From Escherichia phage EJP2: a stretch of DNA of 64,000 bases. Both the position numbers and the translations under genes were made by a program. The notes below the pieces were generated by a model, which had not been told where the DNA came from, did not search any database, and saw only the letters and a list, made by a program, of their open reading frames with translations. The stretch is from sequence record OQ411014.1. One strand, 5' to 3'. Below are positions 1-64,000 of this stretch, piece by piece; the first letter of the stretch is position 1, and each line of letters starts with the position of its first letter.

Positions 1-10
1 TGATTCTTAC

Positions 11-517
11 ATGGCTAAAGCAATGGCTAAATCACAGCGTTATAACAACATGCTGAATGGTCGTAAAGCTCCTTACGGTCAGAACCACCCACACAGCCAC
101 TACGTTGGTATGGTTGCTGAACACGCTACTTTAGTACTGATGGAAGAAATCGAACAGCTTCTGAACATTGATATGAAAATCGATGCAGTGTTCCTGGACG
201 ACAAGCGTGACAAAGAATGTGATATCGTTGTGAATGGTCTGCGTATTGAAGTAAAATGCATCAAGTACGGTTCATGGGTAAAATTCGGCCCTTGCATTAC
301 TGCCGCTCAACGTAAGAACATTGAACGCAAAGCTGATGTAGTACTGTGGGCTGTATACAACGAACGTAAACAATCCTTTACGTTTGAAGGTTTCAACCGT
401 GTAGAAGACATTGCTAACATCCCAACTGAAATGACTGGTGTCCAAGGTCGTGAGAAGATCGAAAACCATCCAGTAATGAGTATCATCAAACCTTTACAGG
501 AGATGCAATTTTGCTAA
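11..517 (+). CDS. hypothetical protein; start may lie upstream of window
   Basis: 168-aa ORF; high-expression-type codon choice (cgt/ctg/ggt); weak D-x8-E-x-K nuclease-like motif (CDIVVNGLRIEVK), unverified. Confidence 0.55.
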   Translation: MAKAMAKSQRYNNMLNGRKAPYGQNHPHSHYVGMVAEHATLVLMEEIEQLLNIDMKIDAVFLDDKRDKECDIVVNGLRIEVKCIKYGSWVKFGPCITAAQRKNIERKADVVLWAVYNERKQSFTFEGFNRVEDIANIPTEMTGVQGREKIENHPVMSIIKPLQEMQFC

Positions 518-720
518 AATATTTCTTACACTTCGAAGATGATGATGAGTTTATTGTGGTACGTGAATTTACATTACCACATAAACCACAGAAAGGTGAT
601 TTCATTACAATTGGAACTGAATACCATTCAGTACAATATGTAGTTCAAGAAGTCGATACGTTCCTTGATATTGAAAGTGCAGCGTATAGTGTGAATGTTC
701 ATTTGGAAAAACGAAAATAA
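511..720 (+). CDS. hypothetical small protein
   Basis: 69-aa ORF; start overlaps end of upstream ORF. Confidence 0.45.
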   Translation: MLKYFLHFEDDDEFIVVREFTLPHKPQKGDFITIGTEYHSVQYVVQEVDTFLDIESAAYSVNVHLEKRK

Positions 721-1067
721 TGAAAATTGTATCAGTACTGGCTGGGTTGATTTTATGTAGTACTCAAGTATTGGCTAGTACAGTCGATACTGATGTGAAT
801 TATAAGAAAGAGTACAAGACTGGTATTGCATCTGACCCATCATATTGTATTGGTTATGCGGATGCAAAGATGTTCCAGACAGGGAATCAGCAGTACTACG
901 AATGGATGAAACAATGGTACGAGGATCAAACTAGTAATACTGATTTGGTCATGAAGCCATTCAATCATCGTTCGTACGTTAACGGTACTGAAATGAATAA
1001 TAACGATTTGACCGTTGAATGTGTAATGGAATTTGATTTCATTATCACTGACGAGGTACAACAGTGA
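720..1067 (+). CDS. putative secreted protein
   Basis: 115 aa; N-terminal signal-like segment MKIVSVLAGLILCSTQVLA; ATGA overlap with upstream stop. Confidence 0.6.
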   Translation: MKIVSVLAGLILCSTQVLASTVDTDVNYKKEYKTGIASDPSYCIGYADAKMFQTGNQQYYEWMKQWYEDQTSNTDLVMKPFNHRSYVNGTEMNNNDLTVECVMEFDFIITDEVQQ

Positions 1068-1073
1068 GGCTCT

Positions 1074-1538
1074 ATGAGTGTATTTGATTTGGTATCTAGT
1101 ATTTCGTGGATTGAAGTAATAATCTTTATTGTACTTAGTGCAGTACTGTTCATGTTCATGTTCAACGATGATTACACGTACTGTAAAAAGATTCATAAAG
1201 CATGTGCAGAACCAGTATGGAAATCATTTTGGTATATGCAGTTCATCCCGAATAAGTTCATACGACCGTTTGAAAGCTGGTGTGATGTTTCAACCAGAAC
1301 AGTCCCCACGATTGAAACGATTTTATCTCTCTATGAAGATAATCGAGATTCGTTGATTATCAAACTTATACCTACATTAGATGATGATACAATCGAATTC
1401 ATATGCAAGAGATTACCATCCGTATCAATTAGGGTTAGTAACAAAATGGTTGTGAACTACAGGACTGAGCATGTGATTCCACCACGAGTTCTTGTGGGTT
1501 TGTTGAATATGTACGAAATAGAACGAAAGAAAATCTAG
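1074..1538 (+). CDS. hypothetical membrane-anchored protein
   Basis: 154 aa; single N-terminal hydrophobic helix. Confidence 0.55.
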   Translation: MSVFDLVSSISWIEVIIFIVLSAVLFMFMFNDDYTYCKKIHKACAEPVWKSFWYMQFIPNKFIRPFESWCDVSTRTVPTIETILSLYEDNRDSLIIKLIPTLDDDTIEFICKRLPSVSIRVSNKMVVNYRTEHVIPPRVLVGLLNMYEIERKKI

Positions 1539-1595
1539 ACATATACTTTGAGTGTGTTATAATACAGTCATCAAATAACAAGAAGAGAGGTTTAT

Positions 1596-2045
1596 ATGAA
1601 CGTACTAGGAACGAAGTTCAGTACTGCAATGGGTGCACGTAATGGTTGGTTTACTATCAATGAAGTACTGGACGATACTTTCAAACATTACACGTTCAAT
1701 CAGTGCCTAAAACTCAAAGTAACTCCAGAAACTAAAGATGACATGAACTTCATCGAGTGGGTTATGTATTGGGAAGGTTCACCCGTTGCAGTGCATTTAC
1801 ACGTTCTAACTACAGTATTGAGTACTGGTTATGTGAAAGCAACTGTCATCTCTAAGCGTCATGTATTCACTGATGAAATTGGTGAATTCCCAGGTAAACA
1901 AGCAATCATTGATGGTTACATGATTGATGGGAAATTCATGGATAAGAAGGGTGCAGAGGCATATCATACTCGTAAGCTAATGAACGGGAACTTCCGTCCA
2001 GCAGCTAAGATCCCTGATGCAGTCATTCAACCTAAACGTAAGTAA
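1596..2045 (+). CDS. hypothetical protein
   Basis: 149 aa; RBS gagagg upstream of ATG. Confidence 0.6.
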   Translation: MNVLGTKFSTAMGARNGWFTINEVLDDTFKHYTFNQCLKLKVTPETKDDMNFIEWVMYWEGSPVAVHLHVLTTVLSTGYVKATVISKRHVFTDEIGEFPGKQAIIDGYMIDGKFMDKKGAEAYHTRKLMNGNFRPAAKIPDAVIQPKRK

Positions 2046-2094
2046 TGTAGTCCCTCCTTAACTGGGGGGATTTAAACACATAAGGACAAAATAA

Positions 2095-2520
2095 ATGTTC
2101 AAATATTGTTTCCGTACGTATGTAGTACTGTTCTTAGTACCAGCACTGTACTTGATTACTGCACAACTTAGTAAAATCTTCGAAAGTCTTAGCTTTTTGA
2201 ATTTTACTGCACCAGAACAGTACAAAATTCTATTGACAATAATGTACGTTTTTTCTTTCATATTGTCAGTACTGATCATTTTCAATTCAGGATGTGACTA
2301 CCGAGAGTTTCATATTTTCAGAAACTTCAAGAACGTAACGTACTCAAAGTTCTGGAGTTATATACTCGCAGTCCCTGTTGTATTGAATTTCCATATTGAG
2401 GGCTTCTCGTTCACAACTTTTATGCTCTTCATTGAACCAATTGCAATCTATATGTACATCCATCAACATAACCGATTCGTATTGAGTCATAATCTAGTCC
2501 ACGTAGAGGAACAACCATGA
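2095..2520 (+). CDS. hypothetical integral membrane protein
   Basis: 141 aa; several hydrophobic helices. Confidence 0.55.
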   Translation: MFKYCFRTYVVLFLVPALYLITAQLSKIFESLSFLNFTAPEQYKILLTIMYVFSFILSVLIIFNSGCDYREFHIFRNFKNVTYSKFWSYILAVPVVLNFHIEGFSFTTFMLFIEPIAIYMYIHQHNRFVLSHNLVHVEEQP

Positions 2521-3014
2521 ATACGTATATCAGTGGGTTTTACAAGTACTACCTATCGTTCATAACTATATTTGCTATTCTGTTATTGAATGAAACAGAA
2601 CAATTTGGATCAAAATTCCTATCAGAAGGACTAGGAATCTTCCTTCAGGTTATCTTTGCACTGATGGCTGCTATATCAATGCCAGTACTGATCTATGGTA
2701 TTCATCTTGTTGCGAGCGATGACCAGGATAGTAAGGACTCGTGTATCCGTGAGTACTGCCAAGCAGCAAAATACAGTACTATAAGTTCTATGATACCGTT
2801 TAGTCTAATTATTGTGTCCATCGCTATGTTCCAATGGAATCTGTGGTTCTTGGGTACGTTTGGATTTATTATGGGTTGTAGTATGTACGTGTATACTAAA
2901 GTACTATACAGAGGTGAGAAACTATTCACTGAAATGGAAGCCCGTAAAGGAACCAAAGCACCAGTTCAACGAGAAGAGCGAGATTATTTCGCACCAGACG
3001 ATGAGTTACCTTGA
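2517..3014 (+). CDS. hypothetical integral membrane protein
   Basis: 165 aa; about four hydrophobic segments; 4-nt overlap with upstream gene. Confidence 0.55.
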   Translation: MNTYISGFYKYYLSFITIFAILLLNETEQFGSKFLSEGLGIFLQVIFALMAAISMPVLIYGIHLVASDDQDSKDSCIREYCQAAKYSTISSMIPFSLIIVSIAMFQWNLWFLGTFGFIMGCSMYVYTKVLYRGEKLFTEMEARKGTKAPVQREERDYFAPDDELP

Positions 3015-3074
3015 CACGTACCTGAAGAGTAGCTATAATACTTTCATTGAAGCGAAACTAACAAAGGAAACATA

Positions 3075-3329
3075 ATGGATACCGTACAGATTGAATCTTT
3101 GACTTCACTTGTTCTTGATAATGTAAAAGCTGAAGAAGAAATTTCAGTACAAATCAAAGCAGAGTATCAGTGCATTACTGAAAAGCTCCAAGATGCGAAG
3201 TACACTGTAACGAAAGAAATTGAAGAGCATTATAAGAACATTGAACGTCTGTTCCGTGTCAAGCAAGAACACATTGTTCGTCAGAATAACGCTAAGACTG
3301 CAATCAATAAACTTCTGGGAATCGCATAA
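3075..3329 (+). CDS. hypothetical protein
   Basis: 84 aa; RBS aaggaaa. Confidence 0.55.
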   Translation: MDTVQIESLTSLVLDNVKAEEEISVQIKAEYQCITEKLQDAKYTVTKEIEEHYKNIERLFRVKQEHIVRQNNAKTAINKLLGIA

Positions 3330-3808
3330 TGAAAAACGTACAACAATACATTCAGAACTTCACCGCATATCCAGTATCAGTAATGTTCGGACATATCGAT
3401 ACACCTACTCCTAAGCAGAAGAAAGCGGAGAAACGTGTAGCAGAAATCTGTGAAGAACTGTATCGTTTTGATTGTACAGTACTATCAGATGTGCGAGCAG
3501 CATTCCGCGAGTTAGATGTTCTTATCTCCTTGAGTGATGATAAGTTCCGCATCAAGCAAGTGCGTCTAACTCGTATGACTGGTCGTTTGGCATATTTTGT
3601 TGACAAAGCGGTTGTAATGCTCGATAATATGCACAAGAAAGACCAGCAACTTCAGCAGTACTGGCAACCGCTGTCAATGAAAGCTAAAGTACTGAAGGAT
3701 GAAATCAAATCATTCCTTATCCAGTACGATACTTCAGTTGATAAGATTGTATTACTGTCTGAATTTGACAATGCATACAAAGAAGCCCAAGAGGAAGATA
3801 AGAAATGA
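3329..3808 (+). CDS. hypothetical protein
   Basis: 159 aa; TAATG-type coupling with upstream gene. Confidence 0.6.
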   Translation: MKNVQQYIQNFTAYPVSVMFGHIDTPTPKQKKAEKRVAEICEELYRFDCTVLSDVRAAFRELDVLISLSDDKFRIKQVRLTRMTGRLAYFVDKAVVMLDNMHKKDQQLQQYWQPLSMKAKVLKDEIKSFLIQYDTSVDKIVLLSEFDNAYKEAQEEDKK

Positions 3809-4305
3809 CAACTGTTTTCGTGAGTAAAGAATTAGGAATTGCTATTACTGACTCACGAGCCACGTTTCAAGAGTCCAGGAAGTTTCTTGGGCTTTTTAAC
3901 TTGACTCCATTACCATCGTATAAAGTTGTGAATCAAAAGGCTTTGTATGTTCATGACCGTTTATTCTTAGCATGTGGAAGTGTAGATACTATTGATAAAG
4001 TATTGCAATATTTCATCGACGGTACTAAGTTCAAGATAAACAAGAAAACTCCAAGCTGTGAGTGTCTTCTTCTTGGTAAAGAATACGGTGTACACTTGTA
4101 CGTGTGGAATGGTAAGATTCATAAGAAGACTATCTTCTTGGCGTATAATTTTGTACACTTCATGGGGTCTGGTAGTTCTGCCCTACTCAGAAAGTACTAC
4201 AAGACTTTAGAACGTAATACACCAGATGAAGTTATTGATATTTTCAAGACTGTACATTTGGATGATAGCTTCACTGACGATAACGTAAATTTATACAGAA
4301 TCTAG
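3805..4305 (+). CDS. hypothetical protein
   Basis: 166 aa; ATGA overlap with upstream gene. Confidence 0.6.
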   Translation: MTTVFVSKELGIAITDSRATFQESRKFLGLFNLTPLPSYKVVNQKALYVHDRLFLACGSVDTIDKVLQYFIDGTKFKINKKTPSCECLLLGKEYGVHLYVWNGKIHKKTIFLAYNFVHFMGSGSSALLRKYYKTLERNTPDEVIDIFKTVHLDDSFTDDNVNLYRI

Positions 4306-4334
4306 TTGACAGTCTAAAAGAGATATCATATAAT
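4306..4334 (+). promoter_or_regulatory. sigma70-type promoter
   Basis: TTGACA-N17-TATAAT (ttgacagtctaaaagagatatcatataat). Confidence 0.65.
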
Positions 4335-4364
4335 CATTGCATACCACAACGAGAGAGAAACAAA

Positions 4365-4511
4365 ATGAGTACATTCATCGTAGAATATGTTCTGACTGGT
4401 CAAAGCATCTGGCAGGTACAAATGGTAAAAGCATGTAATAAAGAGCAAGCCCAGAGCACGCTCAAGAAAATGATTTCTGGTGTAGTAACCACCAAAGCAT
4501 ACCCAGCATAA
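4365..4511 (+). CDS. hypothetical small protein (48 aa), below ORF-track cutoff
   Basis: ATG with RBS gagagag upstream, flanked by promoter 4306-4334 and terminator 4526-4554; preferred over the antisense 4326-4562 ORF. Confidence 0.4.
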   Translation: MSTFIVEYVLTGQSIWQVQMVKACNKEQAQSTLKKMISGVVTTKAYPA

Positions 4512-4525
4512 TTTAGAGCTATAAT

Positions 4526-4554
4526 GAATCCGCTCTGTGCGGATTCTTTTTTTT
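4526..4554 (+). terminator. rho-independent terminator
   Basis: hairpin gaatccgc-tctgt-gcggattc followed by T8. Confidence 0.7.
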
Positions 4555-4573
4555 AATATCAAAGGAGAAAGTA

Positions 4574-5566
4574 ATGACTGTAAAACAACTCAATCTAGAA
4601 TCTATTCAAGACGATATCATGGATGAATGTTTTGTAAATGAAAACAATACGTTCGAGCGTATTAGTGAACAGTCACATGACAGTACTGAAGAAGTAGAAG
4701 AAAGTACTGATGACGTAGGTTCTTTCAAGACTTACAACACATCTAGCGTTTTACCAGAAGGTGAGACGAATGAATCTATTATTCGTTTAATCCGTGACGG
4801 TATCAATGTGAAGCGTAACATTGACCTTATCGTACGTAACAACGTAGGCTTAGTATATAGCCAAGCACGTCAGTGTACTTGTAATATCCCATTCCAAGAT
4901 AAAGCACAGTACGCTTTTGAAGGTCTAATGCGTGCAATCCATCGTTATGATGTGAATCAGAATATTCTTTTCAGTACTTACGCTACTGTGTCTATTCGCC
5001 AAACACTCTATAACTTTGGTAATGATGAAGTTCGTCTAATCAGTATTCCACGTCACTTGTCAGTGGATAACATCAAGATTCAGAACTACATTGAGAAGCA
5101 TCGTTCTAAGTTCGGTCGTACCCCAAGTGAAGATGAAATCAGTACTGCTACTGGCATCAAGTTATCCGCAGTGAAACGTGTAGTGCAGTACATGAACAGT
5201 AAGCCAATGAGTTTCGATACTCCAATGGGTTCTGACAGTACTGAAAACGATATGAGCTTAGTGGATGTAATCCCAGGAACTTCCAATGATTACACACTAA
5301 GTGCAGATACAGTTCAGAAAGCACCACTAGATGTAATTGCATTGGTCATGTCTGAACTACCAGAAGAAGAGCAGTTGCTGATCAATAAGATTCACGGCTT
5401 GAATGGACATGAAGAAAGTACTTTTATTGCTCTAGAGACTGCTGGATTGGTAGATGCGAAGGGTAAGAAGCTAACTAACCGTTGCACTATTCATCGTCGT
5501 TACAATGCAATACTGGATAAGATTCGTAATATTCTAAAAGCACGTGACATTTCATTCGATGACTGA
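4574..5566 (+). CDS. sigma-70 family RNA polymerase sigma factor (phage-encoded)
   Basis: 330 aa; region-2-like FSTYATVSIRQTLYNF (compare FSTYATWWIRQ of sigma70) and a C-terminal HTH-like region-4 segment; acidic N-terminus. Confidence 0.65.
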   Translation: MTVKQLNLESIQDDIMDECFVNENNTFERISEQSHDSTEEVEESTDDVGSFKTYNTSSVLPEGETNESIIRLIRDGINVKRNIDLIVRNNVGLVYSQARQCTCNIPFQDKAQYAFEGLMRAIHRYDVNQNILFSTYATVSIRQTLYNFGNDEVRLISIPRHLSVDNIKIQNYIEKHRSKFGRTPSEDEISTATGIKLSAVKRVVQYMNSKPMSFDTPMGSDSTENDMSLVDVIPGTSNDYTLSADTVQKAPLDVIALVMSELPEEEQLLINKIHGLNGHEESTFIALETAGLVDAKGKKLTNRCTIHRRYNAILDKIRNILKARDISFDD

Positions 5567-5726
5567 TATGATTCGTTACAAGGCAAACAAAGTACAAGGA
5601 ACTGCTGTTGTAGTTTTCTTGTACTGGACTGAGAATCCGGTCTATGTTCTGGCAGAGAACAGTACTGTATCGCTGTCGGAGTTCATTGATATAGCAATTG
5701 AAGAATTCAAATCATTAGAGGAATAA
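5544..5726 (+). CDS. hypothetical small protein
   Basis: 60-aa ORF overlapping 3' end of sigma gene; start uncertain (internal ATG at 5568). Confidence 0.35.
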   Translation: MTFHSMTDMIRYKANKVQGTAVVVFLYWTENPVYVLAENSTVSLSEFIDIAIEEFKSLEE

Positions 5727-5730
5727 TACT

Positions 5731-6102
5731 ATGTTGCACAAAGTTGAAGGTTCAAAGCACAATTGGATTGACGAATACGATATCTATGTTGGGTATGATA
5801 CTTCCCCGTGTTGTTGTGAATATGCGGATTACTTCTTGAGTTATGAGATTGAGAGGAATGGAGTACCAGACGAAGAACTAATTGATAAAAGTACTTTCAA
5901 ATGGGAAGAATACGACTTCTATCCATTCGCATCTGCACTGATCGAAAACGTCCCAGGACTTGATGAAGGTGCTATTGCGATGTTCCCAATGATCCACAAA
6001 ACGACTTCCCGTATGGTGTACTTGCACTTGTTTAACGCTCACAATGGTTATTACAGCCACGGGTTCGAAAGCAATACATTCATTGGTAACGGTTCTTTAT
6101 AA
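5731..6102 (+). CDS. hypothetical protein
   Basis: 123 aa; RBS aggaa upstream. Confidence 0.6.
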   Translation: MLHKVEGSKHNWIDEYDIYVGYDTSPCCCEYADYFLSYEIERNGVPDEELIDKSTFKWEEYDFYPFASALIENVPGLDEGAIAMFPMIHKTTSRMVYLHLFNAHNGYYSHGFESNTFIGNGSL

Positions 6103-6111
6103 GGAATTTTT

Positions 6112-6285
6112 GTGAAAACTAAAAACTCAAAATCTTTAGGTACATATGTGAATGGTAATCGCTATGCGAAAATCAGTACATGTATTGATTGCAGTACTGG
6201 AAATACTTTATACTATTACTGTATTCCTGGTGAGCGGGTGTATATCAGTTCAGAAGAATTCAAGAATGAATGGGTAAAAAACTAA
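6112..6285 (+). CDS. hypothetical Cys-rich small protein (57 aa), GTG start
   Basis: GTG 9 nt after RBS aaggaa; CxxC...C pattern (STCIDCSTG...YYCIPG); not in ORF track. Confidence 0.35.
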   Translation: MKTKNSKSLGTYVNGNRYAKISTCIDCSTGNTLYYYCIPGERVYISSEEFKNEWVKN

Positions 6286-6290
6286 AACAA

Positions 6291-6320
6291 AATGCTTGAC
6301 TTCGGTCGAGCATTCTTTTA
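6291..6320 (+). terminator. rho-independent terminator
   Basis: hairpin aatgcttgac-ttcg-gtcgagcatt followed by T-rich run. Confidence 0.55.
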
Positions 6321-6364
6321 ATATAATTGCATCAACTACACTACTACACTTGAGGATAACAATC

Positions 6365-6805
6365 ATGGCTTGGATTCACAGCAATCATTCTGAACTGAAC
6401 AATTTCGATATCTTTGCATTCGTGAACATGCAAGAGAAGATCTTCATCAAAGGACGTCTCTGCACGCTCTCTGACGGCTCACGGGCCATCTGTAACATGA
6501 ACAACAAGGGTGAAGTACTGGATATCGTTGCTCTTCCTGCGTGGGCTACTGTGCAGCCTGAAGAGGCACTTATGCGTCTACTCTTTGAAGAGATTGGTAA
6601 ACTTCCAGGTACTGATGTGGAGAACAAACTCTTCAACATCAAACACTCCAAGTACAGTGCTGACCAATTATCTGGTTTAACTGATACAGTACTGAAAGAA
6701 GTTGTAAGTAATCAATGTAACGTAATTCTTAAGTACGTTCCTGAACTGGAACTGACTGAAGAAATGCTAGTGGAATTTGACATCAACGCTAAGGGTTCTC
6801 TATGA
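6365..6805 (+). CDS. hypothetical protein
   Basis: track ORF 6296-6805 begins at a TTG inside the terminator; first ATG with RBS gaggataa is at 6365 (146 aa). Confidence 0.55.
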   Translation: MAWIHSNHSELNNFDIFAFVNMQEKIFIKGRLCTLSDGSRAICNMNNKGEVLDIVALPAWATVQPEEALMRLLFEEIGKLPGTDVENKLFNIKHSKYSADQLSGLTDTVLKEVVSNQCNVILKYVPELELTEEMLVEFDINAKGSL

Positions 6806-7164
6806 GACTAATCCTGTTACTGATTTTGTTAGTAACTGCACAGACGATACCATCTGATTCATATATCGATATAAATCCAGCACGTGAGTTCATTATTTGT
6901 ACAGACAGAGTAGACAGTACTAAAAAGATTGAAGTCCTCTTCGATTCAAGTACTCCAGAATATGTAGTGACGAACAAAGTACAGTACAAATTCATTTCTC
7001 ACGAAGTTATTGGGGATGTAGATGTACTTCAATATAAGTTCGGTTCAAAGACTATGAATTTTGAATTTATTATGCAAGGTGATAAAGTATCTTCTATTCG
7101 ATTGGAAGTACTTGGTGCTATCCCTGGTATGGAATTCATGGATGGGGAGTGTAAACTGCTATGA
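6802..7164 (+). CDS. putative secreted protein
   Basis: 120 aa; N-terminal hydrophobic segment MRLILLLILLVTAQT. Confidence 0.55.
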   Translation: MRLILLLILLVTAQTIPSDSYIDINPAREFIICTDRVDSTKKIEVLFDSSTPEYVVTNKVQYKFISHEVIGDVDVLQYKFGSKTMNFEFIMQGDKVSSIRLEVLGAIPGMEFMDGECKLL

Positions 7165-7505
7165 TTTCAGTACTGAATAGTATTAGTATTGTTGTTATGA
7201 TTTTAGCCTGTACCTACGCTATCCTAGCTGGGGTGCTCATCTTCTACAAGAAGACTAAGTTCTTGGGGTGGTTACAGATAAGTAAAACTGGCTATTGTTT
7301 TGTGTACGGAATAAGTGCCTTTTGTATATACAGGGATTTATTTTTAGGAGTACTTCCTCCTGATTTCAATGGGTACAACTTTAGTGCAGTGTTCTTATTG
7401 TTTTATATTGTACTTATTGTGCTTGGTCTTTGTATACCGTATGTACTTATAGTTGGTGTTTCAAAGGTACTTGAGTACCGTAAACGTATTCCTGATGAGG
7501 ATTGA
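7161..7505 (+). CDS. hypothetical integral membrane protein
   Basis: 114 aa; three hydrophobic helices. Confidence 0.55.
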   Translation: MISVLNSISIVVMILACTYAILAGVLIFYKKTKFLGWLQISKTGYCFVYGISAFCIYRDLFLGVLPPDFNGYNFSAVFLLFYIVLIVLGLCIPYVLIVGVSKVLEYRKRIPDED

Positions 7506-7508
7506 TAA

Positions 7509-7838
7509 ATGAAGATGGAAGACTTAGTAGAACTATTACAGCCGTACGCTACAGTACTATTTTTGATTGCTTCAATGTATACTGTTGTAACTCTAGTACT
7601 TGGATTCTTCAAGTATCGAACACTAGCTAAACGCTTAGACGAGAACTTATGGCTCTCTGTTCCTAGTATCTTTAGTGTAGCTATTAGTATTGCAAACTAT
7701 TTTATTGAAGATCGTATGTTCGCTGCTATTATGTTATTATTTGTTTTGGTTGGGGTAACATTTGTAGGTACTATCTATGCAATGTGTAAAGGATTTGTGT
7801 ACGTTCGTTCCAAGATACCAGATCCAGAACAAGAATAA
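7509..7838 (+). CDS. hypothetical integral membrane protein
   Basis: 109 aa; three hydrophobic helices. Confidence 0.55.
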   Translation: MKMEDLVELLQPYATVLFLIASMYTVVTLVLGFFKYRTLAKRLDENLWLSVPSIFSVAISIANYFIEDRMFAAIMLLFVLVGVTFVGTIYAMCKGFVYVRSKIPDPEQE

Positions 7839-7846
7839 TTCTAATT

Positions 7847-7876
7847 AATGCTCACTTCGGTGAGCATTTTTTTTAT
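7847..7876 (+). terminator. rho-independent terminator
   Basis: hairpin aatgctcac-ttcg-gtgagcatt followed by T8. Confidence 0.7.
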
Positions 7877-7880
7877 TTTG

Positions 7881-7889
7881 TGATATAAT
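7881..7889 (+). promoter_or_regulatory. extended -10 promoter candidate
   Basis: TG-a-TATAAT immediately after the terminator; a second TATAAT lies 6 nt downstream. Confidence 0.4.
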
Positions 7890-8469
7890 TAAGCTATAAT
7901 CTCGATTAACCATTATGGTATAAAGAAACCTAATCCACTCGAAAATGTAGAGGGTAGATGAGTTGAGTAATCGCAACGAAGTGCAAATGAAACCCGTTAG
8001 GTGAAGGCATAGTTAGTACCTCCCACGGCGACGCGGCACTATAAATGAGCATGGTAAGATGATATTGCTCACTCGATAGACGTATAGGATGAACACCTAC
8101 CAAATATCTAAGGGAGTTCATCAAAAAGGCTGGCTATAGATCCGTCCAGAATTTGATGAACACAGTACTGAATTGACTGTATAGTTCAGTACTGAAGTGT
8201 AGTAAGACTACGACCGTTGCAGAACAGAGATAGGGAGAAACAGGGCAACCCGCTTCCGTATCGTAAGATAATTCTCTATACAGTACTCCGATGCTATCAG
8301 CGTCAGATTGTCGTCCCTCCCTTGTGGGGGGATGAAATTTCCTCAACAAATCTCGTCAGGATTGATTCAGTACTATTGATATTAAATGAATATTCAGTTA
8401 TGATACGAAGTATCTAACGAATACCAGACTTCTCATAAGAGAAGGATGTGATGACCCAAAGGAGATATA
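7890..8469 (+). other. ~580-bp untranslated region with GC-rich inverted repeats (candidate structured ncRNA)
   Basis: no convincing ORF on either strand; local stems (gttcatcaaa...tttgatgaac; cagtactgaa-N12-ttcagtactg; ccctccc-ttgt-gggggg). Confidence 0.3.
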
Positions 8470-8718
8470 ATGAAGATTTTCAAATTTATTGCTGCTTCAG
8501 TACTAGCACTTTCCCTAAGTGCGTGTGATCGCGTAACAGAAGAACGTTCGCATGAGTTCGCACTTCCTTCTGAGTTAGTTCAAGCAGGATGTAAGATTTA
8601 TCGTATGCGAGCTGAAAGTGGTGTAACTCTATATGCTTTGTATTGTCCTAATTCCACAACCACAACAAGCTACACCAGTGGTAAACAAACTCATCATGTC
8701 ACTACGTACAGTAACTAA
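8470..8718 (+). CDS. putative lipoprotein
   Basis: 82 aa; signal peptide with lipobox LSLSAC; RBS aaggag. Confidence 0.6.
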   Translation: MKIFKFIAASVLALSLSACDRVTEERSHEFALPSELVQAGCKIYRMRAESGVTLYALYCPNSTTTTSYTSGKQTHHVTTYSN

Positions 8719-8720
8719 CT

Positions 8721-9491
8721 ATGTTCAAAATATCATACTACTCACCTAAGTGTATAACTGAGCTTACACAGTCAGAGATTGATGGTATTGACTGGACTGA
8801 AATAGATCCACCAACAATGGATTCTATCCCAGAGGATTATCTACATCACGTCAAGAATCTTCCGATTCTCTTTGAAAAGAGAACACCTGGTACGGTCAGT
8901 GATGCGTGTCTTCGTAAGTTACTTCTCAAAAGCATGAAAGGACGTAGTACGTACTATCGTGATAGTATTTGTGAAAGTCTCTGTGACTGGGCTGGGCCAG
9001 AATTTAGTGCTAGAAATGTGACAATGTTTGCACGTTTCATGCGAACTGGACCAATGTGGAGAACTAAACTCTACCTTATGAAACATAACATCATTAGCCT
9101 AAATGTTTACAGAAGTACCAAATCATTGAGTTCTGCAAACATGGAAGAAGTGCTGAGTTCTGTACATGTCCCAGTGCAGGAAAAGTTTGAGTACTTACTG
9201 CATTCGAATTACATTTTCGACAAGTACAATATCATTGACGAATCGTGCTTATTCGTTCATAATAAGTATCTCATAGATTTGGGCCTACCACCAATAGTGG
9301 TTAACCCTAACTCCATGAACGAATATGAAGTACAAGAATGGAGTAATCTCGGATGTCTACAATGGGATGTTCTCCTTGATGCGTACCTTCGTGGAGAAAT
9401 CGCTCCAGAATATCTGTATGACATTCATATGATGTTCTTTGATGAAAATAGCATGAAAGATAGAACCTTCTATTTTCGTGATAATGAATAG
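8721..9491 (+). CDS. hypothetical protein
   Basis: 256-aa ORF. Confidence 0.6.
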   Translation: MFKISYYSPKCITELTQSEIDGIDWTEIDPPTMDSIPEDYLHHVKNLPILFEKRTPGTVSDACLRKLLLKSMKGRSTYYRDSICESLCDWAGPEFSARNVTMFARFMRTGPMWRTKLYLMKHNIISLNVYRSTKSLSSANMEEVLSSVHVPVQEKFEYLLHSNYIFDKYNIIDESCLFVHNKYLIDLGLPPIVVNPNSMNEYEVQEWSNLGCLQWDVLLDAYLRGEIAPEYLYDIHMMFFDENSMKDRTFYFRDNE

Positions 9492-9498
9492 AATAATA

Positions 9499-9526
9499 CA
9501 GTACAGAAACTTTTCTGTACTTTTTA
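9499..9526 (+). terminator. rho-independent terminator
   Basis: hairpin gtacag-N8-ctgtac followed by T5. Confidence 0.5.
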
Positions 9527-9537
9527 AGAAAAAAGAG

Positions 9538-9565
9538 TTGACACAGATTTCAGTACTGATATAAT
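9538..9565 (+). promoter_or_regulatory. sigma70-type promoter
   Basis: TTGACA-N16-TATAAT with AGTACTG in spacer. Confidence 0.65.
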
Positions 9566-9616
9566 TACTACATCAAGAACGAACTAACTAAAACACTCAA
9601 ACATAGGATTAAAAAT

Positions 9617-9775
9617 ATGCCATATCTTCTGATTATTATCATTTCTTTCGGTGCAGGTATCTACAGTGGTAAAGTGATGTTTGAAAAAGAAATCACTGCT
9701 GGTGCTTGTTTGGACAACAGTACTAAGTCCATCGGAGAGAAGTATGATGATATTATGAAAATCATCAAAGAATAA
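9617..9775 (+). CDS. hypothetical small membrane protein (52 aa)
   Basis: ATG downstream of promoter 9538-9565; hydrophobic N-terminus; not in ORF track; preferred over antisense ORF 9584-9790. Confidence 0.4.
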   Translation: MPYLLIIIISFGAGIYSGKVMFEKEITAGACLDNSTKSIGEKYDDIMKIIKE

Positions 9776-9802
9776 TTCTACACTATACAAAAGGAAACAA
9801 CT

Positions 9803-10126
9803 ATGAAAGCTCTACGTAACATTATCGCTTATGCAGTAATCTCTATGGGTATGACCTTTGCAGCACATGCAAACAGTTCTATCCTATGTGAATCGGAAAA
9901 TGGCAAACAGCACGTTATGAAACATAACAGTACTGTTATGACTGTTCACGGTGAAAACTTCAACTTTGAACAAACTGGCACTCTCAAGAGCGGTGCGGAT
10001 GTATTTGTTTACTGGAACCAAGAGCGTACTAAACTATTGGCGGTAACTTCTGCTGATAAGCAAACTATTGTTTATCAAATCATGGATAAGCGTCAACGTG
10101 TACTTGACATGGGTACTTGTAACTAA
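9803..10126 (+). CDS. putative secreted protein
   Basis: 107 aa; signal peptide MKALRNIIAYAVISMGMTFAAHA; RBS aaggaaa. Confidence 0.65.
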   Translation: MKALRNIIAYAVISMGMTFAAHANSSILCESENGKQHVMKHNSTVMTVHGENFNFEQTGTLKSGADVFVYWNQERTKLLAVTSADKQTIVYQIMDKRQRVLDMGTCN

Positions 10127-10186
10127 TATACTTTATGGGTGCATTAATATTGATGCACCTAAAACAACTAGCTCTGGAGTTTAGAT

Positions 10187-10492
10187 ATGATTGGTGTAAA
10201 TTGGAATATCATTGTATTATGTGTACCGTTGTTATTCATGACTATTGCAATGCTTGTCCGAATGTGGAAGCCCAGCATCACTGAAAAGGATATCGGATTC
10301 AATCCGCTGATTCAGCTACTCGACAATGTTTTATGTATGTGGGTAGTACTGGCATTCGTTTGGCTCTATGTATTCAATGAAGATTATCTAAACGCCAGAG
10401 CAGCACTGTATTCAATGATTGCACTTGGGTGGTTGTGGTTGACGTGCTTCACTATTCAAACTACAGTAAAGTTCTTTCAAAATAAGGGTTGA
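10187..10492 (+). CDS. hypothetical integral membrane protein
   Basis: 101 aa; three hydrophobic helices; stop codon inside terminator stem. Confidence 0.6.
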   Translation: MIGVNWNIIVLCVPLLFMTIAMLVRMWKPSITEKDIGFNPLIQLLDNVLCMWVVLAFVWLYVFNEDYLNARAALYSMIALGWLWLTCFTIQTTVKFFQNKG

Positions 10493-10511
10493 CTTCGGTC
10501 AACCTTTTTTG
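10485..10511 (+). terminator. rho-independent terminator (GGTTGAC-TTCG cassette family)
   Basis: agggttgac-ttcg-gtcaaccttttttg. Confidence 0.7.
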
Positions 10512-10557
10512 AGCCTAATTTTGGGAACTTGATCTAGATCAATGTACAGGAGTAGTA

Positions 10558-10884
10558 ATGAAAAAGATATTTTTCAGCACTTTAGTAGTACTGAGTTTGT
10601 TGTCTTTCAATGTTAGTGCTTTAGAGTGCATAGATGATGCCGATAATCATTACATCATTGAGCCAGGAGAAGAAGATTCAGTACTGATCAATAACACAGA
10701 GTTTTATAAACTCAATACGGAGGAATTCAAAGATACAGAGACAACCATTCATGATACTTGGTTACAGGATGAATCTGGAACCATTGCATTACTATCAGTA
10801 ATAACAACAAAGAAATCAAAAGAAGTTCAAACTAAACTGCACTTCGTCCAGGGAGATGAAATGTATAAGGGGATTTGTAAGTGA
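10558..10884 (+). CDS. putative secreted protein
   Basis: 108 aa; signal peptide MKKIFFSTLVVLSLLSFNVSA. Confidence 0.6.
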   Translation: MKKIFFSTLVVLSLLSFNVSALECIDDADNHYIIEPGEEDSVLINNTEFYKLNTEEFKDTETTIHDTWLQDESGTIALLSVITTKKSKEVQTKLHFVQGDEMYKGICK

Positions 10885-11186
10885 ATACAACACGCGTCAT
10901 AAACTATGTCATGGCAGACATGAAACAAGCGTACGAAGATGCATACGTACGTTACTTAGGGAAAGAGGAAGTTATTGCGACGCGAGTATACCTTGCATAT
11001 GAGATGAGTTGTTCTACACACCCTTCACTGAATAGCAAAGAAAACGCTAAGTTATTTCGTAAAGTAATTATTGACCACTACCGTAAAAACGGGTATCATA
11101 TCCCTAGTGTTATGAAACTCTTCATGAATGTGATTCCTTCTAAGTATTCAGTTCATGGGGACTACGAGCCATTAACCTTAGAGTGA
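10881..11186 (+). CDS. hypothetical protein
   Basis: 101 aa; 4-nt overlap with upstream gene. Confidence 0.6.
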   Translation: MNTTRVINYVMADMKQAYEDAYVRYLGKEEVIATRVYLAYEMSCSTHPSLNSKENAKLFRKVIIDHYRKNGYHIPSVMKLFMNVIPSKYSVHGDYEPLTLE

Positions 11187-11192
11187 TAAACC

Positions 11193-11525
11193 ATGCAACT
11201 AAGAGAAGTACCATTAGTCCTGCCAGTACTGGCAAATTGTGTAGTACTGTTGATATTTGTATACGCATTCTTTGAATGTTTGTGTCACTTATATGTAACA
11301 GGAAGATACAGAAACAAGTTCTTTGAGTACTCAAGAGTAGACGTAATTGCTTCAACATATTGTACGTTACTGTCGAGTACTTTGGTATGTGCTTTCTGTG
11401 TTTATATATTACCGGACACATATTTCGCATTGACTATGTGGGCTATGATATCTAATGGTGCTGCTTTGATGTACCTGATATACATCGTGGACTACTGGAA
11501 TCTAAAAAGAACTAAACGTATATGA
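11193..11525 (+). CDS. hypothetical integral membrane protein
   Basis: 110 aa; hydrophobic helices. Confidence 0.55.
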   Translation: MQLREVPLVLPVLANCVVLLIFVYAFFECLCHLYVTGRYRNKFFEYSRVDVIASTYCTLLSSTLVCAFCVYILPDTYFALTMWAMISNGAALMYLIYIVDYWNLKRTKRI

Positions 11526-11647
11526 TTTTATTCTTTATTTTATGTAGTACTGTAGTGTATACTCTCTTCGCTCCAAAGAAATCTACTATACAGATCTTGA
11601 GCGAAGAGATTAATAAATCCAAATCTAAATCCAATAAGGAGAAGTAA

Positions 11648-11899
11648 ATGTCACTACTTGCTTTTGTAGTACAAATGCTCATTGCAGTTTTAGTCGTACT
11701 TCCAGTACTGATCGCGTTATTCCGTGCTAAACAGGGTGTGTTCTTCGCAACAATGGGCTTGACATTTGTTATCCCAGTTGGACACCAAATCATCTTTGGT
11801 TCTTACGCAAACATGAGCAATACTGTACTAATTGTATATGGTGTATGTTATGTTACAGCACTAGCCCTCGCAATCTTCACTGAAGCAGATAAAGGATAA
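11648..11899 (+). CDS. hypothetical integral membrane protein
   Basis: 83 aa; two or three hydrophobic helices; RBS aaggagaag. Confidence 0.55.
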   Translation: MSLLAFVVQMLIAVLVVLPVLIALFRAKQGVFFATMGLTFVIPVGHQIIFGSYANMSNTVLIVYGVCYVTALALAIFTEADKG

Positions 11900-11903
11900 G
11901 AAC

Positions 11904-12407
11904 ATGCAACTAGAAAATTGGTTAGGATGGACTATCGTAGTAATATGTGTAGTACTGATGTATGCCCCACTAGTGCTGGTATTCGTCAAAACTAAAACAA
12001 TCTCAATGCTGCTTCTGTCAATGGCAATCATTGCTGGTGCAGTAGGTGCACTCTTCGGTCAAGCATCTCCTAAAATCAGTGCAGTATTGATGGTAATGAT
12101 TTGGGTAGTGATGTTGTTCGTTTCTCTCAAACTCATTTGGGCTGAGAAGGCTCCAATGTTTGAAGCTGATGAAAAGGGTAAGCGATGGTTCCTGTACTGC
12201 TTGAGTCATGATTTACGTGTACGCATTACTGACGGAAAGATTGAGTACTATCTAGGTGAAGTAGTAACGCTTGACGAAATTCTAAAAGTGTATAAACTAT
12301 CAGAACAGAATCATAATGCATTACTTGACCAGATTGAAGCTGAAGAGTTCGCAGAACATCGTGAACAAATCAAGAAGGACTTAGCTGATTTGCGTTGTGC
12401 AAACTAA
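11904..12407 (+). CDS. hypothetical membrane-anchored protein
   Basis: 167 aa; N-terminal hydrophobic helices, charged C-terminal half. Confidence 0.6.
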   Translation: MQLENWLGWTIVVICVVLMYAPLVLVFVKTKTISMLLLSMAIIAGAVGALFGQASPKISAVLMVMIWVVMLFVSLKLIWAEKAPMFEADEKGKRWFLYCLSHDLRVRITDGKIEYYLGEVVTLDEILKVYKLSEQNHNALLDQIEAEEFAEHREQIKKDLADLRCAN

Positions 12408-12413
12408 ACACTA

Positions 12414-12437
12414 GGGAACCGATGGGTTCCCTTTATT
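12414..12437 (+). terminator. rho-independent terminator
   Basis: gggaacc-gatg-ggttccc followed by tttatt. Confidence 0.65.
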
Positions 12438-12461
12438 AATCCAACACACATAGAGAACAAA

Positions 12462-12761
12462 ATGAATTACATCTTATCTGTCATCTTCTTCAGTACTCTA
12501 ATTGCGTATTCAGTCAATTCTTATAAAGAGAACATTGCACCAGATATGTATGAGTGTACAATAAATGTACAGTACGATACAGTACTGAAGACTAAGAAAG
12601 ATACGTTCACATCCACACGTCTGAACGAGATTGTAGACCACGGTGGTGCAATGCTGGGTGTTCATGTAGAAGATATGAAAGAAGATTCAGATTCATATAA
12701 AGGTGTAGTACTGAAATATGAAGACGTAGTTGGTGGTAGTGTAGTGTGTAACAGAATATAA
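12462..12761 (+). CDS. putative secreted protein
   Basis: 99 aa; signal-like N-terminus. Confidence 0.55.
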   Translation: MNYILSVIFFSTLIAYSVNSYKENIAPDMYECTINVQYDTVLKTKKDTFTSTRLNEIVDHGGAMLGVHVEDMKEDSDSYKGVVLKYEDVVGGSVVCNRI

Positions 12762-12776
12762 AAAGAGGTACGAGTG

Positions 12777-12950
12777 ATGAAAAAATGTACACTTTATGTA
12801 TTGGCTTTTAGTATCTTTGCTGTACTGACATATTTTTCATTTTCTATCAAAGAAAGTTCTTCCCTTTGGGTATTCGTTGTGTTAGAATTCTTTTCGTTGG
12901 CAGTGACAATGTTGTTCATCGAACTATATTGTCGTTACATTAAAACTTAA
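12777..12950 (+). CDS. hypothetical small membrane protein (57 aa)
   Basis: ATG after RBS aagagg; two hydrophobic helices; not in ORF track. Confidence 0.35.
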   Translation: MKKCTLYVLAFSIFAVLTYFSFSIKESSSLWVFVVLEFFSLAVTMLFIELYCRYIKT

Positions 12951-12964
12951 ATGAGATACTAACC

Positions 12965-13600
12965 ATGACTAAACAAGATATTTTCAAAACTGTAATCAAT
13001 GCTCTTCGGTCTGAAGAAGTTCGTTGTATGATGGAATACAACATCAATAAAGCCACTGACGCTATCGTTCCTGTTATTGAAGCTGCTGGCCTGGTGTTCG
13101 TTGGTATTGGTATGTATTCTGTCGTTGTGGAGCATCCTAAGTACCCTGGACGTGTGTTTAAGGTTAGTACTTCACGTTGGGATGGTTTCCGTGAGTACGC
13201 TAAGTACTGCAAAGATAACAGCAACAAACCATTTGTACCTGCTATCTATAGTGCTGAAGTTAAAGGTAACTTCGCATGGTATGAGATGGACAAATACTTC
13301 TCAATCATGAAGGCTGATGAATCTGATTTCGTAAGCAACAAAGCAGATGAAATGTATTCCTTTGCTAATGCTGGTCAGTACGGTTCATCTCTTCGTGAAG
13401 AGATGGATGTACAACAGGATCGTATGGATATCTACAACTTCGCTAAGGAGTTAGAAAGTGCATACGGTTCGCGTTTCACGCTGGACATTCACACTGGCAA
13501 TATCATGATGGATGTATTCGGTAACTTCTTTATCACTGACCCACTTGCTGGTGATTTACGCCGCGAGATTCCAGTACTGGAAGAAGATCCAGTATTCTAA
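12965..13600 (+). CDS. hypothetical protein with protein-kinase-like motifs
   Basis: 211 aa; Gly-loop-like GIGMYSV, Lys in VFKV ~15 aa later, catalytic-loop-like DIHTGNIMMD, DFG-like ITDP; unverified. Confidence 0.55.
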   Translation: MTKQDIFKTVINALRSEEVRCMMEYNINKATDAIVPVIEAAGLVFVGIGMYSVVVEHPKYPGRVFKVSTSRWDGFREYAKYCKDNSNKPFVPAIYSAEVKGNFAWYEMDKYFSIMKADESDFVSNKADEMYSFANAGQYGSSLREEMDVQQDRMDIYNFAKELESAYGSRFTLDIHTGNIMMDVFGNFFITDPLAGDLRREIPVLEEDPVF

Positions 13601-13609
13601 GGAGATATA

Positions 13610-13903
13610 ATGAAAGGTGCATTATTAGTAATTTTTGGAATGATTTTGATTTATTTTAGTGTTGACAAGTACACACAAAAGTCTGTACAATCAGTACCAG
13701 AAGCCCAAGAGACTTCACCAGTTCAGGAGCCACCAGCACCGGAACCTAAGTCCCAAGAGCAAGTACAAAACGAATACTACGCACATCACGTGTATCGTTT
13801 TAAAGATGACAAGTACAAAGTTATTTGCTGGCGTATCATGAATATGAACCATGCAGGTTTATCTTGTCTCCCTGAACATTTGGTAAACGAAAGGACCGAA
13901 TAA
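13610..13903 (+). CDS. hypothetical membrane-anchored, Pro/Gln-rich protein
   Basis: 97 aa; N-terminal TM helix then PEAQETSPVQEPPAPEP. Confidence 0.55.
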   Translation: MKGALLVIFGMILIYFSVDKYTQKSVQSVPEAQETSPVQEPPAPEPKSQEQVQNEYYAHHVYRFKDDKYKVICWRIMNMNHAGLSCLPEHLVNERTE

Positions 13904-14235
13904 TGAATATCATTTATCCTAACACAAGCACCAATTTTGATGACGTTGTAAGTGTTCTGAACAATAACAGTACTGTAACAATTCAGTTTCAGTTATCACC
14001 AAGTACTGGTCTTCTTGTGAAGAAAGAAGTATCCAAATACGTTGGCTATGAAAACCAAACTGTAATTGAAGTTTCGTTCTATGAAGATGATGCATCTGTG
14101 TTCGGTCGCATGTCATCTGGTACTGAAATTCATGCAGCAGATGAAGCACTATTAGTAGTGCGTGCACTAAAGGAACGCTTGGCTTCAACGTCACCAAGCG
14201 ATGTCAGTTCTATCTCTCTAGCTCGCGTGTGGTAA
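13903..14235 (+). CDS. hypothetical protein
   Basis: 110 aa; TAATG coupling. Confidence 0.55.
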   Translation: MNIIYPNTSTNFDDVVSVLNNNSTVTIQFQLSPSTGLLVKKEVSKYVGYENQTVIEVSFYEDDASVFGRMSSGTEIHAADEALLVVRALKERLASTSPSDVSSISLARVW

Positions 14236-14543
14236 ACGAAATGAAACAGGTTATTATTGCAACGTTTGTATTTTTACTATTCACTCCAGTAACTTATGCT
14301 GGTATCAATCTGGATTGTGTACTCACTAATTCATCTGGTGCAAAGATGCAGATCAATACCAGACAGACCTTTGGTGAATCTTATATTGAGTCAGATGCTT
14401 ATATCAACTTCAAAGCAGTGGACTTTGTTGAAGGCTCGTTCATCAACTCCAACATGGTACTGGATAAGATTACTCTCAAGGGAGTGTTCAGTACTCAAAA
14501 GGATAACGGTAAAACCCATCACGCAATGGTAGATTGTAACTAA
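14229..14543 (+). CDS. putative secreted protein
   Basis: 104 aa; signal peptide ...FTPVTYA. Confidence 0.55.
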   Translation: MVNEMKQVIIATFVFLLFTPVTYAGINLDCVLTNSSGAKMQINTRQTFGESYIESDAYINFKAVDFVEGSFINSNMVLDKITLKGVFSTQKDNGKTHHAMVDCN

Positions 14544-14638
14544 GAGGAAAGCTAAGTTATGACGTACTTATCTATTGCAGTTGTTGTATTTTTAGTTTTA
14601 GTCGTTTGTGCATTTGGGTATCTCATGACTAAAGGTGA

Positions 14639-14833
14639 TTGAATGTGAAATACATATTAGTCCTACTAGTATTATTCACTACATGCACAAATGCTAGTGC
14701 ATTGAAGGAGCAGAAATTCTTTGTATCCTTCTTTGCACCAGTACAAACGAAGCACATTAAATGGACGTATAATTCAAATCTACTAGAGTTGAATGAGCAC
14801 AGGATTGGATTCGTTATCAATTACGTGTGGTGA
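14639..14833 (+). CDS. putative secreted small protein
   Basis: 64 aa; signal-like N-terminus. Confidence 0.45.
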   Translation: MNVKYILVLLVLFTTCTNASALKEQKFFVSFFAPVQTKHIKWTYNSNLLELNEHRIGFVINYVW

Positions 14834-14856
14834 ATAACAATTCAGTACTGAAGAAT

Positions 14857-14882
14857 GGGTTGACTTAGGTCAGCCCTTTTGT
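14857..14882 (+). terminator. rho-independent terminator with embedded promoter elements (cassette family)
   Basis: gggttgac-ttag-gtcagccc + T-run; TTGACT then ttataaat 17-18 nt downstream. Confidence 0.65.
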
Positions 14883-14935
14883 TATAAATAACGGTATAGA
14901 AAAACACTATATGAAATCTATGGAGAGAAATCAAA

Positions 14936-16456
14936 ATGCCAAATGATATGAAACACAAGAATGGTGCATTAGTACAACACTCTGACAAATGGAGTGAAGC
15001 TAATCGTCGTAAGAATTCACACAACGCAGGCCAAGGATCTCGTGGCTCTCGCAATCAGGGGACTGGTGAAGCTGGTAAAGCTAATACAGTTGCTTCTGGT
15101 GGTATGGACACTTCCAATATGTCTCAACATGAGAAACTAAAGTACTTCAACAGTTTAGGACTCCTAAACCCTACACAGAAGAAGCAATTACAAGACATGG
15201 ACGCTGCTGCATCTGCACCAAAAGAACAGCCACAGCAAGCTCCTAAAGCTGCTCCTGCTGGTAATCCTGTCAAAGAGCTATCTGATAACTTAGGTCGTAT
15301 CTTTGCACAGAAGCCTAATCTAATTCAAGGTATTGTAAAAGAACTACAAGCAGTACCGAAGGAAGAGCTAAAGAGTAAAGCACAAGCTGTACTTGATGCT
15401 ATGAAAGGCAATCGCAGTACTGAACCAACCGAAGTATTCAGTACTATCATGCGTGCACTTCAAGCTAAACCACAAGCTGCTCCAGCACAGAAAGCACCTA
15501 AGATGGACAGTGCACAGGACATGTCAGATTTGTTTGGTAAAGTTGGTGCTGAAGGTAAGAACAACGCACAACAAGTCAAGAACGTCCAAGCTAAGATTAT
15601 TGATCGTTTAGGTGATAATCAAGACAAGACTAAGCGGGCATTTGACGCATTGAACAAAGCACTTGAATCTTATGTTCCTGGTGAGAAAGACAAGTTCCAG
15701 ACCATCATGAACGCAGTCTTTGGTGAAATGAAGAAGTACGAAGCAGAGCACGGTGAGAAGGTATCATCTGATGGCTATATGATTCGTAAAGACGAAGAAG
15801 GTGCAGTAGACCAGAAAGATGCTCCTAAAGAGCAAGAAGACCTACCTGATACAGTTGATATGGATGGTTACATTTCTCGTCCAGATGAATATGACTTCGG
15901 TTCAGACAAAGAAGGTTATGAGTATGCTATGGACATTTATCGTTTCCTAGCTAAGAACTATGATTATGCTAACAAGTACGTAGATCAGTTTGTCAGTGCT
16001 TGGGATAATTACAAAGATAAAGGTTATGACTTCCCTGCGGAAGCTGCATTCTTTGAGTTAGGTAAACTACTCCAGAAAGATGGTGTAGAGATTGGCTCGA
16101 AAGAAGATACTTCTAGTCTAGATGCAGAATTGGCAAAAGACCGTCAAATGACACCAGGTTCTAAAGCTGAATTGAATAAGCTCCTATCATGGATTGTTGA
16201 CATTGGTAAAAATGCTGGTAAAGATAACAAGAGTATCAACCGCAGTATTTCTTGGATCAATAATAAAATTGATAACAACGGGCGTAAGCTACAGAAAGCA
16301 TGGAGTGATTTAGTCAATGGTGCAGATGAGATCGATATTGATTCTCCTGAAGCATATGAGTATGCGATGACGACTCTAGACAATTCCTTCCAGGACTATG
16401 AAAATGGTAATCTAACTGCTAGTGAACAAGACATCATGCGTTCACACGGAAAATAA
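14936..16456 (+). CDS. hypothetical protein, low-complexity Lys/Ala/Gln-rich
   Basis: 506 aa, largest plus-strand ORF; repetitive PKxxxxAPA segments; acidic C-terminal part; RBS gagag. Confidence 0.65.
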   Translation: MPNDMKHKNGALVQHSDKWSEANRRKNSHNAGQGSRGSRNQGTGEAGKANTVASGGMDTSNMSQHEKLKYFNSLGLLNPTQKKQLQDMDAAASAPKEQPQQAPKAAPAGNPVKELSDNLGRIFAQKPNLIQGIVKELQAVPKEELKSKAQAVLDAMKGNRSTEPTEVFSTIMRALQAKPQAAPAQKAPKMDSAQDMSDLFGKVGAEGKNNAQQVKNVQAKIIDRLGDNQDKTKRAFDALNKALESYVPGEKDKFQTIMNAVFGEMKKYEAEHGEKVSSDGYMIRKDEEGAVDQKDAPKEQEDLPDTVDMDGYISRPDEYDFGSDKEGYEYAMDIYRFLAKNYDYANKYVDQFVSAWDNYKDKGYDFPAEAAFFELGKLLQKDGVEIGSKEDTSSLDAELAKDRQMTPGSKAELNKLLSWIVDIGKNAGKDNKSINRSISWINNKIDNNGRKLQKAWSDLVNGADEIDIDSPEAYEYAMTTLDNSFQDYENGNLTASEQDIMRSHGK

Positions 16457-16466
16457 GTAAAAATAA

Positions 16467-16491
16467 GGGTTGACATATGTCATCCCTTTTT
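16467..16491 (+). terminator. rho-independent terminator (cassette variant)
   Basis: gggttgaca-tatg-tcatccc followed by T5. Confidence 0.6.
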
Positions 16492-16535
16492 GTATCCTAT
16501 CAGTACTGAATTAATCCCAACTAAGGTGACAAAAC

Positions 16536-16856
16536 ATGGAACTCAAACAATACGACGCAGCAATCGAATTTATGGGTTATACTGAAGAGTACCCAAATGA
16601 CTTCATCTATAAGCACGATGTAGGGCGTGATCATTCAATTTATTTCATTCAGCATAAACAAACTGGTGTACGCATTGGTGTGAATGATACATATTCTGTA
16701 GCGAAGAACTTTTCTTCCTTCAATCATGTAAATTCAACTGTAGCAAAGAATGTTGTTGACACAGTACGCAAATTCATAGAGAATGAACGTCATCAGGAAT
16801 CAGTTTCCTCCGACAACGCAAGCCTTATGAAAGTGTTTGCTCACTATAAACTCTAA
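16536..16856 (+). CDS. hypothetical protein
   Basis: 106 aa; RBS aaggtga. Confidence 0.6.
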   Translation: MELKQYDAAIEFMGYTEEYPNDFIYKHDVGRDHSIYFIQHKQTGVRIGVNDTYSVAKNFSSFNHVNSTVAKNVVDTVRKFIENERHQESVSSDNASLMKVFAHYKL

Positions 16857-17170
16857 TGCTGAGACTAATCATGACTAATCCACAATCTGATTTTGATATT
16901 GAAGTGTATGTAGGTTCTAATGTGTACCCTGAAATCTTGTCAGATGTACAGGAACTGAAAGGTACAAGTTCAGTACTGCACTTTGAAGAACTTTGCGTGA
17001 AGTACGGTTCTATGGGTGATAAAGAGTTTATTGCATTCTACATGGAAGCGAGAAACTTGAAGTTTTTAGATGGTTCATATTTCAAAGTACAAGAAACAGT
17101 CGCAGCAGACTATTCAAAGAAATATGAAAGTTCAATCATTGACTTGTATAAAAAGTACGGAATCTTATAA
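16856..17170 (+). CDS. hypothetical protein
   Basis: 104 aa; TAATG coupling; alternative ATG at 16871. Confidence 0.5.
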   Translation: MLRLIMTNPQSDFDIEVYVGSNVYPEILSDVQELKGTSSVLHFEELCVKYGSMGDKEFIAFYMEARNLKFLDGSYFKVQETVAADYSKKYESSIIDLYKKYGIL

Positions 17171-17179
17171 GGAACTCCA

Positions 17180-17557
17180 ATGCGTGTATCATATAAAGTA
17201 ACTGAATTCAACAAAGATTTGTTAGTACGTTCTATGTTTGAAGATGCGAAATCATTCAAGTACTTCAAAATTGGATTAGATGCGTGTATTGAGATTCAGA
17301 AGTTGATAGATGCTGGATATATCATCATGGATAATGGTGAACCTATTCCACGGCATTATGAGTTCAAGATTGCATTTGACTCATTCGATTCAGTGCTTAG
17401 TATGCCGCGACTGGGACCAGATGGGGTTATGTGGTTAGGTTCAACTATGGGTAACATTGAAGATACTGTGTTTGTGTATAAGAAAGAACTCAACGAAGCA
17501 TTTGGTAAACTTTCTTACATCAAGCCAGAAGACCAATGTAAACTGAAATTTATTTGA
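17180..17557 (+). CDS. hypothetical protein
   Basis: 125 aa; RBS aaggaa. Confidence 0.6.
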   Translation: MRVSYKVTEFNKDLLVRSMFEDAKSFKYFKIGLDACIEIQKLIDAGYIIMDNGEPIPRHYEFKIAFDSFDSVLSMPRLGPDGVMWLGSTMGNIEDTVFVYKKELNEAFGKLSYIKPEDQCKLKFI

Positions 17558-17564
17558 GGTATGT

Positions 17565-17897
17565 ATGTTAGTATATAATTACTTCAGTTTTATAATCTTC
17601 ATGATGTTTTCGCTTTATATCATCATGGGTAACGTTGCGTGTTTCTTGAAGCATTATAAACTCGCAAACAGATGGTTTATGATGACAAATCCTTGCTTCC
17701 CGAATTTCTGTGCATTTATATCTGGGATTTTAGTACTGGTAGATTTGTTCTTGGGTATCTCATCGGAACAACCATGCTTCTCTGCGGTAGCGATGACATT
17801 TTTGCTCGTTGCAACAGTCCTGGGTATTGTGTTTATCATCTGTACAGTACTGATAGAGTTGATTAGTGATTGGCGACGAAAGTGGCCTGAACAATAA
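17565..17897 (+). CDS. hypothetical integral membrane protein
   Basis: 110 aa; hydrophobic helices. Confidence 0.55.
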   Translation: MLVYNYFSFIIFMMFSLYIIMGNVACFLKHYKLANRWFMMTNPCFPNFCAFISGILVLVDLFLGISSEQPCFSAVAMTFLLVATVLGIVFIICTVLIELISDWRRKWPEQ

Positions 17898-17907
17898 CAT
17901 CATAAAA

Positions 17908-17932
17908 GGGTTGACTTCGGTCAGCCCTTTCT
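17908..17932 (+). terminator. rho-independent terminator with embedded promoter elements (cassette family)
   Basis: gggttgac-ttcg-gtcagccc + tttct; TTGACT ... TATTAT downstream. Confidence 0.65.
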
Positions 17933-17966
17933 GTATTATACATACATCAACTGAGAGGATAATTAA

Positions 17967-18395
17967 ATGCGTGTATTTCGTTTTGAATTAAAATATTCTA
18001 TTCTTGAAGGTAAGTACAACTCTATCATTACTGGTATGGGACCATTCACATGGTACTACAAAGATTACAGTACTGAAGCTGGCTACCGTGCACTTGAAAT
18101 GAAAACGCTTGAAGAGTGTCAACCAGAGCCAGAGGATGATGGTATTCATGCTATTAAGAACGGATGGGCTTTTGGGTGTGACTCACTGGAATCGCTGTAT
18201 GAGTTCTTTAATGCTGATATCCAGGCTTTGAGTGCTGCTGGGTTTGCAGTGTCTGAATATGAAGTTCCTTATCAGCACGTAGACATTGGTCTACATCAAG
18301 TACAGTACTACAAAAAGAGTGCACAATTGCTAGCTATCCATGATGTGAATGAAATATTCAAATCAGTACTTGACAATTGTACTGTTCAGTACTAA
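17967..18395 (+). CDS. hypothetical protein
   Basis: 142 aa; RBS gagagga. Confidence 0.6.
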   Translation: MRVFRFELKYSILEGKYNSIITGMGPFTWYYKDYSTEAGYRALEMKTLEECQPEPEDDGIHAIKNGWAFGCDSLESLYEFFNADIQALSAAGFAVSEYEVPYQHVDIGLHQVQYYKKSAQLLAIHDVNEIFKSVLDNCTVQY

Positions 18396-18427
18396 ACTAT
18401 ATCTAACTTAACAGAGGAATCAAACAA

Positions 18428-19039
18428 ATGACTAAATGTGCTTACGGTCTGGACTATTCCATCAATGGTAAATTCACATCTCTCGGCACTTCTAACGATT
18501 GGCGTGCCATTTTTGAGACATTCATTAATGATGTTATTAGCACATCAGTTGAAAGTGTTGAATATGCAATCCTCACGTTCAACGATGAACCGATTGTAAA
18601 TTCAGTACTGGACGTTATTCTTTTTGGGATGGTAGAACACAAATATCGTGTAGTTCTTTTGAATAAAGAACGTGACACTATTATTTCATGTGCTTCTTAC
18701 AACGAAACATATAACATGCGTGAATGTAATTTATGCTCTGGTATTATTGAAGTAAAAGCAGTAAATCAAAACAACTTATGTTTTTCATTGGGTAAGGACT
18801 TTTCATTTAGTAGTGCTGATTTTGAAGTGTTCATGAATGATTGGAATACTATGCATCTCAAGACTAAAACTAAAATTTCTAGCTTACAACGCCCTACTGA
18901 AGTTGCAAAAAACGAGAATACTATTCAGTACCATGTCAGTACTGAATTAGAGAAAGCAATCAAAGTAATTGATTCTAATCCAGAAGAAGCAAAGCGTATT
19001 CTTAACGTAATGCAATATATGTTCACTAACAAAGGATAA
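18428..19039 (+). CDS. hypothetical protein
   Basis: 203 aa; RBS agagga. Confidence 0.6.
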   Translation: MTKCAYGLDYSINGKFTSLGTSNDWRAIFETFINDVISTSVESVEYAILTFNDEPIVNSVLDVILFGMVEHKYRVVLLNKERDTIISCASYNETYNMRECNLCSGIIEVKAVNQNNLCFSLGKDFSFSSADFEVFMNDWNTMHLKTKTKISSLQRPTEVAKNENTIQYHVSTELEKAIKVIDSNPEEAKRILNVMQYMFTNKG

Positions 19040-19044
19040 TTGAA

Positions 19045-19641
19045 ATGCTATTCAATAAAAGTAATTATTTTTCAGTACCGAAGGTTTCTGGCAAACCGCT
19101 CCAAATGACTTTTGATATGAATATCAGTACTATATTCTATAATTTGCTTCGCATTCAAAATAATGATAAAGAGTTCGTCTTGGGTAAAGCAGCAATTTAC
19201 AATTCAGATGATATTCCTTTGATTTGTGATTTTGATAAAATTCTTGAAGCAGCACGTTCAGCCACCAGTAGAGTATATAAATTCACTGTTTGTGATTTGT
19301 CACAGAAGGTACTTGATTATAGTTTCTATATGGATGAAGAAAGTTTGAAGGTAAGTATCACAAATATCATCAATGCAGACATTACCCTTGATAAGAAACC
19401 GCACCTTTCGATCACAGATAATGAGACTGGGGAAACTCGAAGTGGTACTGTGAATGAAATTTATGATCATTACTTCCATGCACAGATTGCACCTAAAAAT
19501 GATTCTACTATGTCTGTAGTACTGGACATGGAAGAAGTACTGAATGAAATGCGTCCTATTATTCAGAATGGTACTGACGTAGAAAAGTCCAACGCAAAAG
19601 CAATCCTGGCGTATGTTGCAGCTAAATTGGCTAAACAATAA
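19045..19641 (+). CDS. hypothetical protein; C-terminus paralogous to 24117-24779
   Basis: 198 aa; C-terminal EEVLNEMRPIIQNGTDVEKSNAKAILAYVAAKLAKQ resembles DEVVNDMREQIKSGTDKEKIEAKAVLSYIATKIALKQ. Confidence 0.6.
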   Translation: MLFNKSNYFSVPKVSGKPLQMTFDMNISTIFYNLLRIQNNDKEFVLGKAAIYNSDDIPLICDFDKILEAARSATSRVYKFTVCDLSQKVLDYSFYMDEESLKVSITNIINADITLDKKPHLSITDNETGETRSGTVNEIYDHYFHAQIAPKNDSTMSVVLDMEEVLNEMRPIIQNGTDVEKSNAKAILAYVAAKLAKQ

Positions 19642-19677
19642 AAGAAAAAAGGAGACTTTGTAGTCTCCTTTCTTTTT
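19641..19677. terminator. bidirectional rho-independent terminator between convergent genes
   Basis: A-run, hairpin aaaggagact-ttgt-agtctccttt, T-run. Confidence 0.7.
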
Positions 19678-20854
19678 ATGGTAAATCAAATTCCGTATAT
19701 GAATATTTGTATACACCATCTGGTCCACGACCTGAGTATCGTAATTTACCAGAAGTAGTTATATATGCTGAAGTAATATTACTAGTACTGAATATGTTAA
19801 ACACTGACTTCATATCATTCACTGTACCGTTACCGAATGGTATCAGGTTAAGTTCATTGCCGTTGACACCAGTACTCAATCTTCCTGAAGAATTTGCTCC
19901 ACAACCATATGCATTTGATGGGCTAAGAGCAACGTAACCAGTATTACTAGTATAATAACTTAGTAAACCAATAAAATTCTCTGTAGTGGCTATTTCAGTA
20001 AAGACTCTAATATTGACAGAACTATTCACTCCATTACCTAAGTTTCCAGCATTCTGGCTTCCCGCAGCATATAGATGTGTTTTACCAGTACCGTCACTGT
20101 ACAATATTGTGAATGCTGATTCAGTTAGACCAATATCAAAAACACTAAGACCTGGGTCTGGTAGTGGTACTTGTGTTAGCACATTTATTCTTGTATCTGG
20201 ATGACCAATACCGAGTTGACCAAATGAGTTTGAACCTGAAACCCAAACACTTAAATCATTTTTTAATATCAGTACTGATGAATTAACAAATTCAACTTTT
20301 TGAACATCTGATGTAAGTTTTGAGAAAGTAGTTAGTGCAAGATAATTACCAGTTGCTAGTTGGCCTTGGTTATTAAAACCGCTTCTATAAAGATCACCAT
20401 TGTTCATTAATATATATAATGCATATACACCAGCATGAACAGATGTTATTTGATTAAGATTCCCTGTACCTATACCAGCTTCAATAAATGGGGTACAATC
20501 AGTATATGATGTCACAACTTCAGTAGATGATGTATTGCCAGTTTGAAAGCTACGGCGACCAGTATATAATAATTTTCCATCCATAGTTTTAATGATAACA
20601 AAACTTGTGTTTGTACACCAAACATCTTGAACATCATCTCTGATTAAAGTCCACTCTAGCTTTTGTTCTGTTGGCTTTCCATCCCCATAGATATAATTAT
20701 CAACTGTTCCTCCACCGATACCATACAATCTGTTATCATCATATAATACCATAAATGCCGGACGAGACGATGCATAAGGTACTAATATTTTTGTAATTTC
20801 AGGTAATGAAGGTGCTTTATTACCATAATTAAGCATTCGTACAAAAGGTAACAT
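19676..20854 (-). CDS. RCC1-like beta-propeller protein, N-terminal MLPFVRMLNYGN (distal member of paralog family)
   Basis: 392 aa; motifs WVSGSNSFGQLGIGH and YRSGFNNQGQLATGN; conserved leader/N-terminus shared with array at 33.4-50.4 kb. Confidence 0.8.
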   Translation of the reverse strand: MLPFVRMLNYGNKAPSLPEITKILVPYASSRPAFMVLYDDNRLYGIGGGTVDNYIYGDGKPTEQKLEWTLIRDDVQDVWCTNTSFVIIKTMDGKLLYTGRRSFQTGNTSSTEVVTSYTDCTPFIEAGIGTGNLNQITSVHAGVYALYILMNNGDLYRSGFNNQGQLATGNYLALTTFSKLTSDVQKVEFVNSSVLILKNDLSVWVSGSNSFGQLGIGHPDTRINVLTQVPLPDPGLSVFDIGLTESAFTILYSDGTGKTHLYAAGSQNAGNLGNGVNSSVNIRVFTEIATTENFIGLLSYYTSNTGYVALSPSNAYGCGANSSGRLSTGVNGNELNLIPFGNGTVNDMKSVFNIFSTSNITSAYITTSGKLRYSGRGPDGVYKYSYTEFDLP

Positions 20855-20900
20855 AATTAAATCTCCGTCTAATAATTATAATGTATTTACCAAAAAGGAC

Positions 20901-20929
20901 TTGACAGTACTGAACAGTACTAGTAGAAT
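20901..20929 (+). promoter_or_regulatory. sigma70-type promoter
   Basis: TTGACA-N17-TAGAAT with two AGTACT copies in spacer. Confidence 0.55.
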
Positions 20930-20963
20930 TGTATCCAAGATAACTCACTAAGGAATATCCAAA

Positions 20964-21254
20964 ATGACAACTGTTACTTATTATCAAACACGCCGCCTTT
21001 TTGACATGACTGAAGGGCGTGGCCCAATGATCAATGATTTGGCATTCACTGAGTACCGCCATGCTGAAGCATACATCAACTCCCAACCTGGTGTTATGGG
21101 TCGTCGCTGTAACTGGACACAAGAGCGTCATGCGTCTGACTGGGACATTCAAACAGTACACGCCAGGACTGAAGCCTATGATCCACAAGAAGAAGCACGT
21201 CAGCGTGCATTAGCTAAACTAACCAAAGAAGAACGTAAACTACTAGGACTCTAA
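20964..21254 (+). CDS. hypothetical protein
   Basis: 96 aa; RBS aaggaa. Confidence 0.55.
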   Translation: MTTVTYYQTRRLFDMTEGRGPMINDLAFTEYRHAEAYINSQPGVMGRRCNWTQERHASDWDIQTVHARTEAYDPQEEARQRALAKLTKEERKLLGL

Positions 21255-21255
21255 T

Positions 21256-21468
21256 ATGACAGTACAACTAAAAACTTATAAAGAAGATGATAAAACATAT
21301 GTAGCTACTGGTTTTATCAAAGACAATGGCTTCCATCGTGCACACGATCAACGTCAATACACAGCAGAACGTGCTGGCGGTGAAGTACTCAACACTGACA
21401 GCTATGATGATGCATTAGCTTTCATTGCTGCCGGACTAGGTAAACCAGAGCGGTTATATACGTTATGA
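21256..21468 (+). CDS. hypothetical protein
   Basis: 70 aa; TAATATG spacing. Confidence 0.5.
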   Translation: MTVQLKTYKEDDKTYVATGFIKDNGFHRAHDQRQYTAERAGGEVLNTDSYDDALAFIAAGLGKPERLYTL

Positions 21469-21731
21469 AATACATTCTAGTACTTCTAAGTATCTTCTTT
21501 CTTACGGCATGTGAACCGGAAGAAGAACGTGAAGAACGTATTGATGCGAAGTATCTGGTGGCGAATGATTGTAAGTACACTGGCGAATCCTTTATAAACG
21601 AAGAAACCATTATGGTGGGTCCAGCCCGTTTCTCTAGGCCAGAGGTCGTTGAGAAGCGTTATTACGTGTATAAATGCAGTCAAGAGCGGAAGGTTCTCGC
21701 TACAGTTCGATTTGAAATTGAAAAAGAATAG
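21465..21731 (+). CDS. putative lipoprotein
   Basis: 88 aa; signal peptide with lipobox FFLTAC. Confidence 0.55.
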   Translation: MKYILVLLSIFFLTACEPEEEREERIDAKYLVANDCKYTGESFINEETIMVGPARFSRPEVVEKRYYVYKCSQERKVLATVRFEIEKE

Positions 21732-21759
21732 TTGACACACAATGGGAGTACTGTATAAT
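21732..21759 (+). promoter_or_regulatory. sigma70-type promoter
   Basis: TTGACA-N16-TATAAT. Confidence 0.65.
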
Positions 21760-21791
21760 ACTCCCATCTTAACGACAAAAGAGGAATTGAA

Positions 21792-21941
21792 ATGGAACGT
21801 GTATACTTGAACGTAATCACTGGTGCTAAACGTAAGTTCATCGGCAAAGAAGGATATTTCTGGATGAACAATAAGCAGTGGGTTCCTAATGGTACATCAG
21901 AAGAACTCATCAAAGCATTACCATATTACAAAGTACTCTAA
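21792..21941 (+). CDS. hypothetical small protein (49 aa)
   Basis: ATG 7 nt after RBS gaggaa, downstream of promoter; not in ORF track. Confidence 0.4.
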   Translation: MERVYLNVITGAKRKFIGKEGYFWMNNKQWVPNGTSEELIKALPYYKVL

Positions 21942-21958
21942 CTATAGGAATCAATCCC

Positions 21959-22606
21959 ATGCTCAAAGATATATCAATTGATGTAGATGCACTGAATGAA
22001 GAGTACAAAGATAAAGGGATTGATTTTTTTGAAACCGTAAGGGAAAACCCAATTAATGGTTCAAAACTACAAGTTACAATGGGAGTTGTTAATCCATTAC
22101 ATCCAGCAATACAGGCAAAGAAACTACCTATTAGTACTAAACCAATACGCCTTATGCTCGCGGCACATTGTAGTACTGGTATCTATATGGGATTCCCATT
22201 ACATGAAACTATTCGCAAGTACAGCAAAAGCGAAGTTGTTTCTCGTATGGTTGAGTTTGATTTGAGTACTGGAATGTGGTATGATTCTCATGAAGTGGCA
22301 CAGTCCTTCAATGAGAAGGAATTACCTTCTGGAAAGGCTCCTGCCGATATTACTCGCTTGAGTAGTTCTTATGGTTTAGCTGATAACATCAAGCAAATCA
22401 TCAAGCACTACAGAAAAGTAATTAACAGGAGTGACTTCAATGTAGTGCTGCATATTACGTACAACAATGAAAAGCAACTGGCTGGATTGCGTTGGCATAA
22501 ATGCGGGAAGTACTTGGGTAAGCATAAACAGAAGCACGAATACTTAGAAGAAGATAATATAAAGAGTATTCTACAATTCCACCTTTATGTACTGAAGGAG
22601 GACTAA
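21959..22606 (+). CDS. hypothetical protein
   Basis: 215-aa ORF. Confidence 0.6.
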   Translation: MLKDISIDVDALNEEYKDKGIDFFETVRENPINGSKLQVTMGVVNPLHPAIQAKKLPISTKPIRLMLAAHCSTGIYMGFPLHETIRKYSKSEVVSRMVEFDLSTGMWYDSHEVAQSFNEKELPSGKAPADITRLSSSYGLADNIKQIIKHYRKVINRSDFNVVLHITYNNEKQLAGLRWHKCGKYLGKHKQKHEYLEEDNIKSILQFHLYVLKED

Positions 22607-22765
22607 ATGAATCATGATAAGATTCAAGAAATTGAAGAGAAGCGTAATCACTTAAACGCACTCACGTATGAAATGACACAGACTGCTGATGTGGTGATGG
22701 GAGTATTATCAACATCCGCAGTTCTTTCAGTACTGATAGCGATTTATATATTTTTCTTGTCATGA
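22607..22765 (+). CDS. hypothetical small protein with C-terminal TM helix (52 aa)
   Basis: ATG directly after upstream stop with RBS aaggagg; not in ORF track. Confidence 0.4.
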   Translation: MNHDKIQEIEEKRNHLNALTYEMTQTADVVMGVLSTSAVLSVLIAIYIFFLS

Positions 22766-22831
22766 AGTGTTTGACAATCTTAGTATCATCTAGTATGATG
22801 TTTGTACTATAATGATATAAGGAAATACAAA

Positions 22832-23077
22832 ATGAAATTTATTAGTGCAATTATTCTTTCGATGACTTTATTGGTTGGATGTTCAACTGATTTCATGAAA
22901 GAAGCATACGTTGGTGAAGTGAATGGACGTACAATCGTCTTCTTCAAAGATATCCAACGTAACGGTATGCAGTACTACACTCCGCAGTTTGCATCTGTAT
23001 GCCGTGATATGTTCGGGGTAAGTTCACCATGTAGGATAAAAGAAACTGCAATCAAAAACATTCGTCCATACAAATAA
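22832..23077 (+). CDS. putative lipoprotein
   Basis: track ORF starts at TTG 22802; ATG at 22832 follows RBS aaggaaa; signal peptide with lipobox LLVGC. Confidence 0.55.
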   Translation: MKFISAIILSMTLLVGCSTDFMKEAYVGEVNGRTIVFFKDIQRNGMQYYTPQFASVCRDMFGVSSPCRIKETAIKNIRPYK

Positions 23078-23088
23078 GGAAACACAAT

Positions 23089-23412
23089 ATGTTTATTCTT
23101 TCTTTCCCACTGTTCGTTCTGCTTATCTGTTATATTGCAGTAGTAGCAGTAGGTTCTAAGTACAAAGATCTCCCTGAATATCTGAACATTGGTGACGGTC
23201 AAACAAATTCGCTACGCTTTGTTCTGGGTGCAACGTTTGTATCATTAGGGTTCCAAATTCTTGGTCTGTTCTTTGCGTTTGCAATTAGTCTAGGACTGTT
23301 GTTTTCAACTATTGCTTCAGTCCTTGCGTGGTGGTGGTTGTTTGAAACATTCCAGTCTGGTAAGATCAAGATCTGGTACAAAGATGCTAAAGCATATTTC
23401 GATCAGGACTAA
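23089..23412 (+). CDS. hypothetical integral membrane protein
   Basis: 107 aa; three hydrophobic helices. Confidence 0.6.
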   Translation: MFILSFPLFVLLICYIAVVAVGSKYKDLPEYLNIGDGQTNSLRFVLGATFVSLGFQILGLFFAFAISLGLLFSTIASVLAWWWLFETFQSGKIKIWYKDAKAYFDQD

Positions 23413-23467
23413 TTGATTCATTGTTTCATCGGGGTTAACATGTGTTAGCCCTTTTTTGTAGGTAATA

Positions 23468-23851
23468 ATGCGAGCGATGATTAGTATAGATAAGAAAGGT
23501 GCAACTCGGATTGTATTCTTGACGAAGAGATACGCAATCAAGATACCATCTTTCTATTCGTGGAAAATGTTCTTACATGGATTGATTGCTAATCTAAATG
23601 AAAGAGCATTCAAAGAGTACTCATGTTCTCCTGGTTCTGGATTATGCCCTACTGTATATGCGTCAGGAACGGGTCTAATAAGCATTCAGAAGAGATGTTT
23701 ACCAGTACAGCACAGAGGTATGTTCTGGGTGGAATTGGCTCACCTAGCGTGCAGTACTGTACTACATGAGGACTTCTTTTATTCGGATGCGAAGCCTGAG
23801 AACTTCGGGTATATAGATGGGAAGTTAGTAAAATTGGATTACGGAGATTGA
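23468..23851 (+). CDS. hypothetical protein
   Basis: 127-aa ORF. Confidence 0.5.
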   Translation: MRAMISIDKKGATRIVFLTKRYAIKIPSFYSWKMFLHGLIANLNERAFKEYSCSPGSGLCPTVYASGTGLISIQKRCLPVQHRGMFWVELAHLACSTVLHEDFFYSDAKPENFGYIDGKLVKLDYGD

Positions 23852-23852
23852 T

Positions 23853-24041
23853 ATGCTAATTTACAATAACAATGGTATTAGAGTACTTCAGCATGAATAC
23901 TTACAAGTGTTTCATGTACAGAAGTTCATGGAGGGTGATAATCCTCGGAGCTATGGTCGTACGATGGATTACTTCACTGTAAAGGAATGCTATAGTATTC
24001 AAGAAGTTCGTGAAGTTGTATCTGAATTACTTGAAGAATAA
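23853..24041 (+). CDS. hypothetical protein
   Basis: 62-aa ORF. Confidence 0.5.
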   Translation: MLIYNNNGIRVLQHEYLQVFHVQKFMEGDNPRSYGRTMDYFTVKECYSIQEVREVVSELLEE

Positions 24042-24050
24042 TATTAGAAA

Positions 24051-24076
24051 GGGGTTGACTTCGGTCGGCCCTTTTT
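24051..24076 (+). terminator. terminator-promoter cassette
   Basis: ggggttgac-ttcg-gtcggccc + T5; TTGACT then TTATAAT ~18 nt downstream. Confidence 0.65.
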
Positions 24077-24116
24077 GTTATAATCATTACATCGACAACC
24101 AATAGGAAATCTAAAA

Positions 24117-24779
24117 ATGCCAATTCCATTGTTTCATGAAAGTAATACATTCACTATCTACAAAAATAATGGCGAACTGAAGACTATTCACTTCACTGGT
24201 CACAAAGTAGGTTTGTATTACAAGTTGTATTCAATCCTACGTAAGAGTCACAACTTCAATATGCCTTCAGTAACTGTACGTGATATTACAGGGCGGGTAT
24301 TATCCAATGGAAACTTCTTGGATATCTATTTTGAGTTGATTGATGTATTGAAAGCAGAACACAAGTACTCAATCATGACGACCAATAGTGTTGGTGAAGA
24401 TCTATATCACTTCCGTGATGAACCTGAAGGTGTACTGCAACAACTGAAGCATCTGAGAGATACATATACTAAAAATGGTGATCCGCGTCGTTTTGAATAT
24501 CACACAGTAGTACGAAGAGATGACTCATCGTTTATTCGTAACAAGTTGGATTATTTGATTATAGAATACCAGAAAATTGCTGATGCAGAGAACTCAGAGA
24601 AAGCTGGCGAAACCGACTGCATTGGTGAAACTGGCGAAATGGGGTTAGGTGTGTACCTGGAGTTCGATGAAGTAGTGAACGATATGCGTGAGCAAATCAA
24701 ATCAGGTACTGACAAAGAGAAGATTGAAGCTAAAGCAGTACTGTCATATATCGCTACTAAAATAGCACTGAAACAGTAA
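24117..24779 (+). CDS. hypothetical protein; C-terminus paralogous to 19045-19641
   Basis: 220 aa; RBS aggaaa. Confidence 0.6.
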   Translation: MPIPLFHESNTFTIYKNNGELKTIHFTGHKVGLYYKLYSILRKSHNFNMPSVTVRDITGRVLSNGNFLDIYFELIDVLKAEHKYSIMTTNSVGEDLYHFRDEPEGVLQQLKHLRDTYTKNGDPRRFEYHTVVRRDDSSFIRNKLDYLIIEYQKIADAENSEKAGETDCIGETGEMGLGVYLEFDEVVNDMREQIKSGTDKEKIEAKAVLSYIATKIALKQ

Positions 24780-24785
24780 AATAAA

Positions 24786-24811
24786 AGGGTTGACTTCGGT
24801 CGGCCCTTTTT
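24786..24811 (+). terminator. terminator-promoter cassette
   Basis: gggttgac-ttcg-gtcggccc + T5 then TATAAT. Confidence 0.65.
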
Positions 24812-24849
24812 GCTATAATCATTTCAACTTCTGATGAAAGGAAAATTAT

Positions 24850-25098
24850 ATGTTCGCACTACGCCACAAAGAAACAAAGAACTTCATGTGTATTGATACA
24901 CAGTGGGATTGCTTTGGTAGTACTGAAGTATTGGAAGAACACGCTGAGAACGTCTTTGTTGTTAGTGAACGTTCATTGTTGGAAGCACTAATTGAGGACT
25001 TCAATGCTGGTACTAATGCATTCTCTCTGAACTTTCCGGTTGTTGCAGATCCAGAAGCATTTGTTATGTACGAAATTGTAGAACTTACTGTGAAATAG
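24850..25098 (+). CDS. hypothetical protein
   Basis: 82 aa; RBS aaggaaa. Confidence 0.55.
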   Translation: MFALRHKETKNFMCIDTQWDCFGSTEVLEEHAENVFVVSERSLLEALIEDFNAGTNAFSLNFPVVADPEAFVMYEIVELTVK

Positions 25099-25115
25099 TA
25101 TCATTGGAGATAACC

Positions 25116-25412
25116 ATGAAAGCACTGACCGCCGTAGAAATCAAAGAGCAATACAAAGATTTATTCGAGTTTAAACACAACGGTGAAGAATTCAAACGTA
25201 GTAGTACTGTACGTGACTTCTTGAACAAACTCTTCTGTACTAAGTTCAAAGCTGCGTACATTACTATGCCTGAGCGTACTTCAAGTGCAGAAGATATCAA
25301 GAAGTTCGGTTTAGGTTGGGATGCACAATCAATCATCCTGGTGAATGCAGATGAAGAGCTAGTGTACTTGACTAACTCCGAGTGGGCTTCTTTCATGTAT
25401 CTTCGTAAATAA
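25116..25412 (+). CDS. hypothetical protein
   Basis: track ORF starts at TTG 25104; ATG at 25116 follows RBS ggagataa (98 aa). Confidence 0.55.
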   Translation: MKALTAVEIKEQYKDLFEFKHNGEEFKRSSTVRDFLNKLFCTKFKAAYITMPERTSSAEDIKKFGLGWDAQSIILVNADEELVYLTNSEWASFMYLRK

Positions 25413-25421
25413 GGAACTATA

Positions 25422-25604
25422 ATGAAACTGAAACGTTATGACCGCAATCGTATTATGGATGCTTTGTATCGTGAAGAAATTTCACTCAATAAGGTGAAAG
25501 TGTACTTTATGTTAGAAGGACGGCTTCCAGCACGTAAAGCTAAACAGTTAGCTATTGAACTGTTGAACGAAGGTATTGAGTACTGGCATTATGACGGATA
25601 TTGA
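25422..25604 (+). CDS. hypothetical small protein
   Basis: 60 aa; RBS aaggaa. Confidence 0.5.
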   Translation: MKLKRYDRNRIMDALYREEISLNKVKVYFMLEGRLPARKAKQLAIELLNEGIEYWHYDGY

Positions 25605-25616
25605 TTTGTGAAATAA

Positions 25617-25645
25617 AAGGTTGACTTCGGTCAGCCTTTTTCGTA
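25617..25645 (+). terminator. terminator-promoter cassette (near-identical copies at 27457 and 27751)
   Basis: aaaggttgac-ttcg-gtcagccttttt then cgTATTATgtactcatcgaaacgaaggag. Confidence 0.7.
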
Positions 25646-25680
25646 TTATGTACTCATCGAAACGAAGGAGATATAAAAAA

Positions 25681-25917
25681 ATGAAACTATCTTTTATACG
25701 ATTGGGTCAATTCTTCGGTACTAATGTTATAACTTTACAACAAATTGCAGATAATACATCTCTAACGATTCAAGAAGTACTTGACTTGGATGACATAAAT
25801 TACGATACTACATGTATCGAGTACAAAGAAGGTCTTATCGAAAAGGATAAGATTCAGGCTAAAATTAATGGTGCTGGAAAAGTTCAGTACTGGAAGGGAG
25901 TGTTAAGTAATGTGTAA
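25681..25917 (+). CDS. hypothetical protein
   Basis: track ORF starts at TTG in terminator (25621); ATG at 25681 follows RBS aaggag (78 aa). Confidence 0.5.
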   Translation: MKLSFIRLGQFFGTNVITLQQIADNTSLTIQEVLDLDDINYDTTCIEYKEGLIEKDKIQAKINGAGKVQYWKGVLSNV

Positions 25918-27007
25918 CTTTGATGTTTTAGATTGTTTTTCTGTAGATGAAATTATTTATGAACCCAAATCACATAATTCAGTATCCCCAGGGCAATATG
26001 AAAAGAAAATAACAGAGTTATTTTCATTAAATGATCATAATGTTGTTTTTATCGGATTCAATATGAAAACCGCCAATGAATGGCAAGCGGGTGATACTAA
26101 AGTACATTTTAAACTCGTCAACAAATATTACGAGGATATTTTTTCTGATGTGACAATAGAAAAGATTATCAAAAAATTTAAGAAAAAAACCTACAAACCT
26201 AAACATAAAAAATTAACAATGGAAATTATTGAATATCAGGCCAAGGCTGTATCTTACTTAAAAGGCCATCGGATTATATCATTTGGTCCATTTGATGGTG
26301 CACTCACTAAAATTGAGATGGAATGTCTAATGGATTCACATACGTGGTCTACCAGTTACAATTCATATGTGACAAATGACAAAGGTTGTGTTAAATGTGG
26401 AATTGTAGTGACCTCTGAGTTTCACCGGACAAATCACGATGATGTGAACTTGTTCTTAAAAGAAAATGGAGATATTAACAATTATGATTTATATGAAGAA
26501 TTCATATATTCTAATAATTTAACAATAATAAAAAGAATTTGCAAAATATGTAATCATGGTAAATGTGGAGAATGGAAAACGTCTTATGAATGCATTAAGA
26601 ATCGTGATCATCAGTGTCCAGTATGTAAGACAACTGAAGCTCGGTGCATCAAACGTGATCTAGATCCGATTTTTAGTGGGTTCGGTGTGGTAGAATGTGA
26701 AAAAAAATATGATGATTGTAGGATGATTAATCATTTACGCTACGACCGCTTCATCCCGAAACTCAACATGTTATTTGAATATGATGGAGAGCAACATTTC
26801 AATAAGAGGAACATTCGTTGGCATGGTGAAAGTGGTGAAAAACGTGATCAAATAAAAACAGAGTTCGCAATCAACAACGGTTACAACTTCATTAGGATTG
26901 CATACTATGAAGACCACGTTGCAGTACTGGAATCTTTCCTTAAACTCATAGAAGAGAACCCAGGAAAGCAAATCGTACAGATCTATGGTGATGTGAAAAT
27001 TATCTAA
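25910..27007 (+). CDS. Cys-rich zinc-finger protein with C-terminal DUF559/Vsr-like endonuclease-fold motif
   Basis: 365 aa; CxxC clusters (CKICNHGKCGEW, CPVCKTTEARC); C-terminal FEYDGEQHF...RDQIKTEF...GYNFIRIAYYE resembles the EVDGxQH motif of DUF559 proteins. Confidence 0.6.
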   Translation: MCNFDVLDCFSVDEIIYEPKSHNSVSPGQYEKKITELFSLNDHNVVFIGFNMKTANEWQAGDTKVHFKLVNKYYEDIFSDVTIEKIIKKFKKKTYKPKHKKLTMEIIEYQAKAVSYLKGHRIISFGPFDGALTKIEMECLMDSHTWSTSYNSYVTNDKGCVKCGIVVTSEFHRTNHDDVNLFLKENGDINNYDLYEEFIYSNNLTIIKRICKICNHGKCGEWKTSYECIKNRDHQCPVCKTTEARCIKRDLDPIFSGFGVVECEKKYDDCRMINHLRYDRFIPKLNMLFEYDGEQHFNKRNIRWHGESGEKRDQIKTEFAINNGYNFIRIAYYEDHVAVLESFLKLIEENPGKQIVQIYGDVKII

Positions 27008-27013
27008 AATAAA

Positions 27014-27038
27014 AGGTTGACTTCGGTCAGCCTTTTTG
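27014..27038 (+). terminator. terminator-promoter cassette
   Basis: aggttgac-ttcg-gtcagcct + T5 then TATTAT. Confidence 0.65.
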
Positions 27039-27181
27039 CTATTATATCAGTACTATCAATGTGAAAGAGTTCGATAAACATCTGAAGAAGAATGGCTTCG
27101 ATACGAACAACTTTGCTATCAGTAGTATTACTGAAATCATGATTCAATACAACATTATTGTAGATACATTACGAGGGTAAA

Positions 27182-27448
27182 ATGAAACCAATCACAACAA
27201 CACAGAGTACTAACCTAACGGTTTTACATGATGGTTTAAAAGGTACAGTACGTGATCTTCTGAACTTCATTGATAGTATTCAAGGTGATACCGGATACTG
27301 CATTTATACTACTATCATTCCTGGTGGTACAGAACTGTACTTCACCAATATGGAAGTATCGGAATCGGGTGAAACTGATGATTCATTCCAAGAAGCCATC
27401 CAACAATTTCAGGAATCCTTAGAGGATTTAGGTTTTACGGTACAATGA
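27182..27448 (+). CDS. hypothetical acidic protein
   Basis: 88-aa ORF. Confidence 0.55.
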   Translation: MKPITTTQSTNLTVLHDGLKGTVRDLLNFIDSIQGDTGYCIYTTIIPGGTELYFTNMEVSESGETDDSFQEAIQQFQESLEDLGFTVQ

Positions 27449-27456
27449 CGAAAAAA

Positions 27457-27481
27457 AGGTTGACTTCGGTCAGCCTTTTTC
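27457..27481 (+). terminator. terminator-promoter cassette
   Basis: ggttgac-ttcg-gtcagcc + T5 then cgtattatgtactcatcgaaacgaaggag. Confidence 0.65.
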
Positions 27482-27750
27482 GTATTATGTACTCATCGAA
27501 ACGAAGGAGATTATTATGTATATTTTAATAGTGGAGTACTGCTTCTATACTCTATGGATTTACTTAGGTTGTCGATATGGCTTACCTTTATTTGGTAAGT
27601 ACTTCTTAGATTCTGGTTCAGACAAATATGGCGAGAGAAATGACTAAAGGAATGCAGAAGTTAAACTGTTCGTGAAAACTCAAGACTGGCCTGAAGTTGT
27701 ACAGCAAGTAATATGTTCATTCACTAAGACTGAACTAATATAAGAAAAAA

Positions 27751-27775
27751 TGGTTGACTTCGGTCAGCCTTTTTC
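27751..27775 (+). terminator. terminator-promoter cassette
   Basis: ggttgac-ttcg-gtcagcc + T5 then cgtattatgtactcatcgaaacgaaacg. Confidence 0.65.
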
Positions 27776-27819
27776 GTATTATGTACTCATCGAAACGAAA
27801 CGTACTAAGGATTAAGAAA

Positions 27820-28590
27820 ATGAACCGCACAGAAAAAGCAATGCAAATCGAAAAGAACTTCAACTCCATGATGGCTGCTCTTGAATGTCTTCTGGATACC
27901 CAAGCTAACTCAATCAACTCTCTGATTGTTTCTGGTAAAGGTGGTGTTGGTAAAACTTATAACGTAGACAAACGTCTGCAACAAGCAGATAACAACTACG
28001 AAATCGACTACAAAAAGATTTCTGGTAAAGTAACTACTATGGGTCTGTACGAAGCACTGTATCACTCTCGCCACGCTGCTTCAGTACTGTTACTCGATGA
28101 CGTTGATATCTTCGGTGACGAAACTAATATCGACCTCCTTAAAGCAGTACTGGATACTTCCGATAAGCGTGTTGTTTCTTATGCAACTTCCGGTAAGCAC
28201 TTGGACGCGATGGGTATTCCTAAGCAGTTCGAGTTCCGTGGTAAAGTGATCTTCCTGACGAACAAAAACCTGTCACAGATTGCTAAAGGTAAAAGCAGTT
28301 TAGCACCACACATCGATGCTCTGATTACTCGTAGTATCTTCGTGGACCTGCAACTGTTCAGCAACGAAGAAGTAATGATTCACATCGAAAACGTTATGTC
28401 CAAAACTAACATTCTGGAAAACCAGTTCGTTAGTCCAGAAGGTGCAGGTCACATTCTGAACTTCATGCTCAAGAATGAAGATCGTCTGCGTAGTCCTTCT
28501 CTGCGTATGCCAGTACTGATCGCTGGCTTGTATAATAAGTTCCCGTTTGATTGGGAATCAATGGCTGAAAACATGTTCCTGGAGAAATAA
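27820..28590 (+). CDS. P-loop NTPase (Walker A GKGGVGKT, Walker B LLLDDVD)
   Basis: track ORF starts at TTG in terminator (27754); ATG at 27820 (256 aa); markedly high-expression codon usage. Confidence 0.7.
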   Translation: MNRTEKAMQIEKNFNSMMAALECLLDTQANSINSLIVSGKGGVGKTYNVDKRLQQADNNYEIDYKKISGKVTTMGLYEALYHSRHAASVLLLDDVDIFGDETNIDLLKAVLDTSDKRVVSYATSGKHLDAMGIPKQFEFRGKVIFLTNKNLSQIAKGKSSLAPHIDALITRSIFVDLQLFSNEEVMIHIENVMSKTNILENQFVSPEGAGHILNFMLKNEDRLRSPSLRMPVLIAGLYNKFPFDWESMAENMFLEK

Positions 28591-28591
28591 T

Positions 28592-28969
28592 ATGCAAATG
28601 TTCTTGACACCTTTTGGTTCAATCTGTTTAGTACTGGAAACTTTCCTATCTGTTGCAGTACTATGTATGCTGATTGGGAAGTTCTTTAATGCTCGCCCAT
28701 TCAATAAGTACTATGATGCAATTTATGATCAAAGTGAAAGTGAAGGCGTAGCTATCTTTCAATTGCTGGTGGCTATCGTAATCGCTACTATCCTTGCATG
28801 GATTGGTATCATCGGGGAATTCGAACTCCTAACAGAATTTTCAGTTGTAGCAGCTTCTGTGTGTACTGCCTTTACAATTCTGTACTTTACAATCTGTGCA
28901 GTGGATGCTATTATTCCTTATATCAAAAACGTGCACCACAAAATCGTAAAGAAAACCAACGGGGAATAA
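28592..28969 (+). CDS. small integral membrane protein, member of tandem paralog family
   Basis: track ORF from 28547; ATG at 28592 follows RBS ggagaaa; resembles 30140-30496 (PF.KFYD, HKKIV.KK). Confidence 0.55.
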   Translation: MQMFLTPFGSICLVLETFLSVAVLCMLIGKFFNARPFNKYYDAIYDQSESEGVAIFQLLVAIVIATILAWIGIIGEFELLTEFSVVAASVCTAFTILYFTICAVDAIIPYIKNVHHKIVKKTNGE

Positions 28970-28970
28970 A

Positions 28971-29099
28971 ATGAAACCTGAGCAGTGGATTATTGATGAC
29001 ATGCGTTCTATGCGAGCAATTAAAGAACGCACATACGTACAAGAACAATATCTCGAACTCTTGATGTGGTACGTAAAAGTACTGAACTCTAAGGAATAA
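28971..29099 (+). CDS. hypothetical small protein (42 aa)
   Basis: ATG 1 nt after upstream stop; not in ORF track. Confidence 0.3.
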   Translation: MKPEQWIIDDMRSMRAIKERTYVQEQYLELLMWYVKVLNSKE

Positions 29100-29101
29100 T
29101 T

Positions 29102-29449
29102 ATGTCTGCATATACTATGATTACATGTTCTAATCTTGTTAGTATTGCGTACTTTATGTACGTCGCACTTATGGTTGTATGTTGGTACTTTCGCTTGTCA
29201 AAGGTTTATTGTGCAATTGTCCCAAGTTCTGAATTTGGGATGTTCTTTATAAAATTCATGTTCATTGTTACATCAGTAACGAACTTCCTACAACTTATGG
29301 ACTCCTTCTTCCCAGGTACTGGTGAGCCAGTAGCGTTTGCATTCTATATGAACGTTGCAATTGCCGGAGCTTTATTAGGTTGGTTCTTACTGTGTAAAGT
29401 AGTGAATTACCTTTTGTACATCCGAGCAGAACATATTCCACGGAGATAA
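29102..29449 (+). CDS. small integral membrane protein (tandem family)
   Basis: 115 aa; 3-4 hydrophobic helices; basic C-terminus. Confidence 0.6.
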   Translation: MSAYTMITCSNLVSIAYFMYVALMVVCWYFRLSKVYCAIVPSSEFGMFFIKFMFIVTSVTNFLQLMDSFFPGTGEPVAFAFYMNVAIAGALLGWFLLCKVVNYLLYIRAEHIPRR

Positions 29450-29452
29450 TAA

Positions 29453-29800
29453 ATGAATTCGTTCTTTTCTTCATTAGCAGCATTAGCAACAGAAAACACA
29501 CTATACACCATCTTCATTTGTACTCTATCATTATGTTATGGTGCAATGTGGTTCACTAATCATCGCTGGTTCCATGTTATTGATAAGAAGTTCGGTATAG
29601 TAGTATTTGCAATACATTTAGCAACACTAGTAGCAGTACTGACGTGGGTGATTGATACTCTAGCTCCAGGAAAGCCCGTTGGGATGGTTATCAACTTCAT
29701 GTATTGGGTTGTGATGGGTGTATTTGTTGGTGGTGTATTCATCTTTGAATATATGTCAAAGATTCGTAAAAAATATTTTATTGATAAAGGAAACTACTAA
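29453..29800 (+). CDS. small integral membrane protein (tandem family)
   Basis: 115 aa; 3-4 hydrophobic helices; basic C-terminus. Confidence 0.6.
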   Translation: MNSFFSSLAALATENTLYTIFICTLSLCYGAMWFTNHRWFHVIDKKFGIVVFAIHLATLVAVLTWVIDTLAPGKPVGMVINFMYWVVMGVFVGGVFIFEYMSKIRKKYFIDKGNY

Positions 29801-30138
29801 TGTTTTATTTCTGTTCAGCAGTAATGCTATTGTGGATCTTCACATGGGTTAGTTGGATCTTCTGTCTAGATATCGCCAAATGGTTCGACAAACAACTCAA
29901 ATACACTACATATGACTTTGATGGTAAGATCTTTATCATAATCGTTTCGGTTTTTGCTGTCATCGCTGAAGTTCTTGCGTGTCTTGGTATCTTTGTGATG
30001 CACGGTAAGGACTCAACGGTACTATTGGTAATTGCTACACTAATTACTAGTACTACCTTGATATCTTATGTAGTTTCGTTTATAATCTTTTGTGTCGTCC
30101 CCTGGAGGGATAAACTAGCACGTAAGAAAGGATATTAG
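29800..30138 (+). CDS. small integral membrane protein (tandem family)
   Basis: 112 aa; hydrophobic helices; basic C-terminus RDKLARKKGY. Confidence 0.6.
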   Translation: MFYFCSAVMLLWIFTWVSWIFCLDIAKWFDKQLKYTTYDFDGKIFIIIVSVFAVIAEVLACLGIFVMHGKDSTVLLVIATLITSTTLISYVVSFIIFCVVPWRDKLARKKGY

Positions 30139-30139
30139 T

Positions 30140-30496
30140 ATGGAATCATTATCACCGTTCGGGTTAGGTATTTGGTACATGAACGTAGTCATTTCAGTAC
30201 TGATAGTGTTGTTGTTCGTACTGAAGTTCTTCCATGTATCACCGTTTTATAAGTTCTATGACTCAATGATAGAAACTGCTGTTATTGTTCCTATTCTGTC
30301 TGTGGTATATGTAATATGCACATTGATTCTAGTGCCATCAAATATCAATACGTTCTGGACTATTTTTGGGATGATGATCCCAACGTTGTATGATATTTGT
30401 TTAGTAGTTTTCTTATTCATTTTAGGACTACTCGGTGCATATCAAGGCTTAGAGAATCTTCACAAGAAAATCGTTGATAAAAAGGTAAATCGATAA
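30140..30496 (+). CDS. small integral membrane protein (tandem family)
   Basis: 118 aa; hydrophobic helices; C-terminus NLHKKIVDKKVNR. Confidence 0.6.
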   Translation: MESLSPFGLGIWYMNVVISVLIVLLFVLKFFHVSPFYKFYDSMIETAVIVPILSVVYVICTLILVPSNINTFWTIFGMMIPTLYDICLVVFLFILGLLGAYQGLENLHKKIVDKKVNR

Positions 30497-30834
30497 TGAA
30501 TATTTCACCTGACTTCATCGTACTAGTGAACTGCATGAGTATCTTTGTATGTGCATGTTCACTGTTCCTTGCTGTTATCTGGTTCTTTGACACTCCATTA
30601 TGGAACCATTTTACCAGTACTGATGGATGTACCTTCATTGTTATTCCAGTGCAATTGTTCCTTACTGTTCTAGTACTTACAGGTCAGTACGCAACAACTG
30701 GTGGTAATATGAAGCCATACGAAATATTATTCCTAGGTATTCTTCTCGGAATGGCAGTAAACATCGGTTCAGTACTAGTAGCTTTAGTAATGTACTGGAG
30801 AACAAAGATGCTAGAACGTCGTGATAGACGATAA
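30496..30834 (+). CDS. small integral membrane protein (tandem family)
   Basis: 112 aa; hydrophobic helices; C-terminus MLERRDRR. Confidence 0.6.
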   Translation: MNISPDFIVLVNCMSIFVCACSLFLAVIWFFDTPLWNHFTSTDGCTFIVIPVQLFLTVLVLTGQYATTGGNMKPYEILFLGILLGMAVNIGSVLVALVMYWRTKMLERRDRR

Positions 30835-30850
30835 AAAATAGTTTCAAATA

Positions 30851-30876
30851 ACCCAGTCCTAATGGCTGGGTTTTGC
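30851..30876 (+). terminator. rho-independent terminator
   Basis: acccag-N9-ctgggt followed by tttt. Confidence 0.55.
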
Positions 30877-30989
30877 TCTTGAATGTATTAAATACATTTT
30901 TAGACAATATCTTTCTTGTCTAATGCTTAAAAAAACAAGAGGAAATAAATGATAAATTTTGACTTCTATTTGATTGTTGAGGACTGTAT

Positions 30990-31292
30990 ATGCTAATTTA
31001 TATATTGACCTCGATTGTTGTGTATTATCACGTATGTATACTATTAGGTACTTCGCTGTTGTTGCTAGACTATGCTTTGGATGTAAACTATCTCGAAGGT
31101 TATAGATGGATTGCGGACGAGCCTCTCTTTATAATGTTGTGGTTCGTTGAGATCCCAATGATTATAGGATATGCATTGTCTTTCTACATGAACAGTACTT
31201 TAATATTAAGCATCTTATGGGTTAGTACTTTCATAGTACTAATAACTATCTTATTAACGTTAATTGGATATTATATACATAAAAATGTATAA
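30990..31292 (+). CDS. small integral membrane protein
   Basis: 100 aa; three hydrophobic helices. Confidence 0.5.
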   Translation: MLIYILTSIVVYYHVCILLGTSLLLLDYALDVNYLEGYRWIADEPLFIMLWFVEIPMIIGYALSFYMNSTLILSILWVSTFIVLITILLTLIGYYIHKNV

Positions 31293-31296
31293 CATA

Positions 31297-31324
31297 AAGC
31301 CCCTCAATCGAGGGGCTTTTTTTA
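31297..31324 (+). terminator. rho-independent terminator
   Basis: aaagcccctc-aat-cgaggggcttt followed by T-run. Confidence 0.7.
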
Positions 31325-31380
31325 TTGACACAATCCCTTAGACTATGCTATGATGTATCAAATTCATTGGAGACGCAACG

Positions 31381-32058
31381 ATGCATAAGAAGACACAAAA
31401 GAAGAAATCCCGTACATTCAAACATTACTTACACAGTTTTAAGTTCTGGCGGTACAGGTCTAAGTTATATGAGAAGATGTATGATGTTGGGCGTGAACCT
31501 TGGCAGTACTATTCGACTTACTCATTGGCAGTTCGAGAAAACGATTATGGCATTTCTAAGAAAGTACATAAGCTATTAGAAGCCTGTAATGTACGTTTGG
31601 ACTATGCAGAAGTACTACATGACTTTGTGTACATGTACATGGCAAAACCAAATGACCAAATGCACTACACAAGTGGTGAATTTATACACAGCAATACACA
31701 GTACGAATTCAATATCATGGGGGATAAATCCTTTATGATCCGTGAGTACAATCGTGCTGATCCACAGGTGTATATTTCGTACAAGAAAGGTTCAGTAAAG
31801 GTAGAACTAAAGTACGCATACAGTGCTAGACCTAAAAATAATGATGAGCTACAAGAAGCTCTCACTAAGCACGTACAATCTGAACTAACCGAAGCGGAGT
31901 TATTTCAGTACACAATTATGTACGAACAGTTCGAGAGACTCATTTTCATGTTGAATCTGCTTAAACCTTTATGTATATTCAAAGATACTAAAGTAAATGC
32001 CTATTCGTTGTACACACTATTCAGTACTCACGAGACTTACAAAGGACAATTACAATGA
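31381..32058 (+). CDS. basic protein, LQKHY/LTEAELFQY family (copy 1)
   Basis: 225 aa; shares LTKHVQSELTEAELFQYTIMY-type segment with 32055-32675 and 32672-33346. Confidence 0.6.
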   Translation: MHKKTQKKKSRTFKHYLHSFKFWRYRSKLYEKMYDVGREPWQYYSTYSLAVRENDYGISKKVHKLLEACNVRLDYAEVLHDFVYMYMAKPNDQMHYTSGEFIHSNTQYEFNIMGDKSFMIREYNRADPQVYISYKKGSVKVELKYAYSARPKNNDELQEALTKHVQSELTEAELFQYTIMYEQFERLIFMLNLLKPLCIFKDTKVNAYSLYTLFSTHETYKGQLQ

Positions 32059-32675
32059 AGCTAACAGCCTTACAGAAGCACTATCAACAAACGTTCAATT
32101 TCTACCGAACTCGATATCATCGCACACACGGAGCAACAATCTATCGCCCTCGTAGATTGGGACGTGTACGTAAAGGAGGTAAGTTCTTCAAAAAGATCTG
32201 TAACGAACTGAACATCAAATGTCATGGACTGTACGGTTCTAATTCTAATGGCAAAGTAAACGTAAATGAAAACCTTCGCAGTGGTACACGTATTGATACG
32301 GTTGCTGGGAATATCTACACATCCGAAAGCCGGATGTATTTCCCTAAAGGTAAGTCCGAAGATTCTCGCTATGTATTGTGTTATGATTCTTGTGAGTCAC
32401 CGCTTAGTATCGAAGATATCATGGTACTTGATTATAAGTTCGAATACCAGGATGATTCGGTCACTAGTGAAGAACTAACCGACATCGTTCAGAAGCACCT
32501 AAAAGGTACTCTAACGGAGGCAGAACTATTTGTAGCCCTACTATACCATGAAGAGGTAATGCAGCTTCTGGCTGGTGCTGAGATGCTTTATAAGCTATTT
32601 GGATACGTACACAAAGAGCAAGTATCACTCATTGACATTTATGTTTCAGTACTGAAGAGTGAGCAATCTAAATGA
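32055..32675 (+). CDS. basic protein, LQKHY/LTEAELF family (copy 2)
   Basis: 206 aa; N-terminus MKLTALQKHYQQ matches MKLSKLQKHY of 50502-51194. Confidence 0.6.
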   Translation: MKLTALQKHYQQTFNFYRTRYHRTHGATIYRPRRLGRVRKGGKFFKKICNELNIKCHGLYGSNSNGKVNVNENLRSGTRIDTVAGNIYTSESRMYFPKGKSEDSRYVLCYDSCESPLSIEDIMVLDYKFEYQDDSVTSEELTDIVQKHLKGTLTEAELFVALLYHEEVMQLLAGAEMLYKLFGYVHKEQVSLIDIYVSVLKSEQSK

Positions 32676-33346
32676 AGATGAACCGTTTTGGGAATCACTA
32701 CAACAAGTACTTCAAACATATGCACTACGTACAAGCAGAATCTACTACTTCTGCGTATGTATATAACCGTAATGCAACCAGACGGACTCATATGCGTAGG
32801 TCGTTTTCTGCTGTACTGAAGAAGTTCATGCGAGCTAAAGGATTTATGTTCAAAAAAGATACACGGTCTGGATGGTCTTGGGAGAACCATAACACATCAC
32901 CATCATCTGTGTATAATATAGGTCTAACATATTTCAGTTTTATGATTGATGATATTCCTTGTTTGGTTTCGTATTATACATATCCATATACCTACAATGT
33001 CACTGTATATGTGAATTATATATCAGTCGATGATGATGAAAAATTACTGAAACAAAACGTTATTCAAGTTGGTATATCAAATGAAGTATACGCCGCCCAG
33101 GATAAAGAGTTGGAGGATATTCTTAGGAAAAAGTTACCAAAGTACCATGAAGTACTGACGGATGAAAAGATGTTTCAGTACAGTACAATGATACCGAATG
33201 CAGATGTATATTGGAAAGCTAACAATATATATCATAATATTACACAAATGATAATGAGTAGTTATCATGAGAACATACATCACCCATACAATAAAAAGAA
33301 TAAAACAATCATTCATTTATTGAATTGTATCTTGAAGGAATTATAA
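32672..33346 (+). CDS. basic protein, LTDEKMFQY family (copy 3)
   Basis: 224 aa; LPKYHEVLTDEKMFQYSTMIPNADVY resembles LHTTYKNYTEEEIFQQSLVLPNAELY of 50502-51194. Confidence 0.6.
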   Translation: MKMNRFGNHYNKYFKHMHYVQAESTTSAYVYNRNATRRTHMRRSFSAVLKKFMRAKGFMFKKDTRSGWSWENHNTSPSSVYNIGLTYFSFMIDDIPCLVSYYTYPYTYNVTVYVNYISVDDDEKLLKQNVIQVGISNEVYAAQDKELEDILRKKLPKYHEVLTDEKMFQYSTMIPNADVYWKANNIYHNITQMIMSSYHENIHHPYNKKNKTIIHLLNCILKEL

Positions 33347-33382
33347 AAGAAAAATGCCAGTACATATTTTAGTACTGGCATT
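33347..33382. terminator. bidirectional terminator at strand switch
   Basis: A-run, gccagtac-N8-gtactggc, T-run. Confidence 0.65.
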
Positions 33383-33385
33383 TTG

Positions 33386-34516
33386 TTAAAATGGTAAATC
33401 TATTTGTTTGGTAATCGTCATACCTAAAGGTATTGAACACATTGACATATTTTTCCCATTTAGATTGGAAGGCGGCTGTCCGTTCATCCATATATTGGTA
33501 TCGTCATAGAATGTACTCCACCACGTAGAACCACCTTCTATGTGAATATTTTGATTAAAATCAGCGAATTGGCATTCTTGAAAAACTTCAAAAAACGGAA
33601 TAGATGATAAACTACTACTAGTAAATGGTGTATATCCTGTTGCCATTAACTTATTCGTATCTGAATTTACTAAAAAGATAACATTACCTGCATTGTATGG
33701 TACATATTTGGGATATAAATTACTCATATCACCAATAGGGAAGTTAATATTAAATATTTTACTATGCGTACCCGTTCCTGAAAGTGTAGTACCAGTTACG
33801 TATATTTTATTATCAGTTGTACCCATAATAAACCCAATACCAAACCCAGAACAAAATGTAATGTCGTATGAAACATTATCAAATAGTTGAACAAACGTAG
33901 TTACATCACCTGCTGGACTTTGTATTTGTAAACTATTGTTTGCACCTGCTCCCCAAACAGTTCCGTTACTTTTCACTTTGAATAAAGTATCTCCTATATA
34001 GTGACCATATATGCTATCAACTTCAGTATCAAGTTCTGTCCATTGTGACACAAAGTTTTTATGCCCTAAACCTAAACACCCATTACGATTAAGCCCTCTA
34101 CCGTACAATGTACCATCATTCATCAATACAAATACTGTATATCCACATAACATTTTTTTAATTTGTGTAACGTCGATACCATTAAAATACCCACTCCAAT
34201 CTGCATAACCTTGTTGCATTGTCGAAGAATTTGTAAATGCTTGTGTTGGCCCTGAACCATATATTTTACCACCTTTAATAATGACTGAAAACGATCCCAA
34301 CCACACATCTTGAACATCCTGAGCAATTGTTTTCAATTCACCATATGCAGTTAAGGGAGTACTTTGCCCTGAACTATATGTTGAATCTTCTCCGTGTGCA
34401 TATAATGTTCCATCTTGTGTTAGAATCATTTCTAAGTAAACAGCACTTACACTTTTCTTTATTTTATTAACTTCTATTTTATTTCCGTACTTCAACATCC
34501 TTGCAAAAGGTAACAT
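33386..34516 (-). CDS. RCC1-like beta-propeller paralog, N-terminal MLPFARMLKYGN
   Basis: 376 aa; YGRGLNRNGCLGLGHK-type repeats; 9 bp downstream of preceding paralog (likely co-transcribed). Confidence 0.8.
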   Translation of the reverse strand: MLPFARMLKYGNKIEVNKIKKSVSAVYLEMILTQDGTLYAHGEDSTYSSGQSTPLTAYGELKTIAQDVQDVWLGSFSVIIKGGKIYGSGPTQAFTNSSTMQQGYADWSGYFNGIDVTQIKKMLCGYTVFVLMNDGTLYGRGLNRNGCLGLGHKNFVSQWTELDTEVDSIYGHYIGDTLFKVKSNGTVWGAGANNSLQIQSPAGDVTTFVQLFDNVSYDITFCSGFGIGFIMGTTDNKIYVTGTTLSGTGTHSKIFNINFPIGDMSNLYPKYVPYNAGNVIFLVNSDTNKLMATGYTPFTSSSLSSIPFFEVFQECQFADFNQNIHIEGGSTWWSTFYDDTNIWMNGQPPSNLNGKNMSMCSIPLGMTITKQIDLPF

Positions 34517-34525
34517 GATAATCTC

Positions 34526-35704
34526 CTATCGATCAAATTTAAAATCTGTTATGTGTGTCCAAACATGTGGTAATGGTGTACTCAATGGTGTAAATCCAGC
34601 AGGGTCTGACAAAGTACTACCACATGCGTACATAAATTGATTACCAGTACAATCCATTATAGCATAAGAACGTGTAGCTGTACCACATTTGAATCCAACT
34701 GCACTGCTTGGTGTTGGTAATACTTCAAATGTTAGTGCATTTGATGAACCACCACCATCCTTTGTACCTGCGATGTATAGTACTCCATTATTATCAATGA
34801 TTAAGTTGGTCCAATATGCTTGTTCTCTCCCAGCAAGGAAATATGATAAATCACCTGGTACAAATGGTAATGTTCCTTTATACATGGTAGTATTAACATT
34901 CACTGGTGCTCCAGATACACCCCAAGCACTCATGAAGTTTCTTCCACTTGCGTAGAATGTAGTTCCTTTACCGTAAAGTATTAACGTCGCTTGACTTGTA
35001 CGCATTGCATTGTATTCAAACTCAGGATCATCAGTTGCGTTCTTAAAAATCTGTGTCCATGATGTGATATTTCCAGCAGTTGTTACGCCCATTTGATAAT
35101 AATAATTATCACCAGTAGCATAGAATTCTTTTGGTCCAGTTTGCACAACTGCATTACTATTAGTGAGCCAAAAATTCAAAGTTCCAGTTCTTACTATAGT
35201 TGGTGTAAAATTACCGACTGTGTTTCCTTTACCGAAATAACCATTCGCGTTATCCCCATGACCCCACACATCACCATTTGTTGTACGTATGAATAATGTA
35301 CCAGTATTGAAAGCAACTTTTTCTATAGTACTGATATCAATACCAGCCGAAGTGTACTTCGATGTGAAATCTTGAAAAGTACCCCAATAATTAGATGAAC
35401 CATTAAACATTGCTTGTCTACCAGTGTACTTCACTTTATTATCATTAGTTATAAGTAACGTCCCCCACACTGACGCGAACATCAACTTAACATTTTCCAT
35501 AACGAAATATGGTTTACCATATGCCGCAGCGGTAGAGTTCCTCCCTAAAAGTTGACCATTATTACTACAACCCCATACTTCGCCATTATCCAATAGCATT
35601 AACATTGTAGGCTTACCCGATGACACATCCAAGAAGAAATCCACGGGTGTTGCACCTTTCGGTATCACATTTCCATATTCTAACATCCTTACAAAAGGTA
35701 ACAT
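34526..35704 (-). CDS. beta-propeller-like paralog, N-terminal MLPFVRMLEYGN
   Basis: track ORF extends to TTG at 35710; ATG at 35704 follows GGAGA; Gly/Thr/Asn-rich repeat body. Confidence 0.8.
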   Translation of the reverse strand: MLPFVRMLEYGNVIPKGATPVDFFLDVSSGKPTMLMLLDNGEVWGCSNNGQLLGRNSTAAAYGKPYFVMENVKLMFASVWGTLLITNDNKVKYTGRQAMFNGSSNYWGTFQDFTSKYTSAGIDISTIEKVAFNTGTLFIRTTNGDVWGHGDNANGYFGKGNTVGNFTPTIVRTGTLNFWLTNSNAVVQTGPKEFYATGDNYYYQMGVTTAGNITSWTQIFKNATDDPEFEYNAMRTSQATLILYGKGTTFYASGRNFMSAWGVSGAPVNVNTTMYKGTLPFVPGDLSYFLAGREQAYWTNLIIDNNGVLYIAGTKDGGGSSNALTFEVLPTPSSAVGFKCGTATRSYAIMDCTGNQFMYACGSTLSDPAGFTPLSTPLPHVWTHITDFKFDR

Positions 35705-35740
35705 AATCAAATCTCCGTAATTAAATCATACAGTATTTAC

Positions 35741-35771
35741 AAAAAAAATGCCAGTACATATTTCAGTACTA
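35741..35771 (-). terminator. rho-independent terminator within paralog array (example)
   Basis: minus strand: agtactgaaatatgtactggc followed by T8. Confidence 0.6.
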
Positions 35772-35775
35772 TATA

Positions 35776-36942
35776 TTATTGGGGAAAGCGTGGATCGTCA
35801 AGAATAAATTCAGTACTGCTAGTTCCACCATCTGTGATATATGTTCCAGTACTATAGATGTAGTTTCCATCAGTTAGATACGTTCTGAAATTCGTACCAA
35901 TAACCTTAACATTAGGCATATCAGTTACTTCAGATGGTAAAATACATTTTGTATAGAATAGTTTATTTCCACTTGAACCTACACCTAAACAAACATAGTT
36001 GCTGGTATTATAACCACTACCATATACACCATCGGTTGTAACAACAAATGATTTATAATATTCGTATCCCAAATTGACACTTAAACGTTCACCTGCGGGT
36101 TGTTGTCCAGCCGAAATAGTACTATAAGCCTTATAAGTACCAGCCGAATCCTGACCATTACCAAGTGCACCAAATCGAGCAGCACCACCATTATATACGT
36201 TTTTAACTAATGAAGAATTTTGGTTTATACCAATAGCAACAAATTCGTTATTACTATACGCTATATTTGGACTTCCAACAGAAGTTGAATTTAACGTATA
36301 AATGGTTACTCTAGCACTAACATCATTATTATTATACCCAACAATTGTTCCAGTGTAATATAATTTACCGTCTTCTGTATTAAATCCATGCATGGTGCTA
36401 TTTGCGAATATTTTATGTGGGATAATACCATCTGGTATGGTGGCTTTAACAAAAGAACCAGTAATATTCGCTGTAGTATTATTTCCTAATTCACCATAGC
36501 TGCCGTACCCAGTTGACCATATAGTATCATTGGATAATAAAACACTTAGAGAGAATTTTGATGTTACGATATCTTTAATATCTGCCTCTAACAACGCAAA
36601 CAATGAAGAACAATCTGTCCATTGATTAACTGAACCACCAGGAACGCCAATATATGAGTTATTACCACTGAACCAGAACTCCCCATTGAACTTTTGAACT
36701 AATATAGTTTCCGCAGTAACCCATACCTTTTGTACGGAATCCAACGTCGGTGTCCATACAGTAACTTTAGTACCACTGGCATTACCCATACCAAACGCAC
36801 CCGATTGGTCACGCCCACGAACAAATAACTCACCAGATGTCATTAGAACAACCGTGAAATACATAGAGCATTTAATATCTTTTATTGGTGCTGGTGTTGG
36901 GGCTTTATTCCCATAATTTATCATCCTCACAAAAGGTAACAT
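35776..36942 (-). CDS. RCC1-like beta-propeller paralog, N-terminal MLPFVRMINYGN
   Basis: 388 aa; YGSGYNTSNYVCLGVG-type repeats. Confidence 0.8.
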   Translation of the reverse strand: MLPFVRMINYGNKAPTPAPIKDIKCSMYFTVVLMTSGELFVRGRDQSGAFGMGNASGTKVTVWTPTLDSVQKVWVTAETILVQKFNGEFWFSGNNSYIGVPGGSVNQWTDCSSLFALLEADIKDIVTSKFSLSVLLSNDTIWSTGYGSYGELGNNTTANITGSFVKATIPDGIIPHKIFANSTMHGFNTEDGKLYYTGTIVGYNNNDVSARVTIYTLNSTSVGSPNIAYSNNEFVAIGINQNSSLVKNVYNGGAARFGALGNGQDSAGTYKAYSTISAGQQPAGERLSVNLGYEYYKSFVVTTDGVYGSGYNTSNYVCLGVGSSGNKLFYTKCILPSEVTDMPNVKVIGTNFRTYLTDGNYIYSTGTYITDGGTSSTEFILDDPRFPQ

Positions 36943-37019
36943 AATTAATTCTCCAAAATTAAAATAATTATAAGGTATTTAATAAAAAAATACCAGCACC
37001 TTTCAGTACTGGTATTATA

Positions 37020-38402
37020 TTACATACTAGTTAATTGTATTTCTGTTAATGTCGCATAAGTTACGCCTTTGTAAATCCCACGCCAATAAATTTTCCCATC
37101 AGTTCCCATAACTACTAATCCATAGGACAAATGAGCACCAGCATCGTTATAGAGTGTTCCACCAACGTACATAGCATCATATACATCAATGCCAATATCT
37201 TCTGGTGTGAAATTCGCCACCGCCCCAGTAGACCATGTTGGACTTGCAAAATAATCACTATATACACCATGTGCTACTGTTATAACACTTGATCCTCGTT
37301 CATACAACACAGTACCACAAAAACTCATGTGGATACGCGTCGTCTGCGTCGTCGGTATATCAACCAATCCAGCACCTGGGTAAGACCCTGTAGTAATCTT
37401 CTTGTAATCACCACCAGTTGTGTTCAAGCTATTGACAGATGTACTACTCATACCAACGTTGTAGTTCTGGTAGTAATAGAAATTACCACTTATATATACT
37501 GAATACCCACCACCAGTACCATTACGTAATAATTTACCACCGGAAGTGAATAATATACCCTCATTACATGAATCAAAATGATATGTATCAGTTGTTGGAG
37601 CAACAATCTCAGTCCATGCTGTTAGGTTCTGATACGCCCCAGGTGTGTTCGTTAAGCATCTATTACTGTTTGTTCCTTTACCAACCAACGAGCCATCTTC
37701 TAATTGTGCATAAATTGCTTGATAACCATCAGTGTAATAAGTTGAGTTGTGAGCGAAACCAAGAATACCACTTATCTTTTTGACTTTTTGTGTTAATTTG
37801 GTATCTTTAACAAAACCAACAGTCCATTGACCATATGATACAATCTCGTTTATCATACCTAACCCATATGGGCCATTGTACCATATCTCACCCGCATCGT
37901 TAAGTACTACAACTAATCCTTCGTACTTACTTGTAAATGTCCCACTATTCCATGTTACTGGTCCGTTATTATATGCACTTACAACAATCGCATCAACTAT
38001 AGTCCCAACTTTGGTCAAAAATGCACTTACATCAACCCATTGGTAATCAGTCGTGAAAGGTGCACTAGTAGTACTCGCGTTAGTGAACAAACCAGTACTG
38101 TACTGTCCACAGAAGAAATATTTTCCGTTATTATCCAGTACTAAACATCCAATGTTTAATAACCAGAAATCCTTTACATTAGTACGGATAGCTTCTAAAC
38201 CAGAATCAACTGGAGTTTGTACACCAAAGGCAACCTTCTTCGTGTTACCCATTCCATAAAGAGTACCATCATTTCCTAAAATAGCACCCGCCCAGTTCCC
38301 ACCGCCATTTGAGTTTCGTCCTCTACCTACAGTTTGCATCTTTGTACCTTTAGGCACTTCAACTGTATTTCCATAATTTAACATCCTCACAAAAGGTAAC
38401 AT
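37020..38402 (-). CDS. beta-propeller-like paralog, N-terminal MLPFVRMLNYGN
   Basis: track ORF extends to TTG at 38417; ATG at 38402 (460 aa); Gly/Thr/Tyr-rich repeats. Confidence 0.8.
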   Translation of the reverse strand: MLPFVRMLNYGNTVEVPKGTKMQTVGRGRNSNGGGNWAGAILGNDGTLYGMGNTKKVAFGVQTPVDSGLEAIRTNVKDFWLLNIGCLVLDNNGKYFFCGQYSTGLFTNASTTSAPFTTDYQWVDVSAFLTKVGTIVDAIVVSAYNNGPVTWNSGTFTSKYEGLVVVLNDAGEIWYNGPYGLGMINEIVSYGQWTVGFVKDTKLTQKVKKISGILGFAHNSTYYTDGYQAIYAQLEDGSLVGKGTNSNRCLTNTPGAYQNLTAWTEIVAPTTDTYHFDSCNEGILFTSGGKLLRNGTGGGYSVYISGNFYYYQNYNVGMSSTSVNSLNTTGGDYKKITTGSYPGAGLVDIPTTQTTRIHMSFCGTVLYERGSSVITVAHGVYSDYFASPTWSTGAVANFTPEDIGIDVYDAMYVGGTLYNDAGAHLSYGLVVMGTDGKIYWRGIYKGVTYATLTEIQLTSM

Positions 38403-38443
38403 AACTAAATTCTCCAAAATTAAAATAATTATAATGTATTTAC
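38403..38443 (-). promoter_or_regulatory. conserved upstream leader/promoter module of paralog array (example)
   Basis: minus strand gtaaatacattataattattttaattttggagaatttagtt-ATG; near-identical upstream of at least 10 paralogs. Confidence 0.5.
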
Positions 38444-38474
38444 AAAAAAATACCAGTACGTATTTCAGTACTGG
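38444..38474 (-). terminator. rho-independent terminator within array
   Basis: minus strand: ccagtac-tgaaatac-gtactgg followed by T7. Confidence 0.65.
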
Positions 38475-38482
38475 CTTTTTAA

Positions 38483-39652
38483 TTAAGAAGGTAATAGAAA
38501 ATTAGCAAATCCACCCATCCCCAATGTGGGTACTAATCCAGCTACAGTTGGTGCTCTATTTGATGGTGAGCTAACAGCAATTCGACCATCTTTATATACC
38601 AATGAATTAGAACTGCCTGTGCATAAGTATCCACCTGAATATGGTACTGTACTTTGTTTACATTTGGTGAAAATTCCAATGGAAGACGATGCATTTATTA
38701 AATTTACACCATCATATCCACAACTATATATCCACCCATCTTCCCCTATGTATAAAGAAGAACTTGCATTTGCCGAACTAACGAACTTTCTGAATATTCG
38801 CTGATCCATAGGAGCAACTGACAATGTACCGGAATAGAATTTATTATTAATACCACTAGTAACACCGTCACCAAATACACCATAAGAACCTGAACCAGTT
38901 GCATAGTATCGTTTATCTCCCAAGAAAATCATACAGTTGTTATTGCATATTTTATATTGATATATTAAAGTAGTATCAATTCCTGGGAAAGATTCAGTAA
39001 ATGATAGAACATTAGCAATTGTACTTGCGTTGCATTGATGACTTGCATTTTGTCCTGATGATAAAATTGTTCCATCTTGTAGTAATATTCGAGATGTACC
39101 AGTACCACTAAAAACTCTTAATGCTGGTTTTGTATTATATATTTGTTTAAATGAAAAGAAACCAACAGACATTATTCCCTGACCACTCCATCCAGTATTG
39201 TCAGTTCCAATAGCCCATACTGAATCGTCTTCAGCGATAACCATAACACCATAGCGGTCAATGCTAATATCTTTAATTTTGGACATATCAATTGCATTGA
39301 ACCTTGAACTAATATCCTTCCATGTTGTTGTGCTTGCAGTAGGACTTACAGTTATATCATTCCCTGCTATATAAACACTCCCACTTATTGTAACATAAAT
39401 CGTTTGGGAATACCCAGTACTGCATAATAATACATTTTCTGAACTTGGAACCTTAATCCATTCGTTGTAAACTCCAGTTTGGGGCGTAATACCTAACTGA
39501 TAAAAATCATTTGACCCAGTAAGATATAGTTTTCCATCCTTAACAAAACTGAAATTAGAACTGTAATCACTGGATGTAAGTCTTGGTTCAATTGGTACTG
39601 GTGGTACTGGTGCATTATTCCCATATTCTAACATCCTCACAAAAGGTAACAT
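38483..39652 (-). CDS. RCC1-like beta-propeller paralog, N-terminal MLPFVRMLEYGN
   Basis: track ORF to 39667 (TTG); ATG at 39652; resembles 43486-44658. Confidence 0.8.
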   Translation of the reverse strand: MLPFVRMLEYGNNAPVPPVPIEPRLTSSDYSSNFSFVKDGKLYLTGSNDFYQLGITPQTGVYNEWIKVPSSENVLLCSTGYSQTIYVTISGSVYIAGNDITVSPTASTTTWKDISSRFNAIDMSKIKDISIDRYGVMVIAEDDSVWAIGTDNTGWSGQGIMSVGFFSFKQIYNTKPALRVFSGTGTSRILLQDGTILSSGQNASHQCNASTIANVLSFTESFPGIDTTLIYQYKICNNNCMIFLGDKRYYATGSGSYGVFGDGVTSGINNKFYSGTLSVAPMDQRIFRKFVSSANASSSLYIGEDGWIYSCGYDGVNLINASSSIGIFTKCKQSTVPYSGGYLCTGSSNSLVYKDGRIAVSSPSNRAPTVAGLVPTLGMGGFANFLLPS

Positions 39653-39739
39653 AACTAAATTCTCCAAAATTAAAATAATTATAATGTATTTACAAAAAAA
39701 TACCAGTACGTATTTCAGTACTGGTATTGTGGTATTGTA

Positions 39740-40846
39740 TCATTTCGGCATTGTAATTGCAGACCATGAATTTGAAGTAATTGGACCTGGTACGAACACT
39801 GTTGAACCACATGCATAAATTTGTCTATCCCCATCATACACAACACTAAAGCTAGTACAAGTAAACAATGACGAATTTAATGGATTGTAAGTATCTAATG
39901 TTAGTGTATTCTCCCACTGACTTGAACCTAGACCACCTGACCTACCAAATGCACCAGTACTGTATATCTTACCTTCAGTTGTTGCATATATATTAACATA
40001 TGAAGTTGAACTGGATTTAGATATTTTATGTATCTTATTATCAATTGCACTAGGGTTAAATGTAAATGGATATATTTGTACGTTAGTTCTTGAACCATTA
40101 CCAAGTTGACCATCATACTGCCAGCCAGCAACGTATGTACTACTACCTGAATATGCTATAGTACTAGTACTGTTACCGCCCAGTATTTTAACACTAGTTA
40201 AACGACTTACTAAAGTAATGTACTGCCCTTGACTCACACCCAGTGAACCATAACTACTAGTCCCACATCCAATAAGGTCACCGTTGGATGTTAAGATTAA
40301 TGTGTTGTTTTGCGTACCATATATATCAGCAACTTCATTTGTACCAGTATTCAGTACTAACACAAAAGCACTCTGTGAACTTGGATATCCACCACCGAGT
40401 GAATAGTTACCGTTCATGCCTCTTCCATAAACCTTTGTACCACTAGCATCTACGTAGTGCATCGTATCTGAACCAATTGATATCATTTTAATATTAGATA
40501 TGTGTGGGAATGAAGAAGTAACATCTAAACCACCCAAGGGGATTGCAGTATTACCCGTACCTAACTGAGAAGTAACTCCGTGTATTCTGAACTCTTCTCC
40601 TTTGAGATACAGAAGACTGTACCCACCAGCCCATGCATCAGAAACACCCTCTGCAACTAATATCCAAGTATTTTTTGCTGCTGTACCAAAGACATTCAAC
40701 TGCAAATATGAATTATCTCCACATCCATATAATGTCCCATCACTATATAGTACGTACAAATTATTGGTTCCACAAAATACTTTCTTGATCGTTATACCTT
40801 CTGGGGCTATATTTCCATAGGTCATTATTCTTGCAAAAGGTAACAT
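39740..40846 (-). CDS. RCC1-like beta-propeller paralog, N-terminal MLPFARIMTYGN
   Basis: 368 aa; LYGCGDNSYLQLNVFG and related repeats. Confidence 0.8.
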   Translation of the reverse strand: MLPFARIMTYGNIAPEGITIKKVFCGTNNLYVLYSDGTLYGCGDNSYLQLNVFGTAAKNTWILVAEGVSDAWAGGYSLLYLKGEEFRIHGVTSQLGTGNTAIPLGGLDVTSSFPHISNIKMISIGSDTMHYVDASGTKVYGRGMNGNYSLGGGYPSSQSAFVLVLNTGTNEVADIYGTQNNTLILTSNGDLIGCGTSSYGSLGVSQGQYITLVSRLTSVKILGGNSTSTIAYSGSSTYVAGWQYDGQLGNGSRTNVQIYPFTFNPSAIDNKIHKISKSSSTSYVNIYATTEGKIYSTGAFGRSGGLGSSQWENTLTLDTYNPLNSSLFTCTSFSVVYDGDRQIYACGSTVFVPGPITSNSWSAITMPK

Positions 40847-40937
40847 AATTAAATCTCCATATAATAATTATAATGTATTTACAAAAAAAGCCAGTACGTA
40901 TTTCAGTACTGGTATTGTGGTATTGTGGTATTGTGAT

Positions 40938-42128
40938 TTAAGGCTTCGGCACTGGCGGTGTTACCAGTTGATATGTGTTCTGAATTGTATTGTTCGAGAA
41001 TGAACGTCCAGTGTAGTATACGTCACCAGCTTTCGTCAAATAAGCAACGCCGAAATCAGCACCAACATATGTTTCCATGCTGCTAATATTAGGTGGATTC
41101 ACTGGCGGCGTAAATCTAGCCTTGTTACTATTAGTACCATTACCAAACCGACCATAAGTACCATTACCTGTAGTATATAATGTACCATTAGTACTAATAA
41201 CGCAACCAATGTCTGAACCATCACCATTGGTGTTAAGTGTTACTGGAGAAGTTATTACAGTACTGCTATCAGTAAGGAATAGTAAGTTATTATTAATACT
41301 TACAGCATTACTTAAACTACCTGTTCCTAAGTTTCCATTAATACTGTTACCACTTACAATTAAGTACCAAGCGTCAGTTGTTGTATTGTTTATCAATATG
41401 AATGAACCATCTGTGTTCATTGCAACATCATGTGGAATTAGGTTAGTAGCTAAATTGTACTTAGTCCATGAATATATGTTATTCGTTGTTGCCGTAATAC
41501 CCAAGATCCCAGAACTATTCTGACCAGTTCTCCAGAGTGAATTATCATTCTTGATAATCCACGTGGTATTAATGCGATGTGTTAATTTTTTTACATCAGT
41601 ATTCAATTTAGTAAAAGTACTAACCATAGTGTTACTACCAAGTCCTAATGTCCCTCCTAGGTTTCTACCCATACCATATAGATCACCATTTTCTAAGTGC
41701 ACTAAAATATGACTCCACGAAACCTGAATATCAATTATACTGTCTATTTGTGTAGGTGTAAAAACACTCGTAAACAAAGTCGTTATATCAGTCCACGTGG
41801 TACTAAACCCAGTACCAGCAACAATATCATTTGCTCCGGTGTAATAAAATTTATTATCAATAGTCTGAATCAATGCGAACTCAACAAGTGAACATGCAAA
41901 TCTTTTAACATCATGATGTACTAAAACCCAATTCGGATAATTTGTACCACCTGAATCACCTTGTCCGAAGCAGTAGTTCCTTGAAGTTCCACCACCAATC
42001 CCATATAGTGTGTTGTCCTTGTACAATATAAACAAACAACCACTATTACCCGATGGCATATAAATTGTTTCTATTGGTGAAGTAGGTAACTTATTCCCGT
42101 ACTCCAAAATTCTTGCAAAAGGTAACAT
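40938..42128 (-). CDS. beta-propeller-like paralog, N-terminal MLPFARILEYGN
   Basis: track ORF to 42188; conserved ATG at 42128 (396 aa). Confidence 0.75.
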   Translation of the reverse strand: MLPFARILEYGNKLPTSPIETIYMPSGNSGCLFILYKDNTLYGIGGGTSRNYCFGQGDSGGTNYPNWVLVHHDVKRFACSLVEFALIQTIDNKFYYTGANDIVAGTGFSTTWTDITTLFTSVFTPTQIDSIIDIQVSWSHILVHLENGDLYGMGRNLGGTLGLGSNTMVSTFTKLNTDVKKLTHRINTTWIIKNDNSLWRTGQNSSGILGITATTNNIYSWTKYNLATNLIPHDVAMNTDGSFILINNTTTDAWYLIVSGNSINGNLGTGSLSNAVSINNNLLFLTDSSTVITSPVTLNTNGDGSDIGCVISTNGTLYTTGNGTYGRFGNGTNSNKARFTPPVNPPNISSMETYVGADFGVAYLTKAGDVYYTGRSFSNNTIQNTYQLVTPPVPKP

Positions 42129-42215
42129 AACTAAATTCTCCAAAATTAAAATAATTATATTGTATTTACAAAAAAAATACCAGCACATATTTCAGTACTG
42201 GTATTGTTTCTTATT

Positions 42216-43406
42216 TTATTGCCATAACTGTGTTGGCATTAGGGTTAGTGTAGTAACAACAGACGCACCATTAGGTAAGTTACCACCAGAACCATTAAAA
42301 CCACCACACGCATATAATTTATAATCTTTAGTAACAATTAATGTCCTGGACCAGTCTTTAGATGCCATAAGAACATTGTCATATCCACCAGGTATAGCAG
42401 TTAATTTAAACAACGCCCACGAATTAACTAGAGTTGTATTTCCTGTTCCTTGTTGACCATATGAATTGACACCACCACTCCTAACATATGATGGGTATTG
42501 AGCCATAGGTGTACCAATTGATGCGTTACCCATAGAACTAGGACATAAGAAAGCATCACTAATATTCACTGTAACTTGTGAATTTTTAACTGGAGTGAGT
42601 TGGTTTGTAGATGAAGTAGTACCATTCCCAGCTTGTCCAGTATTGTTGTAACCACTCCAATACACACTACCAGCAGTGAACCACCAAGTAACATCATAGG
42701 TAGCACTTATATAATCGACGTTCGTTCGTATTAATTTATTAGTATAAACGAATGAGCTAGTCCCACCCCCACTTTCACCAAAGTTATCCTTACCACAAAA
42801 CCATGCTTCTTTATTTGTTTTGAGATAGTGTGTACCCTGTAATGAACATGCGAGTTGAGAAACTTCACCCATATTAGTCATAACTGTTAGTACTGGAATA
42901 GCATTTTTATTCCCTGAACCACATTCAGCATTTGTATTGTTACCACAAGCAATGACTCTTCCATCGTGTAGTAATATTCTAGTACTTTCACCTATATGTA
43001 CACTCTTGATTAAATTAGCGTGCACATTAATTTTGTCAAAGGAAGCAGTAACATCAGTCCATGTTAAGAAATATCCATTAACAGGAGTTGCGGCTCCATA
43101 ATCAGGAAATGCACCTATCGACCCAGTGTAGTATATTCTATTATCCAGATCAATCATCAATGATCCATGAACACCTACCCAAAACGCCGCACAGTGCATT
43201 GCGAGTACAGTAAAAGTAGAAACTGTTGATCTATTCCCTAGACCTAATTGGCCCAAGTTATTACTACCATATCCGTATAATGTATTCGTGGGCTTATGTA
43301 GATACATAGCATTGGTGTATTGTTGCTGTAAAACATCAGTAAACTCTACTGGATCAGGAGGGGCAATCGTATTCCCATAAGTCATTATTCTTGCAAAAGG
43401 TAACAT
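42216..43406 (-). CDS. RCC1-like beta-propeller paralog, N-terminal MLPFARIMTYGN
   Basis: track ORF to 43421; ATG at 43406; clear repeats LYGYGSNNLGQLGLGN, WYSGYNNTGQAGNG, VNSYGQQGTGN. Confidence 0.85.
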   Translation of the reverse strand: MLPFARIMTYGNTIAPPDPVEFTDVLQQQYTNAMYLHKPTNTLYGYGSNNLGQLGLGNRSTVSTFTVLAMHCAAFWVGVHGSLMIDLDNRIYYTGSIGAFPDYGAATPVNGYFLTWTDVTASFDKINVHANLIKSVHIGESTRILLHDGRVIACGNNTNAECGSGNKNAIPVLTVMTNMGEVSQLACSLQGTHYLKTNKEAWFCGKDNFGESGGGTSSFVYTNKLIRTNVDYISATYDVTWWFTAGSVYWSGYNNTGQAGNGTTSSTNQLTPVKNSQVTVNISDAFLCPSSMGNASIGTPMAQYPSYVRSGGVNSYGQQGTGNTTLVNSWALFKLTAIPGGYDNVLMASKDWSRTLIVTKDYKLYACGGFNGSGGNLPNGASVVTTLTLMPTQLWQ

Positions 43407-43447
43407 AACTAAATTCTCCAAAATTAAAATAATTATAATGTATTTAC

Positions 43448-43481
43448 AAAAAAATACCAGTACGTATTTCAGTACTGGTAT
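43448..43481 (-). terminator. rho-independent terminator within array
   Basis: minus strand: taccagtac-N8-gtactggta followed by T7. Confidence 0.65.
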
Positions 43482-43485
43482 AATG

Positions 43486-44658
43486 TTATGGTAAAATAAT
43501 AGCTTGTAACGAACTCATACCCAATTCTGGAACACTCGCCTGTGGTGCTGGTGCATTCACTTTTGGTGATGAAACCGCATAAGTCATTCCTGTACCCAAA
43601 TCTGGATCAAAAACTACAGAACAATAATCCCCATTGTATATAAGTCCATTAGTATATCCTTGTGCACTTTGAATGCATTTCGTGAACGTACCAATGTCAG
43701 TAGTGGCATTTATTAAGTTCCTCCCACGGTAGCCACAGGTGTATATGAAATTATCAACACCTATGTACATACTCGCATTCCCAGAAGAACTACATAGATA
43801 AGACATATAAGCACGCATGTTTTTAGGAGCAACTGACAATGTACCAGCATAGAATTTATTATTCGAACCCGAAATATCACCATCACCCAAAGCACCAAAA
43901 CTCCCCCAACCAGTACCATAATATCTCTTATCACTCAAGAATATAATACAGTTGTTATTACACATCTTGATTTGATATATCAATGAAGGATCAACCCCAG
44001 GGAATGATTCAGTGTATGTTAGAACAGCCAGATCAGTACTAGCATTACATTGATGATATGTATTAGTACCAGCGGACAATATTGTACCATTAGCTAATAG
44101 AATCCTCGAAGTGCCAGTACCAGCAGTACAAGCAACAGCATTACCTGTATATATTTGTCTGAAAGTAAAGAAACCAACAGTTTTACTCCCCTGTCCACTC
44201 CAACCAGTATTATCAACACCACATGCCCATACTGAACCATCTTGCATGATCATCATTACACCATAGCGTTCTATCGAAATATAGACAATCTTCGTAGTAT
44301 CAACTGCACTAAATCTAGAAGTTATATCAGTCCAAACCTTTACACTCACCGCCGTCGCACCGAAAGTAGGATCTTCCCCTGCTATCATTATCCTACCATT
44401 GTTAGTCAGATACATTGTCTGACCATAACCAGTACTACAAAACTTAACACTATCAGTCTCTGGAACTTTTAACCACTCGTTGTAACGTGTTACGTTAGTG
44501 TTATTACCTAACTGATAATAGTTATTCATCCCAGATACATATAACACACCATCCTTTATTAAACTATAAGTCGCACTATAGTCACTACAGGTATAACGTG
44601 TACCCACAGGCCGCTCAACGACGTTCCCATATTCTAACATCCTTACAAAAGGTAACAT
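43486..44658 (-). CDS. RCC1-like beta-propeller paralog, N-terminal MLPFVRMLEYGN
   Basis: track ORF to 44664; ATG at 44658; LYVSGMNNYYQLGNNT repeat. Confidence 0.8.
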   Translation of the reverse strand: MLPFVRMLEYGNVVERPVGTRYTCSDYSATYSLIKDGVLYVSGMNNYYQLGNNTNVTRYNEWLKVPETDSVKFCSTGYGQTMYLTNNGRIMIAGEDPTFGATAVSVKVWTDITSRFSAVDTTKIVYISIERYGVMMIMQDGSVWACGVDNTGWSGQGSKTVGFFTFRQIYTGNAVACTAGTGTSRILLANGTILSAGTNTYHQCNASTDLAVLTYTESFPGVDPSLIYQIKMCNNNCIIFLSDKRYYGTGWGSFGALGDGDISGSNNKFYAGTLSVAPKNMRAYMSYLCSSSGNASMYIGVDNFIYTCGYRGRNLINATTDIGTFTKCIQSAQGYTNGLIYNGDYCSVVFDPDLGTGMTYAVSSPKVNAPAPQASVPELGMSSLQAIILP

Positions 44659-44732
44659 AATCAAATCTCCGTAATTAAATCATACAGTATTTACAAAAAA
44701 ATACCAGTACATATTCCAGTACTGGCCTATTA

Positions 44733-45854
44733 TTAAAAGGGCAACGGTAACTCAGTAAAAGTACTTACGTTCGGTAAACCATACATTAAATTAGCATCAC
44801 CACAGTAATACCACTTCGTAGAATCATGTACCACCGATAAACGCTGTGCACATAACACTTCCTGTATGTCATTAAACACCATCGGGACTAACTCATATGT
44901 ATCCGCATATGAAGATTCACCACCACTCGCATGAAAAGTATTCATCCCAGCATAAAATAACTGATTAGTGTTCTTACCCACAGCAAATGTCATCAATATC
45001 CCATCATTCTCCCATAAAGAAGAAAACTTATCAACACTACCAGAAAGCTCTGTGTAAGTACTCGTAATGGCACTCGCAGCCGCCGCATTACCCATCTGTT
45101 TATTCAAGTTCTGTCCAGCAATAAAATATCTCGTGCGTGCACTAGAATCAGTATATAATAACCCAGTGTTCGTAGTCATCATTCCAATGTCCTTAATCGT
45201 CATACCAGTCTGTGAATAACTTAGATACGAAGTTAAACTACCATTATTACCCAACGAACCGTTATCACTCATGCCACAACGATGTAATATACCACTTGTA
45301 TCAACGTAGATAGTACTAACTAAACTCGTATACAACTCTTGTACATTATTCGCAATAAACACAGCAGTCGCCTTATTAGTAACCCCACCAAATGATAGGT
45401 TATTATCAAATCCCTTAGCGTATAATTGATTATTAGTAGTAACTAACCCAATCGCGTAATAAGATATTTTCATATCCCTTACAGTACTCAAATCTACTAC
45501 CCCAAATTGATGCGTAACATCTGTCCATGTGAAAATCTGTGCACTACCAACACCACCCGTTTCAAACCATTTGTCACCACAGTACAATATGCGATTATCC
45601 TTAGTAAAGATAACTGTTACCAATCCACTACCACACGCAAACTTTACATCACTTCTAACCTTCGTCCAATCAAGTACATAGGTAGTGGTGTTATTACCTA
45701 TACCTAACTTACCATAACGGTTATAACCACGCACCCACAAATCACCACTCTCAGTAATTAATAGTAATGCGTCTCCTGTACTTATTATTCGAAATCCCGA
45801 ACTAGGATCGGGTGCTATATTCCCATAAGTCATCATTCTTGCAAAAGGCAACAT
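44733..45854 (-). CDS. beta-propeller-like paralog, N-terminal MLPFARMMTYGN
   Basis: 373 aa; WVRGYNRYGKLGIGNN repeat. Confidence 0.8.
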   Translation of the reverse strand: MLPFARMMTYGNIAPDPSSGFRIISTGDALLLITESGDLWVRGYNRYGKLGIGNNTTTYVLDWTKVRSDVKFACGSGLVTVIFTKDNRILYCGDKWFETGGVGSAQIFTWTDVTHQFGVVDLSTVRDMKISYYAIGLVTTNNQLYAKGFDNNLSFGGVTNKATAVFIANNVQELYTSLVSTIYVDTSGILHRCGMSDNGSLGNNGSLTSYLSYSQTGMTIKDIGMMTTNTGLLYTDSSARTRYFIAGQNLNKQMGNAAAASAITSTYTELSGSVDKFSSLWENDGILMTFAVGKNTNQLFYAGMNTFHASGGESSYADTYELVPMVFNDIQEVLCAQRLSVVHDSTKWYYCGDANLMYGLPNVSTFTELPLPF

Positions 45855-45935
45855 AATAAAATCTCCGTAATTAAATCATACAGTATTTACAAAATACCAG
45901 CACATATTTCAGTACTGGTATAGTGGTATATTAAA

Positions 45936-47084
45936 TCACTGCACAAATGACATATCAACTTCTGTGTAACTAGGCACGCTCTGTGTAGAAAGACCACCCA
46001 TTGCTACCATCGCAATTCCACAATAATATAACTTCCCTTTGTCATCGAGTAACAATGTCCCAGATGGTGTTGTTACTAAATTACACGAAGTATTAAAAGA
46101 AGTATATGAAGGAGTATAGTAGTACTGATTAATGGTATTACCTACACCTAATTTTCCATACCCATTGCCGCCAGATGCGTAAAGTACTTCATCTGCTTTG
46201 ACAATATGTGATGCCATGTTACTAACACACGTATATACAGCACTAACTCCTGTACTCAATAATGTAGGAGTCTTGTATTGGAGATCAGTACTGGAAGATG
46301 TTCCACCTGTACCAAATTCATTACCGTATTGTGCACCGTATTGTTTACCACATCCGTACAAATTACCATCACTCTTAATAAAAAACGTACTCTGGTAACT
46401 TACATTAAAATCAATAACATCTGATGCAATCTGCTTTACTCCAGTGATAGAAACCTGATCCCCTGTACCTAACTGATAGTAATAGTTAAATCCACATCCC
46501 CATAAGGTATTGTCTGTACGCAAATAAATGTTACCAACAGCCTTTTTAACAGACGTTATAGTACTGACCTTCTTGAATGTATTAAATGAACTAATGTTTG
46601 TACCATCTCCAAAGGATGTTATATTAGATATGTTATTAGCACCACAACAATATAATGTACCGTCATTTGTTACCAAATTCACCTTCATATTATTAAAACT
46701 ACTCATGTACGCAATATCCGAAACAGTAATACCACTGGATGTTATCCACGTAGTACAATCCGTCCATAACGTCTTTCTATCAGTTACACCAGTGAATGCA
46801 TTTGTGTTTCCAGTCATAAACACTTTCCCTGTGCCCTCTTCTTCATACAACTGACAATCACTGCTGTTATCTTCCAATAGAACTCTTTTAACGTTCTCTG
46901 CACATAGAATAAATTTACTCGCAGCTACTCCAGTTCCCGTACCATAAATGCTTCCAGATGATGCATACAACTTTTTAGTGAAAGTATCATGTAAGTATAC
47001 AGACATACTAGAATATATTTTAAAACGATCATCGTTAGTAGGAGCAACATTACTGTACTCCAATATCCTCGCAAAAGGTAACAT
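45936..47084 (-). CDS. beta-propeller-like paralog, N-terminal MLPFARILEYSN
   Basis: track ORF to 47099; ATG at 47084; Gly/Thr/Asn-rich repeats. Confidence 0.75.
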   Translation of the reverse strand: MLPFARILEYSNVAPTNDDRFKIYSSMSVYLHDTFTKKLYASSGSIYGTGTGVAASKFILCAENVKRVLLEDNSSDCQLYEEEGTGKVFMTGNTNAFTGVTDRKTLWTDCTTWITSSGITVSDIAYMSSFNNMKVNLVTNDGTLYCCGANNISNITSFGDGTNISSFNTFKKVSTITSVKKAVGNIYLRTDNTLWGCGFNYYYQLGTGDQVSITGVKQIASDVIDFNVSYQSTFFIKSDGNLYGCGKQYGAQYGNEFGTGGTSSSTDLQYKTPTLLSTGVSAVYTCVSNMASHIVKADEVLYASGGNGYGKLGVGNTINQYYYTPSYTSFNTSCNLVTTPSGTLLLDDKGKLYYCGIAMVAMGGLSTQSVPSYTEVDMSFVQ

Positions 47085-47123
47085 AACTAAATTCTCCATA
47101 CAATAATTATAATGTATTTAACC

Positions 47124-47153
47124 AAAAAAAGCCAGCACCTTTCAGTACTGGTA
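47124..47153 (-). terminator. rho-independent terminator within array
   Basis: minus strand: accagtactgaaaggtgctggc followed by T7. Confidence 0.6.
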
Positions 47154-47162
47154 TCTATAATC

Positions 47163-48059
47163 CTATGTAAAAACATACTGCGTGTTAACACGTGTACCAT
47201 TGTCAAAACCAAGCACATAAAATATCTCAGGACTATTATTAGAACCAAATAACGCTCCAGTACTACTACTCAAAGTACTATTAACCGCTAACGCAATCCA
47301 TTCGTTTTGTTCTTGGTCGTATCTCAATAAATTTAATGCACCAAATGATACTGCATATATTTGTTTATCATATGTATTGTAAATTATTTTACTAGGGTTA
47401 GAACCACCAACACCAGCAATGTTAGACCACACAGCACTCTGTATATGATATTTTTGTGCAGTACTCACACCTTGGCCTGTAATATATATGTAAGTACCAT
47501 CTGTACACATATCACCACCACCATTGTTATTTGTACCATCACTCGTACCTAATGATGCCCAGGTATTAGTACTAGGAGTATAACTGTATAACGAATTATT
47601 AGTAGGAGATCCCCACAAATATATCTTATCACCAGCAGTAATCATCTTACTATACGCCAGTTGATTAGGCTTCCCAATACTGTTAGTGTTCAGAATCCAG
47701 GTATTTGTACTTATATTATATACATAAAAATTATTAGCACCATTACCAGTACCACCAAACAAATATATTTTCCCCTCATAAAAACATAACGCACTACCAA
47801 ATGTAGATACAGGTGCATTGGCTAATTGTAACCACGTTCTAGTACTTAAATTAAAACTCCATAACTGATTATCCCCCATCACCGCATTCTGTATACCACC
47901 AAATATATAAGCAGTATTACTTTTCGCATCATACGTATAACCAAAGTTATTTTTAGCAGGAGGTACAGGTGATGTCGTAAATGCAGAACGTATTCCCCTA
48001 TTGGTAGCAAACACCTCTGCAACATTCCCGTACTCCAACATCCTTACAAAAGGTAACAT
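47163..48059 (-). CDS. Kelch-like beta-propeller paralog, N-terminal MLPFVRMLEYGN (short member)
   Basis: 298 aa; Kelch-type spacing: AYIFGG...WSFNLSTRTW...KIYLFGG...YVYNISTNTW. Confidence 0.75.
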   Translation of the reverse strand: MLPFVRMLEYGNVAEVFATNRGIRSAFTTSPVPPAKNNFGYTYDAKSNTAYIFGGIQNAVMGDNQLWSFNLSTRTWLQLANAPVSTFGSALCFYEGKIYLFGGTGNGANNFYVYNISTNTWILNTNSIGKPNQLAYSKMITAGDKIYLWGSPTNNSLYSYTPSTNTWASLGTSDGTNNNGGGDMCTDGTYIYITGQGVSTAQKYHIQSAVWSNIAGVGGSNPSKIIYNTYDKQIYAVSFGALNLLRYDQEQNEWIALAVNSTLSSSTGALFGSNNSPEIFYVLGFDNGTRVNTQYVFT

Positions 48060-48136
48060 AACTAATTCTCCAAAATTAAAATAATTATAATGTATTTACA
48101 AAAATACCAGCACCTTTCAGTACTGGTATAGTAGTA

Positions 48137-49246
48137 TTATATCGGTAAATCTATCTTAGTGAAAATACCAACATCTTCACTCGCTCCAGGTATTGCATAA
48201 TATGTCCCAGTACTGTACACTTCACCATCTTTTGTTAATATAGATGTTAAACCATCACTATAAAGAACATCCCTGATATCACTAACTCCAACTGGTAACT
48301 GCAAATTCGTTGCACTATAAACCGCTCCAGTCTGAGAATTGTTTAATCCTAAACCACGGTTTGAACCTACACCCTTCTGATATGTACTAGTAATTATAAT
48401 TTGTGTAGCAGTATTTAATGCAGGTGAATTCGTCATAAACAACGGAGAACTATTAGGCAAAGAACTTGCAGGAACTGCACGAAATGTAGTTGCATCTGAA
48501 CTAAGAAAGTTTGGCGTTTGACCACATACGAAATATGATGTACCATTATAGTAATTAAATGCATTACCACCTATAGCTGCATCTATTACTCCAGTACTAC
48601 GTAATCCCCACGTGTTAATTTGTGTTCGGTTCCCCGTACCATGCTGACCCCTGTCATTCCACCCAGAACTATATAACTTATTATCTAATGTAATATACAT
48701 ACTGTCATTTGCATTCGTCATTACTTTACGCACATTAGTAGCACATTGAGTTAATGTGTAAATTGATGATGAACCAATACCTAAAGCACCACGATATCCA
48801 TTAGCCCCTGCACCATAGAGTACTGAACTAGTGCTAAGTACAAATATTAAACCATACGAACATACTATATCAGCAATTTCATTTACCGATAGTACACTAG
48901 TAAACCACGCAGTCCTATCAACTAATACAGTACTGTAAGAAGTCCCAGTAGAAGACGAAAACCAATAAGTCTCACCAGTAGTCCATATAGTATTGTCACT
49001 CTTAATAACAACAACTGTACGATCACCAGCAAAAAAATTAGTAACTCCTGTACTCACTAATGTCCATGAAGATACAGTGTTCGTATTGTTATTACCCGAT
49101 TCCCCACCCTGATTCCTACCTATGTAATATAATTCATTCGTGTCAGTCAACACATACTGCCCCTGCGTCGATGCCCCAACCTTAATTATATTTTTAGGAC
49201 CGGGTGCAACATTCCCGTACTCCAACATCCTTACAAAAGGTAACAT
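48137..49246 (-). CDS. RCC1-like beta-propeller paralog, N-terminal MLPFVRMLEYGN
   Basis: 369 aa; LYSSGWNDRGQHGTGN, LYGAGANGYRGALGIG; 10 bp downstream of 49257-50387. Confidence 0.8.
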   Translation of the reverse strand: MLPFVRMLEYGNVAPGPKNIIKVGASTQGQYVLTDTNELYYIGRNQGGESGNNNTNTVSSWTLVSTGVTNFFAGDRTVVVIKSDNTIWTTGETYWFSSSTGTSYSTVLVDRTAWFTSVLSVNEIADIVCSYGLIFVLSTSSVLYGAGANGYRGALGIGSSSIYTLTQCATNVRKVMTNANDSMYITLDNKLYSSGWNDRGQHGTGNRTQINTWGLRSTGVIDAAIGGNAFNYYNGTSYFVCGQTPNFLSSDATTFRAVPASSLPNSSPLFMTNSPALNTATQIIITSTYQKGVGSNRGLGLNNSQTGAVYSATNLQLPVGVSDIRDVLYSDGLTSILTKDGEVYSTGTYYAIPGASEDVGIFTKIDLPI

Positions 49247-49256
49247 ATTTCTCTCC

Positions 49257-50387
49257 TTAATTTAATAATGCCCCTGGCAAATCCACTTTGACGAATTGTG
49301 CATATGCTGTGGAATTTTGATCAAAGTTTGGTCCCAATCCATAAAATGAGCTAATGCCGTCTTCATTTGTGTATATGATATAAACGTTCTTTACATCATT
49401 TCCGCATATAAATCGAATGTCTTTCGTTTGTGTTCCCGCTGGAACATTACGAAGGCTCACAACGCCATTACTTGCATTGTTATCAGCCGACGCAATTGGT
49501 AATTGATTTTGACCATATTGACCACGCATATTTTTTGCATCTAAACCAAACACAGTATTTGATACCGCACCAACTTTCAAAAATGAACCAAAACTATCAT
49601 TGAATGACTTTGGAAATGTACCACTATAAACACTTCTCCCATCTGATAATACCGCTGAACTGAATTTCCCGCTATTCGATATGGCAAATTCATTGTAAGG
49701 AAGTGTACCCATTTTGGTATATACAGAATATGAATTAGTGGAAGTATTATCAATAATCTTATTACCATTATATCCAATACCATACTGGTATCCGTCTGCA
49801 TCTTGAACTATACACAAAGGACCACTTGGGGTTTGTGTCAACGAAACAACACGTTCAACTTGTATATCACCAAATGTATTTCTTCGCCATGTTCTATCTA
49901 TTATAGTACTAGTATTACCCAAAGATAATGCCACACTATATAATAGATTGTTTTCAGTAAAAATGGCAACATAATATGCGTGGTTAATAACTTGCTTCAT
50001 CCCAGCATCAATAACTTCCTGTGGAATATGATCAGTAACATCCAACCAATCAAGGTTAGATGATGCAATATCTGGAGTACTGAATTTGTCAAATCTAGTT
50101 GAGCCACAAACTAGCACTCTATCATCATTTGTCAAAGCCACTGTGCTAGTCTGCATATTAGAACTGAATGATTTAACATTACTAATGTTAGACTTGTACC
50201 AACCCTTATCAGCAGCACCCACCGTGAATCCGGTTCCCATTGATCCACTTGTACTTGTACCATAAGCCCACATCTCACCACTATATGTTAGTGCCATACA
50301 GTGGCTTCCATTTGCTTGGAAATCCTTTATACCAGTGGGAGCAGCCACTGTATTCCCATAATTAAACATTCTAACAAAAGGTAACAT
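49257..50387 (-). CDS. beta-propeller-like paralog, N-terminal MLPFVRMFNYGN (first gene of array)
   Basis: track ORF to 50396; conserved ATG at 50387; upstream conserved gtaaatactatataat motif. Confidence 0.75.
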   Translation of the reverse strand: MLPFVRMFNYGNTVAAPTGIKDFQANGSHCMALTYSGEMWAYGTSTSGSMGTGFTVGAADKGWYKSNISNVKSFSSNMQTSTVALTNDDRVLVCGSTRFDKFSTPDIASSNLDWLDVTDHIPQEVIDAGMKQVINHAYYVAIFTENNLLYSVALSLGNTSTIIDRTWRRNTFGDIQVERVVSLTQTPSGPLCIVQDADGYQYGIGYNGNKIIDNTSTNSYSVYTKMGTLPYNEFAISNSGKFSSAVLSDGRSVYSGTFPKSFNDSFGSFLKVGAVSNTVFGLDAKNMRGQYGQNQLPIASADNNASNGVVSLRNVPAGTQTKDIRFICGNDVKNVYIIYTNEDGISSFYGLGPNFDQNSTAYAQFVKVDLPGALLN

Positions 50388-50501
50388 AATAATCATCCCT
50401 ATACAATAAAATTATATAGTATTTACCAAAACAACTATTGACAACACAATAGCAGTACTGTATAGTATAGCAATAAAATTCCCACATAAAGGCCCAACAA
50501 C

Positions 50502-51194
50502 ATGAAACTCTCTAAACTACAAAAGCACTACAATTCAGTACTGAAAGCTACTAAAGCAGCTAATACACTACTATTCAATGAACCCCCAAAAAATATATTC
50601 AAACATATACCCAAAATGTATATAACAAAATCCCCAAATAAAATCCTTAAAAAGATTTCACAAAAATATAACATAACAATTGCTCACGTAGGTAAGTCCA
50701 AATCAAACCATAAACTATCATTCAGTACTAAAGCTAATGAAAGAACTACATTCATAGAATTTTCACTGTACAATATCCCGTGCGTTCTTTGGATCTCACC
50801 AGCAGTATACTTCGATGCTACATCTAAAGTGCATATAAACAATTCGTACAAAAACTTATTCTCATTCAATAATATCGACGACACACAACAACCAAGAGTC
50901 TCACTAGCAAATTCCGGCGATTCATACTTATCAGATAAAATACAAAACTCTAAACTAATCGTAACTACACCTAATAAAGAACTACAAAAAGTACTAGCTA
51001 AAAATCTGCACACAACCTATAAGAACTATACAGAAGAAGAAATCTTCCAACAATCTCTAGTACTACCTAATGCAGAACTCTATATAGCAGCACAAAACAT
51101 AAACATAAAAATAGCAGAACTAATCTCTAATAACAACTGTACTATAAAAGATATTATATACACTATAGCTAATGAAACTATTCATAACATATAA
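50502..51194 (+). CDS. basic protein, LQKHY family (copy 4, right flank of array)
   Basis: 230 aa; MKLSKLQKHY N-terminus and EEEIFQQSLVLPNAELY segment match the 31381-33346 family. Confidence 0.6.
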   Translation: MKLSKLQKHYNSVLKATKAANTLLFNEPPKNIFKHIPKMYITKSPNKILKKISQKYNITIAHVGKSKSNHKLSFSTKANERTTFIEFSLYNIPCVLWISPAVYFDATSKVHINNSYKNLFSFNNIDDTQQPRVSLANSGDSYLSDKIQNSKLIVTTPNKELQKVLAKNLHTTYKNYTEEEIFQQSLVLPNAELYIAAQNINIKIAELISNNNCTIKDIIYTIANETIHNI

Positions 51195-51292
51195 AAGTAT
51201 ATAGGAAGAGAATACTATATAGATATCTATACTATTACTATAGGGAGAGAAAACTATATAGGCTATACTTCAGTACTATACTATATAGGAAC
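51195..51292. repeat. cluster of CTATATAGG/CTATAGGGAGA iteron-like motifs
   Basis: about five copies of actatatagg/ctataggg within ~100 bp; one copy is ttactatagggagaga. Confidence 0.5.
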
Positions 51293-51300
51293 AGAAAACA

Positions 51301-51328
51301 CAGTAAGAACAGTAAGAACAGTAAGCAC
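51301..51328. repeat. tandem 9-bp repeat (cagtaagaa x3)
   Basis: cagtaagaacagtaagaacagtaagcac. Confidence 0.6.
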
Positions 51329-51756
51329 TATTACAGTACTATAAGCACTAAGGGTGTTTGCTCCGTAGAGAGAACGTTCTCCTATATAGGGGGATGGCCT
51401 TTAGATAATCCCCCTGGACAAAACGTTATCGAACGGATTCAACACCCCGTCCAGGGGGCATTTATTAATATACAGTCCTAGATGAATTAATATAAAAAGT
51501 ACGATATAACATTACATACACGATGGCAGTACTAGAGTTCATGGGACGATTGTGTATAAGACTTCAGTACTATAGACAATACTTCAGTACTGACCCCCTT
51601 GCACTATATCTTCTTAGTACGTAAGAGTACAAGAAGTATTTTTCAGAGCCTGTACTTTTTTGTCAAAGCCTTTCCCTTCCCCAGCGTAAAAGTACTTTTC
51701 AGTACTGTCAAAATTACCTTCCACCCTCCAGCAAAAAGTTGGTTAGTACTCCATCC

Positions 51757-51848
51757 TAAATCCCGATCCTAAAAATTTTGGAGTACCAACGAAATTAAAT
51801 CCCGATCCTAAAAATTTTGGAGTACCAACGAAATTAAATCCCGATCAT
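51757..51848. repeat. tandem direct repeat, 39-bp unit x2.3
   Basis: taaatcccgatcctaaaaattttggagtaccaacgaaat repeated exactly, then a partial third copy. Confidence 0.75.
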
Positions 51849-52380
51849 CAAAAGTTCAAATTTACCTTGACGTGTTCATGATTTCTCTCTATAGTACTGG
51901 CTAATGTTCAGTACTGAATGATGTTTTTCACTATAGGGTAAATTAATCTCCTATATAGTAGAAATTAGGGCTTGACTAAATCTTTCAGTACTGTATAATG
52001 ATTTGCATAGGGAGAGAAATCACCGCAAAAGATTTTGAACCTTATGCCTCCTGTCGTGAGACAGTACCGAAGAGATTGACCCTCCTATGCTGGTGGTCAT
52101 CTTGGACAACTAGTTTTCTCTATTCATCCTAAACAGTACTGTTACATCCCTCTGAGCAATCAGGTGACAGTACTGATATTAATCCACCAGCGTCGTTCTA
52201 ACGATGCTAATGATAAACAACGTATATAGTACTACATGATAGTCTTTGTATCTTCTGGGTGAGTTATGAGGGTTATGATGGCAGTACTGTATACACTCCT
52301 ATTAAGAAGTTACAGATACACTAAGGGCGTACTATGGGTAAATTTTGGGCGTACTTGTGCTAGGAAGGATTTAGCCGTAG

Positions 52381-52580
52381 AGACACCTAGACCTCCAGAC
52401 TCCTGGATGGATAGATGGATTTCCATCTAGACGGCTAAACGGCTAGATTGCTGGATGGATAGATGGCTAGCCATTTAGACGGCTAAACGGCTAAACGTCC
52501 GAACGTCTAGAAGTCTGGCGGTATGGATGGCTAAACGTCTGGACTGATAAACGTCTAACCATCTGGACGGCTAAAAATCA
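52381..52580. repeat. cluster of short direct repeats and palindromes
   Basis: ctggatggatagatgg x2; tagacggctaaacgg x2; ggctaaacg x4; aaacgtc x3; palindromes agatgga-tt-tccatct and atggct-agccat. Confidence 0.7.
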
Positions 52581-52753
52581 TTAGTGTCATTTTCAAGCAT
52601 TGGCTAGCCTACCGCGTCGGGGTAAATTCCCCAGCAGTATCGAACGTTAGATTTTTCTGAATCTGGAATCATTATCTTATAAACTGGGGGCAATGTCAAC
52701 GGCCTGGACGGATATTTTTAAAATTTTTTTCAGTACTGAATTTTGGGCGTAAC

Positions 52754-53030
52754 TATGCACCCGGTGGGCTTGAGTCTTTCTCGACTTGATGGAACTATTA
52801 TACAGTACTGAATTTTTAAAGCAATACCATAAACGCAAAAAGTTTTAATTAATTTGCTTGCTATCCTGGGCCGGACTATGGTACTATATTTCAGTACTGA
52901 GAAAGTGCGTTTACCTGCTAGGGTGCGGGAGTGTATCCTTTTTTTATATCTTGAATTTTGGGCGTAATTCCGCACCCTCTGGGGTTTCCGCTTTCTCGCG
53001 TCTATGTAGTAATTATACGCTTTTTCAGGA
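52754..53030. repeat. two diverged copies of the tatgcacccggtggg / agggtgcgg inverted-repeat element
   Basis: gaattttgggcgtaa...gcaccc...tttctcg...attata present twice; agggtgcgg ... ccgcaccct inverted repeat. Confidence 0.45.
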
Positions 53031-53298
53031 TCAAGTCAATACCTAAAAACAAAATAATTGAAAATAATTTAACGCGTTTAAACGACCCGTAAAGCCCTGG
53101 AATGGTTGGAATGGTGCAAATGTATAGCTTAGGGGTAATAATGCGTTAGAATGCGTCTGAGGCCGTTTTACGGGGTATAGGGATGATTTAGTGGATTGAT
53201 TCAGTACTGAATGATAGTTCCCCTGGATGGTTGCAGTACTGAATAATAGTTCCCCTATATAGAAAGAAAACTATTTTAAAAGTATTTGTAGAAAGTAC

Positions 53299-53360
53299 TT
53301 GCACCGTACTGATAAAAGCGTATAATGTTTTACATCGAGAGCGGGAACACTTCCCGCTAC
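53299..53360 (+). promoter_or_regulatory. early-type promoter + 5' leader hairpin module
   Basis: TTGCAC-N16-TATAAT then gagagcggga-aca-cttcccgc. Confidence 0.7.
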
Positions 53361-53381
53361 ACTTTAAAAGAGATTAAAACG

Positions 53382-53744
53382 ATGGCAACTCAAATCACCA
53401 AAATTATTGCTAACCTGGTTAACTTCCGCGACGAGATGAAAGATCTTCCGGCGGCGACGGTTAAAACTCACATTGACGCATACCGCGAACTGATTAAAAT
53501 GCTGCCGCTTAAGCGTGAACAATACGCCGCCACCGTGATGCTTGATGCGATGATCCATAAGATGATCGCCAGTGATTTGACGATGGTTTATCAGTACATG
53601 GGCGAAAAATTCTCGGTGTATAGTAAACCAGTCCCAGGCATGGCAACAACTGAGGAATTGCACTGCCTTAACTTAAAGCAAGATGCATGGGATAATATGC
53701 CGCGTTTCATGGTATGGGTAGAAAGTGGTAAAATTTACGAATAA
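53382..53744 (+). CDS. hypothetical small protein
   Basis: track ORF starts at ATG inside the -10 box (53325); ATG at 53382 follows the leader hairpin (120 aa). Confidence 0.6.
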   Translation: MATQITKIIANLVNFRDEMKDLPAATVKTHIDAYRELIKMLPLKREQYAATVMLDAMIHKMIASDLTMVYQYMGEKFSVYSKPVPGMATTEELHCLNLKQDAWDNMPRFMVWVESGKIYE

Positions 53745-53757
53745 GTTAAAAATTAGT

Positions 53758-53819
53758 TTGACAGTACTGAATAAAAGCGTATAATGTTTTATATCGAGAG
53801 CGGGAAGAGTTCCCGCCTC
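53758..53819 (+). promoter_or_regulatory. early-type promoter + leader hairpin
   Basis: TTGACA-N16-TATAAT then gagagcgggaa-gag-ttcccgcctc. Confidence 0.7.
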
Positions 53820-53839
53820 CATTAAAGAGGAATTAAAAA

Positions 53840-54064
53840 ATGACTACTAAAACTTTCAACGGCCATAAAAACTACAACCATTGGAATGTTAGCCTTTGGA
53901 TCAATAACGATGAATCACTGTACCAATTGGCCCTGGAATGTATTAAAAGCACCAACACGCGAGATAAAGCGGTTGAGCGGATGTTACGCCTTTTAGGTAC
54001 TCACACGCCTGATGGGGCACGTTATAGCAAATCAAGCGTTCGTGCGGCAATGGTTGGAATGTAA
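53840..54064 (+). CDS. hypothetical small protein (paralog of 56336-56575)
   Basis: 74 aa; shares HWNVSLWINNDESLY and C-terminal AAMVGM. Confidence 0.6.
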   Translation: MTTKTFNGHKNYNHWNVSLWINNDESLYQLALECIKSTNTRDKAVERMLRLLGTHTPDGARYSKSSVRAAMVGM

Positions 54065-54076
54065 TAGAATATATTT

Positions 54077-54107
54077 AAAGTACTATCATTCTATGCGATA
54101 GTACTTT
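54077..54107 (+). terminator. hairpin, possible terminator
   Basis: aaagtactatc-N9-gatagtacttt (11-bp stem); weak T-run. Confidence 0.4.
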
Positions 54108-54157
54108 ATAATAGTGTTCTAACATACAGTACTCACTTAACTAATAGGATGTATACC

Positions 54158-54535
54158 ATGATCATTAAATTCTACGCTACCCGTGAAATCGCTCGCATCG
54201 TTGCCCGTACCGAAGGAGAAACCTTTAAAGATATGGGAACGAGTGCTGAGAAGGGTAAACGCTGGGCGGTACAGTTCAAAGAATTATCAGATATTATTAA
54301 TTCACCTGAGCCAGTACTGACAGCGGCAGAACAAGCGAAAGCCAATGAGCTGGCGGATCTTCTGAATGGTGTCAATGTGAACGTTAAAGTTAATGCGGCG
54401 GCCTGGTCACATGCTGATGCACTGGCAGCTTTAAAAAGTCCTGATAGTGTATCTCGTCGAGTGGTAGAAATAAAGCACGACCGCAAGGGCAACCGCGTTA
54501 CAGTATACAGTAAGCGTAAAATTGCAGTACTGTAA
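54158..54535 (+). CDS. hypothetical protein
   Basis: ATG at 54158 with RBS tagga 8 nt upstream (alternative ATG at 54149); 125 aa. Confidence 0.55.
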   Translation: MIIKFYATREIARIVARTEGETFKDMGTSAEKGKRWAVQFKELSDIINSPEPVLTAAEQAKANELADLLNGVNVNVKVNAAAWSHADALAALKSPDSVSRRVVEIKHDRKGNRVTVYSKRKIAVL

Positions 54536-54551
54536 TAATTCAAAAAAGTAC

Positions 54552-54614
54552 TTGCACAGTACTGAATAAAGCGTATAATGTTTTATATCGAGAGCGGGAA
54601 GAGTTCCCGCCTCC
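54552..54614 (+). promoter_or_regulatory. early-type promoter + leader hairpin
   Basis: TTGCAC-N16-TATAAT then gagagcgggaa-gag-ttcccgcctc. Confidence 0.7.
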
Positions 54615-54633
54615 ACTTAAGAGGAATTAAAAA

Positions 54634-54864
54634 ATGACTACTATGTATATGATCGAAGTTAAAACCGTAAAAGATACGACCACGAATAAAACTACTTACT
54701 TACAGCGGATCTGCGGTGTCTGGCAACGTATCAGCAAATCAAAGTACTTTAAATTAACATCATATGCAAATCGTTCGGATTCATTCAGTACTGAAATAAA
54801 AGGTAATAAAGTACACCAATACGGCACTTATTATTATTACAGCCTGGACGCGATTGCAGTATAA
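54634..54864 (+). CDS. hypothetical small protein
   Basis: 76 aa; RBS aagaggaa. Confidence 0.6.
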   Translation: MTTMYMIEVKTVKDTTTNKTTYLQRICGVWQRISKSKYFKLTSYANRSDSFSTEIKGNKVHQYGTYYYYSLDAIAV

Positions 54865-54897
54865 TCATATTTTTTGAAAAATTTACAATTGCCGGTA

Positions 54898-54926
54898 TTG
54901 ACTTATTTTGTCAGTACTGGCATAAT
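54898..54926 (+). promoter_or_regulatory. type-II promoter (TTGACT-N17-CATAAT)
   Basis: ttgacttattttgtcagtactggcataat; converges on minus-strand promoter 55049-55077. Confidence 0.55.
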
Positions 54927-55048
54927 GTATTCATTGGCAGATAAGCCGTAGCCCATAGGGTGCGGAGATGTATCTATAGAAAAAGTAGTTTAGTATAGTT
55001 ACAGTTATGCACCCGGTGGGTTAGTGACTTTCTCGTCTTTATGTAGCT

Positions 55049-55077
55049 ATTATGCCAGTACTGGATAGTGCTGTCAA
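55049..55077 (-). promoter_or_regulatory. minus-strand type-II promoter inside repeated element
   Basis: reverse complement reads TTGACA-gcactatccagtactgg-CATAAT. Confidence 0.55.
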
Positions 55078-55121
55078 TACTTTTTTCTATTCAGTACTGA
55101 AAAAGTATTTGTAGAAAGTAC

Positions 55122-55149
55122 TTGCATAGTACTGAATAAAGCGTATAAT
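55122..55149 (+). promoter_or_regulatory. early-type promoter driving structured-RNA element
   Basis: TTGCAT-N16-TATAAT. Confidence 0.65.
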
Positions 55150-55156
55150 GTTTTAT

Positions 55157-55226
55157 ATCAGGACGGGGAAGAGATTCACTGTTAAGTAGTCTAGGTGTAA
55201 GACGTATGAAAAACACCCCTGATAAA
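55157..55226 (+). ncRNA. candidate small structured RNA / leader element (copy 1 of 3)
   Basis: atcaggacgggga ... cccctgat closing helix; conserved core gttaagtagtc.agg.gtaagac.ta.gaaaa; no ORF. Confidence 0.35.
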
Positions 55227-55241
55227 AGAATTAAAAAGTAC

Positions 55242-55305
55242 TAGACAGTAAGAAATAAAAAGCGTATAATGTTTTACATCGAGTAGGGGGAATGGTTCTC
55301 CTACC
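55242..55305 (+). promoter_or_regulatory. promoter + leader hairpin
   Basis: TAGACA-N17-TATAAT then gtaggggga-atgg-ttctcctac. Confidence 0.6.
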
Positions 55306-55324
55306 TAAATTAAGGAATTACAAA

Positions 55325-55924
55325 ATGAATACTATCGTTAAATCTTTCGCAGACCTGGACGCAGAACAGAAGATCGCAGCGGTTGAAATGTATACAGACC
55401 GTGAAAAAGATAGCTCGGAAGATTTCTTTTCCGAAGGTGTAGTGGAATATTACCGTGAAACGGTACTACCTGAATACGGCATAGATGAAGCTGAATTGCA
55501 ATACAGTGGTTTTTGGTCGCAAGGTGACGGTGCATCAATCAGTACTGACAGCGTGGACGCGGAGAAGTTTTTACGCAAGATTAAAGCGTTAACGAAATAT
55601 CGTTCTATCCGTCACTTGTTGAATGAAGATGATTTGGCAATGAGTGTAGAACGTTCACACTCTCGCTACGCACACGAAAACACGGTAAGCGGATACATTG
55701 AAACGGCGTACACTGATTTAACTGTAAAACAAGCGGCACTTGCTGATGACCTGGAAAACGTACTGACCGAAACTATCCGCGAATTGTCTTGTGAACTGTA
55801 CCGTGAACTTGAGAAGGCTTATGATGATTATTACAGTACTGAAAGCATGGTTAATCAAATCGAGGGTAATGGTTACCAGTTTGAAGTAAACGAAGATGGC
55901 GACGTGGTAGGGATTGAATACTAA
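55325..55924 (+). CDS. hypothetical acidic protein
   Basis: track ORF from 55292; ATG at 55325 follows RBS aaggaa (199 aa). Confidence 0.6.
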   Translation: MNTIVKSFADLDAEQKIAAVEMYTDREKDSSEDFFSEGVVEYYRETVLPEYGIDEAELQYSGFWSQGDGASISTDSVDAEKFLRKIKALTKYRSIRHLLNEDDLAMSVERSHSRYAHENTVSGYIETAYTDLTVKQAALADDLENVLTETIRELSCELYRELEKAYDDYYSTESMVNQIEGNGYQFEVNEDGDVVGIEY

Positions 55925-55932
55925 AAAAGTAC

Positions 55933-55994
55933 TTGCATAGTACTGAATAAGGCGTATAATGTTTTATATCGAGAGCGGGAACACTTCCCGCCTC
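55933..55994 (+). promoter_or_regulatory. early-type promoter + leader hairpin
   Basis: TTGCAT-N16-TATAAT then gagagcgggaa-cac-ttcccgcctc. Confidence 0.7.
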
Positions 55995-56017
55995 ACATTA
56001 AGAGGAATTAAAAAAAA

Positions 56018-56251
56018 ATGAGTACTATCTTAACCGTTTCTCAATCTGTTGCCCTGGCTGACTTGTTGAACGCTTTAAGCCGTTGTACTGAGGTTGGCTT
56101 GTTTGATGTGGTTGACGTTGCCCCTGATGTTATCAATCATTTTTGTGATGCAATGGCTGAATGCCAGGAAGATGATCGCCGTATGATGGCGGTAAACTTT
56201 GCGGAAGTCCAGCCGGGAGAGTTAAAAGGTTTACCGGAAGTTAAAAATTAG
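56018..56251 (+). CDS. hypothetical small acidic protein
   Basis: 77-aa ORF. Confidence 0.6.
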   Translation: MSTILTVSQSVALADLLNALSRCTEVGLFDVVDVAPDVINHFCDAMAECQEDDRRMMAVNFAEVQPGELKGLPEVKN

Positions 56252-56252
56252 T

Positions 56253-56314
56253 TTGACAGTACTATCAAATAGTGTATAATGTTTTATATCGAGAGCGGGA
56301 ATGGTTCCCGCCTC
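56253..56314 (+). promoter_or_regulatory. early-type promoter + leader hairpin
   Basis: TTGACA-N16-TATAAT then gagagcgggaa-tgg-ttcccgcctc; overlaps 3' end of upstream gene. Confidence 0.7.
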
Positions 56315-56335
56315 CAATTAAGAGAGATTAATATC

Positions 56336-56575
56336 ATGGCAACTACTAAAACTTACAACGGTTACAAAAACAAAACTCATTGGAACGTTTCTTTGTGGAT
56401 CAATAACGATGAATCATTGTACCGCCTGGCGAAAGAGTTTATCGACGATAACGCTAATCGTGAAGATGCAGCCCGTCAGATGATGCTCTTTCTGGAACAA
56501 ACTGGACAAGATAAAACACCGGACGGCTTTAAGTATAGTACTACTGCGATCCGTGCGGCAATGGTTGGAATGTAA
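56336..56575 (+). CDS. hypothetical small protein (paralog of 53840-54064)
   Basis: track ORF from 56279; ATG at 56336 (79 aa). Confidence 0.6.
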   Translation: MATTKTYNGYKNKTHWNVSLWINNDESLYRLAKEFIDDNANREDAARQMMLFLEQTGQDKTPDGFKYSTTAIRAAMVGM

Positions 56576-56584
56576 AAAAAAGAG

Positions 56585-56645
56585 TAGACAGTACTGAATA
56601 AAAGCGTATAATGTTTTATATCGAGAGCGGGAATGGTTCCCGCTA
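56585..56645 (+). promoter_or_regulatory. early-type promoter + leader hairpin
   Basis: TAGACA-N16-TATAAT then gagagcgggaa-tgg-ttcccgc. Confidence 0.65.
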
Positions 56646-56664
56646 CTAACCTGGAGTAATTGCA

Positions 56665-56850
56665 ATGCTGAATATTTTAATCGTTGATGAACATGGTAAA
56701 GAACTGGAATCATTTGAGTCTATGATCAATCCAATTGGTTCAAAGACTATCACTACTAATCTGGCTGTTTATGAATGTAATGAGTTTTCTGTTGACTTTA
56801 AACGCAATGAGATTGTAGTACACGTTCAAAATGATTTTATGAAATTTTAA
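56665..56850 (+). CDS. hypothetical small protein
   Basis: 61-aa ORF. Confidence 0.55.
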   Translation: MLNILIVDEHGKELESFESMINPIGSKTITTNLAVYECNEFSVDFKRNEIVVHVQNDFMKF

Positions 56851-56858
56851 AATAGTAC

Positions 56859-56920
56859 TTGCATAGTACTGAATAAGGCGTATAATGTTTTATATCGAGA
56901 GCGGGAATGGTTCCCGCCTC
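56859..56920 (+). promoter_or_regulatory. early-type promoter + leader hairpin
   Basis: TTGCAT-N16-TATAAT then gagagcgggaa-tgg-ttcccgcctc. Confidence 0.7.
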
Positions 56921-56939
56921 ACTATTAAGGAATACTACA

Positions 56940-57161
56940 ATGGCTAATATCACTACTCTTTCCCAACTTGAAGCACTGGTTAAATCTATGCGTGACCATG
57001 CCAATAGTATTGGTGTACAAGATCCGGCGGTATGTTTTTGTGACGAATTGAATGATGATACTTTAATCATTGCAGAAGTCCAGGACGTTTCCAACTATTC
57101 ATCGCGTTACACTGGCGACGTAGCAAATAAAGGTGACTTCTGTTTATACCTTACAAAATAA
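56940..57161 (+). CDS. hypothetical small protein
   Basis: track ORF from 56907; ATG at 56940 follows RBS aaggaa (73 aa). Confidence 0.6.
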   Translation: MANITTLSQLEALVKSMRDHANSIGVQDPAVCFCDELNDDTLIIAEVQDVSNYSSRYTGDVANKGDFCLYLTK

Positions 57162-57165
57162 TAAC

Positions 57166-57195
57166 AACGGGGATAATAACTCCCCGTTACTTTTT
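57166..57195 (+). terminator. rho-independent terminator
   Basis: aacgggga-taataac-tccccgtt followed by acttttt. Confidence 0.65.
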
Positions 57196-57266
57196 CAGTA
57201 CTGAATCATTTAATAGACGGATCTATGCACCCGGTGGGTTAGTGACTTTCTCGTCTTTATGTAGCT

Positions 57267-57295
57267 ATTATGCCAGTACTGGATTGTATTGTCAA
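57267..57295 (-). promoter_or_regulatory. minus-strand type-II promoter inside repeated element
   Basis: reverse complement reads TTGACA-atacaatccagtactgg-CATAAT. Confidence 0.55.
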
Positions 57296-57338
57296 GCATT
57301 TAAAGTACATTTATTTTAAAAAGAATATGAAGAAAGTA

Positions 57339-57396
57339 CTATACACGGCTGAATAAAAGCGTATAATGTTTTGCATAGGGGGAAACAACTTCCCCC
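57339..57396 (+). promoter_or_regulatory. promoter (weak -35) + leader hairpin
   Basis: TATAAT at 57362-57367; hairpin agggggaa-acaac-ttccccc. Confidence 0.5.
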
Positions 57397-57418
57397 ACTA
57401 ATTAAGAGAGAAATAAAA

Positions 57419-57625
57419 ATGGCTAAATGTACTATTTGTAATAAAGCAATTGTGCTAGTTCCTTCCGCTAGTGAACGTGCTAAACGTTATGGTGGCAAAG
57501 CGTCAGACTATACAAAAATGTTCACTACTCATACTGAATGTGCTATTAAAAAACGTTCAGAAGAAAGCACTGAATTAATGCGTCGAATTGTCGCGGAATC
57601 AAAAGCTAAAAAAGTACTTGCATAA
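57419..57625 (+). CDS. hypothetical small Cys/His protein
   Basis: track ORF from 57371; ATG at 57419 (68 aa); MAKCTICNK...HTEC. Confidence 0.55.
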   Translation: MAKCTICNKAIVLVPSASERAKRYGGKASDYTKMFTTHTECAIKKRSEESTELMRRIVAESKAKKVLA

Positions 57626-57673
57626 CTTATTCAGTACTGTACAATGTTTTTCAAAGGGGGAACAACTTCCCCC
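57617..57673 (+). promoter_or_regulatory. early-type promoter + leader hairpin
   Basis: TTGCAT-N16-TACAAT then agggggaa-caac-ttccccc; -35 lies in last codons of upstream gene. Confidence 0.65.
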
Positions 57674-57693
57674 GCTAATTAAGGAATAAGAAA

Positions 57694-57930
57694 ATGGCTG
57701 AACAAATTAAATCAACGTCTTCGAATGTGACGGGTACTGTAGCTCACTTTATCGGTGATGAATCGCGTGGTGTTCCCTATTGTGCGGTGCATGTAAACAC
57801 TGAGGGTAACTACTGGTTTACAGTTTACGGATCATATTCATTTGGACGACCTGGACACCAAAAAATCCTGGATAAAGTACAACCAACGGGTAAAAATATC
57901 ACTGCTGAAATGTTTTATAAAAAATCATAA
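57694..57930 (+). CDS. hypothetical small protein
   Basis: 78 aa; RBS aaggaataag. Confidence 0.6.
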   Translation: MAEQIKSTSSNVTGTVAHFIGDESRGVPYCAVHVNTEGNYWFTVYGSYSFGRPGHQKILDKVQPTGKNITAEMFYKKS

Positions 57931-57936
57931 AAGTAC

Positions 57937-57997
57937 TTGCATAACTTATTCAGTACTGTACAATGTTTTATATCGAGAGCGGGGAATACTTCCTCGC
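57937..57997 (+). promoter_or_regulatory. early-type promoter + leader hairpin variant
   Basis: TTGCAT-N16-TACAAT then gagagcggggaatacttcctcgcc. Confidence 0.6.
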
Positions 57998-58018
57998 CTT
58001 AACTAAAAGGATATACTA

Positions 58019-58318
58019 ATGAAAATTGCACTAATCGCCCTGGCCTTGTCTGTTTCCTCTTTCGCCGCTACTGCATCGCGTGATGTACCAACTGAAAAAT
58101 TTATTCAGTGCCAGGTTATCATGACAGACGAAAACACGGGCGGCATGTTTACCAAACCGCTTGAATTAAATCCGGCGATGTTTAAGGCGGGGATGTTCCA
58201 CGAAGAAGACGAAAAAGGCAGTACTACAATCTATTACGACGAACAACGTAAACGCGGCACTGTTACGGTAATGGATGAATCATCAGTTACCTTTACGGGG
58301 ATCATTACCTGTAAGTAA
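58019..58318 (+). CDS. putative secreted protein
   Basis: 99 aa; signal peptide MKIALIALALSVSSFAATA. Confidence 0.6.
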   Translation: MKIALIALALSVSSFAATASRDVPTEKFIQCQVIMTDENTGGMFTKPLELNPAMFKAGMFHEEDEKGSTTIYYDEQRKRGTVTVMDESSVTFTGIITCK

Positions 58319-58367
58319 TAAGGGGAATTATCATCATAACTTTCACTGGCGGTTAACAGTACTGAAT

Positions 58368-58389
58368 CATAGGGGGAATAGTTCCCCCT
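58368..58389 (+). promoter_or_regulatory. leader hairpin without obvious consensus promoter
   Basis: agggggaa-tag-ttccccct upstream of 58421. Confidence 0.35.
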
Positions 58390-58420
58390 TACTATATTAA
58401 ACATCAAAGGAGTAAAGGCA

Positions 58421-58690
58421 ATGGCTATCATCACGGCAAAGACTATCTATACTATTCAACATGGTAATCAGTCCTACCAGGTGGAAGGCGTGGAAGGTTT
58501 AAAACAGTACTGCGACGATATTATGGGCGGCCTGGTTGACCGTATGACGGCGGGGAATGTAGGCCATCATTTAACTGATAAGATGAATCAGCACGCTTTC
58601 TTGATGAAATCATTCGACGAGCTTGATCTAATCGTCGATACCGTTCGCAGTGTAAAACAGTATATTGATGATATAACCAAAGATGATTGA
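58421..58690 (+). CDS. hypothetical small protein (MAII- family)
   Basis: 89 aa; N-terminus MAIITAKTIYTIQ resembles 59639-59818. Confidence 0.55.
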   Translation: MAIITAKTIYTIQHGNQSYQVEGVEGLKQYCDDIMGGLVDRMTAGNVGHHLTDKMNQHAFLMKSFDELDLIVDTVRSVKQYIDDITKDD

Positions 58691-58709
58691 TAGTACTGTA
58701 AACGTGTAT

Positions 58710-58745
58710 AAGCCTGTAGAATCAATTCTACGGGCTTTTTTGTTT
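58710..58745 (+). terminator. rho-independent terminator
   Basis: gcctgtagaat-caa-ttctacgggc followed by T6. Confidence 0.7.
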
Positions 58746-58846
58746 TATATGATGTGTTAGCCTGGCTGGTGGCGTTAAGGCCGTTAGAATGCGATTGAGA
58801 GCGTCGAAAGTATTTTAAAAGTATTTTTAGAAAGTACTTGCACAGT

Positions 58847-58865
58847 ACTGATAAAAGCGTATAAT
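58847..58865 (+). promoter_or_regulatory. early-type promoter driving structured-RNA element
   Basis: TTGCAC-N16-TATAAT. Confidence 0.65.
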
Positions 58866-58872
58866 GTTTTAC

Positions 58873-58948
58873 ATCAGGACGGGGAAGCAAACTAGCTCAA
58901 CCGTTAAGTAGTCCAGGAGTAAGACATACGAAAACCTCCCCTGATAAA
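58873..58948 (+). ncRNA. candidate small structured RNA / leader element (copy 2 of 3)
   Basis: atcaggacgggga ... tcccctgat closing helix; conserved core. Confidence 0.35.
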
Positions 58949-58963
58949 GTACTAAAAAGTAGT

Positions 58964-58991
58964 TTGACAATAGAAAGTAAACGAGTATAAT
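58964..58991 (+). promoter_or_regulatory. sigma70-type promoter
   Basis: TTGACA-N16-TATAAT (tttgacaatagaaagtaaacgagtataat). Confidence 0.65.
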
Positions 58992-59024
58992 ACTCACATC
59001 AACTTAACGAAAGGAATAAAAAAA

Positions 59025-59252
59025 ATGGCTATCATCATCACTCGCGTATCTGGTACAGTTGGCAATGCGGTAGTAGTAGCGGTTATCACTAACAAGAAAG
59101 GTGCGGAACTGCATTTTGCAATGAATAACTGGTCAGTGAATGAGTTCGGGCAGTTCGCTAGTGTAGAATACATTGAAACCTATCAAGTACCGACTATTAG
59201 CTTAACTGATTTAGGTGTCGAGCGTATCCTTTGCCTGGATGAATTAAACTGA
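59025..59252 (+). CDS. hypothetical small protein (MAII- family)
   Basis: 75 aa; RBS aaaggaa. Confidence 0.55.
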   Translation: MAIIITRVSGTVGNAVVVAVITNKKGAELHFAMNNWSVNEFGQFASVEYIETYQVPTISLTDLGVERILCLDELN

Positions 59253-59262
59253 TAAAAAGTAC

Positions 59263-59319
59263 TTGCACAGTACTGAAAAAAGCGTATAATGTTTTATATA
59301 GGGGGAAACAACTTCCCCC
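59263..59319 (+). promoter_or_regulatory. early-type promoter + leader hairpin
   Basis: TTGCAC-N16-TATAAT then agggggaa-acaac-ttccccc. Confidence 0.7.
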
Positions 59320-59339
59320 GCTAATTAAGGAATAAGAAA

Positions 59340-59552
59340 ATGGCTAATATCTGCACTGTACTGAAAAATGCAAAACAAGTTTTATTTTCTGACCATGAAA
59401 ATTTTAATAAAGATATTACAGGCGTTAAGAATATCAAAGATGTAAAAAGTGCAATAGGTATCTATTGCAATATGAAACGTGTTGGAACGTTCGGTGACAA
59501 GGTACTATATCAGGCAGGGGATTACAATTTTACACTGACTATCATTAACTAA
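59340..59552 (+). CDS. hypothetical small protein
   Basis: 70-aa ORF. Confidence 0.55.
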   Translation: MANICTVLKNAKQVLFSDHENFNKDITGVKNIKDVKSAIGIYCNMKRVGTFGDKVLYQAGDYNFTLTIIN

Positions 59553-59571
59553 AAATATTATCACAGTACTA

Positions 59572-59600
59572 TTGACATAATTTGATAGTACTGACATAAT
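59572..59600 (+). promoter_or_regulatory. type-II promoter (TTGACA-N17-CATAAT)
   Basis: ttgacataatttgatagtactgacataat; no leader hairpin. Confidence 0.6.
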
Positions 59601-59638
59601 AACTTTTATCAAGTACATACTATTAAGGAATTTAAAAA

Positions 59639-59818
59639 ATGGCTATCATCGCAAAAACTGAGATTCAAGGCTTAGATTCTATCCTCCTGGCTTATGAGTC
59701 CGAGAAAGGTTTATATGTTGTTTCCTATGGTGATTATATTCGTGACTTTGAAGAAATTGATCAAGCCTTTGAATGCTACATTCGCCAGGTGAATAAAGCA
59801 TACGACGATTACCGGTAA
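59639..59818 (+). CDS. hypothetical small protein (59 aa, MAII- family)
   Basis: ATG after RBS aaggaa; not in ORF track. Confidence 0.45.
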   Translation: MAIIAKTEIQGLDSILLAYESEKGLYVVSYGDYIRDFEEIDQAFECYIRQVNKAYDDYR

Positions 59819-59836
59819 AATATTATCACAGTACTA

Positions 59837-59865
59837 TTGACATAGTTTGATAGTACTGACATAAT
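59837..59865 (+). promoter_or_regulatory. type-II promoter (TTGACA-N17-CATAAT)
   Basis: ttgacatagtttgatagtactgacataat. Confidence 0.6.
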
Positions 59866-59901
59866 AACTTTTATCGAGTGCAACTATTAAGGAATACTAA
59901 A

Positions 59902-60153
59902 ATGCAATCTATCAGTACTTTAATCGATGCAGGTTATGATGTTCGTCGTTCCATGATCGCGGTTAGTTCTTCCCAGGTCGTTCAAAGTGGTTATGTATGT
60001 TTTGTTGTTCGTGGTACATTACAGGAGCGAGCAATAAACCACGATGTAAAGAATAATTGCTCTTACATTGTATTCCGAAAAGTCAAATATAAACTTGATG
60101 TTCCCGTAAAGCCTATTAGCGGGGCGTACAACGTAGAATCATTAAAAGCGTAA
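59902..60153 (+). CDS. hypothetical small protein
   Basis: track ORF from GTG 59878; ATG at 59902 follows RBS aaggaa (83 aa). Confidence 0.55.
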   Translation: MQSISTLIDAGYDVRRSMIAVSSSQVVQSGYVCFVVRGTLQERAINHDVKNNCSYIVFRKVKYKLDVPVKPISGAYNVESLKA

Positions 60154-60221
60154 CAGCATAGCAGTACTGACCATTAACGCCGTAGCGGTCGATTTAGGCC
60201 GCTTATATTGAGGATTTAACT

Positions 60222-60611
60222 ATGAATACTAATCAAGTACTGAACGAAATCGAAAGCATCATTAAGCCGATGAAACGTGTTGATGCAATGCTAACACCGG
60301 AAGAAAGTCGCTTGTATGAGCGATACAGCGTCGAACAAGCCCAGGCGATGGCACGTATTCGCCCCGTTGCCAGTACTGACAAGGAAGATCCAACGTTAGC
60401 CATCCAAAAGAAGATCGACATCTTAGCGGCGAATATGTATATGATTGATGCGTCGCCAGGTAAAGTATTTGCGTATGATGATACAACTGAAAGCGATTTC
60501 TACTATAGCCTGGACGTGGGGGATCTTCCTATCGAGTCAGTGATTGAACATGTTGTAACTGTTGCTTATGATCATTTAGTTAAAAACAATGTTGACAGTA
60601 CTATCAAATAG
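60222..60611 (+). CDS. hypothetical protein
   Basis: 129 aa; RBS gaggat. Confidence 0.6.
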   Translation: MNTNQVLNEIESIIKPMKRVDAMLTPEESRLYERYSVEQAQAMARIRPVASTDKEDPTLAIQKKIDILAANMYMIDASPGKVFAYDDTTESDFYYSLDVGDLPIESVIEHVVTVAYDHLVKNNVDSTIK

Positions 60612-60654
60612 CGTATAATGTTTTACATCGAGAGCGGGAATACTTCCCGCCTCA
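60592..60654 (+). promoter_or_regulatory. early-type promoter + leader hairpin
   Basis: TTGACA-N16-TATAAT then gagagcgggaa-tac-ttcccgcctc; promoter embedded in 3' end of upstream CDS. Confidence 0.7.
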
Positions 60655-60674
60655 CTAATTAAGGAATTAAAATT

Positions 60675-60908
60675 ATGATGCACATCCTTACTCTTACTCT
60701 GAATCACAAAACTTATGAAACTATCCTCGTCATCTCTGAGTCGCAGGAAAAGGTACGTGATCACGCGGCGAAAGTAATGCAGGCATTCAGTGAACGTTAT
60801 CCTACATGGGATCGTGATTATAGTATGTTACACATTGCCGATGGCAACGCGATAATGGTCCAGGACGTGCCAAATCACGGGGCTGAATCAGTACTAGTTT
60901 TATTTTAA
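60675..60908 (+). CDS. hypothetical small protein
   Basis: 77 aa; RBS aaggaa. Confidence 0.6.
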   Translation: MMHILTLTLNHKTYETILVISESQEKVRDHAAKVMQAFSERYPTWDRDYSMLHIADGNAIMVQDVPNHGAESVLVLF

Positions 60909-60916
60909 AATAGTAC

Positions 60917-60978
60917 TTGCATAGTACTGAAAAAAGCGTATAATGTTTTATATCGAGAGCGGGAATAGTTCCCGCCTT
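60917..60978 (+). promoter_or_regulatory. early-type promoter + leader hairpin
   Basis: TTGCAT-N16-TATAAT then gagagcgggaa-tag-ttcccgcc. Confidence 0.7.
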
Positions 60979-60996
60979 AACTAAAAGGGTAACATC

Positions 60997-61209
60997 ATGC
61001 AAGGTCAACTAATCGTTCGTAAATGGTCTGATACTAACGCTAAACCGTGGGATGTACAATACATCGCCCCAAATGGTGAATCCAGATATCAACCAGGTGT
61101 AACGCATAGTACTGAGCAATTCGCCGCCGCTCATCGCGAACGTCTGTTACAATCAATTCAGCAAGGTTCCGGTGAAAAATTCATTCAGGATCATTGGCTG
61201 AAAGATTAA
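60997..61209 (+). CDS. hypothetical small protein
   Basis: 70-aa ORF. Confidence 0.6.
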   Translation: MQGQLIVRKWSDTNAKPWDVQYIAPNGESRYQPGVTHSTEQFAAAHRERLLQSIQQGSGEKFIQDHWLKD

Positions 61210-61227
61210 CAAAAAAAGATTAAAAAA

Positions 61228-61258
61228 GGGATTGACTCCGGTCAGTCCTTTTTGCTAT
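61228..61258 (+). terminator. rho-independent terminator (cassette family)
   Basis: gggattgac-tccg-gtcagtcc followed by T5. Confidence 0.65.
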
Positions 61259-61351
61259 TATATACGCATCGAAACAATCTAGCCCACCGGGTGCATAAAT
61301 GTATCTTTTTTTTGCTGGTGGCTAGTACTGAAAACTATTTTTAAAAAGTAC

Positions 61352-61379
61352 TTGCATTGTACTTAGAATAAAGTATAAT
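61352..61379 (+). promoter_or_regulatory. early-type promoter driving structured-RNA element
   Basis: TTGCAT-N16-TATAAT. Confidence 0.6.
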
Positions 61380-61387
61380 GTTTTACA

Positions 61388-61461
61388 TCAGGACGGGGAA
61401 CGAAACAAGTAACCCCGTTAAGTAGTCCAGGAGTAAGACATACGAAAACCTCCCCTGATAA
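61388..61461 (+). ncRNA. candidate small structured RNA / leader element (copy 3 of 3)
   Basis: atcaggacgggga ... tcccctgat closing helix; inner stem acgggg/ccccgt. Confidence 0.35.
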
Positions 61462-61467
61462 AATAGT

Positions 61468-61495
61468 TTGACAATAGAAATTAAACGAGTATAAT
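61468..61495 (+). promoter_or_regulatory. sigma70-type promoter
   Basis: TTGACA-N16-TATAAT (tttgacaatagaaattaaacgagtataat). Confidence 0.65.
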
Positions 61496-61527
61496 ACTTA
61501 CATCAACTACTGTTAAGGAAACATAAA

Positions 61528-61803
61528 ATGCGGATTCTACTGACAGCTAACGAAATCGAACAAGTACTGACTACTAACCTGGAAGACTGGAAACGTGAAG
61601 CAGATATCCAGGCGGTTCAATTGCTTAACGATAAGTTAACGCCGGATGACTTAAGCAAAATTGTAGATCCTCAATTCTACGAAGATATCCACGACACCGC
61701 GTTAAGCGTCGAGGATGTACTTGATAAGCATTTTATTGATATTGATTTGCAGGTTTACGGTCGTAAAAACTTTATCACTATCCACGACATTTACAATAAT
61801 TAA
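61528..61803 (+). CDS. hypothetical small acidic protein
   Basis: 91-aa ORF. Confidence 0.6.
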   Translation: MRILLTANEIEQVLTTNLEDWKREADIQAVQLLNDKLTPDDLSKIVDPQFYEDIHDTALSVEDVLDKHFIDIDLQVYGRKNFITIHDIYNN

Positions 61804-61805
61804 GT

Positions 61806-61866
61806 ATTGACAAAGTATCTTAGTACTGTATAATAGTTTACATCAAGGGGGGAATGGTTCCCCTCA
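61806..61866 (+). promoter_or_regulatory. promoter + leader hairpin
   Basis: TTGACA-N16-TATAAT then aggggggaa-tgg-ttcccct. Confidence 0.65.
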
Positions 61867-61883
61867 AGTCCAGGAGATACACC

Positions 61884-62147
61884 ATGAACGCTATTGAAAT
61901 CACTATTAATGCACACGTATACGACAACGTAGTACTGCAAACTACTATGACCGCCAATGATAGCAGTACTTTGCGAAATACTGTTATCAGTGCCGTTTGT
62001 GCTGCTGTTGGTGATGTAGCACTGGAGAACGCACAACATATTAACCAGGCCTTTACTATGTGCAAGCGTGATAACTCAAAACATATTATCGTCGAAGGTG
62101 TAGGCGGTGTTGAATTTAACGTATACATGAAAAAGGTAACAGCATGA
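61884..62147 (+). CDS. hypothetical small protein
   Basis: track ORF from 61854; ATG at 61884 follows RBS aggaga (87 aa). Confidence 0.55.
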   Translation: MNAIEITINAHVYDNVVLQTTMTANDSSTLRNTVISAVCAAVGDVALENAQHINQAFTMCKRDNSKHIIVEGVGGVEFNVYMKKVTA

Positions 62148-62335
62148 CCGTCGATGAAGTCCGCAAAGTACTGGCAGCGTTACGCTATCATAATCATAGC
62201 AAGGTCATAAATGATCCTGATTATGTTGATTCAAGCCTGGAGGAAGACACCTTGAACGCGATTAGCTATATGCAAACGTTACTGAAGCGTATGACTGAGA
62301 AGAATAGATCTGATTTCATCGGTGATAAAATTTAA
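62144..62335 (+). CDS. hypothetical small protein
   Basis: 63 aa; ATGA overlap with upstream gene. Confidence 0.55.
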   Translation: MTVDEVRKVLAALRYHNHSKVINDPDYVDSSLEEDTLNAISYMQTLLKRMTEKNRSDFIGDKI

Positions 62336-62342
62336 AAAGTAC

Positions 62343-62405
62343 TTGCACAGTACTGATAAAAGCGTATAATGTTTTATATCGAGAGCGGGAATACTTCCCG
62401 CCTCA
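62343..62405 (+). promoter_or_regulatory. early-type promoter + leader hairpin
   Basis: TTGCAC-N16-TATAAT then gagagcgggaa-tac-ttcccgcctc. Confidence 0.7.
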
Positions 62406-62423
62406 CTATTAAGGGATAACAAA

Positions 62424-62642
62424 ATGAATTTAAATAAAGTCGAAACGAAAACTATGGTTGAAGCTATTAAACACGGTTTCACATTTAGAAATGATTCACA
62501 TTTTATTAATTTTCAACAAGGCCATAGAACTATTAAAAAACTAACAGACAAAGGTTTATTAGTAGAAGTGAATGAAGGGAACGGCGTGGAATATCGCCCT
62601 ACCCATGACGGTATTACATTTATGAAATACAGTGTAAAATAA
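62424..62642 (+). CDS. hypothetical small protein
   Basis: 72-aa ORF. Confidence 0.6.
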   Translation: MNLNKVETKTMVEAIKHGFTFRNDSHFINFQQGHRTIKKLTDKGLLVEVNEGNGVEYRPTHDGITFMKYSVK

Positions 62643-62654
62643 TTCAAAAAGTAC

Positions 62655-62717
62655 TTGCACAGTACTGAGATTCAGGTATAATGTTTTACATAGAGCGGGG
62701 GAATGGTTCTCCCGCCT
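62655..62717 (+). promoter_or_regulatory. early-type promoter + leader hairpin
   Basis: TTGCAC-N16-TATAAT then agagcggggga-atgg-ttctcccgcc. Confidence 0.65.
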
Positions 62718-62735
62718 ACATTAAGGAATAGAATC

Positions 62736-62960
62736 ATGACTACATACGCAGCACTCGAATCAGTAGTATCAGACCTGGCATTTGAATCTAAGCCGTTTGA
62801 TGCGATCTATAGTACTGATTACCGTGATGCCGTCCTGAATAGTACGCAGGAAGAAAAAGATAAACTTATCGCAACATACCATGAAGCATGGAAGTACTAC
62901 CGCCAATGGGAAAAAGAAGAAAGTGAGTCTACCATCGACGGCCTGAATAATTTAATTTAA
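62736..62960 (+). CDS. hypothetical small protein
   Basis: track ORF from 62703; ATG at 62736 follows RBS aaggaa (74 aa). Confidence 0.55.
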   Translation: MTTYAALESVVSDLAFESKPFDAIYSTDYRDAVLNSTQEEKDKLIATYHEAWKYYRQWEKEESESTIDGLNNLI

Positions 62961-62980
62961 AAAGTTTTATTTCAGTACTA

Positions 62981-63009
62981 TTGACATAGCTTGATAGTAC
63001 TGACATAAT
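62981..63009 (+). promoter_or_regulatory. type-II promoter (TTGACA-N17-CATAAT)
   Basis: ttgacatagcttgatagtactgacataat. Confidence 0.6.
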
Positions 63010-63046
63010 AACTTTTATCAAGTACATACTATTAAGGAAACAAATC

Positions 63047-63460
63047 ATGACTTCTCAAGCTCAAAACGTCCTGGCCCAAAATATTCAAGCTGACAAAAAT
63101 CATGCCGCTATGGTTGTTGGTTATATTCAAGCTATGCAATTCAGTACTGTACACAATGAGAACGGCGATTACCTGGAAGATTATGAGCTATCTGATGAAG
63201 CACGTCAAGCGGCGGTGATTGCATGTTCTCGTTTCCTTGAGAAACACGGTAATGATCTGGAAGTAGTTCGCGGCATGTTTATTGACTATAGTTATGAGAA
63301 AGCAGGTAATGATCTGTTTCTTACCCGCGAAGGTCACGGAACTGGTTTTTGGGATCGTGATTTAGGTCACTACAGCGATGTATTCACGAAGTACTGCGAA
63401 AGTATTAATGTTTGTGATCCGTACCTGGGCGATGATAACTTGATCTATATGGGTGAGTAA
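63047..63460 (+). CDS. hypothetical protein
   Basis: 137 aa; RBS aaggaaa. Confidence 0.6.
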   Translation: MTSQAQNVLAQNIQADKNHAAMVVGYIQAMQFSTVHNENGDYLEDYELSDEARQAAVIACSRFLEKHGNDLEVVRGMFIDYSYEKAGNDLFLTREGHGTGFWDRDLGHYSDVFTKYCESINVCDPYLGDDNLIYMGE

Positions 63461-63721
63461 ATGGCTGTAGGATTTGCAAAGGACGGAGCGGAGCAATTAG
63501 AGATTCTGGCGGTCGTGGAGGCCGCTGTACAGCACGCAAGAAATCAGCTAGGGGATAGTACTACTGAATCACTTAAACACTGTCAGGACTGTTTTAAGCC
63601 TATTCCTGAACGTCGTAGAGAACTGGTTAAAGGTTGCAAATATTGTATTGACTGTCAAACGGAATATGATACTATATTTAAACGAGATCCGCGTAATTGC
63701 TGGCATAGGTCGATGAGATAG
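63461..63721 (+). CDS. TraR/DksA-family C4 zinc-finger protein
   Basis: 86 aa; HCQDCFKPIPERRRELVKGCKYCIDCQ matches the CxxC-x-PIPxxRR-x-CxxC pattern of TraR-like proteins; TAAATG coupling. Confidence 0.6.
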   Translation: MAVGFAKDGAEQLEILAVVEAAVQHARNQLGDSTTESLKHCQDCFKPIPERRRELVKGCKYCIDCQTEYDTIFKRDPRNCWHRSMR

Positions 63722-63743
63722 GGGATCACTCCCCTGTTTTATT
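63721..63743 (+). terminator. rho-independent terminator
   Basis: ggggatcactcccc followed by tgttttatt. Confidence 0.55.
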
Positions 63744-63808
63744 ATTTCAGTACTGTAACCTATAGATACATTTATGCACCCGGTGGGTTAGTTGTTGTCA
63801 TGGGATAT

Positions 63809-63837
63809 ATTATGCCAGTACTGGATAAGGTTGTCAA
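63809..63837 (-). promoter_or_regulatory. minus-strand type-II promoter inside repeated element
   Basis: reverse complement reads TTGACA-accttatccagtactgg-CATAAT. Confidence 0.55.
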
Positions 63838-63871
63838 CAATTATTTTGATGTAATTATTTTAAAAAAGTAC

Positions 63872-63933
63872 TTGCACAGTACTGAAAAAGGCGTATAATG
63901 TTTTACATCGAGAGGGGGAATACTTCTCCCTGG
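63872..63933 (+). promoter_or_regulatory. early-type promoter + leader hairpin
   Basis: TTGCAC-N16-TATAAT then gagaggggga-atac-ttctccct. Confidence 0.65.
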
Positions 63934-63951
63934 TACATTAAGGAATAAAAA

Positions 63952-64000
63952 ATGAAAGCATCAAAAAAACGTAATACCAAGAAATCATCTTCAACGTTCG
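63952..64000 (+). CDS. hypothetical basic protein, 3'-truncated by window edge
   Basis: ATG after RBS aaggaa; MKASKKRNTKKSSSTF... Confidence 0.4.
   Translation, partial: MKASKKRNTKKSSSTF

Follow-up and report, generated by a model that had tools for sequence, protein, structure and literature searches.

Boundaries of the propeller gene array

Why would a phage open a whole series of highly divergent genes with one and the same short stretch of DNA? The question is raised by Escherichia phage EJP2 (OQ411014.1), of which a stretch of 64,000 nt, hereafter the window, was analyzed. This jumbo phage of the E. coli type carries 15 highly divergent genes for beta-propeller virion proteins, all of which open with the same short unit. 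The 15 paralogs lie on the minus strand and are named here by their ATG positions: 20854, 34516, 35704, 36942, 38402, 39652, 40846, 42128, 43406, 44658, 45854, 47084, 48059, 49246, and 50387. All 15 share the start ATGTT(A/G)CCTTTTG, which encodes MLPF[VA]R[MI]xxY[GS]N. A hairpin with a T-run, the string [GT]TAAATAY-N2-TATAAT, and GGAG precede the ATG in 13 of them; the other two are coupled through stop and Shine–Dalgarno (SD) sequence to the gene above. Fourteen paralogs form a tandem array, of which 12 are RCC1-like (by Pfam match or alignment with the family), one is unmatched in Pfam (37020–38402), and one is Kelch-type (47163–48059). The layout is as follows.

33386–50387, minus strand: tandem array of 14 leader-bearing beta-propeller genes (Pfam, alignment, AF2)
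19676–20854, minus strand: 15th paralog, solitary, RCC1-like, with the same promoter, SD, and leader
49211–49256, minus strand: junction without module; the stop of gene 50387 overlaps the SD (TAAGGAG), then the leader codons of gene 49246
34481–34525, minus strand: junction without module; the stop of gene 35704 overlaps the SD (TAGGAG), then the leader codons of gene 34516
33351–33384, minus strand: array-closing terminator hairpin with a 13-bp stem, −19.2 kcal/mol

At the two module-less junctions, 9–10 nt separate the upstream stop from the ATGs of genes 34516 and 49246, and the 50387/49246 junction is kept in phage Turkey3. The original prediction, made from the sequence of the window, had listed 13 module positions and the two module-less gene pairs, and had called the pairs probably bicistronic. 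All of these are present in the sequence, and both pairs look translationally coupled, with the module absent and the stop overlapping the SD. The module upstream of gene 38402, used here as the focal copy, and the other copies are given below, each with its leader codons.

38452–38475, minus strand: focal terminator hairpin, stem CCAGTAC (38474–38468), loop TGAAATAC, stem GTACTGG (38459–38453), T-run at 38450–38444 (terminator scan; RNA fold)
38428–38443, minus strand: focal promoter core GTAAATAC-AT-TATAAT, with TAAATA at 38442–38437 and TATAAT at 38433–38428
38403–38427, minus strand: focal 5′ leader, short and A/U-rich, SD GGAG at 38415–38412, 9 nt from the ATG
38367–38402, minus strand: focal codons 1–12, the common N-terminal leader MLPFVRMLNYGN
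50352–50460, minus strand: module of the first gene of the array (ATG 50387), promoter GTAAATACtatATAAT, weak SD, without a canonical upstream terminator
48024–48129, minus strand: module of the Kelch-type paralog (ATG 48059)
47049–47151, minus strand: module (ATG 47084)
45819–45920, minus strand: module (ATG 45854), variant TAAATACTGTATGAT
44623–44726, minus strand: module (ATG 44658), variant TGTATGAT
43371–43481, minus strand: module (ATG 43406)
42093–42205, minus strand: module (ATG 42128)
40811–40912, minus strand: module (ATG 40846)
39617–39728, minus strand: module (ATG 39652), equal to the focal module from the hairpin through codon 8
36907–37016, minus strand: module (ATG 36942)
35669–35771, minus strand: module (ATG 35704), weaker hairpin, variant TGTATGAT
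20819–20915, minus strand: module of the solitary paralog (ATG 20854), promoter and SD, upstream paralog absent

Conservation of the unit and its terminator hairpins

The 40-nt core at 38379–38418 has an exact second copy at 39629–39668, with 0 matches in 100 shuffles, and the modules of genes 38402 and 39652 are exactly identical over 96 nt, with bodies unrelated in sequence. Mean pairwise identity among the 13 copies was 0.69 over positions −80 to −1 (0.75 among the 11 internal copies) and 0.82 over codons 1–12, and dropped to 0.32–0.33 over codons 13–100 and to 0.22 over the 70 nt upstream. The module is ~70–80% identical among copies vs. 15–30% protein identity of the bodies. The gap between the hairpin with its T-run and [GT]TAAATA is 1–2 nt in the 11 internal modules, and the GGAG-to-ATG distance is 7–9 nt in all modules of the window. 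When 58 paralog starts from seven phages were compared, TAAATA was found upstream of 44, in 43 of these at 25–34 nt from the ATG and in most of them with a hairpin and T-run before TAAATA, while the majority of the 14 starts without TAAATA, including both in the window, are stop/SD-coupled.

The module hairpins fold with −12 to −19 kcal/mol (z −4.5 to −7.4), no shuffle folding equally well, and are followed by T-runs; the focal hairpin reached −12.4 kcal/mol (z −4.5). A terminator scan of the window returned 22 terminator-like sites vs. 7.3 expected, of which about 10 are minus-strand module hairpins, and the array-closing terminator was also among the scan sites. The composition proposed earlier for the unit, a terminator followed by a promoter, a short leader, and the ATG, is supported by the sequence, the terminator scan, and folding. 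The hairpin stem is built from the palindrome CAGTACTG, for which a literature search matched primer sequences alone.

Promoter class

The T4 late promoter TATAAATA is read by gp55/gp33/gp45, and transcription from T4-type late promoters begins about 6–7 nt past the motif, late in infection. Judged by sequence comparison, the promoter of the module is best read as a T4-like late promoter of the Rak2-like/Asteriusvirus phages with a TAAATA core. TAAATA occurs in only 22 copies in the window vs. ~120 expected, fewer than any other of the 64 hexamers made of A and T alone; 13 of the 22 copies lie inside modules, and one precedes ORF 14936, whose product shares 62% identity with a virion protein of phage PBECO4. 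In PBECO4, where the motif scan covered 145 kb of 348 kb (L001, L003, and L004), TAAATA was located ≤100 nt upstream of 17 of 22 structural genes (P = 3e-23), with the same span of core variants, including GTAAATA and TTAAATA, and gp368, a virion protein that is not a paralog, is preceded by the same composite TAAATACGTTATAAT. TAAATA is invariant in the modules, and the two bases before it are TG or AT, vs. TA in the T4-type element. Like the T4 promoter, the module promoter has the TAAATA core, no −35, A/T-rich sequence downstream, and a place before virion-protein genes, with the hexamer avoided elsewhere in the genome and a gp55-like sigma encoded by relatives; it differs in that G or T rather than A precedes TAAATA, and in a near-perfect TATAAT 3 nt downstream. 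For the Rak2-like phages CBB and GAP32, a late promoter ATAAATA before structural genes, with A/T-rich sequence downstream, was predicted along with a gp55-like sigma, and one is annotated in CBB (PMC5259590). PBECO4 gp530 is annotated as "sigma factor for late transcription," and no homolog of a gp55-like late sigma was found within the 64-kb window.

The original prediction had left the promoter class unclear, noting a TATAAT that could be recognized by the phage sigma factor encoded at 4574–5566 and the missing canonical −35. The latter was borne out by a −35/−10 promoter scan, in which no module had a −35 at 16–18 nt; with 0 modules passing, a canonical sigma-70 promoter was rejected. A "−10 only" or extended −10 promoter of the sigma-70 family, with TAAATAC as an upstream extension of the −10 TATAAT, would be recognized by host sigma-70 or the phage's own sigma-70-like factor at 4574–5566, and expression would then be middle, not late. 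Ten of the 13 window modules have a perfect TATAAT, which from its letters fits a sigma-70-type −10 equally well, and the absent −35 would suit both such a promoter and the sigma ORF 4574–5566, which matched sigma-70 regions 2 and 3 and left region 4 unmatched. However, TATAAT carries little specificity because it is among the commonest hexamers of the window (125 copies), whereas TAAATA is concentrated in the modules; its position drifts in other copies and phages (TATGAT, TATAAC, TATAAA, TATATT, and GATATT), while TAAATA stays constant. Further, only 16 nt lie between the end of TATAAT and the ATG in PBECO4-type modules, so that a start 7 nt downstream would hit the SD. The same TAAATA core precedes structural genes. 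ORF 4574–5566 is surrounded by genes of early type, and its PBECO4 ortholog is gp356 rather than gp530, the late sigma. A sigma-70-type promoter is therefore doubtful, and less likely than a T4-like late promoter centered on TAAATA.

The N-terminal dodecapeptide

In a 36-sequence alignment, the N-terminal leader was the sole invariant block (M1, L2, P3, F4, Y10, and N12) and the best-conserved stretch of the propeller family. The bodies correspond to a seven-bladed RCC1-repeat propeller, with Pfam RCC1/RCC1_2 above cut-off in several paralogs and partial WD40_RLD matches. An AF2 model had an overall pLDDT of 83 with a confident propeller, and its top Foldseek matches were UVR8, the HERC2 RLD, and RCC1 (TM 0.75). 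Residues 1–3 and 10–21 of this model had pLDDT <50, and the leader is accordingly predicted to lie outside the propeller fold. An N-terminal strand closing the propeller ("velcro") was rejected on these grounds, and is also contradicted by the same peptide on the Kelch-type propeller, which has little in common with the RCC1 profile beyond the leader. The leader is retained by GAP32 gp1 and by proteins of Munch and Hallingskeid. In virion mass spectrometry of homologs, all eight detected proteins of the phAPEC6 array were leader-bearing, and the leader-bearing GAP32 gp1 was detected in the virion. The proposal of a common N-terminal targeting signal is thus plausible, given a leader modeled outside the fold, bodies of both Kelch and RCC1 type, and the eight of eight phAPEC6 virion proteins. 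The peptide is most likely a common tag that steers otherwise highly dissimilar proteins into the virion or to its surface.

We take MLPFxRMxxYGN, by inspection, to be unlike the T4 capsid targeting sequence. Position 9 of the leader is E, N, T, K, or D, and comparison of the paralog leaders revealed neither a conserved acidic residue nor an (L/I)-x-E-type protease site in or after the leader; a T4-like protease site was rejected, the acidic residue not being conserved. An IMG/VR scan with ATGTTACCTTTTGNNAGRATG returned only 121Q and one chance match, a 58-codon ORF without YGN.

The RCC1-like "DNA condensation" paralogs of 121Q, PBECO4, and phAPEC6, which belong to the same gene family as the window array, have been described as a multi-copy array with several members in virions, and the proposed function in DNA condensation or an inner body rests on the RCC1 name alone (PMC7247149, PMC5259590). 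These papers are silent on the common leader, the Kelch-type member, the terminator–promoter unit, and a recombination role; the phAPEC6, fEgEco12, and Sharanji papers mention neither the promoters nor the N-terminal leader.

Probable recombination through the unit

Gene order and modules were compared with those of Turkey3 and PBECO4. The bodies share 15–30% identity within a genome vs. 75–99% between orthologs, and gene order and content differ among the window, Turkey3, and PBECO4. In Turkey3, a hybrid junction (L002 13195) has the 43406-module of the window in front of the 50387 body, the 5′ half of this module being attached to a different gene there. Turkey3 holds two module types, while PBECO4 and most of the window are uniform, and the types differ between genomes. 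Across eight independent ortholog pairs, codons 5–12 diverged by 27% and the bodies by 11% (Fisher p = 1.5e-9). In gene 44658 and its Turkey3 ortholog, five changes are clustered in codons 5–9 between flanks 93–99% identical, by which the leader becomes the Turkey3-typical VR(M/L)FD. Leader nucleotides group by genome (permutation p = 0.0016) and bodies do not. The within-genome excess of leader identity was modest (0.709 vs. 0.667), and since each gene has 14 paralogs but a single ortholog, chance could make a paralog the closer one.

The shuffled order, the hybrid junction, and the divergent codons 5–12 together indicate that recombination or gene conversion has acted through the unit. Concerted evolution or cassette recombination through the 5′ unit, as proposed in the original prediction, gains comparative support from these footprints, although homogenization is incomplete, as the two module types of Turkey3 show.

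Alternative explanations of the shared unit

The unit could also be what remains of tandem duplication under purifying selection on the promoter, the SD, and the N-terminal peptide, with no role in recombination; the discordance between orthologs and paralogs would then reflect relaxed or diversifying selection on codons 5–9. Functional elements (TAAATA, GGAG, ATG, and the invariant residues) do explain much of the identity, synonymous variation begins at codon 5, and the leader amino acids are conserved across genera despite other codons. However, spacer positions without function are identical too, as in the 96-nt match between modules with unrelated bodies, and the module type is genome-specific yet uniform in PBECO4 and most of the window. 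Moreover, the hybrid junction and the shuffled order put breakpoints inside the unit, and the five-change patch of gene 44658 sits between nearly unchanged flanks. We consider an origin by duplication and selection alone unlikely. Far less probable still is that the hairpin and core are the site of a dedicated site-specific recombinase, integron attC-like or shufflon-like, in place of general homologous recombination. An imperfect inverted repeat beside a conserved core does bound the cassettes, the stem palindrome, which might bind a protein, is ~150-fold over-represented across the genome, and the authors of the promoter-early stem-loop (PeSL) studies discussed below kept site-specific recombination open (PMC4122927). 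Against it, a Pfam search for integrase, recombinase, and invertase domains gave 0 matches in all window ORFs of at least 150 aa, by which a nearby site-specific recombinase was rejected; the cassettes are all directly oriented with a promoter each, and the breakpoints vary in place, inside the module or in codons 5–12. GAP32 has the same architecture with a hairpin unrelated in sequence, followed by a T-run, and the AGTACT motif is evenly distributed in coding DNA, so it is not junction-specific.

The 5′ leader and first codons might instead act as RNA, for example a translational operator, a riboswitch-like element, or a nuclease target, rather than encode a protein tag. This would fit the fixed spacing between GGAG and ATG, and codons 2–4, which show no synonymous variation among the window paralogs and in Asteriusvirus-type genomes are invariant with P 1e-5 to 1e-16 vs. 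body codon usage. However, Munch, Hallingskeid, and GAP32 retain the peptide with different codons (ATA, CCA/CCG, and TTC), so nucleotide-level constraint on codons 2–4 was rejected, and their invariance reflects shared ancestry or homogenization rather than a DNA or RNA element. The nucleotide-level conservation through codon 12 that had been claimed holds for codons 2–4 of the window, while codons 5, 6, 8, 10, and 11 vary synonymously; conservation of the first 12 codons is mostly at the amino-acid level, and even the invariance of codons 2–4 is lost in those three phages. The 5′ leader with the first codons also folded worse than shuffled sequence (z +1.5; 189 of 200 shuffles folded at least as well), so RNA structure there was rejected; a known RNA family in the module was rejected as well, with zero Rfam matches at gathering threshold in the whole window. 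Further, the coupled, module-less genes retain the peptide without the upstream leader. These results leave an RNA-level function very improbable.

Proposed cassette model

We consider it likely that the repeated unit is a gene-cassette boundary that joins a terminator, a T4-like late promoter, a leader with GGAG, and a 12-codon peptide, and that serves as a recombination substrate. An intrinsic terminator (hairpin and U-run) would close the upstream gene. The late promoter, TAAATA(Y) with a TATA(AT) initiation region 3 nt on and no −35, would presumably be read by host RNA polymerase with a phage gp55-like late sigma encoded beyond the window. A short, unstructured leader bearing GGAG would follow, and then the 12 codons, M-[LI]-P-F-x-R-x-x-x-Y-G-N, with a Pro-rich linker to the propeller body. 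With a terminator, promoter, and leader of its own, each cassette would therefore be transcribed late and separately, as a monocistronic unit, except for the minority of genes that rely on stop/SD coupling to the gene above. The late timing, the sigma used, the exact transcription start, and the binding partner of the leader are steps that we infer. Because the unit is a ~110-nt direct repeat in 13 copies, recombination and short-patch gene conversion would act on it: general homologous recombination may shuffle, delete, duplicate, and exchange cassettes within and between related phages, and gene conversion may partly homogenize the leader within a genome.

Comparison with known systems

The closest parallels are the promoter-early and promoter-middle stem-loops (PeSL/PmSL) of T4-like phages (Arbiol et al., 2010, PMC2839356; Comeau et al., 2014, PMC4122927), a class characterized by excised mini-circles that arise when neighboring copies recombine. 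Both kinds of element place a terminator stem-loop directly before a promoter, with an SD and start codon at the 3′ end, occur in many near-identical copies between successive small transcription units of a plastic region, and mark insertions, deletions, replacements, and displacements among close relatives. The present unit differs in its late TAAATA promoter, vs. a sigma-70-like early (−35/−10) or MotA-type middle promoter, in reaching 36 nt into the coding region, in flanking virion-protein genes that all belong to one fold family as paralogs, where PeSL/PmSL flank unrelated early ORFans, and in its carriers, the Rak2-like/Asteriusvirus jumbo phages; no description of a PeSL-type element in the latter was found in the searchable literature.

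The T-even internal-protein (IP) loci with their capsid targeting sequence (CTS), whose shuffling has been known for 30 years (Repoila et al., 1994, as summarized in PMC3012670, PMC4122927, and PMC12373910), offer a second comparison. In both cases adjacent late genes encode products that have only an N-terminal leader of ~10 residues in common and are carried in the virion (here, in virions of homologs), and the gene set varies strongly among close relatives. The T-even leader is cut off by the prohead protease at a conserved (L/I)-x-E site, and the internal proteins reside in the head and are injected into the host. By inspection, the leader MLPFxRMxxYGN seems unrelated to the T4 CTS; it lacks the conserved Glu-type cleavage site, and the proteins are ~40-kDa seven-bladed propellers sharing a fold rather than small unrelated proteins.

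Significance

The array would represent a route by which a jumbo phage could assemble an extensive virion-protein family and keep renewing it, providing a terminator, a late promoter, and an incorporation tag for each gene, so that any cassette placed at any junction could be expressed in time and sent to the same destination. The PeSL idea would thereby no longer be confined to early ORFans of T4-like phages but would also apply to late virion genes in Rak2-like jumbo phages. The findings also argue against a "DNA condensation" role read from the name alone, and for annotation they place the true start at the MLPF ATG, whereas several GenBank records begin upstream or omit paralogs.

More tentatively, MLPFxRMxxYGN may be a lineage-specific virion-incorporation tag equivalent to the T4 capsid targeting sequence, by which whatever protein carries it would be taken into the particle or attached to it. 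If so, the array would be a fast-shuffled arsenal of protein-binding beta-propellers, delivered with the DNA as counter-defense factors or displayed as host-binding modules, and recombination at the late-promoter/leader unit would bring in newcomers such as the Kelch propeller. The 12-residue tag might serve to package foreign proteins in these large virions, in the way that the T4 CTS does. A Vequintavirinae phage was observed to carry three tandem RCC1-like genes with a different common leader, MLEM[LM]NL, which, were the tag reading true, would be the same solution in another lineage.

Module Anatomy and Copies

The minus strand at 38300-38600 reads ...gCCAGTACtgaaatacGTACTGGtatttttttGTAAATACatTATAATtattttaattttGGAGaatttagttATG TTA CCT TTT GTG AGG ATG TTA, exactly the module that had been described at the focal site, 38403-38482. 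A translation scan identified 15 minus-strand genes with the N-terminus MLPF[VA]R[MI]xxY[GS]N, with start codons as follows.

20854, 34516, 35704, 36942, 38402, 39652, 40846, 42128 (minus strand), paralog ATGs
43406, 44658, 45854, 47084, 48059, 49246, 50387 (minus strand), paralog ATGs, continued

The upstream unit is present at 13 of the 15 paralogs, and the window contains 11 copies of GTAAATAC, all of them on the minus strand and each ahead of a paralog. The 40-nt core at 38379-38418 is repeated exactly at 39629-39668, with 0 matches across 100 shuffles. The repetition claimed in the original prediction is borne out by the identities below, and the module is a real, well-structured feature.

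Mean pairwise identity among the 13 module copies
70 nt upstream of the unit: 0.22
-80..-1: 0.69 (0.75 among the 11 internal copies)
Codons 1-12: 0.82
Codons 13-100: 0.32-0.33

The genes at 34516 and 49246 lack the unit, as expected for the two tight gene pairs proposed earlier; their ATGs lie 9-10 nt past the preceding stop codon, which overlaps their Shine-Dalgarno sequence (SD; TAGGAG and TAAGGAG, respectively). In two modules (40913-40945 and 39729-39745, minus strand), stop codon and hairpin are separated by short tandem repeats, (cacaatac)n (cacaataccacaataccacaataccagtactg), perhaps a scar that slippage or recombination left at the unit's 5′ edge.

Architecture Across Phages

Among 58 leader-bearing starts surveyed in seven phages, TAAATA was found upstream of the ATG at 44, at a distance of 25-34 nt in 43 of them, and mostly with a hairpin and T-run ahead of it. 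Of the 14 starts without TAAATA, most are tightly coupled to the preceding gene, and the two in the window are among these. Both of the following module types are present in Turkey3.

Window type: CCAGTAC-N8-GTACTGG ... GTAAATACATTATAAT, 25 nt to ATG
PBECO4 type: GCCAGTAC-N2/3-GTACTGGC ... TTAAATATAGTATAAT, 16 nt to ATG

The module hairpins, which have U-runs downstream, have folding energies of -12 to -19 kcal/mol (z between -4.5 and -7.4). The GAP32 module keeps the window's layout with a hairpin stem of unrelated sequence, which argues for selection on structure. Together with the first codons, the 5′ leader RNA folds less well than its shuffled versions (z +1.5), and no Rfam match was obtained.

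Array annotations in public records disagree with the conserved SD and ATG at the positions below.

phAPEC6 (L012): 3, 2434, 3506-4810, 6063, 7325
PBECO4 (L001): 20185, 25132, 26439

The annotated starts of phAPEC6 gp002 and of PBECO4 gp288, gp292, and gp294 lie too far upstream, so that the annotated frames run across the promoter unit, and four leader-bearing ORFs of phAPEC6 carry no annotation at all. Several ORF calls in the window are prolonged upstream to TTG or ATG, giving spurious N-termini, e.g., MENLVMLPF... and MIMLPF....

Promoter Class

The modules were not picked up in a sigma-70 -35/-10 scan, and hexamer specificity was the deciding evidence on promoter class. TATAAT, with 125 copies in the window, is among the commonest hexamers and so is low in specificity, whereas TAAATA is the rarest of the 64 A/T-only hexamers (22 copies on both strands vs. 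~120 expected), and 13 of its 22 copies lie within modules. A further copy, as TATAAATA, follows a hairpin (ggttgacttaggtcagccc) and T-run ahead of ORF 14936-16456 (plus strand), whose product shares 62% identity with gp323, a virion structural protein of PBECO4. In PBECO4, TAAATA occurs upstream of 17 of 22 structural genes (P = 3e-23), with flanking variants including GTAAATA and TTAAATA, and gp368, a virion gene outside the paralog family, carries the composite TAAATACGTTATAAT as in the modules. An ATAAATA late promoter with A/T-rich downstream sequence has been predicted upstream of structural genes in CBB and GAP32, along with a gp55-like sigma (PMC5259590). Based on the rarity and module concentration of TAAATA, its association with PBECO4 structural genes, and this prediction, we infer that the module promoter is the phage family's late promoter, with TATA(AT) as the initiation region.

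The earlier proposal that this TATAAT-bearing promoter could be read by the sigma factor at 4574-5566 is less likely, as specificity appears to reside in TAAATA. ORF 4574-5566 (plus strand) encodes a sigma-70-family protein with Pfam matches to regions 2 and 3 and none to region 4; its neighbours are small genes without Pfam match. It is 36% identical to PBECO4 gp356, "RNA polymerase sigma factor," and is the ortholog of gp356 and not of the "sigma factor for late transcription" also annotated in PBECO4, so it is probably not the late sigma. No homolog of that late sigma was found within the 64-kb window. TATAAATA, within 14840-16456 (plus strand), is the window's sole T4-consensus late promoter, and its layout is repeated in PBECO4.

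Conservation and Probable Recombination in the Shared 5′ Region

Nucleotide conservation, predicted to extend through the first 12 codons, held only in part. Codons 2-4 are near-invariant in the window, PBECO4, and Turkey3 (TTA 39/40, CCT 38/40, and TTT 39/40) and differ strongly from codon usage in the bodies (P between 1e-5 and 1e-16), but synonymous sites vary from codon 5 on, and the leader codons are altered (ATA, CCA/CCG, TTC) in Munch, Hallingskeid, and GAP32. Because these three phages retain the peptide (MIPFARIMLYGN, MIPFARMIQYGN, and MLPFSRIIQYGN) despite the codon changes, long-term selection acts on the leader peptide; the extra nucleotide identity inside the Asteriusvirus group is due to recent shared ancestry or homogenisation.

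The bodies are 15-30% identical among paralogs within a genome vs. 75-99% among orthologs across phages. In eight independent ortholog pairs, divergence was 27% in codons 5-12 vs. 11% in the bodies (Fisher p = 1.5e-9), opposite to the pattern expected of the best-conserved segment under purifying selection. In the clearest case, gene 44658 vs. Turkey3 L002:14452, identity is 93-97% over the 140 nt upstream and 99% over codons 13-40, and codons 5-9 read GTAAGGATGTTAGAATAT vs. GTTAGATTGTTTGATTAT, changing VRMLE to the Turkey3-typical VRLFD. Leader variants are genome-typical (in Turkey3, six copies of VRMFD and five of ARMVK; in the window, five of VRMLE), and leader nucleotides cluster by genome (0.709 vs. 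0.667, permutation p = 0.0016), opposite to the bodies. Gene order is shuffled among the phages, and ahead of the Turkey3 ortholog of 50387 the window's 43406-module runs up to TATAATTATT and is followed by the 50387 gene, which places a crossover between promoter and ATG. The hybrid junction, the shuffled order, the codon 5-9 patch, and the genome-typical leaders support the proposed recombination or gene conversion through the shared 5′ module. Since no Pfam recombinase or integrase match was found among window ORFs of 150 aa or more, general homologous recombination would be the simplest agent.

Leader Peptide, Propeller Bodies, and Virion Link

Pfam searches matched RCC1 repeats and partial RCC1-like domains in most paralogs and a Kelch-repeat propeller in gene 47163-48059 (298 aa), and gave no match for one 460-aa paralog. 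In a 36-sequence alignment drawn from the window, PBECO4, and Turkey3, only M1, L2, P3, F4, Y10, N12, and two glycines are invariant. The AlphaFold2 model of the 43406 gene has a confident propeller (mean pLDDT 83) with residues 1-3 and 10-21 below 50, and its body matched UVR8, the HERC2 RLD, and RCC1 in Foldseek (TM 0.75). By profile comparison, the Kelch member and the RCC1 family have little in common past the leader; a Pro-rich linker, consensus YGNxxPxP, lies between leader and propellers in the two families. The low-confidence leader stretches, the invariant columns, and the sharing of the leader by Kelch and RCC1 members indicate that the first 12 residues are a putative tag apart from the propeller, common to two propeller families.

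The phAPEC6 virion proteome includes gp003, 005, 006, 007, 009, 010, 549, and 551 (PMC7247149), all eight of which start with MLPF.RM.KYGN in our translation of the array, with computed masses agreeing with the table. GAP32 gp1, a virion protein (PMC5259590), also carries the leader, with the upstream layout of the window modules. This shows that leader-bearing proteins occur in virions; a role of the leader in their incorporation is putative. Tentatively, the leader might be a tag that is portable between proteins and loads a shuffled set of propeller effectors into or onto the virion, a reading that we hold with rather less than even confidence.

The unit works in similar fashion to the PeSL/PmSL cassettes of T4-like phages, but their promoter is early or middle and the window unit's putatively late, and the window unit reaches into the coding region. 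Unlike the T-even internal-protein leader (the T4 capsid targeting sequence), to which it has no sequence similarity by inspection, the window leader has no conserved cleavage site. The multi-copy RCC1-like family and its virion presence have already been reported (PMC7247149, PMC5259590); the phAPEC6, fEgEco12, and Sharanji papers and PMC5259590 make no mention of the leader, of a Kelch-type paralog, of the recurring unit, or of recombination footprints.

Phage A5-4 (L011; Vequintavirinae, 145 kb) has three tandem, tightly coupled RCC1-like genes (1462, 2675, and 3818) sharing another leader (MLEMLNLGA, MLEMLNLSG, and MLEMMNLGS), and its match to the window protein begins only at residue 16, which suggests lineage-specific leaders on like propeller arrays.

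Window Relatives and Palindrome Composition

The array is 78-93% identical to Asteriusvirus-type jumbo coliphages (Turkey3, fEgEco12, BF17, CMSTMSU, PBECO4, 121Q, and phAPEC6), and single cassettes are up to 99-100% identical to Turkey3 (478/480 and 495/500 for gene 50387). The flanks are more distant than the array from all genomes in the collection compared: 1-20000 has hardly any match, and 50500-64000 is ~83% identical across 40-46% of its length. The small, densely packed genes at 51000-64000 (plus strand), ~83% identical to genome-end regions of JP4, BF17, and fEgEco12, look like an early-gene region.

AAGCTT, CAGCTG, CCATGG, and AGCGCT (7.6-21 copies expected), and likewise CCGCGG and CCCGGG, have zero copies in the window, which looks like restriction-site avoidance. 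AGTACT (extended form ttCAGTACTGaa) has 294 copies vs. 21 expected, a 13.7-fold outlier among palindromic hexamers (second-highest 2.5-fold), and CAGTACTG has 104 vs. 0.7 expected. AGTACT is spread evenly across the window, within genes in all frames, with ~4-fold enrichment in intergenic DNA and peak density (27-30 copies per 4 kb) at 51000-64000; PBECO4 and Turkey3 likewise have it as their top k-mer.

733, 12570-12587, 18364-18384, 38466, 55056: example AGTACT/ttCAGTACTGaa sites; also in PBECO4 (L001, L003, L004) and Turkey3 (L002)

The module hairpin stems are themselves made from the AGTACT palindrome.

Follow-up and report, generated by a model that had tools for sequence, protein, structure and literature searches.

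The open reading frame (ORF) at positions 47163..48059, on the minus strand of the 64,000-nt stretch of phage EJP2 DNA analysed here (the window), encodes a true six-bladed Kelch propeller, as established by Pfam, AlphaFold2 (AF2) and Foldseek together, and it begins with a 12-residue peptide, the tag, which in Rak2-like jumbo phages is a portable N-terminal unit present on at least five unrelated body types. Comparison with related phages shows that entire genes have been gained, lost or traded as units whose borders lie within the DNA that encodes the tag. As a full explanation we lean towards the tag being a virion-docking peptide for accessory adhesins, with shuffling of cassettes at the tag DNA.

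A Kelch propeller among RCC1 propellers

EJP2 is an Escherichia jumbo phage, Rak2-like and of the 121Q group. The tag motif and the alignment delineate a tandem array of 14 tagged minus-strand genes (33386..50387), 13 with RCC1-type bodies and one with a Kelch body, and a lone tagged RCC1 gene outside the array (19676..20854, minus strand), which has the same promoter-like 20-mer upstream. The Kelch gene (EJP02_508; 298 aa, with the stop codon included in the coordinates) begins with MLPFVRMLEYGN, and the EJP02_508 protein is 100% identical to the translation of the ORF. Its upstream neighbour encodes a tagged RCC1 propeller of 369 aa (48137..49246, minus strand), assigned by the Pfam RCC1 families and by AF2 and Foldseek. 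On the downstream side, 45936..47084 (minus strand) encodes another tagged RCC1 propeller, which has 382 aa and is orthologous to 121Q gp248.

A first-pass annotation of this DNA had proposed that one array member exhibits a Kelch body instead of an RCC1 body, and both profile search and structure prediction agree on Kelch. In the Pfam search (curated bit-score cut-offs for each family in brackets) the ORF scores 79.6 bits with PF24681 (50), 65 with PF13964 (Kelch_6; 25.3), 51.1 with PF13415 (Kelch_3; 22), 46.7 with PF01344 (Kelch_1; 20.1) and 46.4 with PF13418 (Kelch_4; 21.6), and has no RCC1 match. The AF2 model (pTM 0.80, 23 strands) finds NS1-BP (5yy8, TMq 0.76) as its best Foldseek match in the PDB, followed by KLHDC10, KEAP1, KLHL3 and KLHL20; all top matches are Kelch domains, and the matches of the sequence in the PDB are Kelch only. 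From the AF2 model, Foldseek and the PDB sequence matches, the propeller body comprises residues 27-298 (47166..47981, minus strand). Among seven neighbours tested, six match the RCC1 families PF25390, PF00415 or PF13540 in Pfam, and the seventh (37020-38417) has no significant Pfam match. The AF2 model of 48137-49246 (pTM 0.81) leads Foldseek to UVR8, HERC and RCC1, and the PDB sequence matches of the RCC1 neighbour are HERC2, UVR8 and RPGR. The 14 tag-sharing paralogues of the Kelch gene in the window are seven-bladed RCC1 propellers, and PHROGs separates the ORF (phrog_12615) from its array neighbours (phrog_4219). A search of the PDB found no phage structure with either family.

It is scarcely credible that the 298-aa protein is a shortened, diverged RCC1 paralogue with no swap at all: Kelch and RCC1 are both β-propellers, presumably of the same Pfam β-propeller clan, and hhalign joins the two profiles with a probability of 74%, but only the tag and ~80 following columns align, the tag-removed Kelch body yields nothing in BLASTP against the RCC1 bodies (best 22 bits, E = 0.18), several Kelch families exceed their cut-offs without an RCC1 match, and the best structural matches differ from those of the neighbour model. 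Membership in the repeat family of the neighbours is thus rejected by Pfam, BLASTP, hhalign and the structure comparisons.

The tag and the bodies behind it

The tag of the Kelch gene, MLPFVRMLEYGN, is encoded by codons 1-12 (48024..48059, minus strand), is identical to that of four RCC1 array members, and is followed by a linker, VAEVFATNRGIRSA (residues 13-26; 47982..48023, minus strand). Of the 15 ORFs that the motif M-L-P-F-[AV]-R-x-x-x-Y-[GS]-N opens in the window, 14 form the minus-strand tandem and the other is at 19676-20854, and the Kelch gene does keep the N-terminal tag of its neighbours, as had been proposed. With M-L-P-F-x-R-x-x-x-Y-G-N and a flexible linker, in a tagged jumbo-phage array, it has the sequence features of an MLPF-tag protein, as we name the class. 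In the AF2 models, residues 1-26 of the Kelch protein (pLDDT < 50) and 1-19 of the RCC1 protein exhibit low pLDDT and no secondary structure; the tag, unstructured in both, is predicted to be structurally separate from the fold. A role as a propeller-closing ("velcro") strand was considered and rejected, the tag being unstructured in both models and present on non-propeller bodies.

Residues M1, L2, P3, F4, Y10, G11 and N12 are kept across genera, and R6 in most, while the codons differ (CCT or CCA for Pro3; TAT/TAC, GGN and AAT/AAC elsewhere), and in the alignment of RCC1 paralogues, otherwise only ~25% identical, seven of the ten invariant columns lie within the 12-residue tag. Selection therefore acts on the tag peptide.

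IMG/VR scanned with a degenerate DNA pattern for the tag yielded 12 tag stretches, 11 in jumbo-phage contigs of 348-378 kb and one in a 24-kb fragment, which shows that the tag is restricted to Rak2-like jumbo phages. The bodies behind it are RCC1, Kelch, Laminin_G_3, glycine-rich and several others without a Pfam match, and one tagged protein of 667 aa is a tag-RCC1-Kelch fusion. The idea that different propeller types have been grafted onto the tag is therefore correct for Kelch and RCC1, but too narrow, as the bodies are not propellers alone.

Full-length tagged Kelch orthologues are present in Turkey5 and A4 (85-86% identity), BF17 and vB_Ec-M-J (75%), CBB (38%) and Erwinia phages. With the CBB orthologue at 38% identity, the tag-Kelch fusion is old, and did not arise by recent exchange of an RCC1 body within EJP2. 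The first-pass proposal of a body swap in one member thus had to be abandoned: tagged Kelch orthologues are widespread, and it is the whole cassette that was gained or lost, with no replacement of a body. The CBB paper saw no clear counterparts of the CBB Kelch proteins elsewhere among Rak2-like phages (PMC5259590), a statement that the Kelch orthologues of EJP2, Turkey5, A4 and BF17 now contradict. RCC1, Kelch and paralogues are not mentioned in the EJP2 genome paper, nor are propellers and Kelch in the jumbo-phage survey of the Aravind group (PMC7824862).

Intergenic modules and exchange of cassettes

The intergenic module upstream of the Kelch gene (48060..48136) comprises, all on the minus strand, a terminator hairpin with a T-run (48104-48129), the promoter-like array 20-mer GTAAATACATTATAATTATT (48080-48099) and a GGAG ribosome-binding site (48068-48071); its RNA folds with -18 kcal/mol (z = -2.85). 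The downstream module (47085..47162, minus strand), which also serves the next gene, has the same array hairpin (47132-47151) with a T-run, and the 20-mer as TTAAATACATTATAATTATT (47102-47121, minus strand). The earlier observation that the Kelch gene keeps the upstream module thus stands, with the hairpin, T-run and then 20-mer on both flanks. The 20-mer (G/TTAAATACATTATAATTATT) has 9 copies in the window (0.08 expected), each upstream of a tagged gene, in a 64-kb window without the main structural gene block, so that use of the module by other late genes lies outside the scope of this count. The array region contains 22 terminator-like sites (7.3 expected), the best 11 of which are intergenic between array genes on the minus strand. 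We rejected the possibility that the promoter/terminator block is a general phage motif, since the 20-mer and hairpin are found only beside tagged genes in the 64-kb window.

The promoter module had been also regarded as a part of the adaptor unit. It flanks the Kelch gene in EJP2, but in CBB-like phages the sequences upstream of tagged genes are unrelated; it is specific to the 121Q/EJP2 lineage and not part of a universal unit. At the EJP2 members 49246 and 34516 there is no module. A σ70 early promoter of the classical PeSL type was rejected, as a consensus scan found no enrichment of σ70-type sites in the array (80 against 84.8 expected), with none inside a module. The module core is TAAATA, then TATAAT; an ATAAATA late motif has been reported upstream of structural genes of CBB and GAP32 (PMC5259590), and the resemblance between the motifs suggests a late-type promoter.

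The Kelch gene and its upstream neighbour (48137-49246) agree at every one of their first 42 nt, and in windowed comparisons with every paralogue the DNA similarity is at background past about +42 to +45 nt. The homology between EJP2 and 121Q also stops 42 nt into the Kelch gene, at 48018. The Kelch body of Turkey5 (12005-12853) is missing from 121Q, where the flanking HSPs overlap on the tag (13901-13960). Turkey5 genes 8286 and 7029 are 94% and 97% identical at the nucleotide level to EJP2 44658 and 50387, respectively, and the shared blocks of this two-gene exchange end approximately at the tags of Turkey5 8286 and the next gene, 5888. The Kelch gene and 48137-49246 move as a unit in EJP2 and Turkey5 (a single 2.1-kb HSP spans both), and 45936-47084 is not adjacent to the Kelch gene in Turkey5. 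The Kelch gene is the first of the array in BF17 and the third in EJP2 and Turkey5.

Breakpoint analysis at the tag-body junction, which the first-pass annotation had suggested, thus places the ends of both the Kelch indel (Turkey5 versus 121Q) and the EJP2/Turkey5 exchange within the tag. Of the cassette mechanism proposed there, the breakpoints inside the tag and the gain, loss and exchange of genes were found, but what moves is whole cassettes and not replaced bodies; for the Kelch gene, the event visible in these sequences is the gain or loss of a complete cassette. The fraction of identical residues at tag positions 5, 7, 8 and 9, which are variable, is 0.45-0.69 among paralogues of one genome and only 0.31 among orthologues with 73-98% identical bodies, about the level of random between-genome pairs (0.23-0.30). 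Tag variants hence track the genome and not the ancestry of the gene, which indicates concerted evolution of the tag; this could come from gene conversion alone, without a co-evolving receptor.

Function of the tag and comparison with known systems

Published virion proteomics of relatives bears on the function of the tag. Mass spectrometry (MS) of CBB virions detected seven of the nine tagged proteins (CBB_536, 537, 548, 549, 551, 552 and 553), among them the Kelch protein CBB_552; three Kelch-like proteins are reported for CBB, one of them in the virion (PMC5259590). CBB_550, the closest CBB orthologue of the EJP2 Kelch protein, is among the two tagged proteins missed, and the searched supplements of the CBB paper contain neither tag peptide strings nor N-terminal peptide data (PMC5259590). 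For phAPEC6, eleven RCC1-like proteins are reported, several of them virion-associated, and MS of virions identified gp003, 005, 006, 007, 009 and 010 from the array region (30-41 kDa; annotated as "DNA condensation"/RCC1-like or hypothetical) with low peptide counts of 1-4; its authors suggested an inner-body, DNA-condensing role for RCC1-like proteins (PMC7247149). We considered gp007 (30 kDa) as a Kelch orthologue and rejected it, as it is more likely a 269-aa truncated RCC1 protein as in 121Q. Virion association does not tell a surface from an interior location. The "portable adaptor" of the first-pass annotation is thus supported as regards portability, the tag being present on several unrelated folds, while action as an adaptor is suggested by the proteomics of relatives.

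The ORF encodes a propeller of six Kelch blades, which a short flexible linker joins to the 12-residue peptide at the N-terminus. In the reading that we prefer, this tag, a clade-specific and fold-independent module of Rak2-like jumbo phages, would be a virion-incorporation (docking) signal. Through it, a variable repertoire of small domains that bind ligands (RCC1 and Kelch propellers, ConA/LamG-like lectin folds and others) would be held at a single common site of the particle, where they may act as accessory adhesins and broaden or adjust adsorption to hosts. In phages of the 121Q/EJP2 lineage, each gene would also lie between modules made up of a terminator hairpin and a late-type promoter, and the near-identical tag DNA and modules may provide homology for unequal and inter-phage recombination. 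Complete "body" cassettes, including Kelch, would in this way enter or leave an array, change their order or pass between phages, and the tags would become homogenised within each genome. What we infer is that the tagged proteins dock at the virion surface, are expressed late and act as adhesins. A bolder version, which we offer tentatively, is that the tag fits universally, like a plug, into a single class of sockets on the Rak2-like virion, that particles are random mosaics of 10-15 lectin-like heads (a bet-hedging adsorption organelle), and that the MLE, LFD and MVK variants track co-evolution with the socket. The unassigned density in the middle of capsid hexamers is a candidate socket, and so are the "hairy" appendage rings in phAPEC6, 121Q and CBB. 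If so, crossovers inside the tag DNA would cause any new binding domain that lands there to be displayed at once.

The alternative that survives best, although we regard it as unlikely, is that the tag directs proteins to the capsid as the targeting sequence of T4 internal proteins does, and that the propellers are loaded into the prohead interior and ejected with the DNA as intracellular effectors (anti-defence or DNA-organising). The T4 prohead-protease site is L/I-x-E, and [MI]-L-E at positions 7-9 in 7 of the 15 EJP2 tags resembles it; however, none of the 10 tags of 121Q (MVK) and none of the 13 of Turkey5 (LFD or MVK) has Glu9, and since this glutamate is not conserved, a shared cleavage site is unlikely. 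T-even internal proteins share only a conserved N-terminal capsid-targeting sequence (PMC3012670), and the pattern of a short conserved N-terminus on unrelated cargo matches the tagged array. Rak2-like phages are related to T4, RCC1-like proteins were proposed as candidates for the inner body that phAPEC6 possesses (PMC7247149), and PhiKZ packages proteins via N-termini wedged in the capsid (bioRxiv 10.1101/2025.11.23.690004). On the other hand, rigid propellers and lectin-like folds of 25-45 kDa are typical extracellular modules, which would probably pass awkwardly through a tail tube, the 1-4 MS peptides in phAPEC6 (PMC7247149) are set against a total of ~1000 internal-protein molecules per T4 head (PMC3012670), and PhiKZ gp298, the one functionally tested phage Kelch virion protein, acts in adsorption.

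A further and quite improbable alternative is that the shared 5' end has no adaptor function, being a by-product of duplication or gene conversion kept for expression (promoter, ribosome-binding site, translation initiation), behind which the Kelch gene happened to land. Within a genome, tag DNA and module are indeed near-identical at synonymous and non-coding sites, a pattern made by gene conversion. This is opposed by the residues kept across genera despite different codons and upstream sequences, by the presence of the motif in phages whose tagged genes share no upstream module, by the concentration of invariant columns in the tag, and by the one cellular fate, the virion, reported for seven of nine tagged CBB proteins.

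Several known systems resemble the tagged array in part. The RCC1-like arrays of 121Q, PBECO4 and phAPEC6 and the Kelch-like proteins of CBB are the same gene families at the same locus as in EJP2, and the searched text and tables of the phAPEC6 and CBB papers mention neither the shared tag, nor the RCC1-Kelch-LamG link, nor tag-bounded exchange of cassettes (PMC7247149, PMC5259590). Rak2-like families annotated separately and partly misleadingly as "DNA condensation/RCC1", "HERC1 ubiquitin ligase", "Kelch-like", "Laminin_G_3" or "structural protein" would be joined into one system with a common N-terminal address peptide and interchangeable binding heads. This system is a concrete candidate, open to testing, for virion features still unassigned in 121Q-like phages, and a candidate for some of the breadth of their host ranges. 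PhiKZ gp298, a Kelch protein of low abundance in the virion on which adsorption to some strains depends (bioRxiv 10.1101/2025.11.23.690004), has the role proposed for the EJP2 Kelch protein, but belongs to the Chimalliviridae lineage and is a single gene without an array. Kelch matches in other Pseudomonas jumbo phages have ~30% identity over ~140 residues and skip the first 16-32 residues, and hence do not match the tag.

If the tag alone suffices for incorporation, it would provide a 12-residue handle for display of foreign proteins on jumbo-phage particles. T4 Hoc and Soc have been used for such display. The T4 capsid-targeting sequence has been used likewise, and in T4 IPI, IPII and IPIII and their T-even counterparts a short conserved N-terminal peptide is also the sole common feature of otherwise unrelated, fast-evolving, dispensable, virion-bound proteins, whose genes lie in a plastic part of the genome of a T4-related myovirus (PMC3012670). 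The tagged proteins share with them a conserved short N-terminal peptide on unrelated cargo, but in sequence the EJP2 tag is not similar to that of T4, no conserved prohead-protease site ends the tags of EJP2, 121Q or Turkey5, and the cargos are propellers or lectin-like folds of 25-45 kDa instead of small internal proteins.

In PeSL cassettes (Comeau et al. 2014), a terminator hairpin and a promoter are repeated between non-essential genes, and indels, replacements and reordering between related phages end at the repeats (PMC2839356, PMC4122927). In the plastic EJP2 array, intergenic stem-loop terminators with a promoter directly behind them likewise recur, and indels and replacements end at this repeated motif; however, the modules contain no strong σ70-like early promoter and resemble the late TATAAATA/ATAAATA type, and the crossover homology continues past the start codon and often stops among the first 42 nt of the gene, a tag-coding part that classical PeSLs lack. 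Because this homology runs into the coding sequence, recombination also preserves the protein tag. PeSL-type modular shuffling would thereby be extended to a recombination repeat that also encodes a functional peptide, so that every recombinant keeps the address.

A tandem array with a shared leader

The gene in question (47163-48059, minus strand) encodes a 298-aa protein identical (100% match) to EJP02_508, a hypothetical protein of EJP2, an Escherichia phage; the genome paper of this 349-kb jumbo myovirus treats none of the tagged-array genes. Its locus shares 83-89% DNA identity with Turkey5 and A4, with 121Q and PBECO4 more distant, and by sequence comparison is that of a Rak2-like, Asteriusvirus-related jumbo coliphage. 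A search of the window with the motif M-L-P-F-[AV]-R-x-x-x-Y-[GS]-N found it at the start of 15 ORFs, 14 of them in tandem (33386-50387, minus strand) and one standing alone (19676-20854, minus strand). The N-terminus of EJP02_508 reads MLPFVRMLEYGN. At most junctions of the array the genes are separated by a module comprising a terminator hairpin (CCAGTAC...GTACTGG) with a T-run, then a promoter-like block, G/TTAAATACATTATAAT, and a GGAG ribosome-binding site. The first-pass annotation had described a gene that keeps the leader and upstream module of its neighbours, and this observation was confirmed in full: the module is present on both flanks, and the first 42 nt are the same as in gene 49246, while beyond about +45 nt the similarity to every paralogue is at background. 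From genome to genome, the intergenic modules are variants of a single design.

Two junctions, 50387 to 49246 (49247-49256) and 35704 to 34516 (34517-34525), lack the module and contain only a spacer of ~10 nt and a ribosome-binding site; co-transcription is probable for both gene pairs. In Turkey5 an identical junction sequence, again lacking the module, precedes a different body (gene 5888). On both sides of the array and on the opposite, plus strand there are four paralogous genes of unassigned function (206-230 aa; 31381-33346 and 50502-51194) with N-termini of the type MK..L/F..HY...; two 121Q genes, gp233 and gp256, are like them in size, position and strand. From their hydrophobic stretches, as assessed by eye, seven small plus-strand genes (28547-31292; 100-140 aa) look like paralogues encoding multi-pass membrane proteins, and a similar run of genes annotated as 'membrane protein', gp434-440, adjoins the tagged cluster of CBB.

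Kelch, RCC1 and other bodies behind one tag

The claim that this member carries a Kelch-type body amid RCC1-type neighbours was borne out by profile searches and structure prediction alike. Several Kelch families of Pfam exceed their curated cut-offs in ORF 47163-48059 (PF24681 with 79.6 bits against a cut-off of 50, Kelch_6 with 65, Kelch_1 with 46.7) and no RCC1 family is matched, whereas six of the seven neighbours tested match PF25390, PF00415 or PF13540; the seventh (37020-38417) has no significant Pfam match. PHROGs also places the Kelch ORF and the RCC1 neighbours in separate groups. When the tag-stripped Kelch body is compared by BLASTP with those of the RCC1 proteins, the best hit reaches only 22 bits (E = 0.18), and profile-profile alignment is limited to the tag and ~80 following columns. 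AlphaFold2 predicts an all-beta propeller (pTM 0.80), and the PDB structures closest to it are Kelch domains (NS1-BP with TMq 0.76, then KLHDC10, KEAP1 and KLHL proteins), whereas for the upstream neighbour the model (pTM 0.81) resembles UVR8, HERC and RCC1. Sequence searches of the PDB gave the same split, with no phage structures among the matches of either protein. Membership of the Kelch ORF in the repeat family of its neighbours is ruled out by Pfam, tag-stripped BLASTP and the structural matches.

The interchangeability of propellers proposed earlier largely stands, but the tag is not confined to propellers. At IMG/VR loci it precedes RCC1 and Kelch propellers and Laminin_G_3/ConA-like domains, and several tagged bodies of 170-260 aa have no Pfam match. 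121Q gp243 (11471-10734 of its locus) carries a glycine-rich 245-aa body with GGxGG runs, has no Pfam match and is annotated as hypothetical; a glycine-rich body with GGxGG runs, likewise without Pfam match and annotated only as hypothetical, is found at 9153-9986 of a 349-kb metagenomic phage (ENA ERZ22351198 NODE_18). The glycine-rich bodies are a further type within 'RCC1' arrays. The array of the metagenomic phage (8680-19457) has the order Kelch, RCC1, a 165-aa protein, four RCC1, Kelch and RCC1, with a deviant tag, MFPISIISQYGN, common to a Kelch gene and the adjoining RCC1 gene. In its last gene (18183-19457) a second MLPF ~40 codons in suggests that the start may have been miscalled. 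In a 355-kb genome (IMGVR_UViG_3300031417_000002, 8416-6413) the tag, an RCC1 propeller (residues ~29-390) and a Kelch propeller (residues ~402-667) form one 667-aa protein, which looks as if the spacer and second tag had been lost between adjoining RCC1 and Kelch cassettes.

Public annotations of Turkey5, 121Q and phAPEC6 call the array genes 'E3 ubiquitin-protein ligase HERC1', 'regulator of chromosome condensation' or 'DNA condensation protein'. All three labels are carried over from eukaryotic RCC1-domain proteins, and the functions they imply find no support in the data examined for these phages.

Conservation of the tag and exchange of cassettes

The 14 RCC1 paralogues share only about 18-29% pairwise identity, and seven of the ten invariant columns of their alignment fall in the first 12 residues, followed by a linker that is frequently proline-rich. 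Because tag and linker are modelled with low confidence and no secondary structure in both the Kelch and the RCC1 protein, the tag is predicted to belong to neither propeller. IMG/VR, scanned with a degenerate nucleotide pattern of the tag, returned only 12 stretches; since 11 of them lie in jumbo-phage contigs of 348-378 kb (including genomes of the size of 121Q, CBB and GAP32; the twelfth is in a 24-kb fragment), the tag is specific to the Rak2-like jumbo-phage clade. Pro3 is encoded by CCT in coliphages and by CCA in CBB-like phages, and the Tyr, Gly and Asn codons vary; as the residues are kept across genera despite the differing codons and unrelated upstream DNA, selection acts on the tag peptide. 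Thus, of the tag and promoter module proposed as one portable unit, the tag proved universal and the module did not, the upstream DNA of CBB-like phages being unrelated.

What stands at tag positions 5 and 7-9 depends on the genome: EJP2 mostly has V/A with MLE or IMT, Turkey5 V with LFD and 121Q A with MVK. At the variable positions the identity among paralogues of one genome is 0.45-0.69, while orthologues with 73-98% identical bodies reach only 0.31, no better than random between-genome pairs; this indicates concerted evolution of the tags.

Breakpoints fall in the tag. The Kelch body, its stop codon and a 12-nt spacer (12005-12853 of the Turkey5 locus) are absent from 121Q, and the alignments on either side overlap at the 121Q tag (13901-13960). 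In 121Q gene 245, upstream DNA matching that of the Turkey5 Kelch gene is joined to a body matching the gene that follows the Kelch. Exactly this arrangement would result from a crossover between two tags. EJP2 and 121Q are homologous across gene 49246 and the module, up to a point 42 nt into the Kelch gene. Turkey5 genes 8286 and 7029 show 94% and 97% nucleotide identity to EJP2 44658 and 50387, and are separated by an EJP2-type module; their EJP2 counterparts are not adjacent. The shared blocks stop near the tags of 8286 and of the next gene, 5888. Turkey5 5845-8357 is 94-97% identical to 43369-44726 and 49203-50431 of the window, the remaining arrays being 65-83% identical, which points to lateral exchange, of recent date, between jumbo coliphages that circulate together. 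In the 121Q array, short fragments (8219-8013, 5879-5751, 4550-4326), a 68-aa tagged ORF and small RCC1-annotated pieces, lie beside truncated paralogues, as would be expected of cassettes that are frameshifted or decaying, or of errors in sequencing.

The Kelch gene opens the BF17 array, takes third place in those of EJP2 and Turkey5, and is missing from 121Q. Full-length tagged orthologues in CBB (38% identity), Erwinia phages and a metagenomic jumbo phage (54%) make the tag-Kelch combination older than EJP2: the Kelch member is an old mobile cassette and not a fresh graft. According to the CBB paper (PMC5259590), no other Rak2-like phage has homologues of its Kelch proteins, a statement now out of date.

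Possible role of the tag and related systems

The breakpoints largely uphold the cassette model at the level of sequence evolution; adaptor function we infer from virion data and the nature of the bodies. Of the nine tagged proteins in the CBB locus examined, seven (CBB_536, 537, 548, 549, 551, 552 and 553), one Kelch and the LamG-type proteins among them, were detected by mass spectrometry of purified virions (PMC5259590). In phAPEC6, a close 121Q relative, gp003, 005, 006, 007, 009 and 010 are virion-associated (PMC7247149); these match the tagged array in size range and gene region, four being annotated as 'DNA condensation protein' and two as hypothetical. The tagged bodies are typical ligand-binding folds, and PhiKZ gp298, the sole genetically tested phage Kelch virion protein, is of low abundance and required for adsorption to particular strains (bioRxiv 10.1101/2025.11.23.690004). 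On the explanation favoured here, the tag would be a docking peptide by which interchangeable binding heads are fixed at one common virion site, where they may serve as accessory adhesins. Its main rival is a capsid-targeting sequence like that of T4, by which the cargo would be loaded into the head interior. The nature of the cargo speaks against this rival, as does the lack of a conserved protease site after the tag: Glu9 occurs in 7 of the 15 EJP2 tags and in none of 121Q or Turkey5. The rival is the less likely of the two. CBB_550, the orthologue of the EJP2 Kelch protein, is missing from the CBB proteins detected by mass spectrometry.

Separate papers have described the RCC1 array (PMC7247149) and the Kelch proteins of CBB (PMC5259590); the passages and supplementary tables searched of these two papers do not mention the shared N-terminus, and neither the tag nor the RCC1-Kelch link is reported in the literature that could be searched. 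At the DNA level the nearest known counterpart is the PeSL cassette found in T4-type phages, a repeat of terminator stem-loop plus promoter through which modules are shuffled (PMC2839356, PMC4122927). Unlike in PeSL, the promoter of the EJP2 module is not sigma-70-like but resembles the late motif ATAAATA that has been described for structural genes of CBB and GAP32, and the recombining homology takes in, and frequently ends within, the coding tag. Among protein systems, the T4 capsid-targeting sequence found on diverse internal proteins (PMC3012670) comes closest; it follows the same logic but differs in sequence, cargo and probable location. We rate the tagged array as joining an addressing like that of the capsid-targeting sequence with a PeSL-like shuffling.
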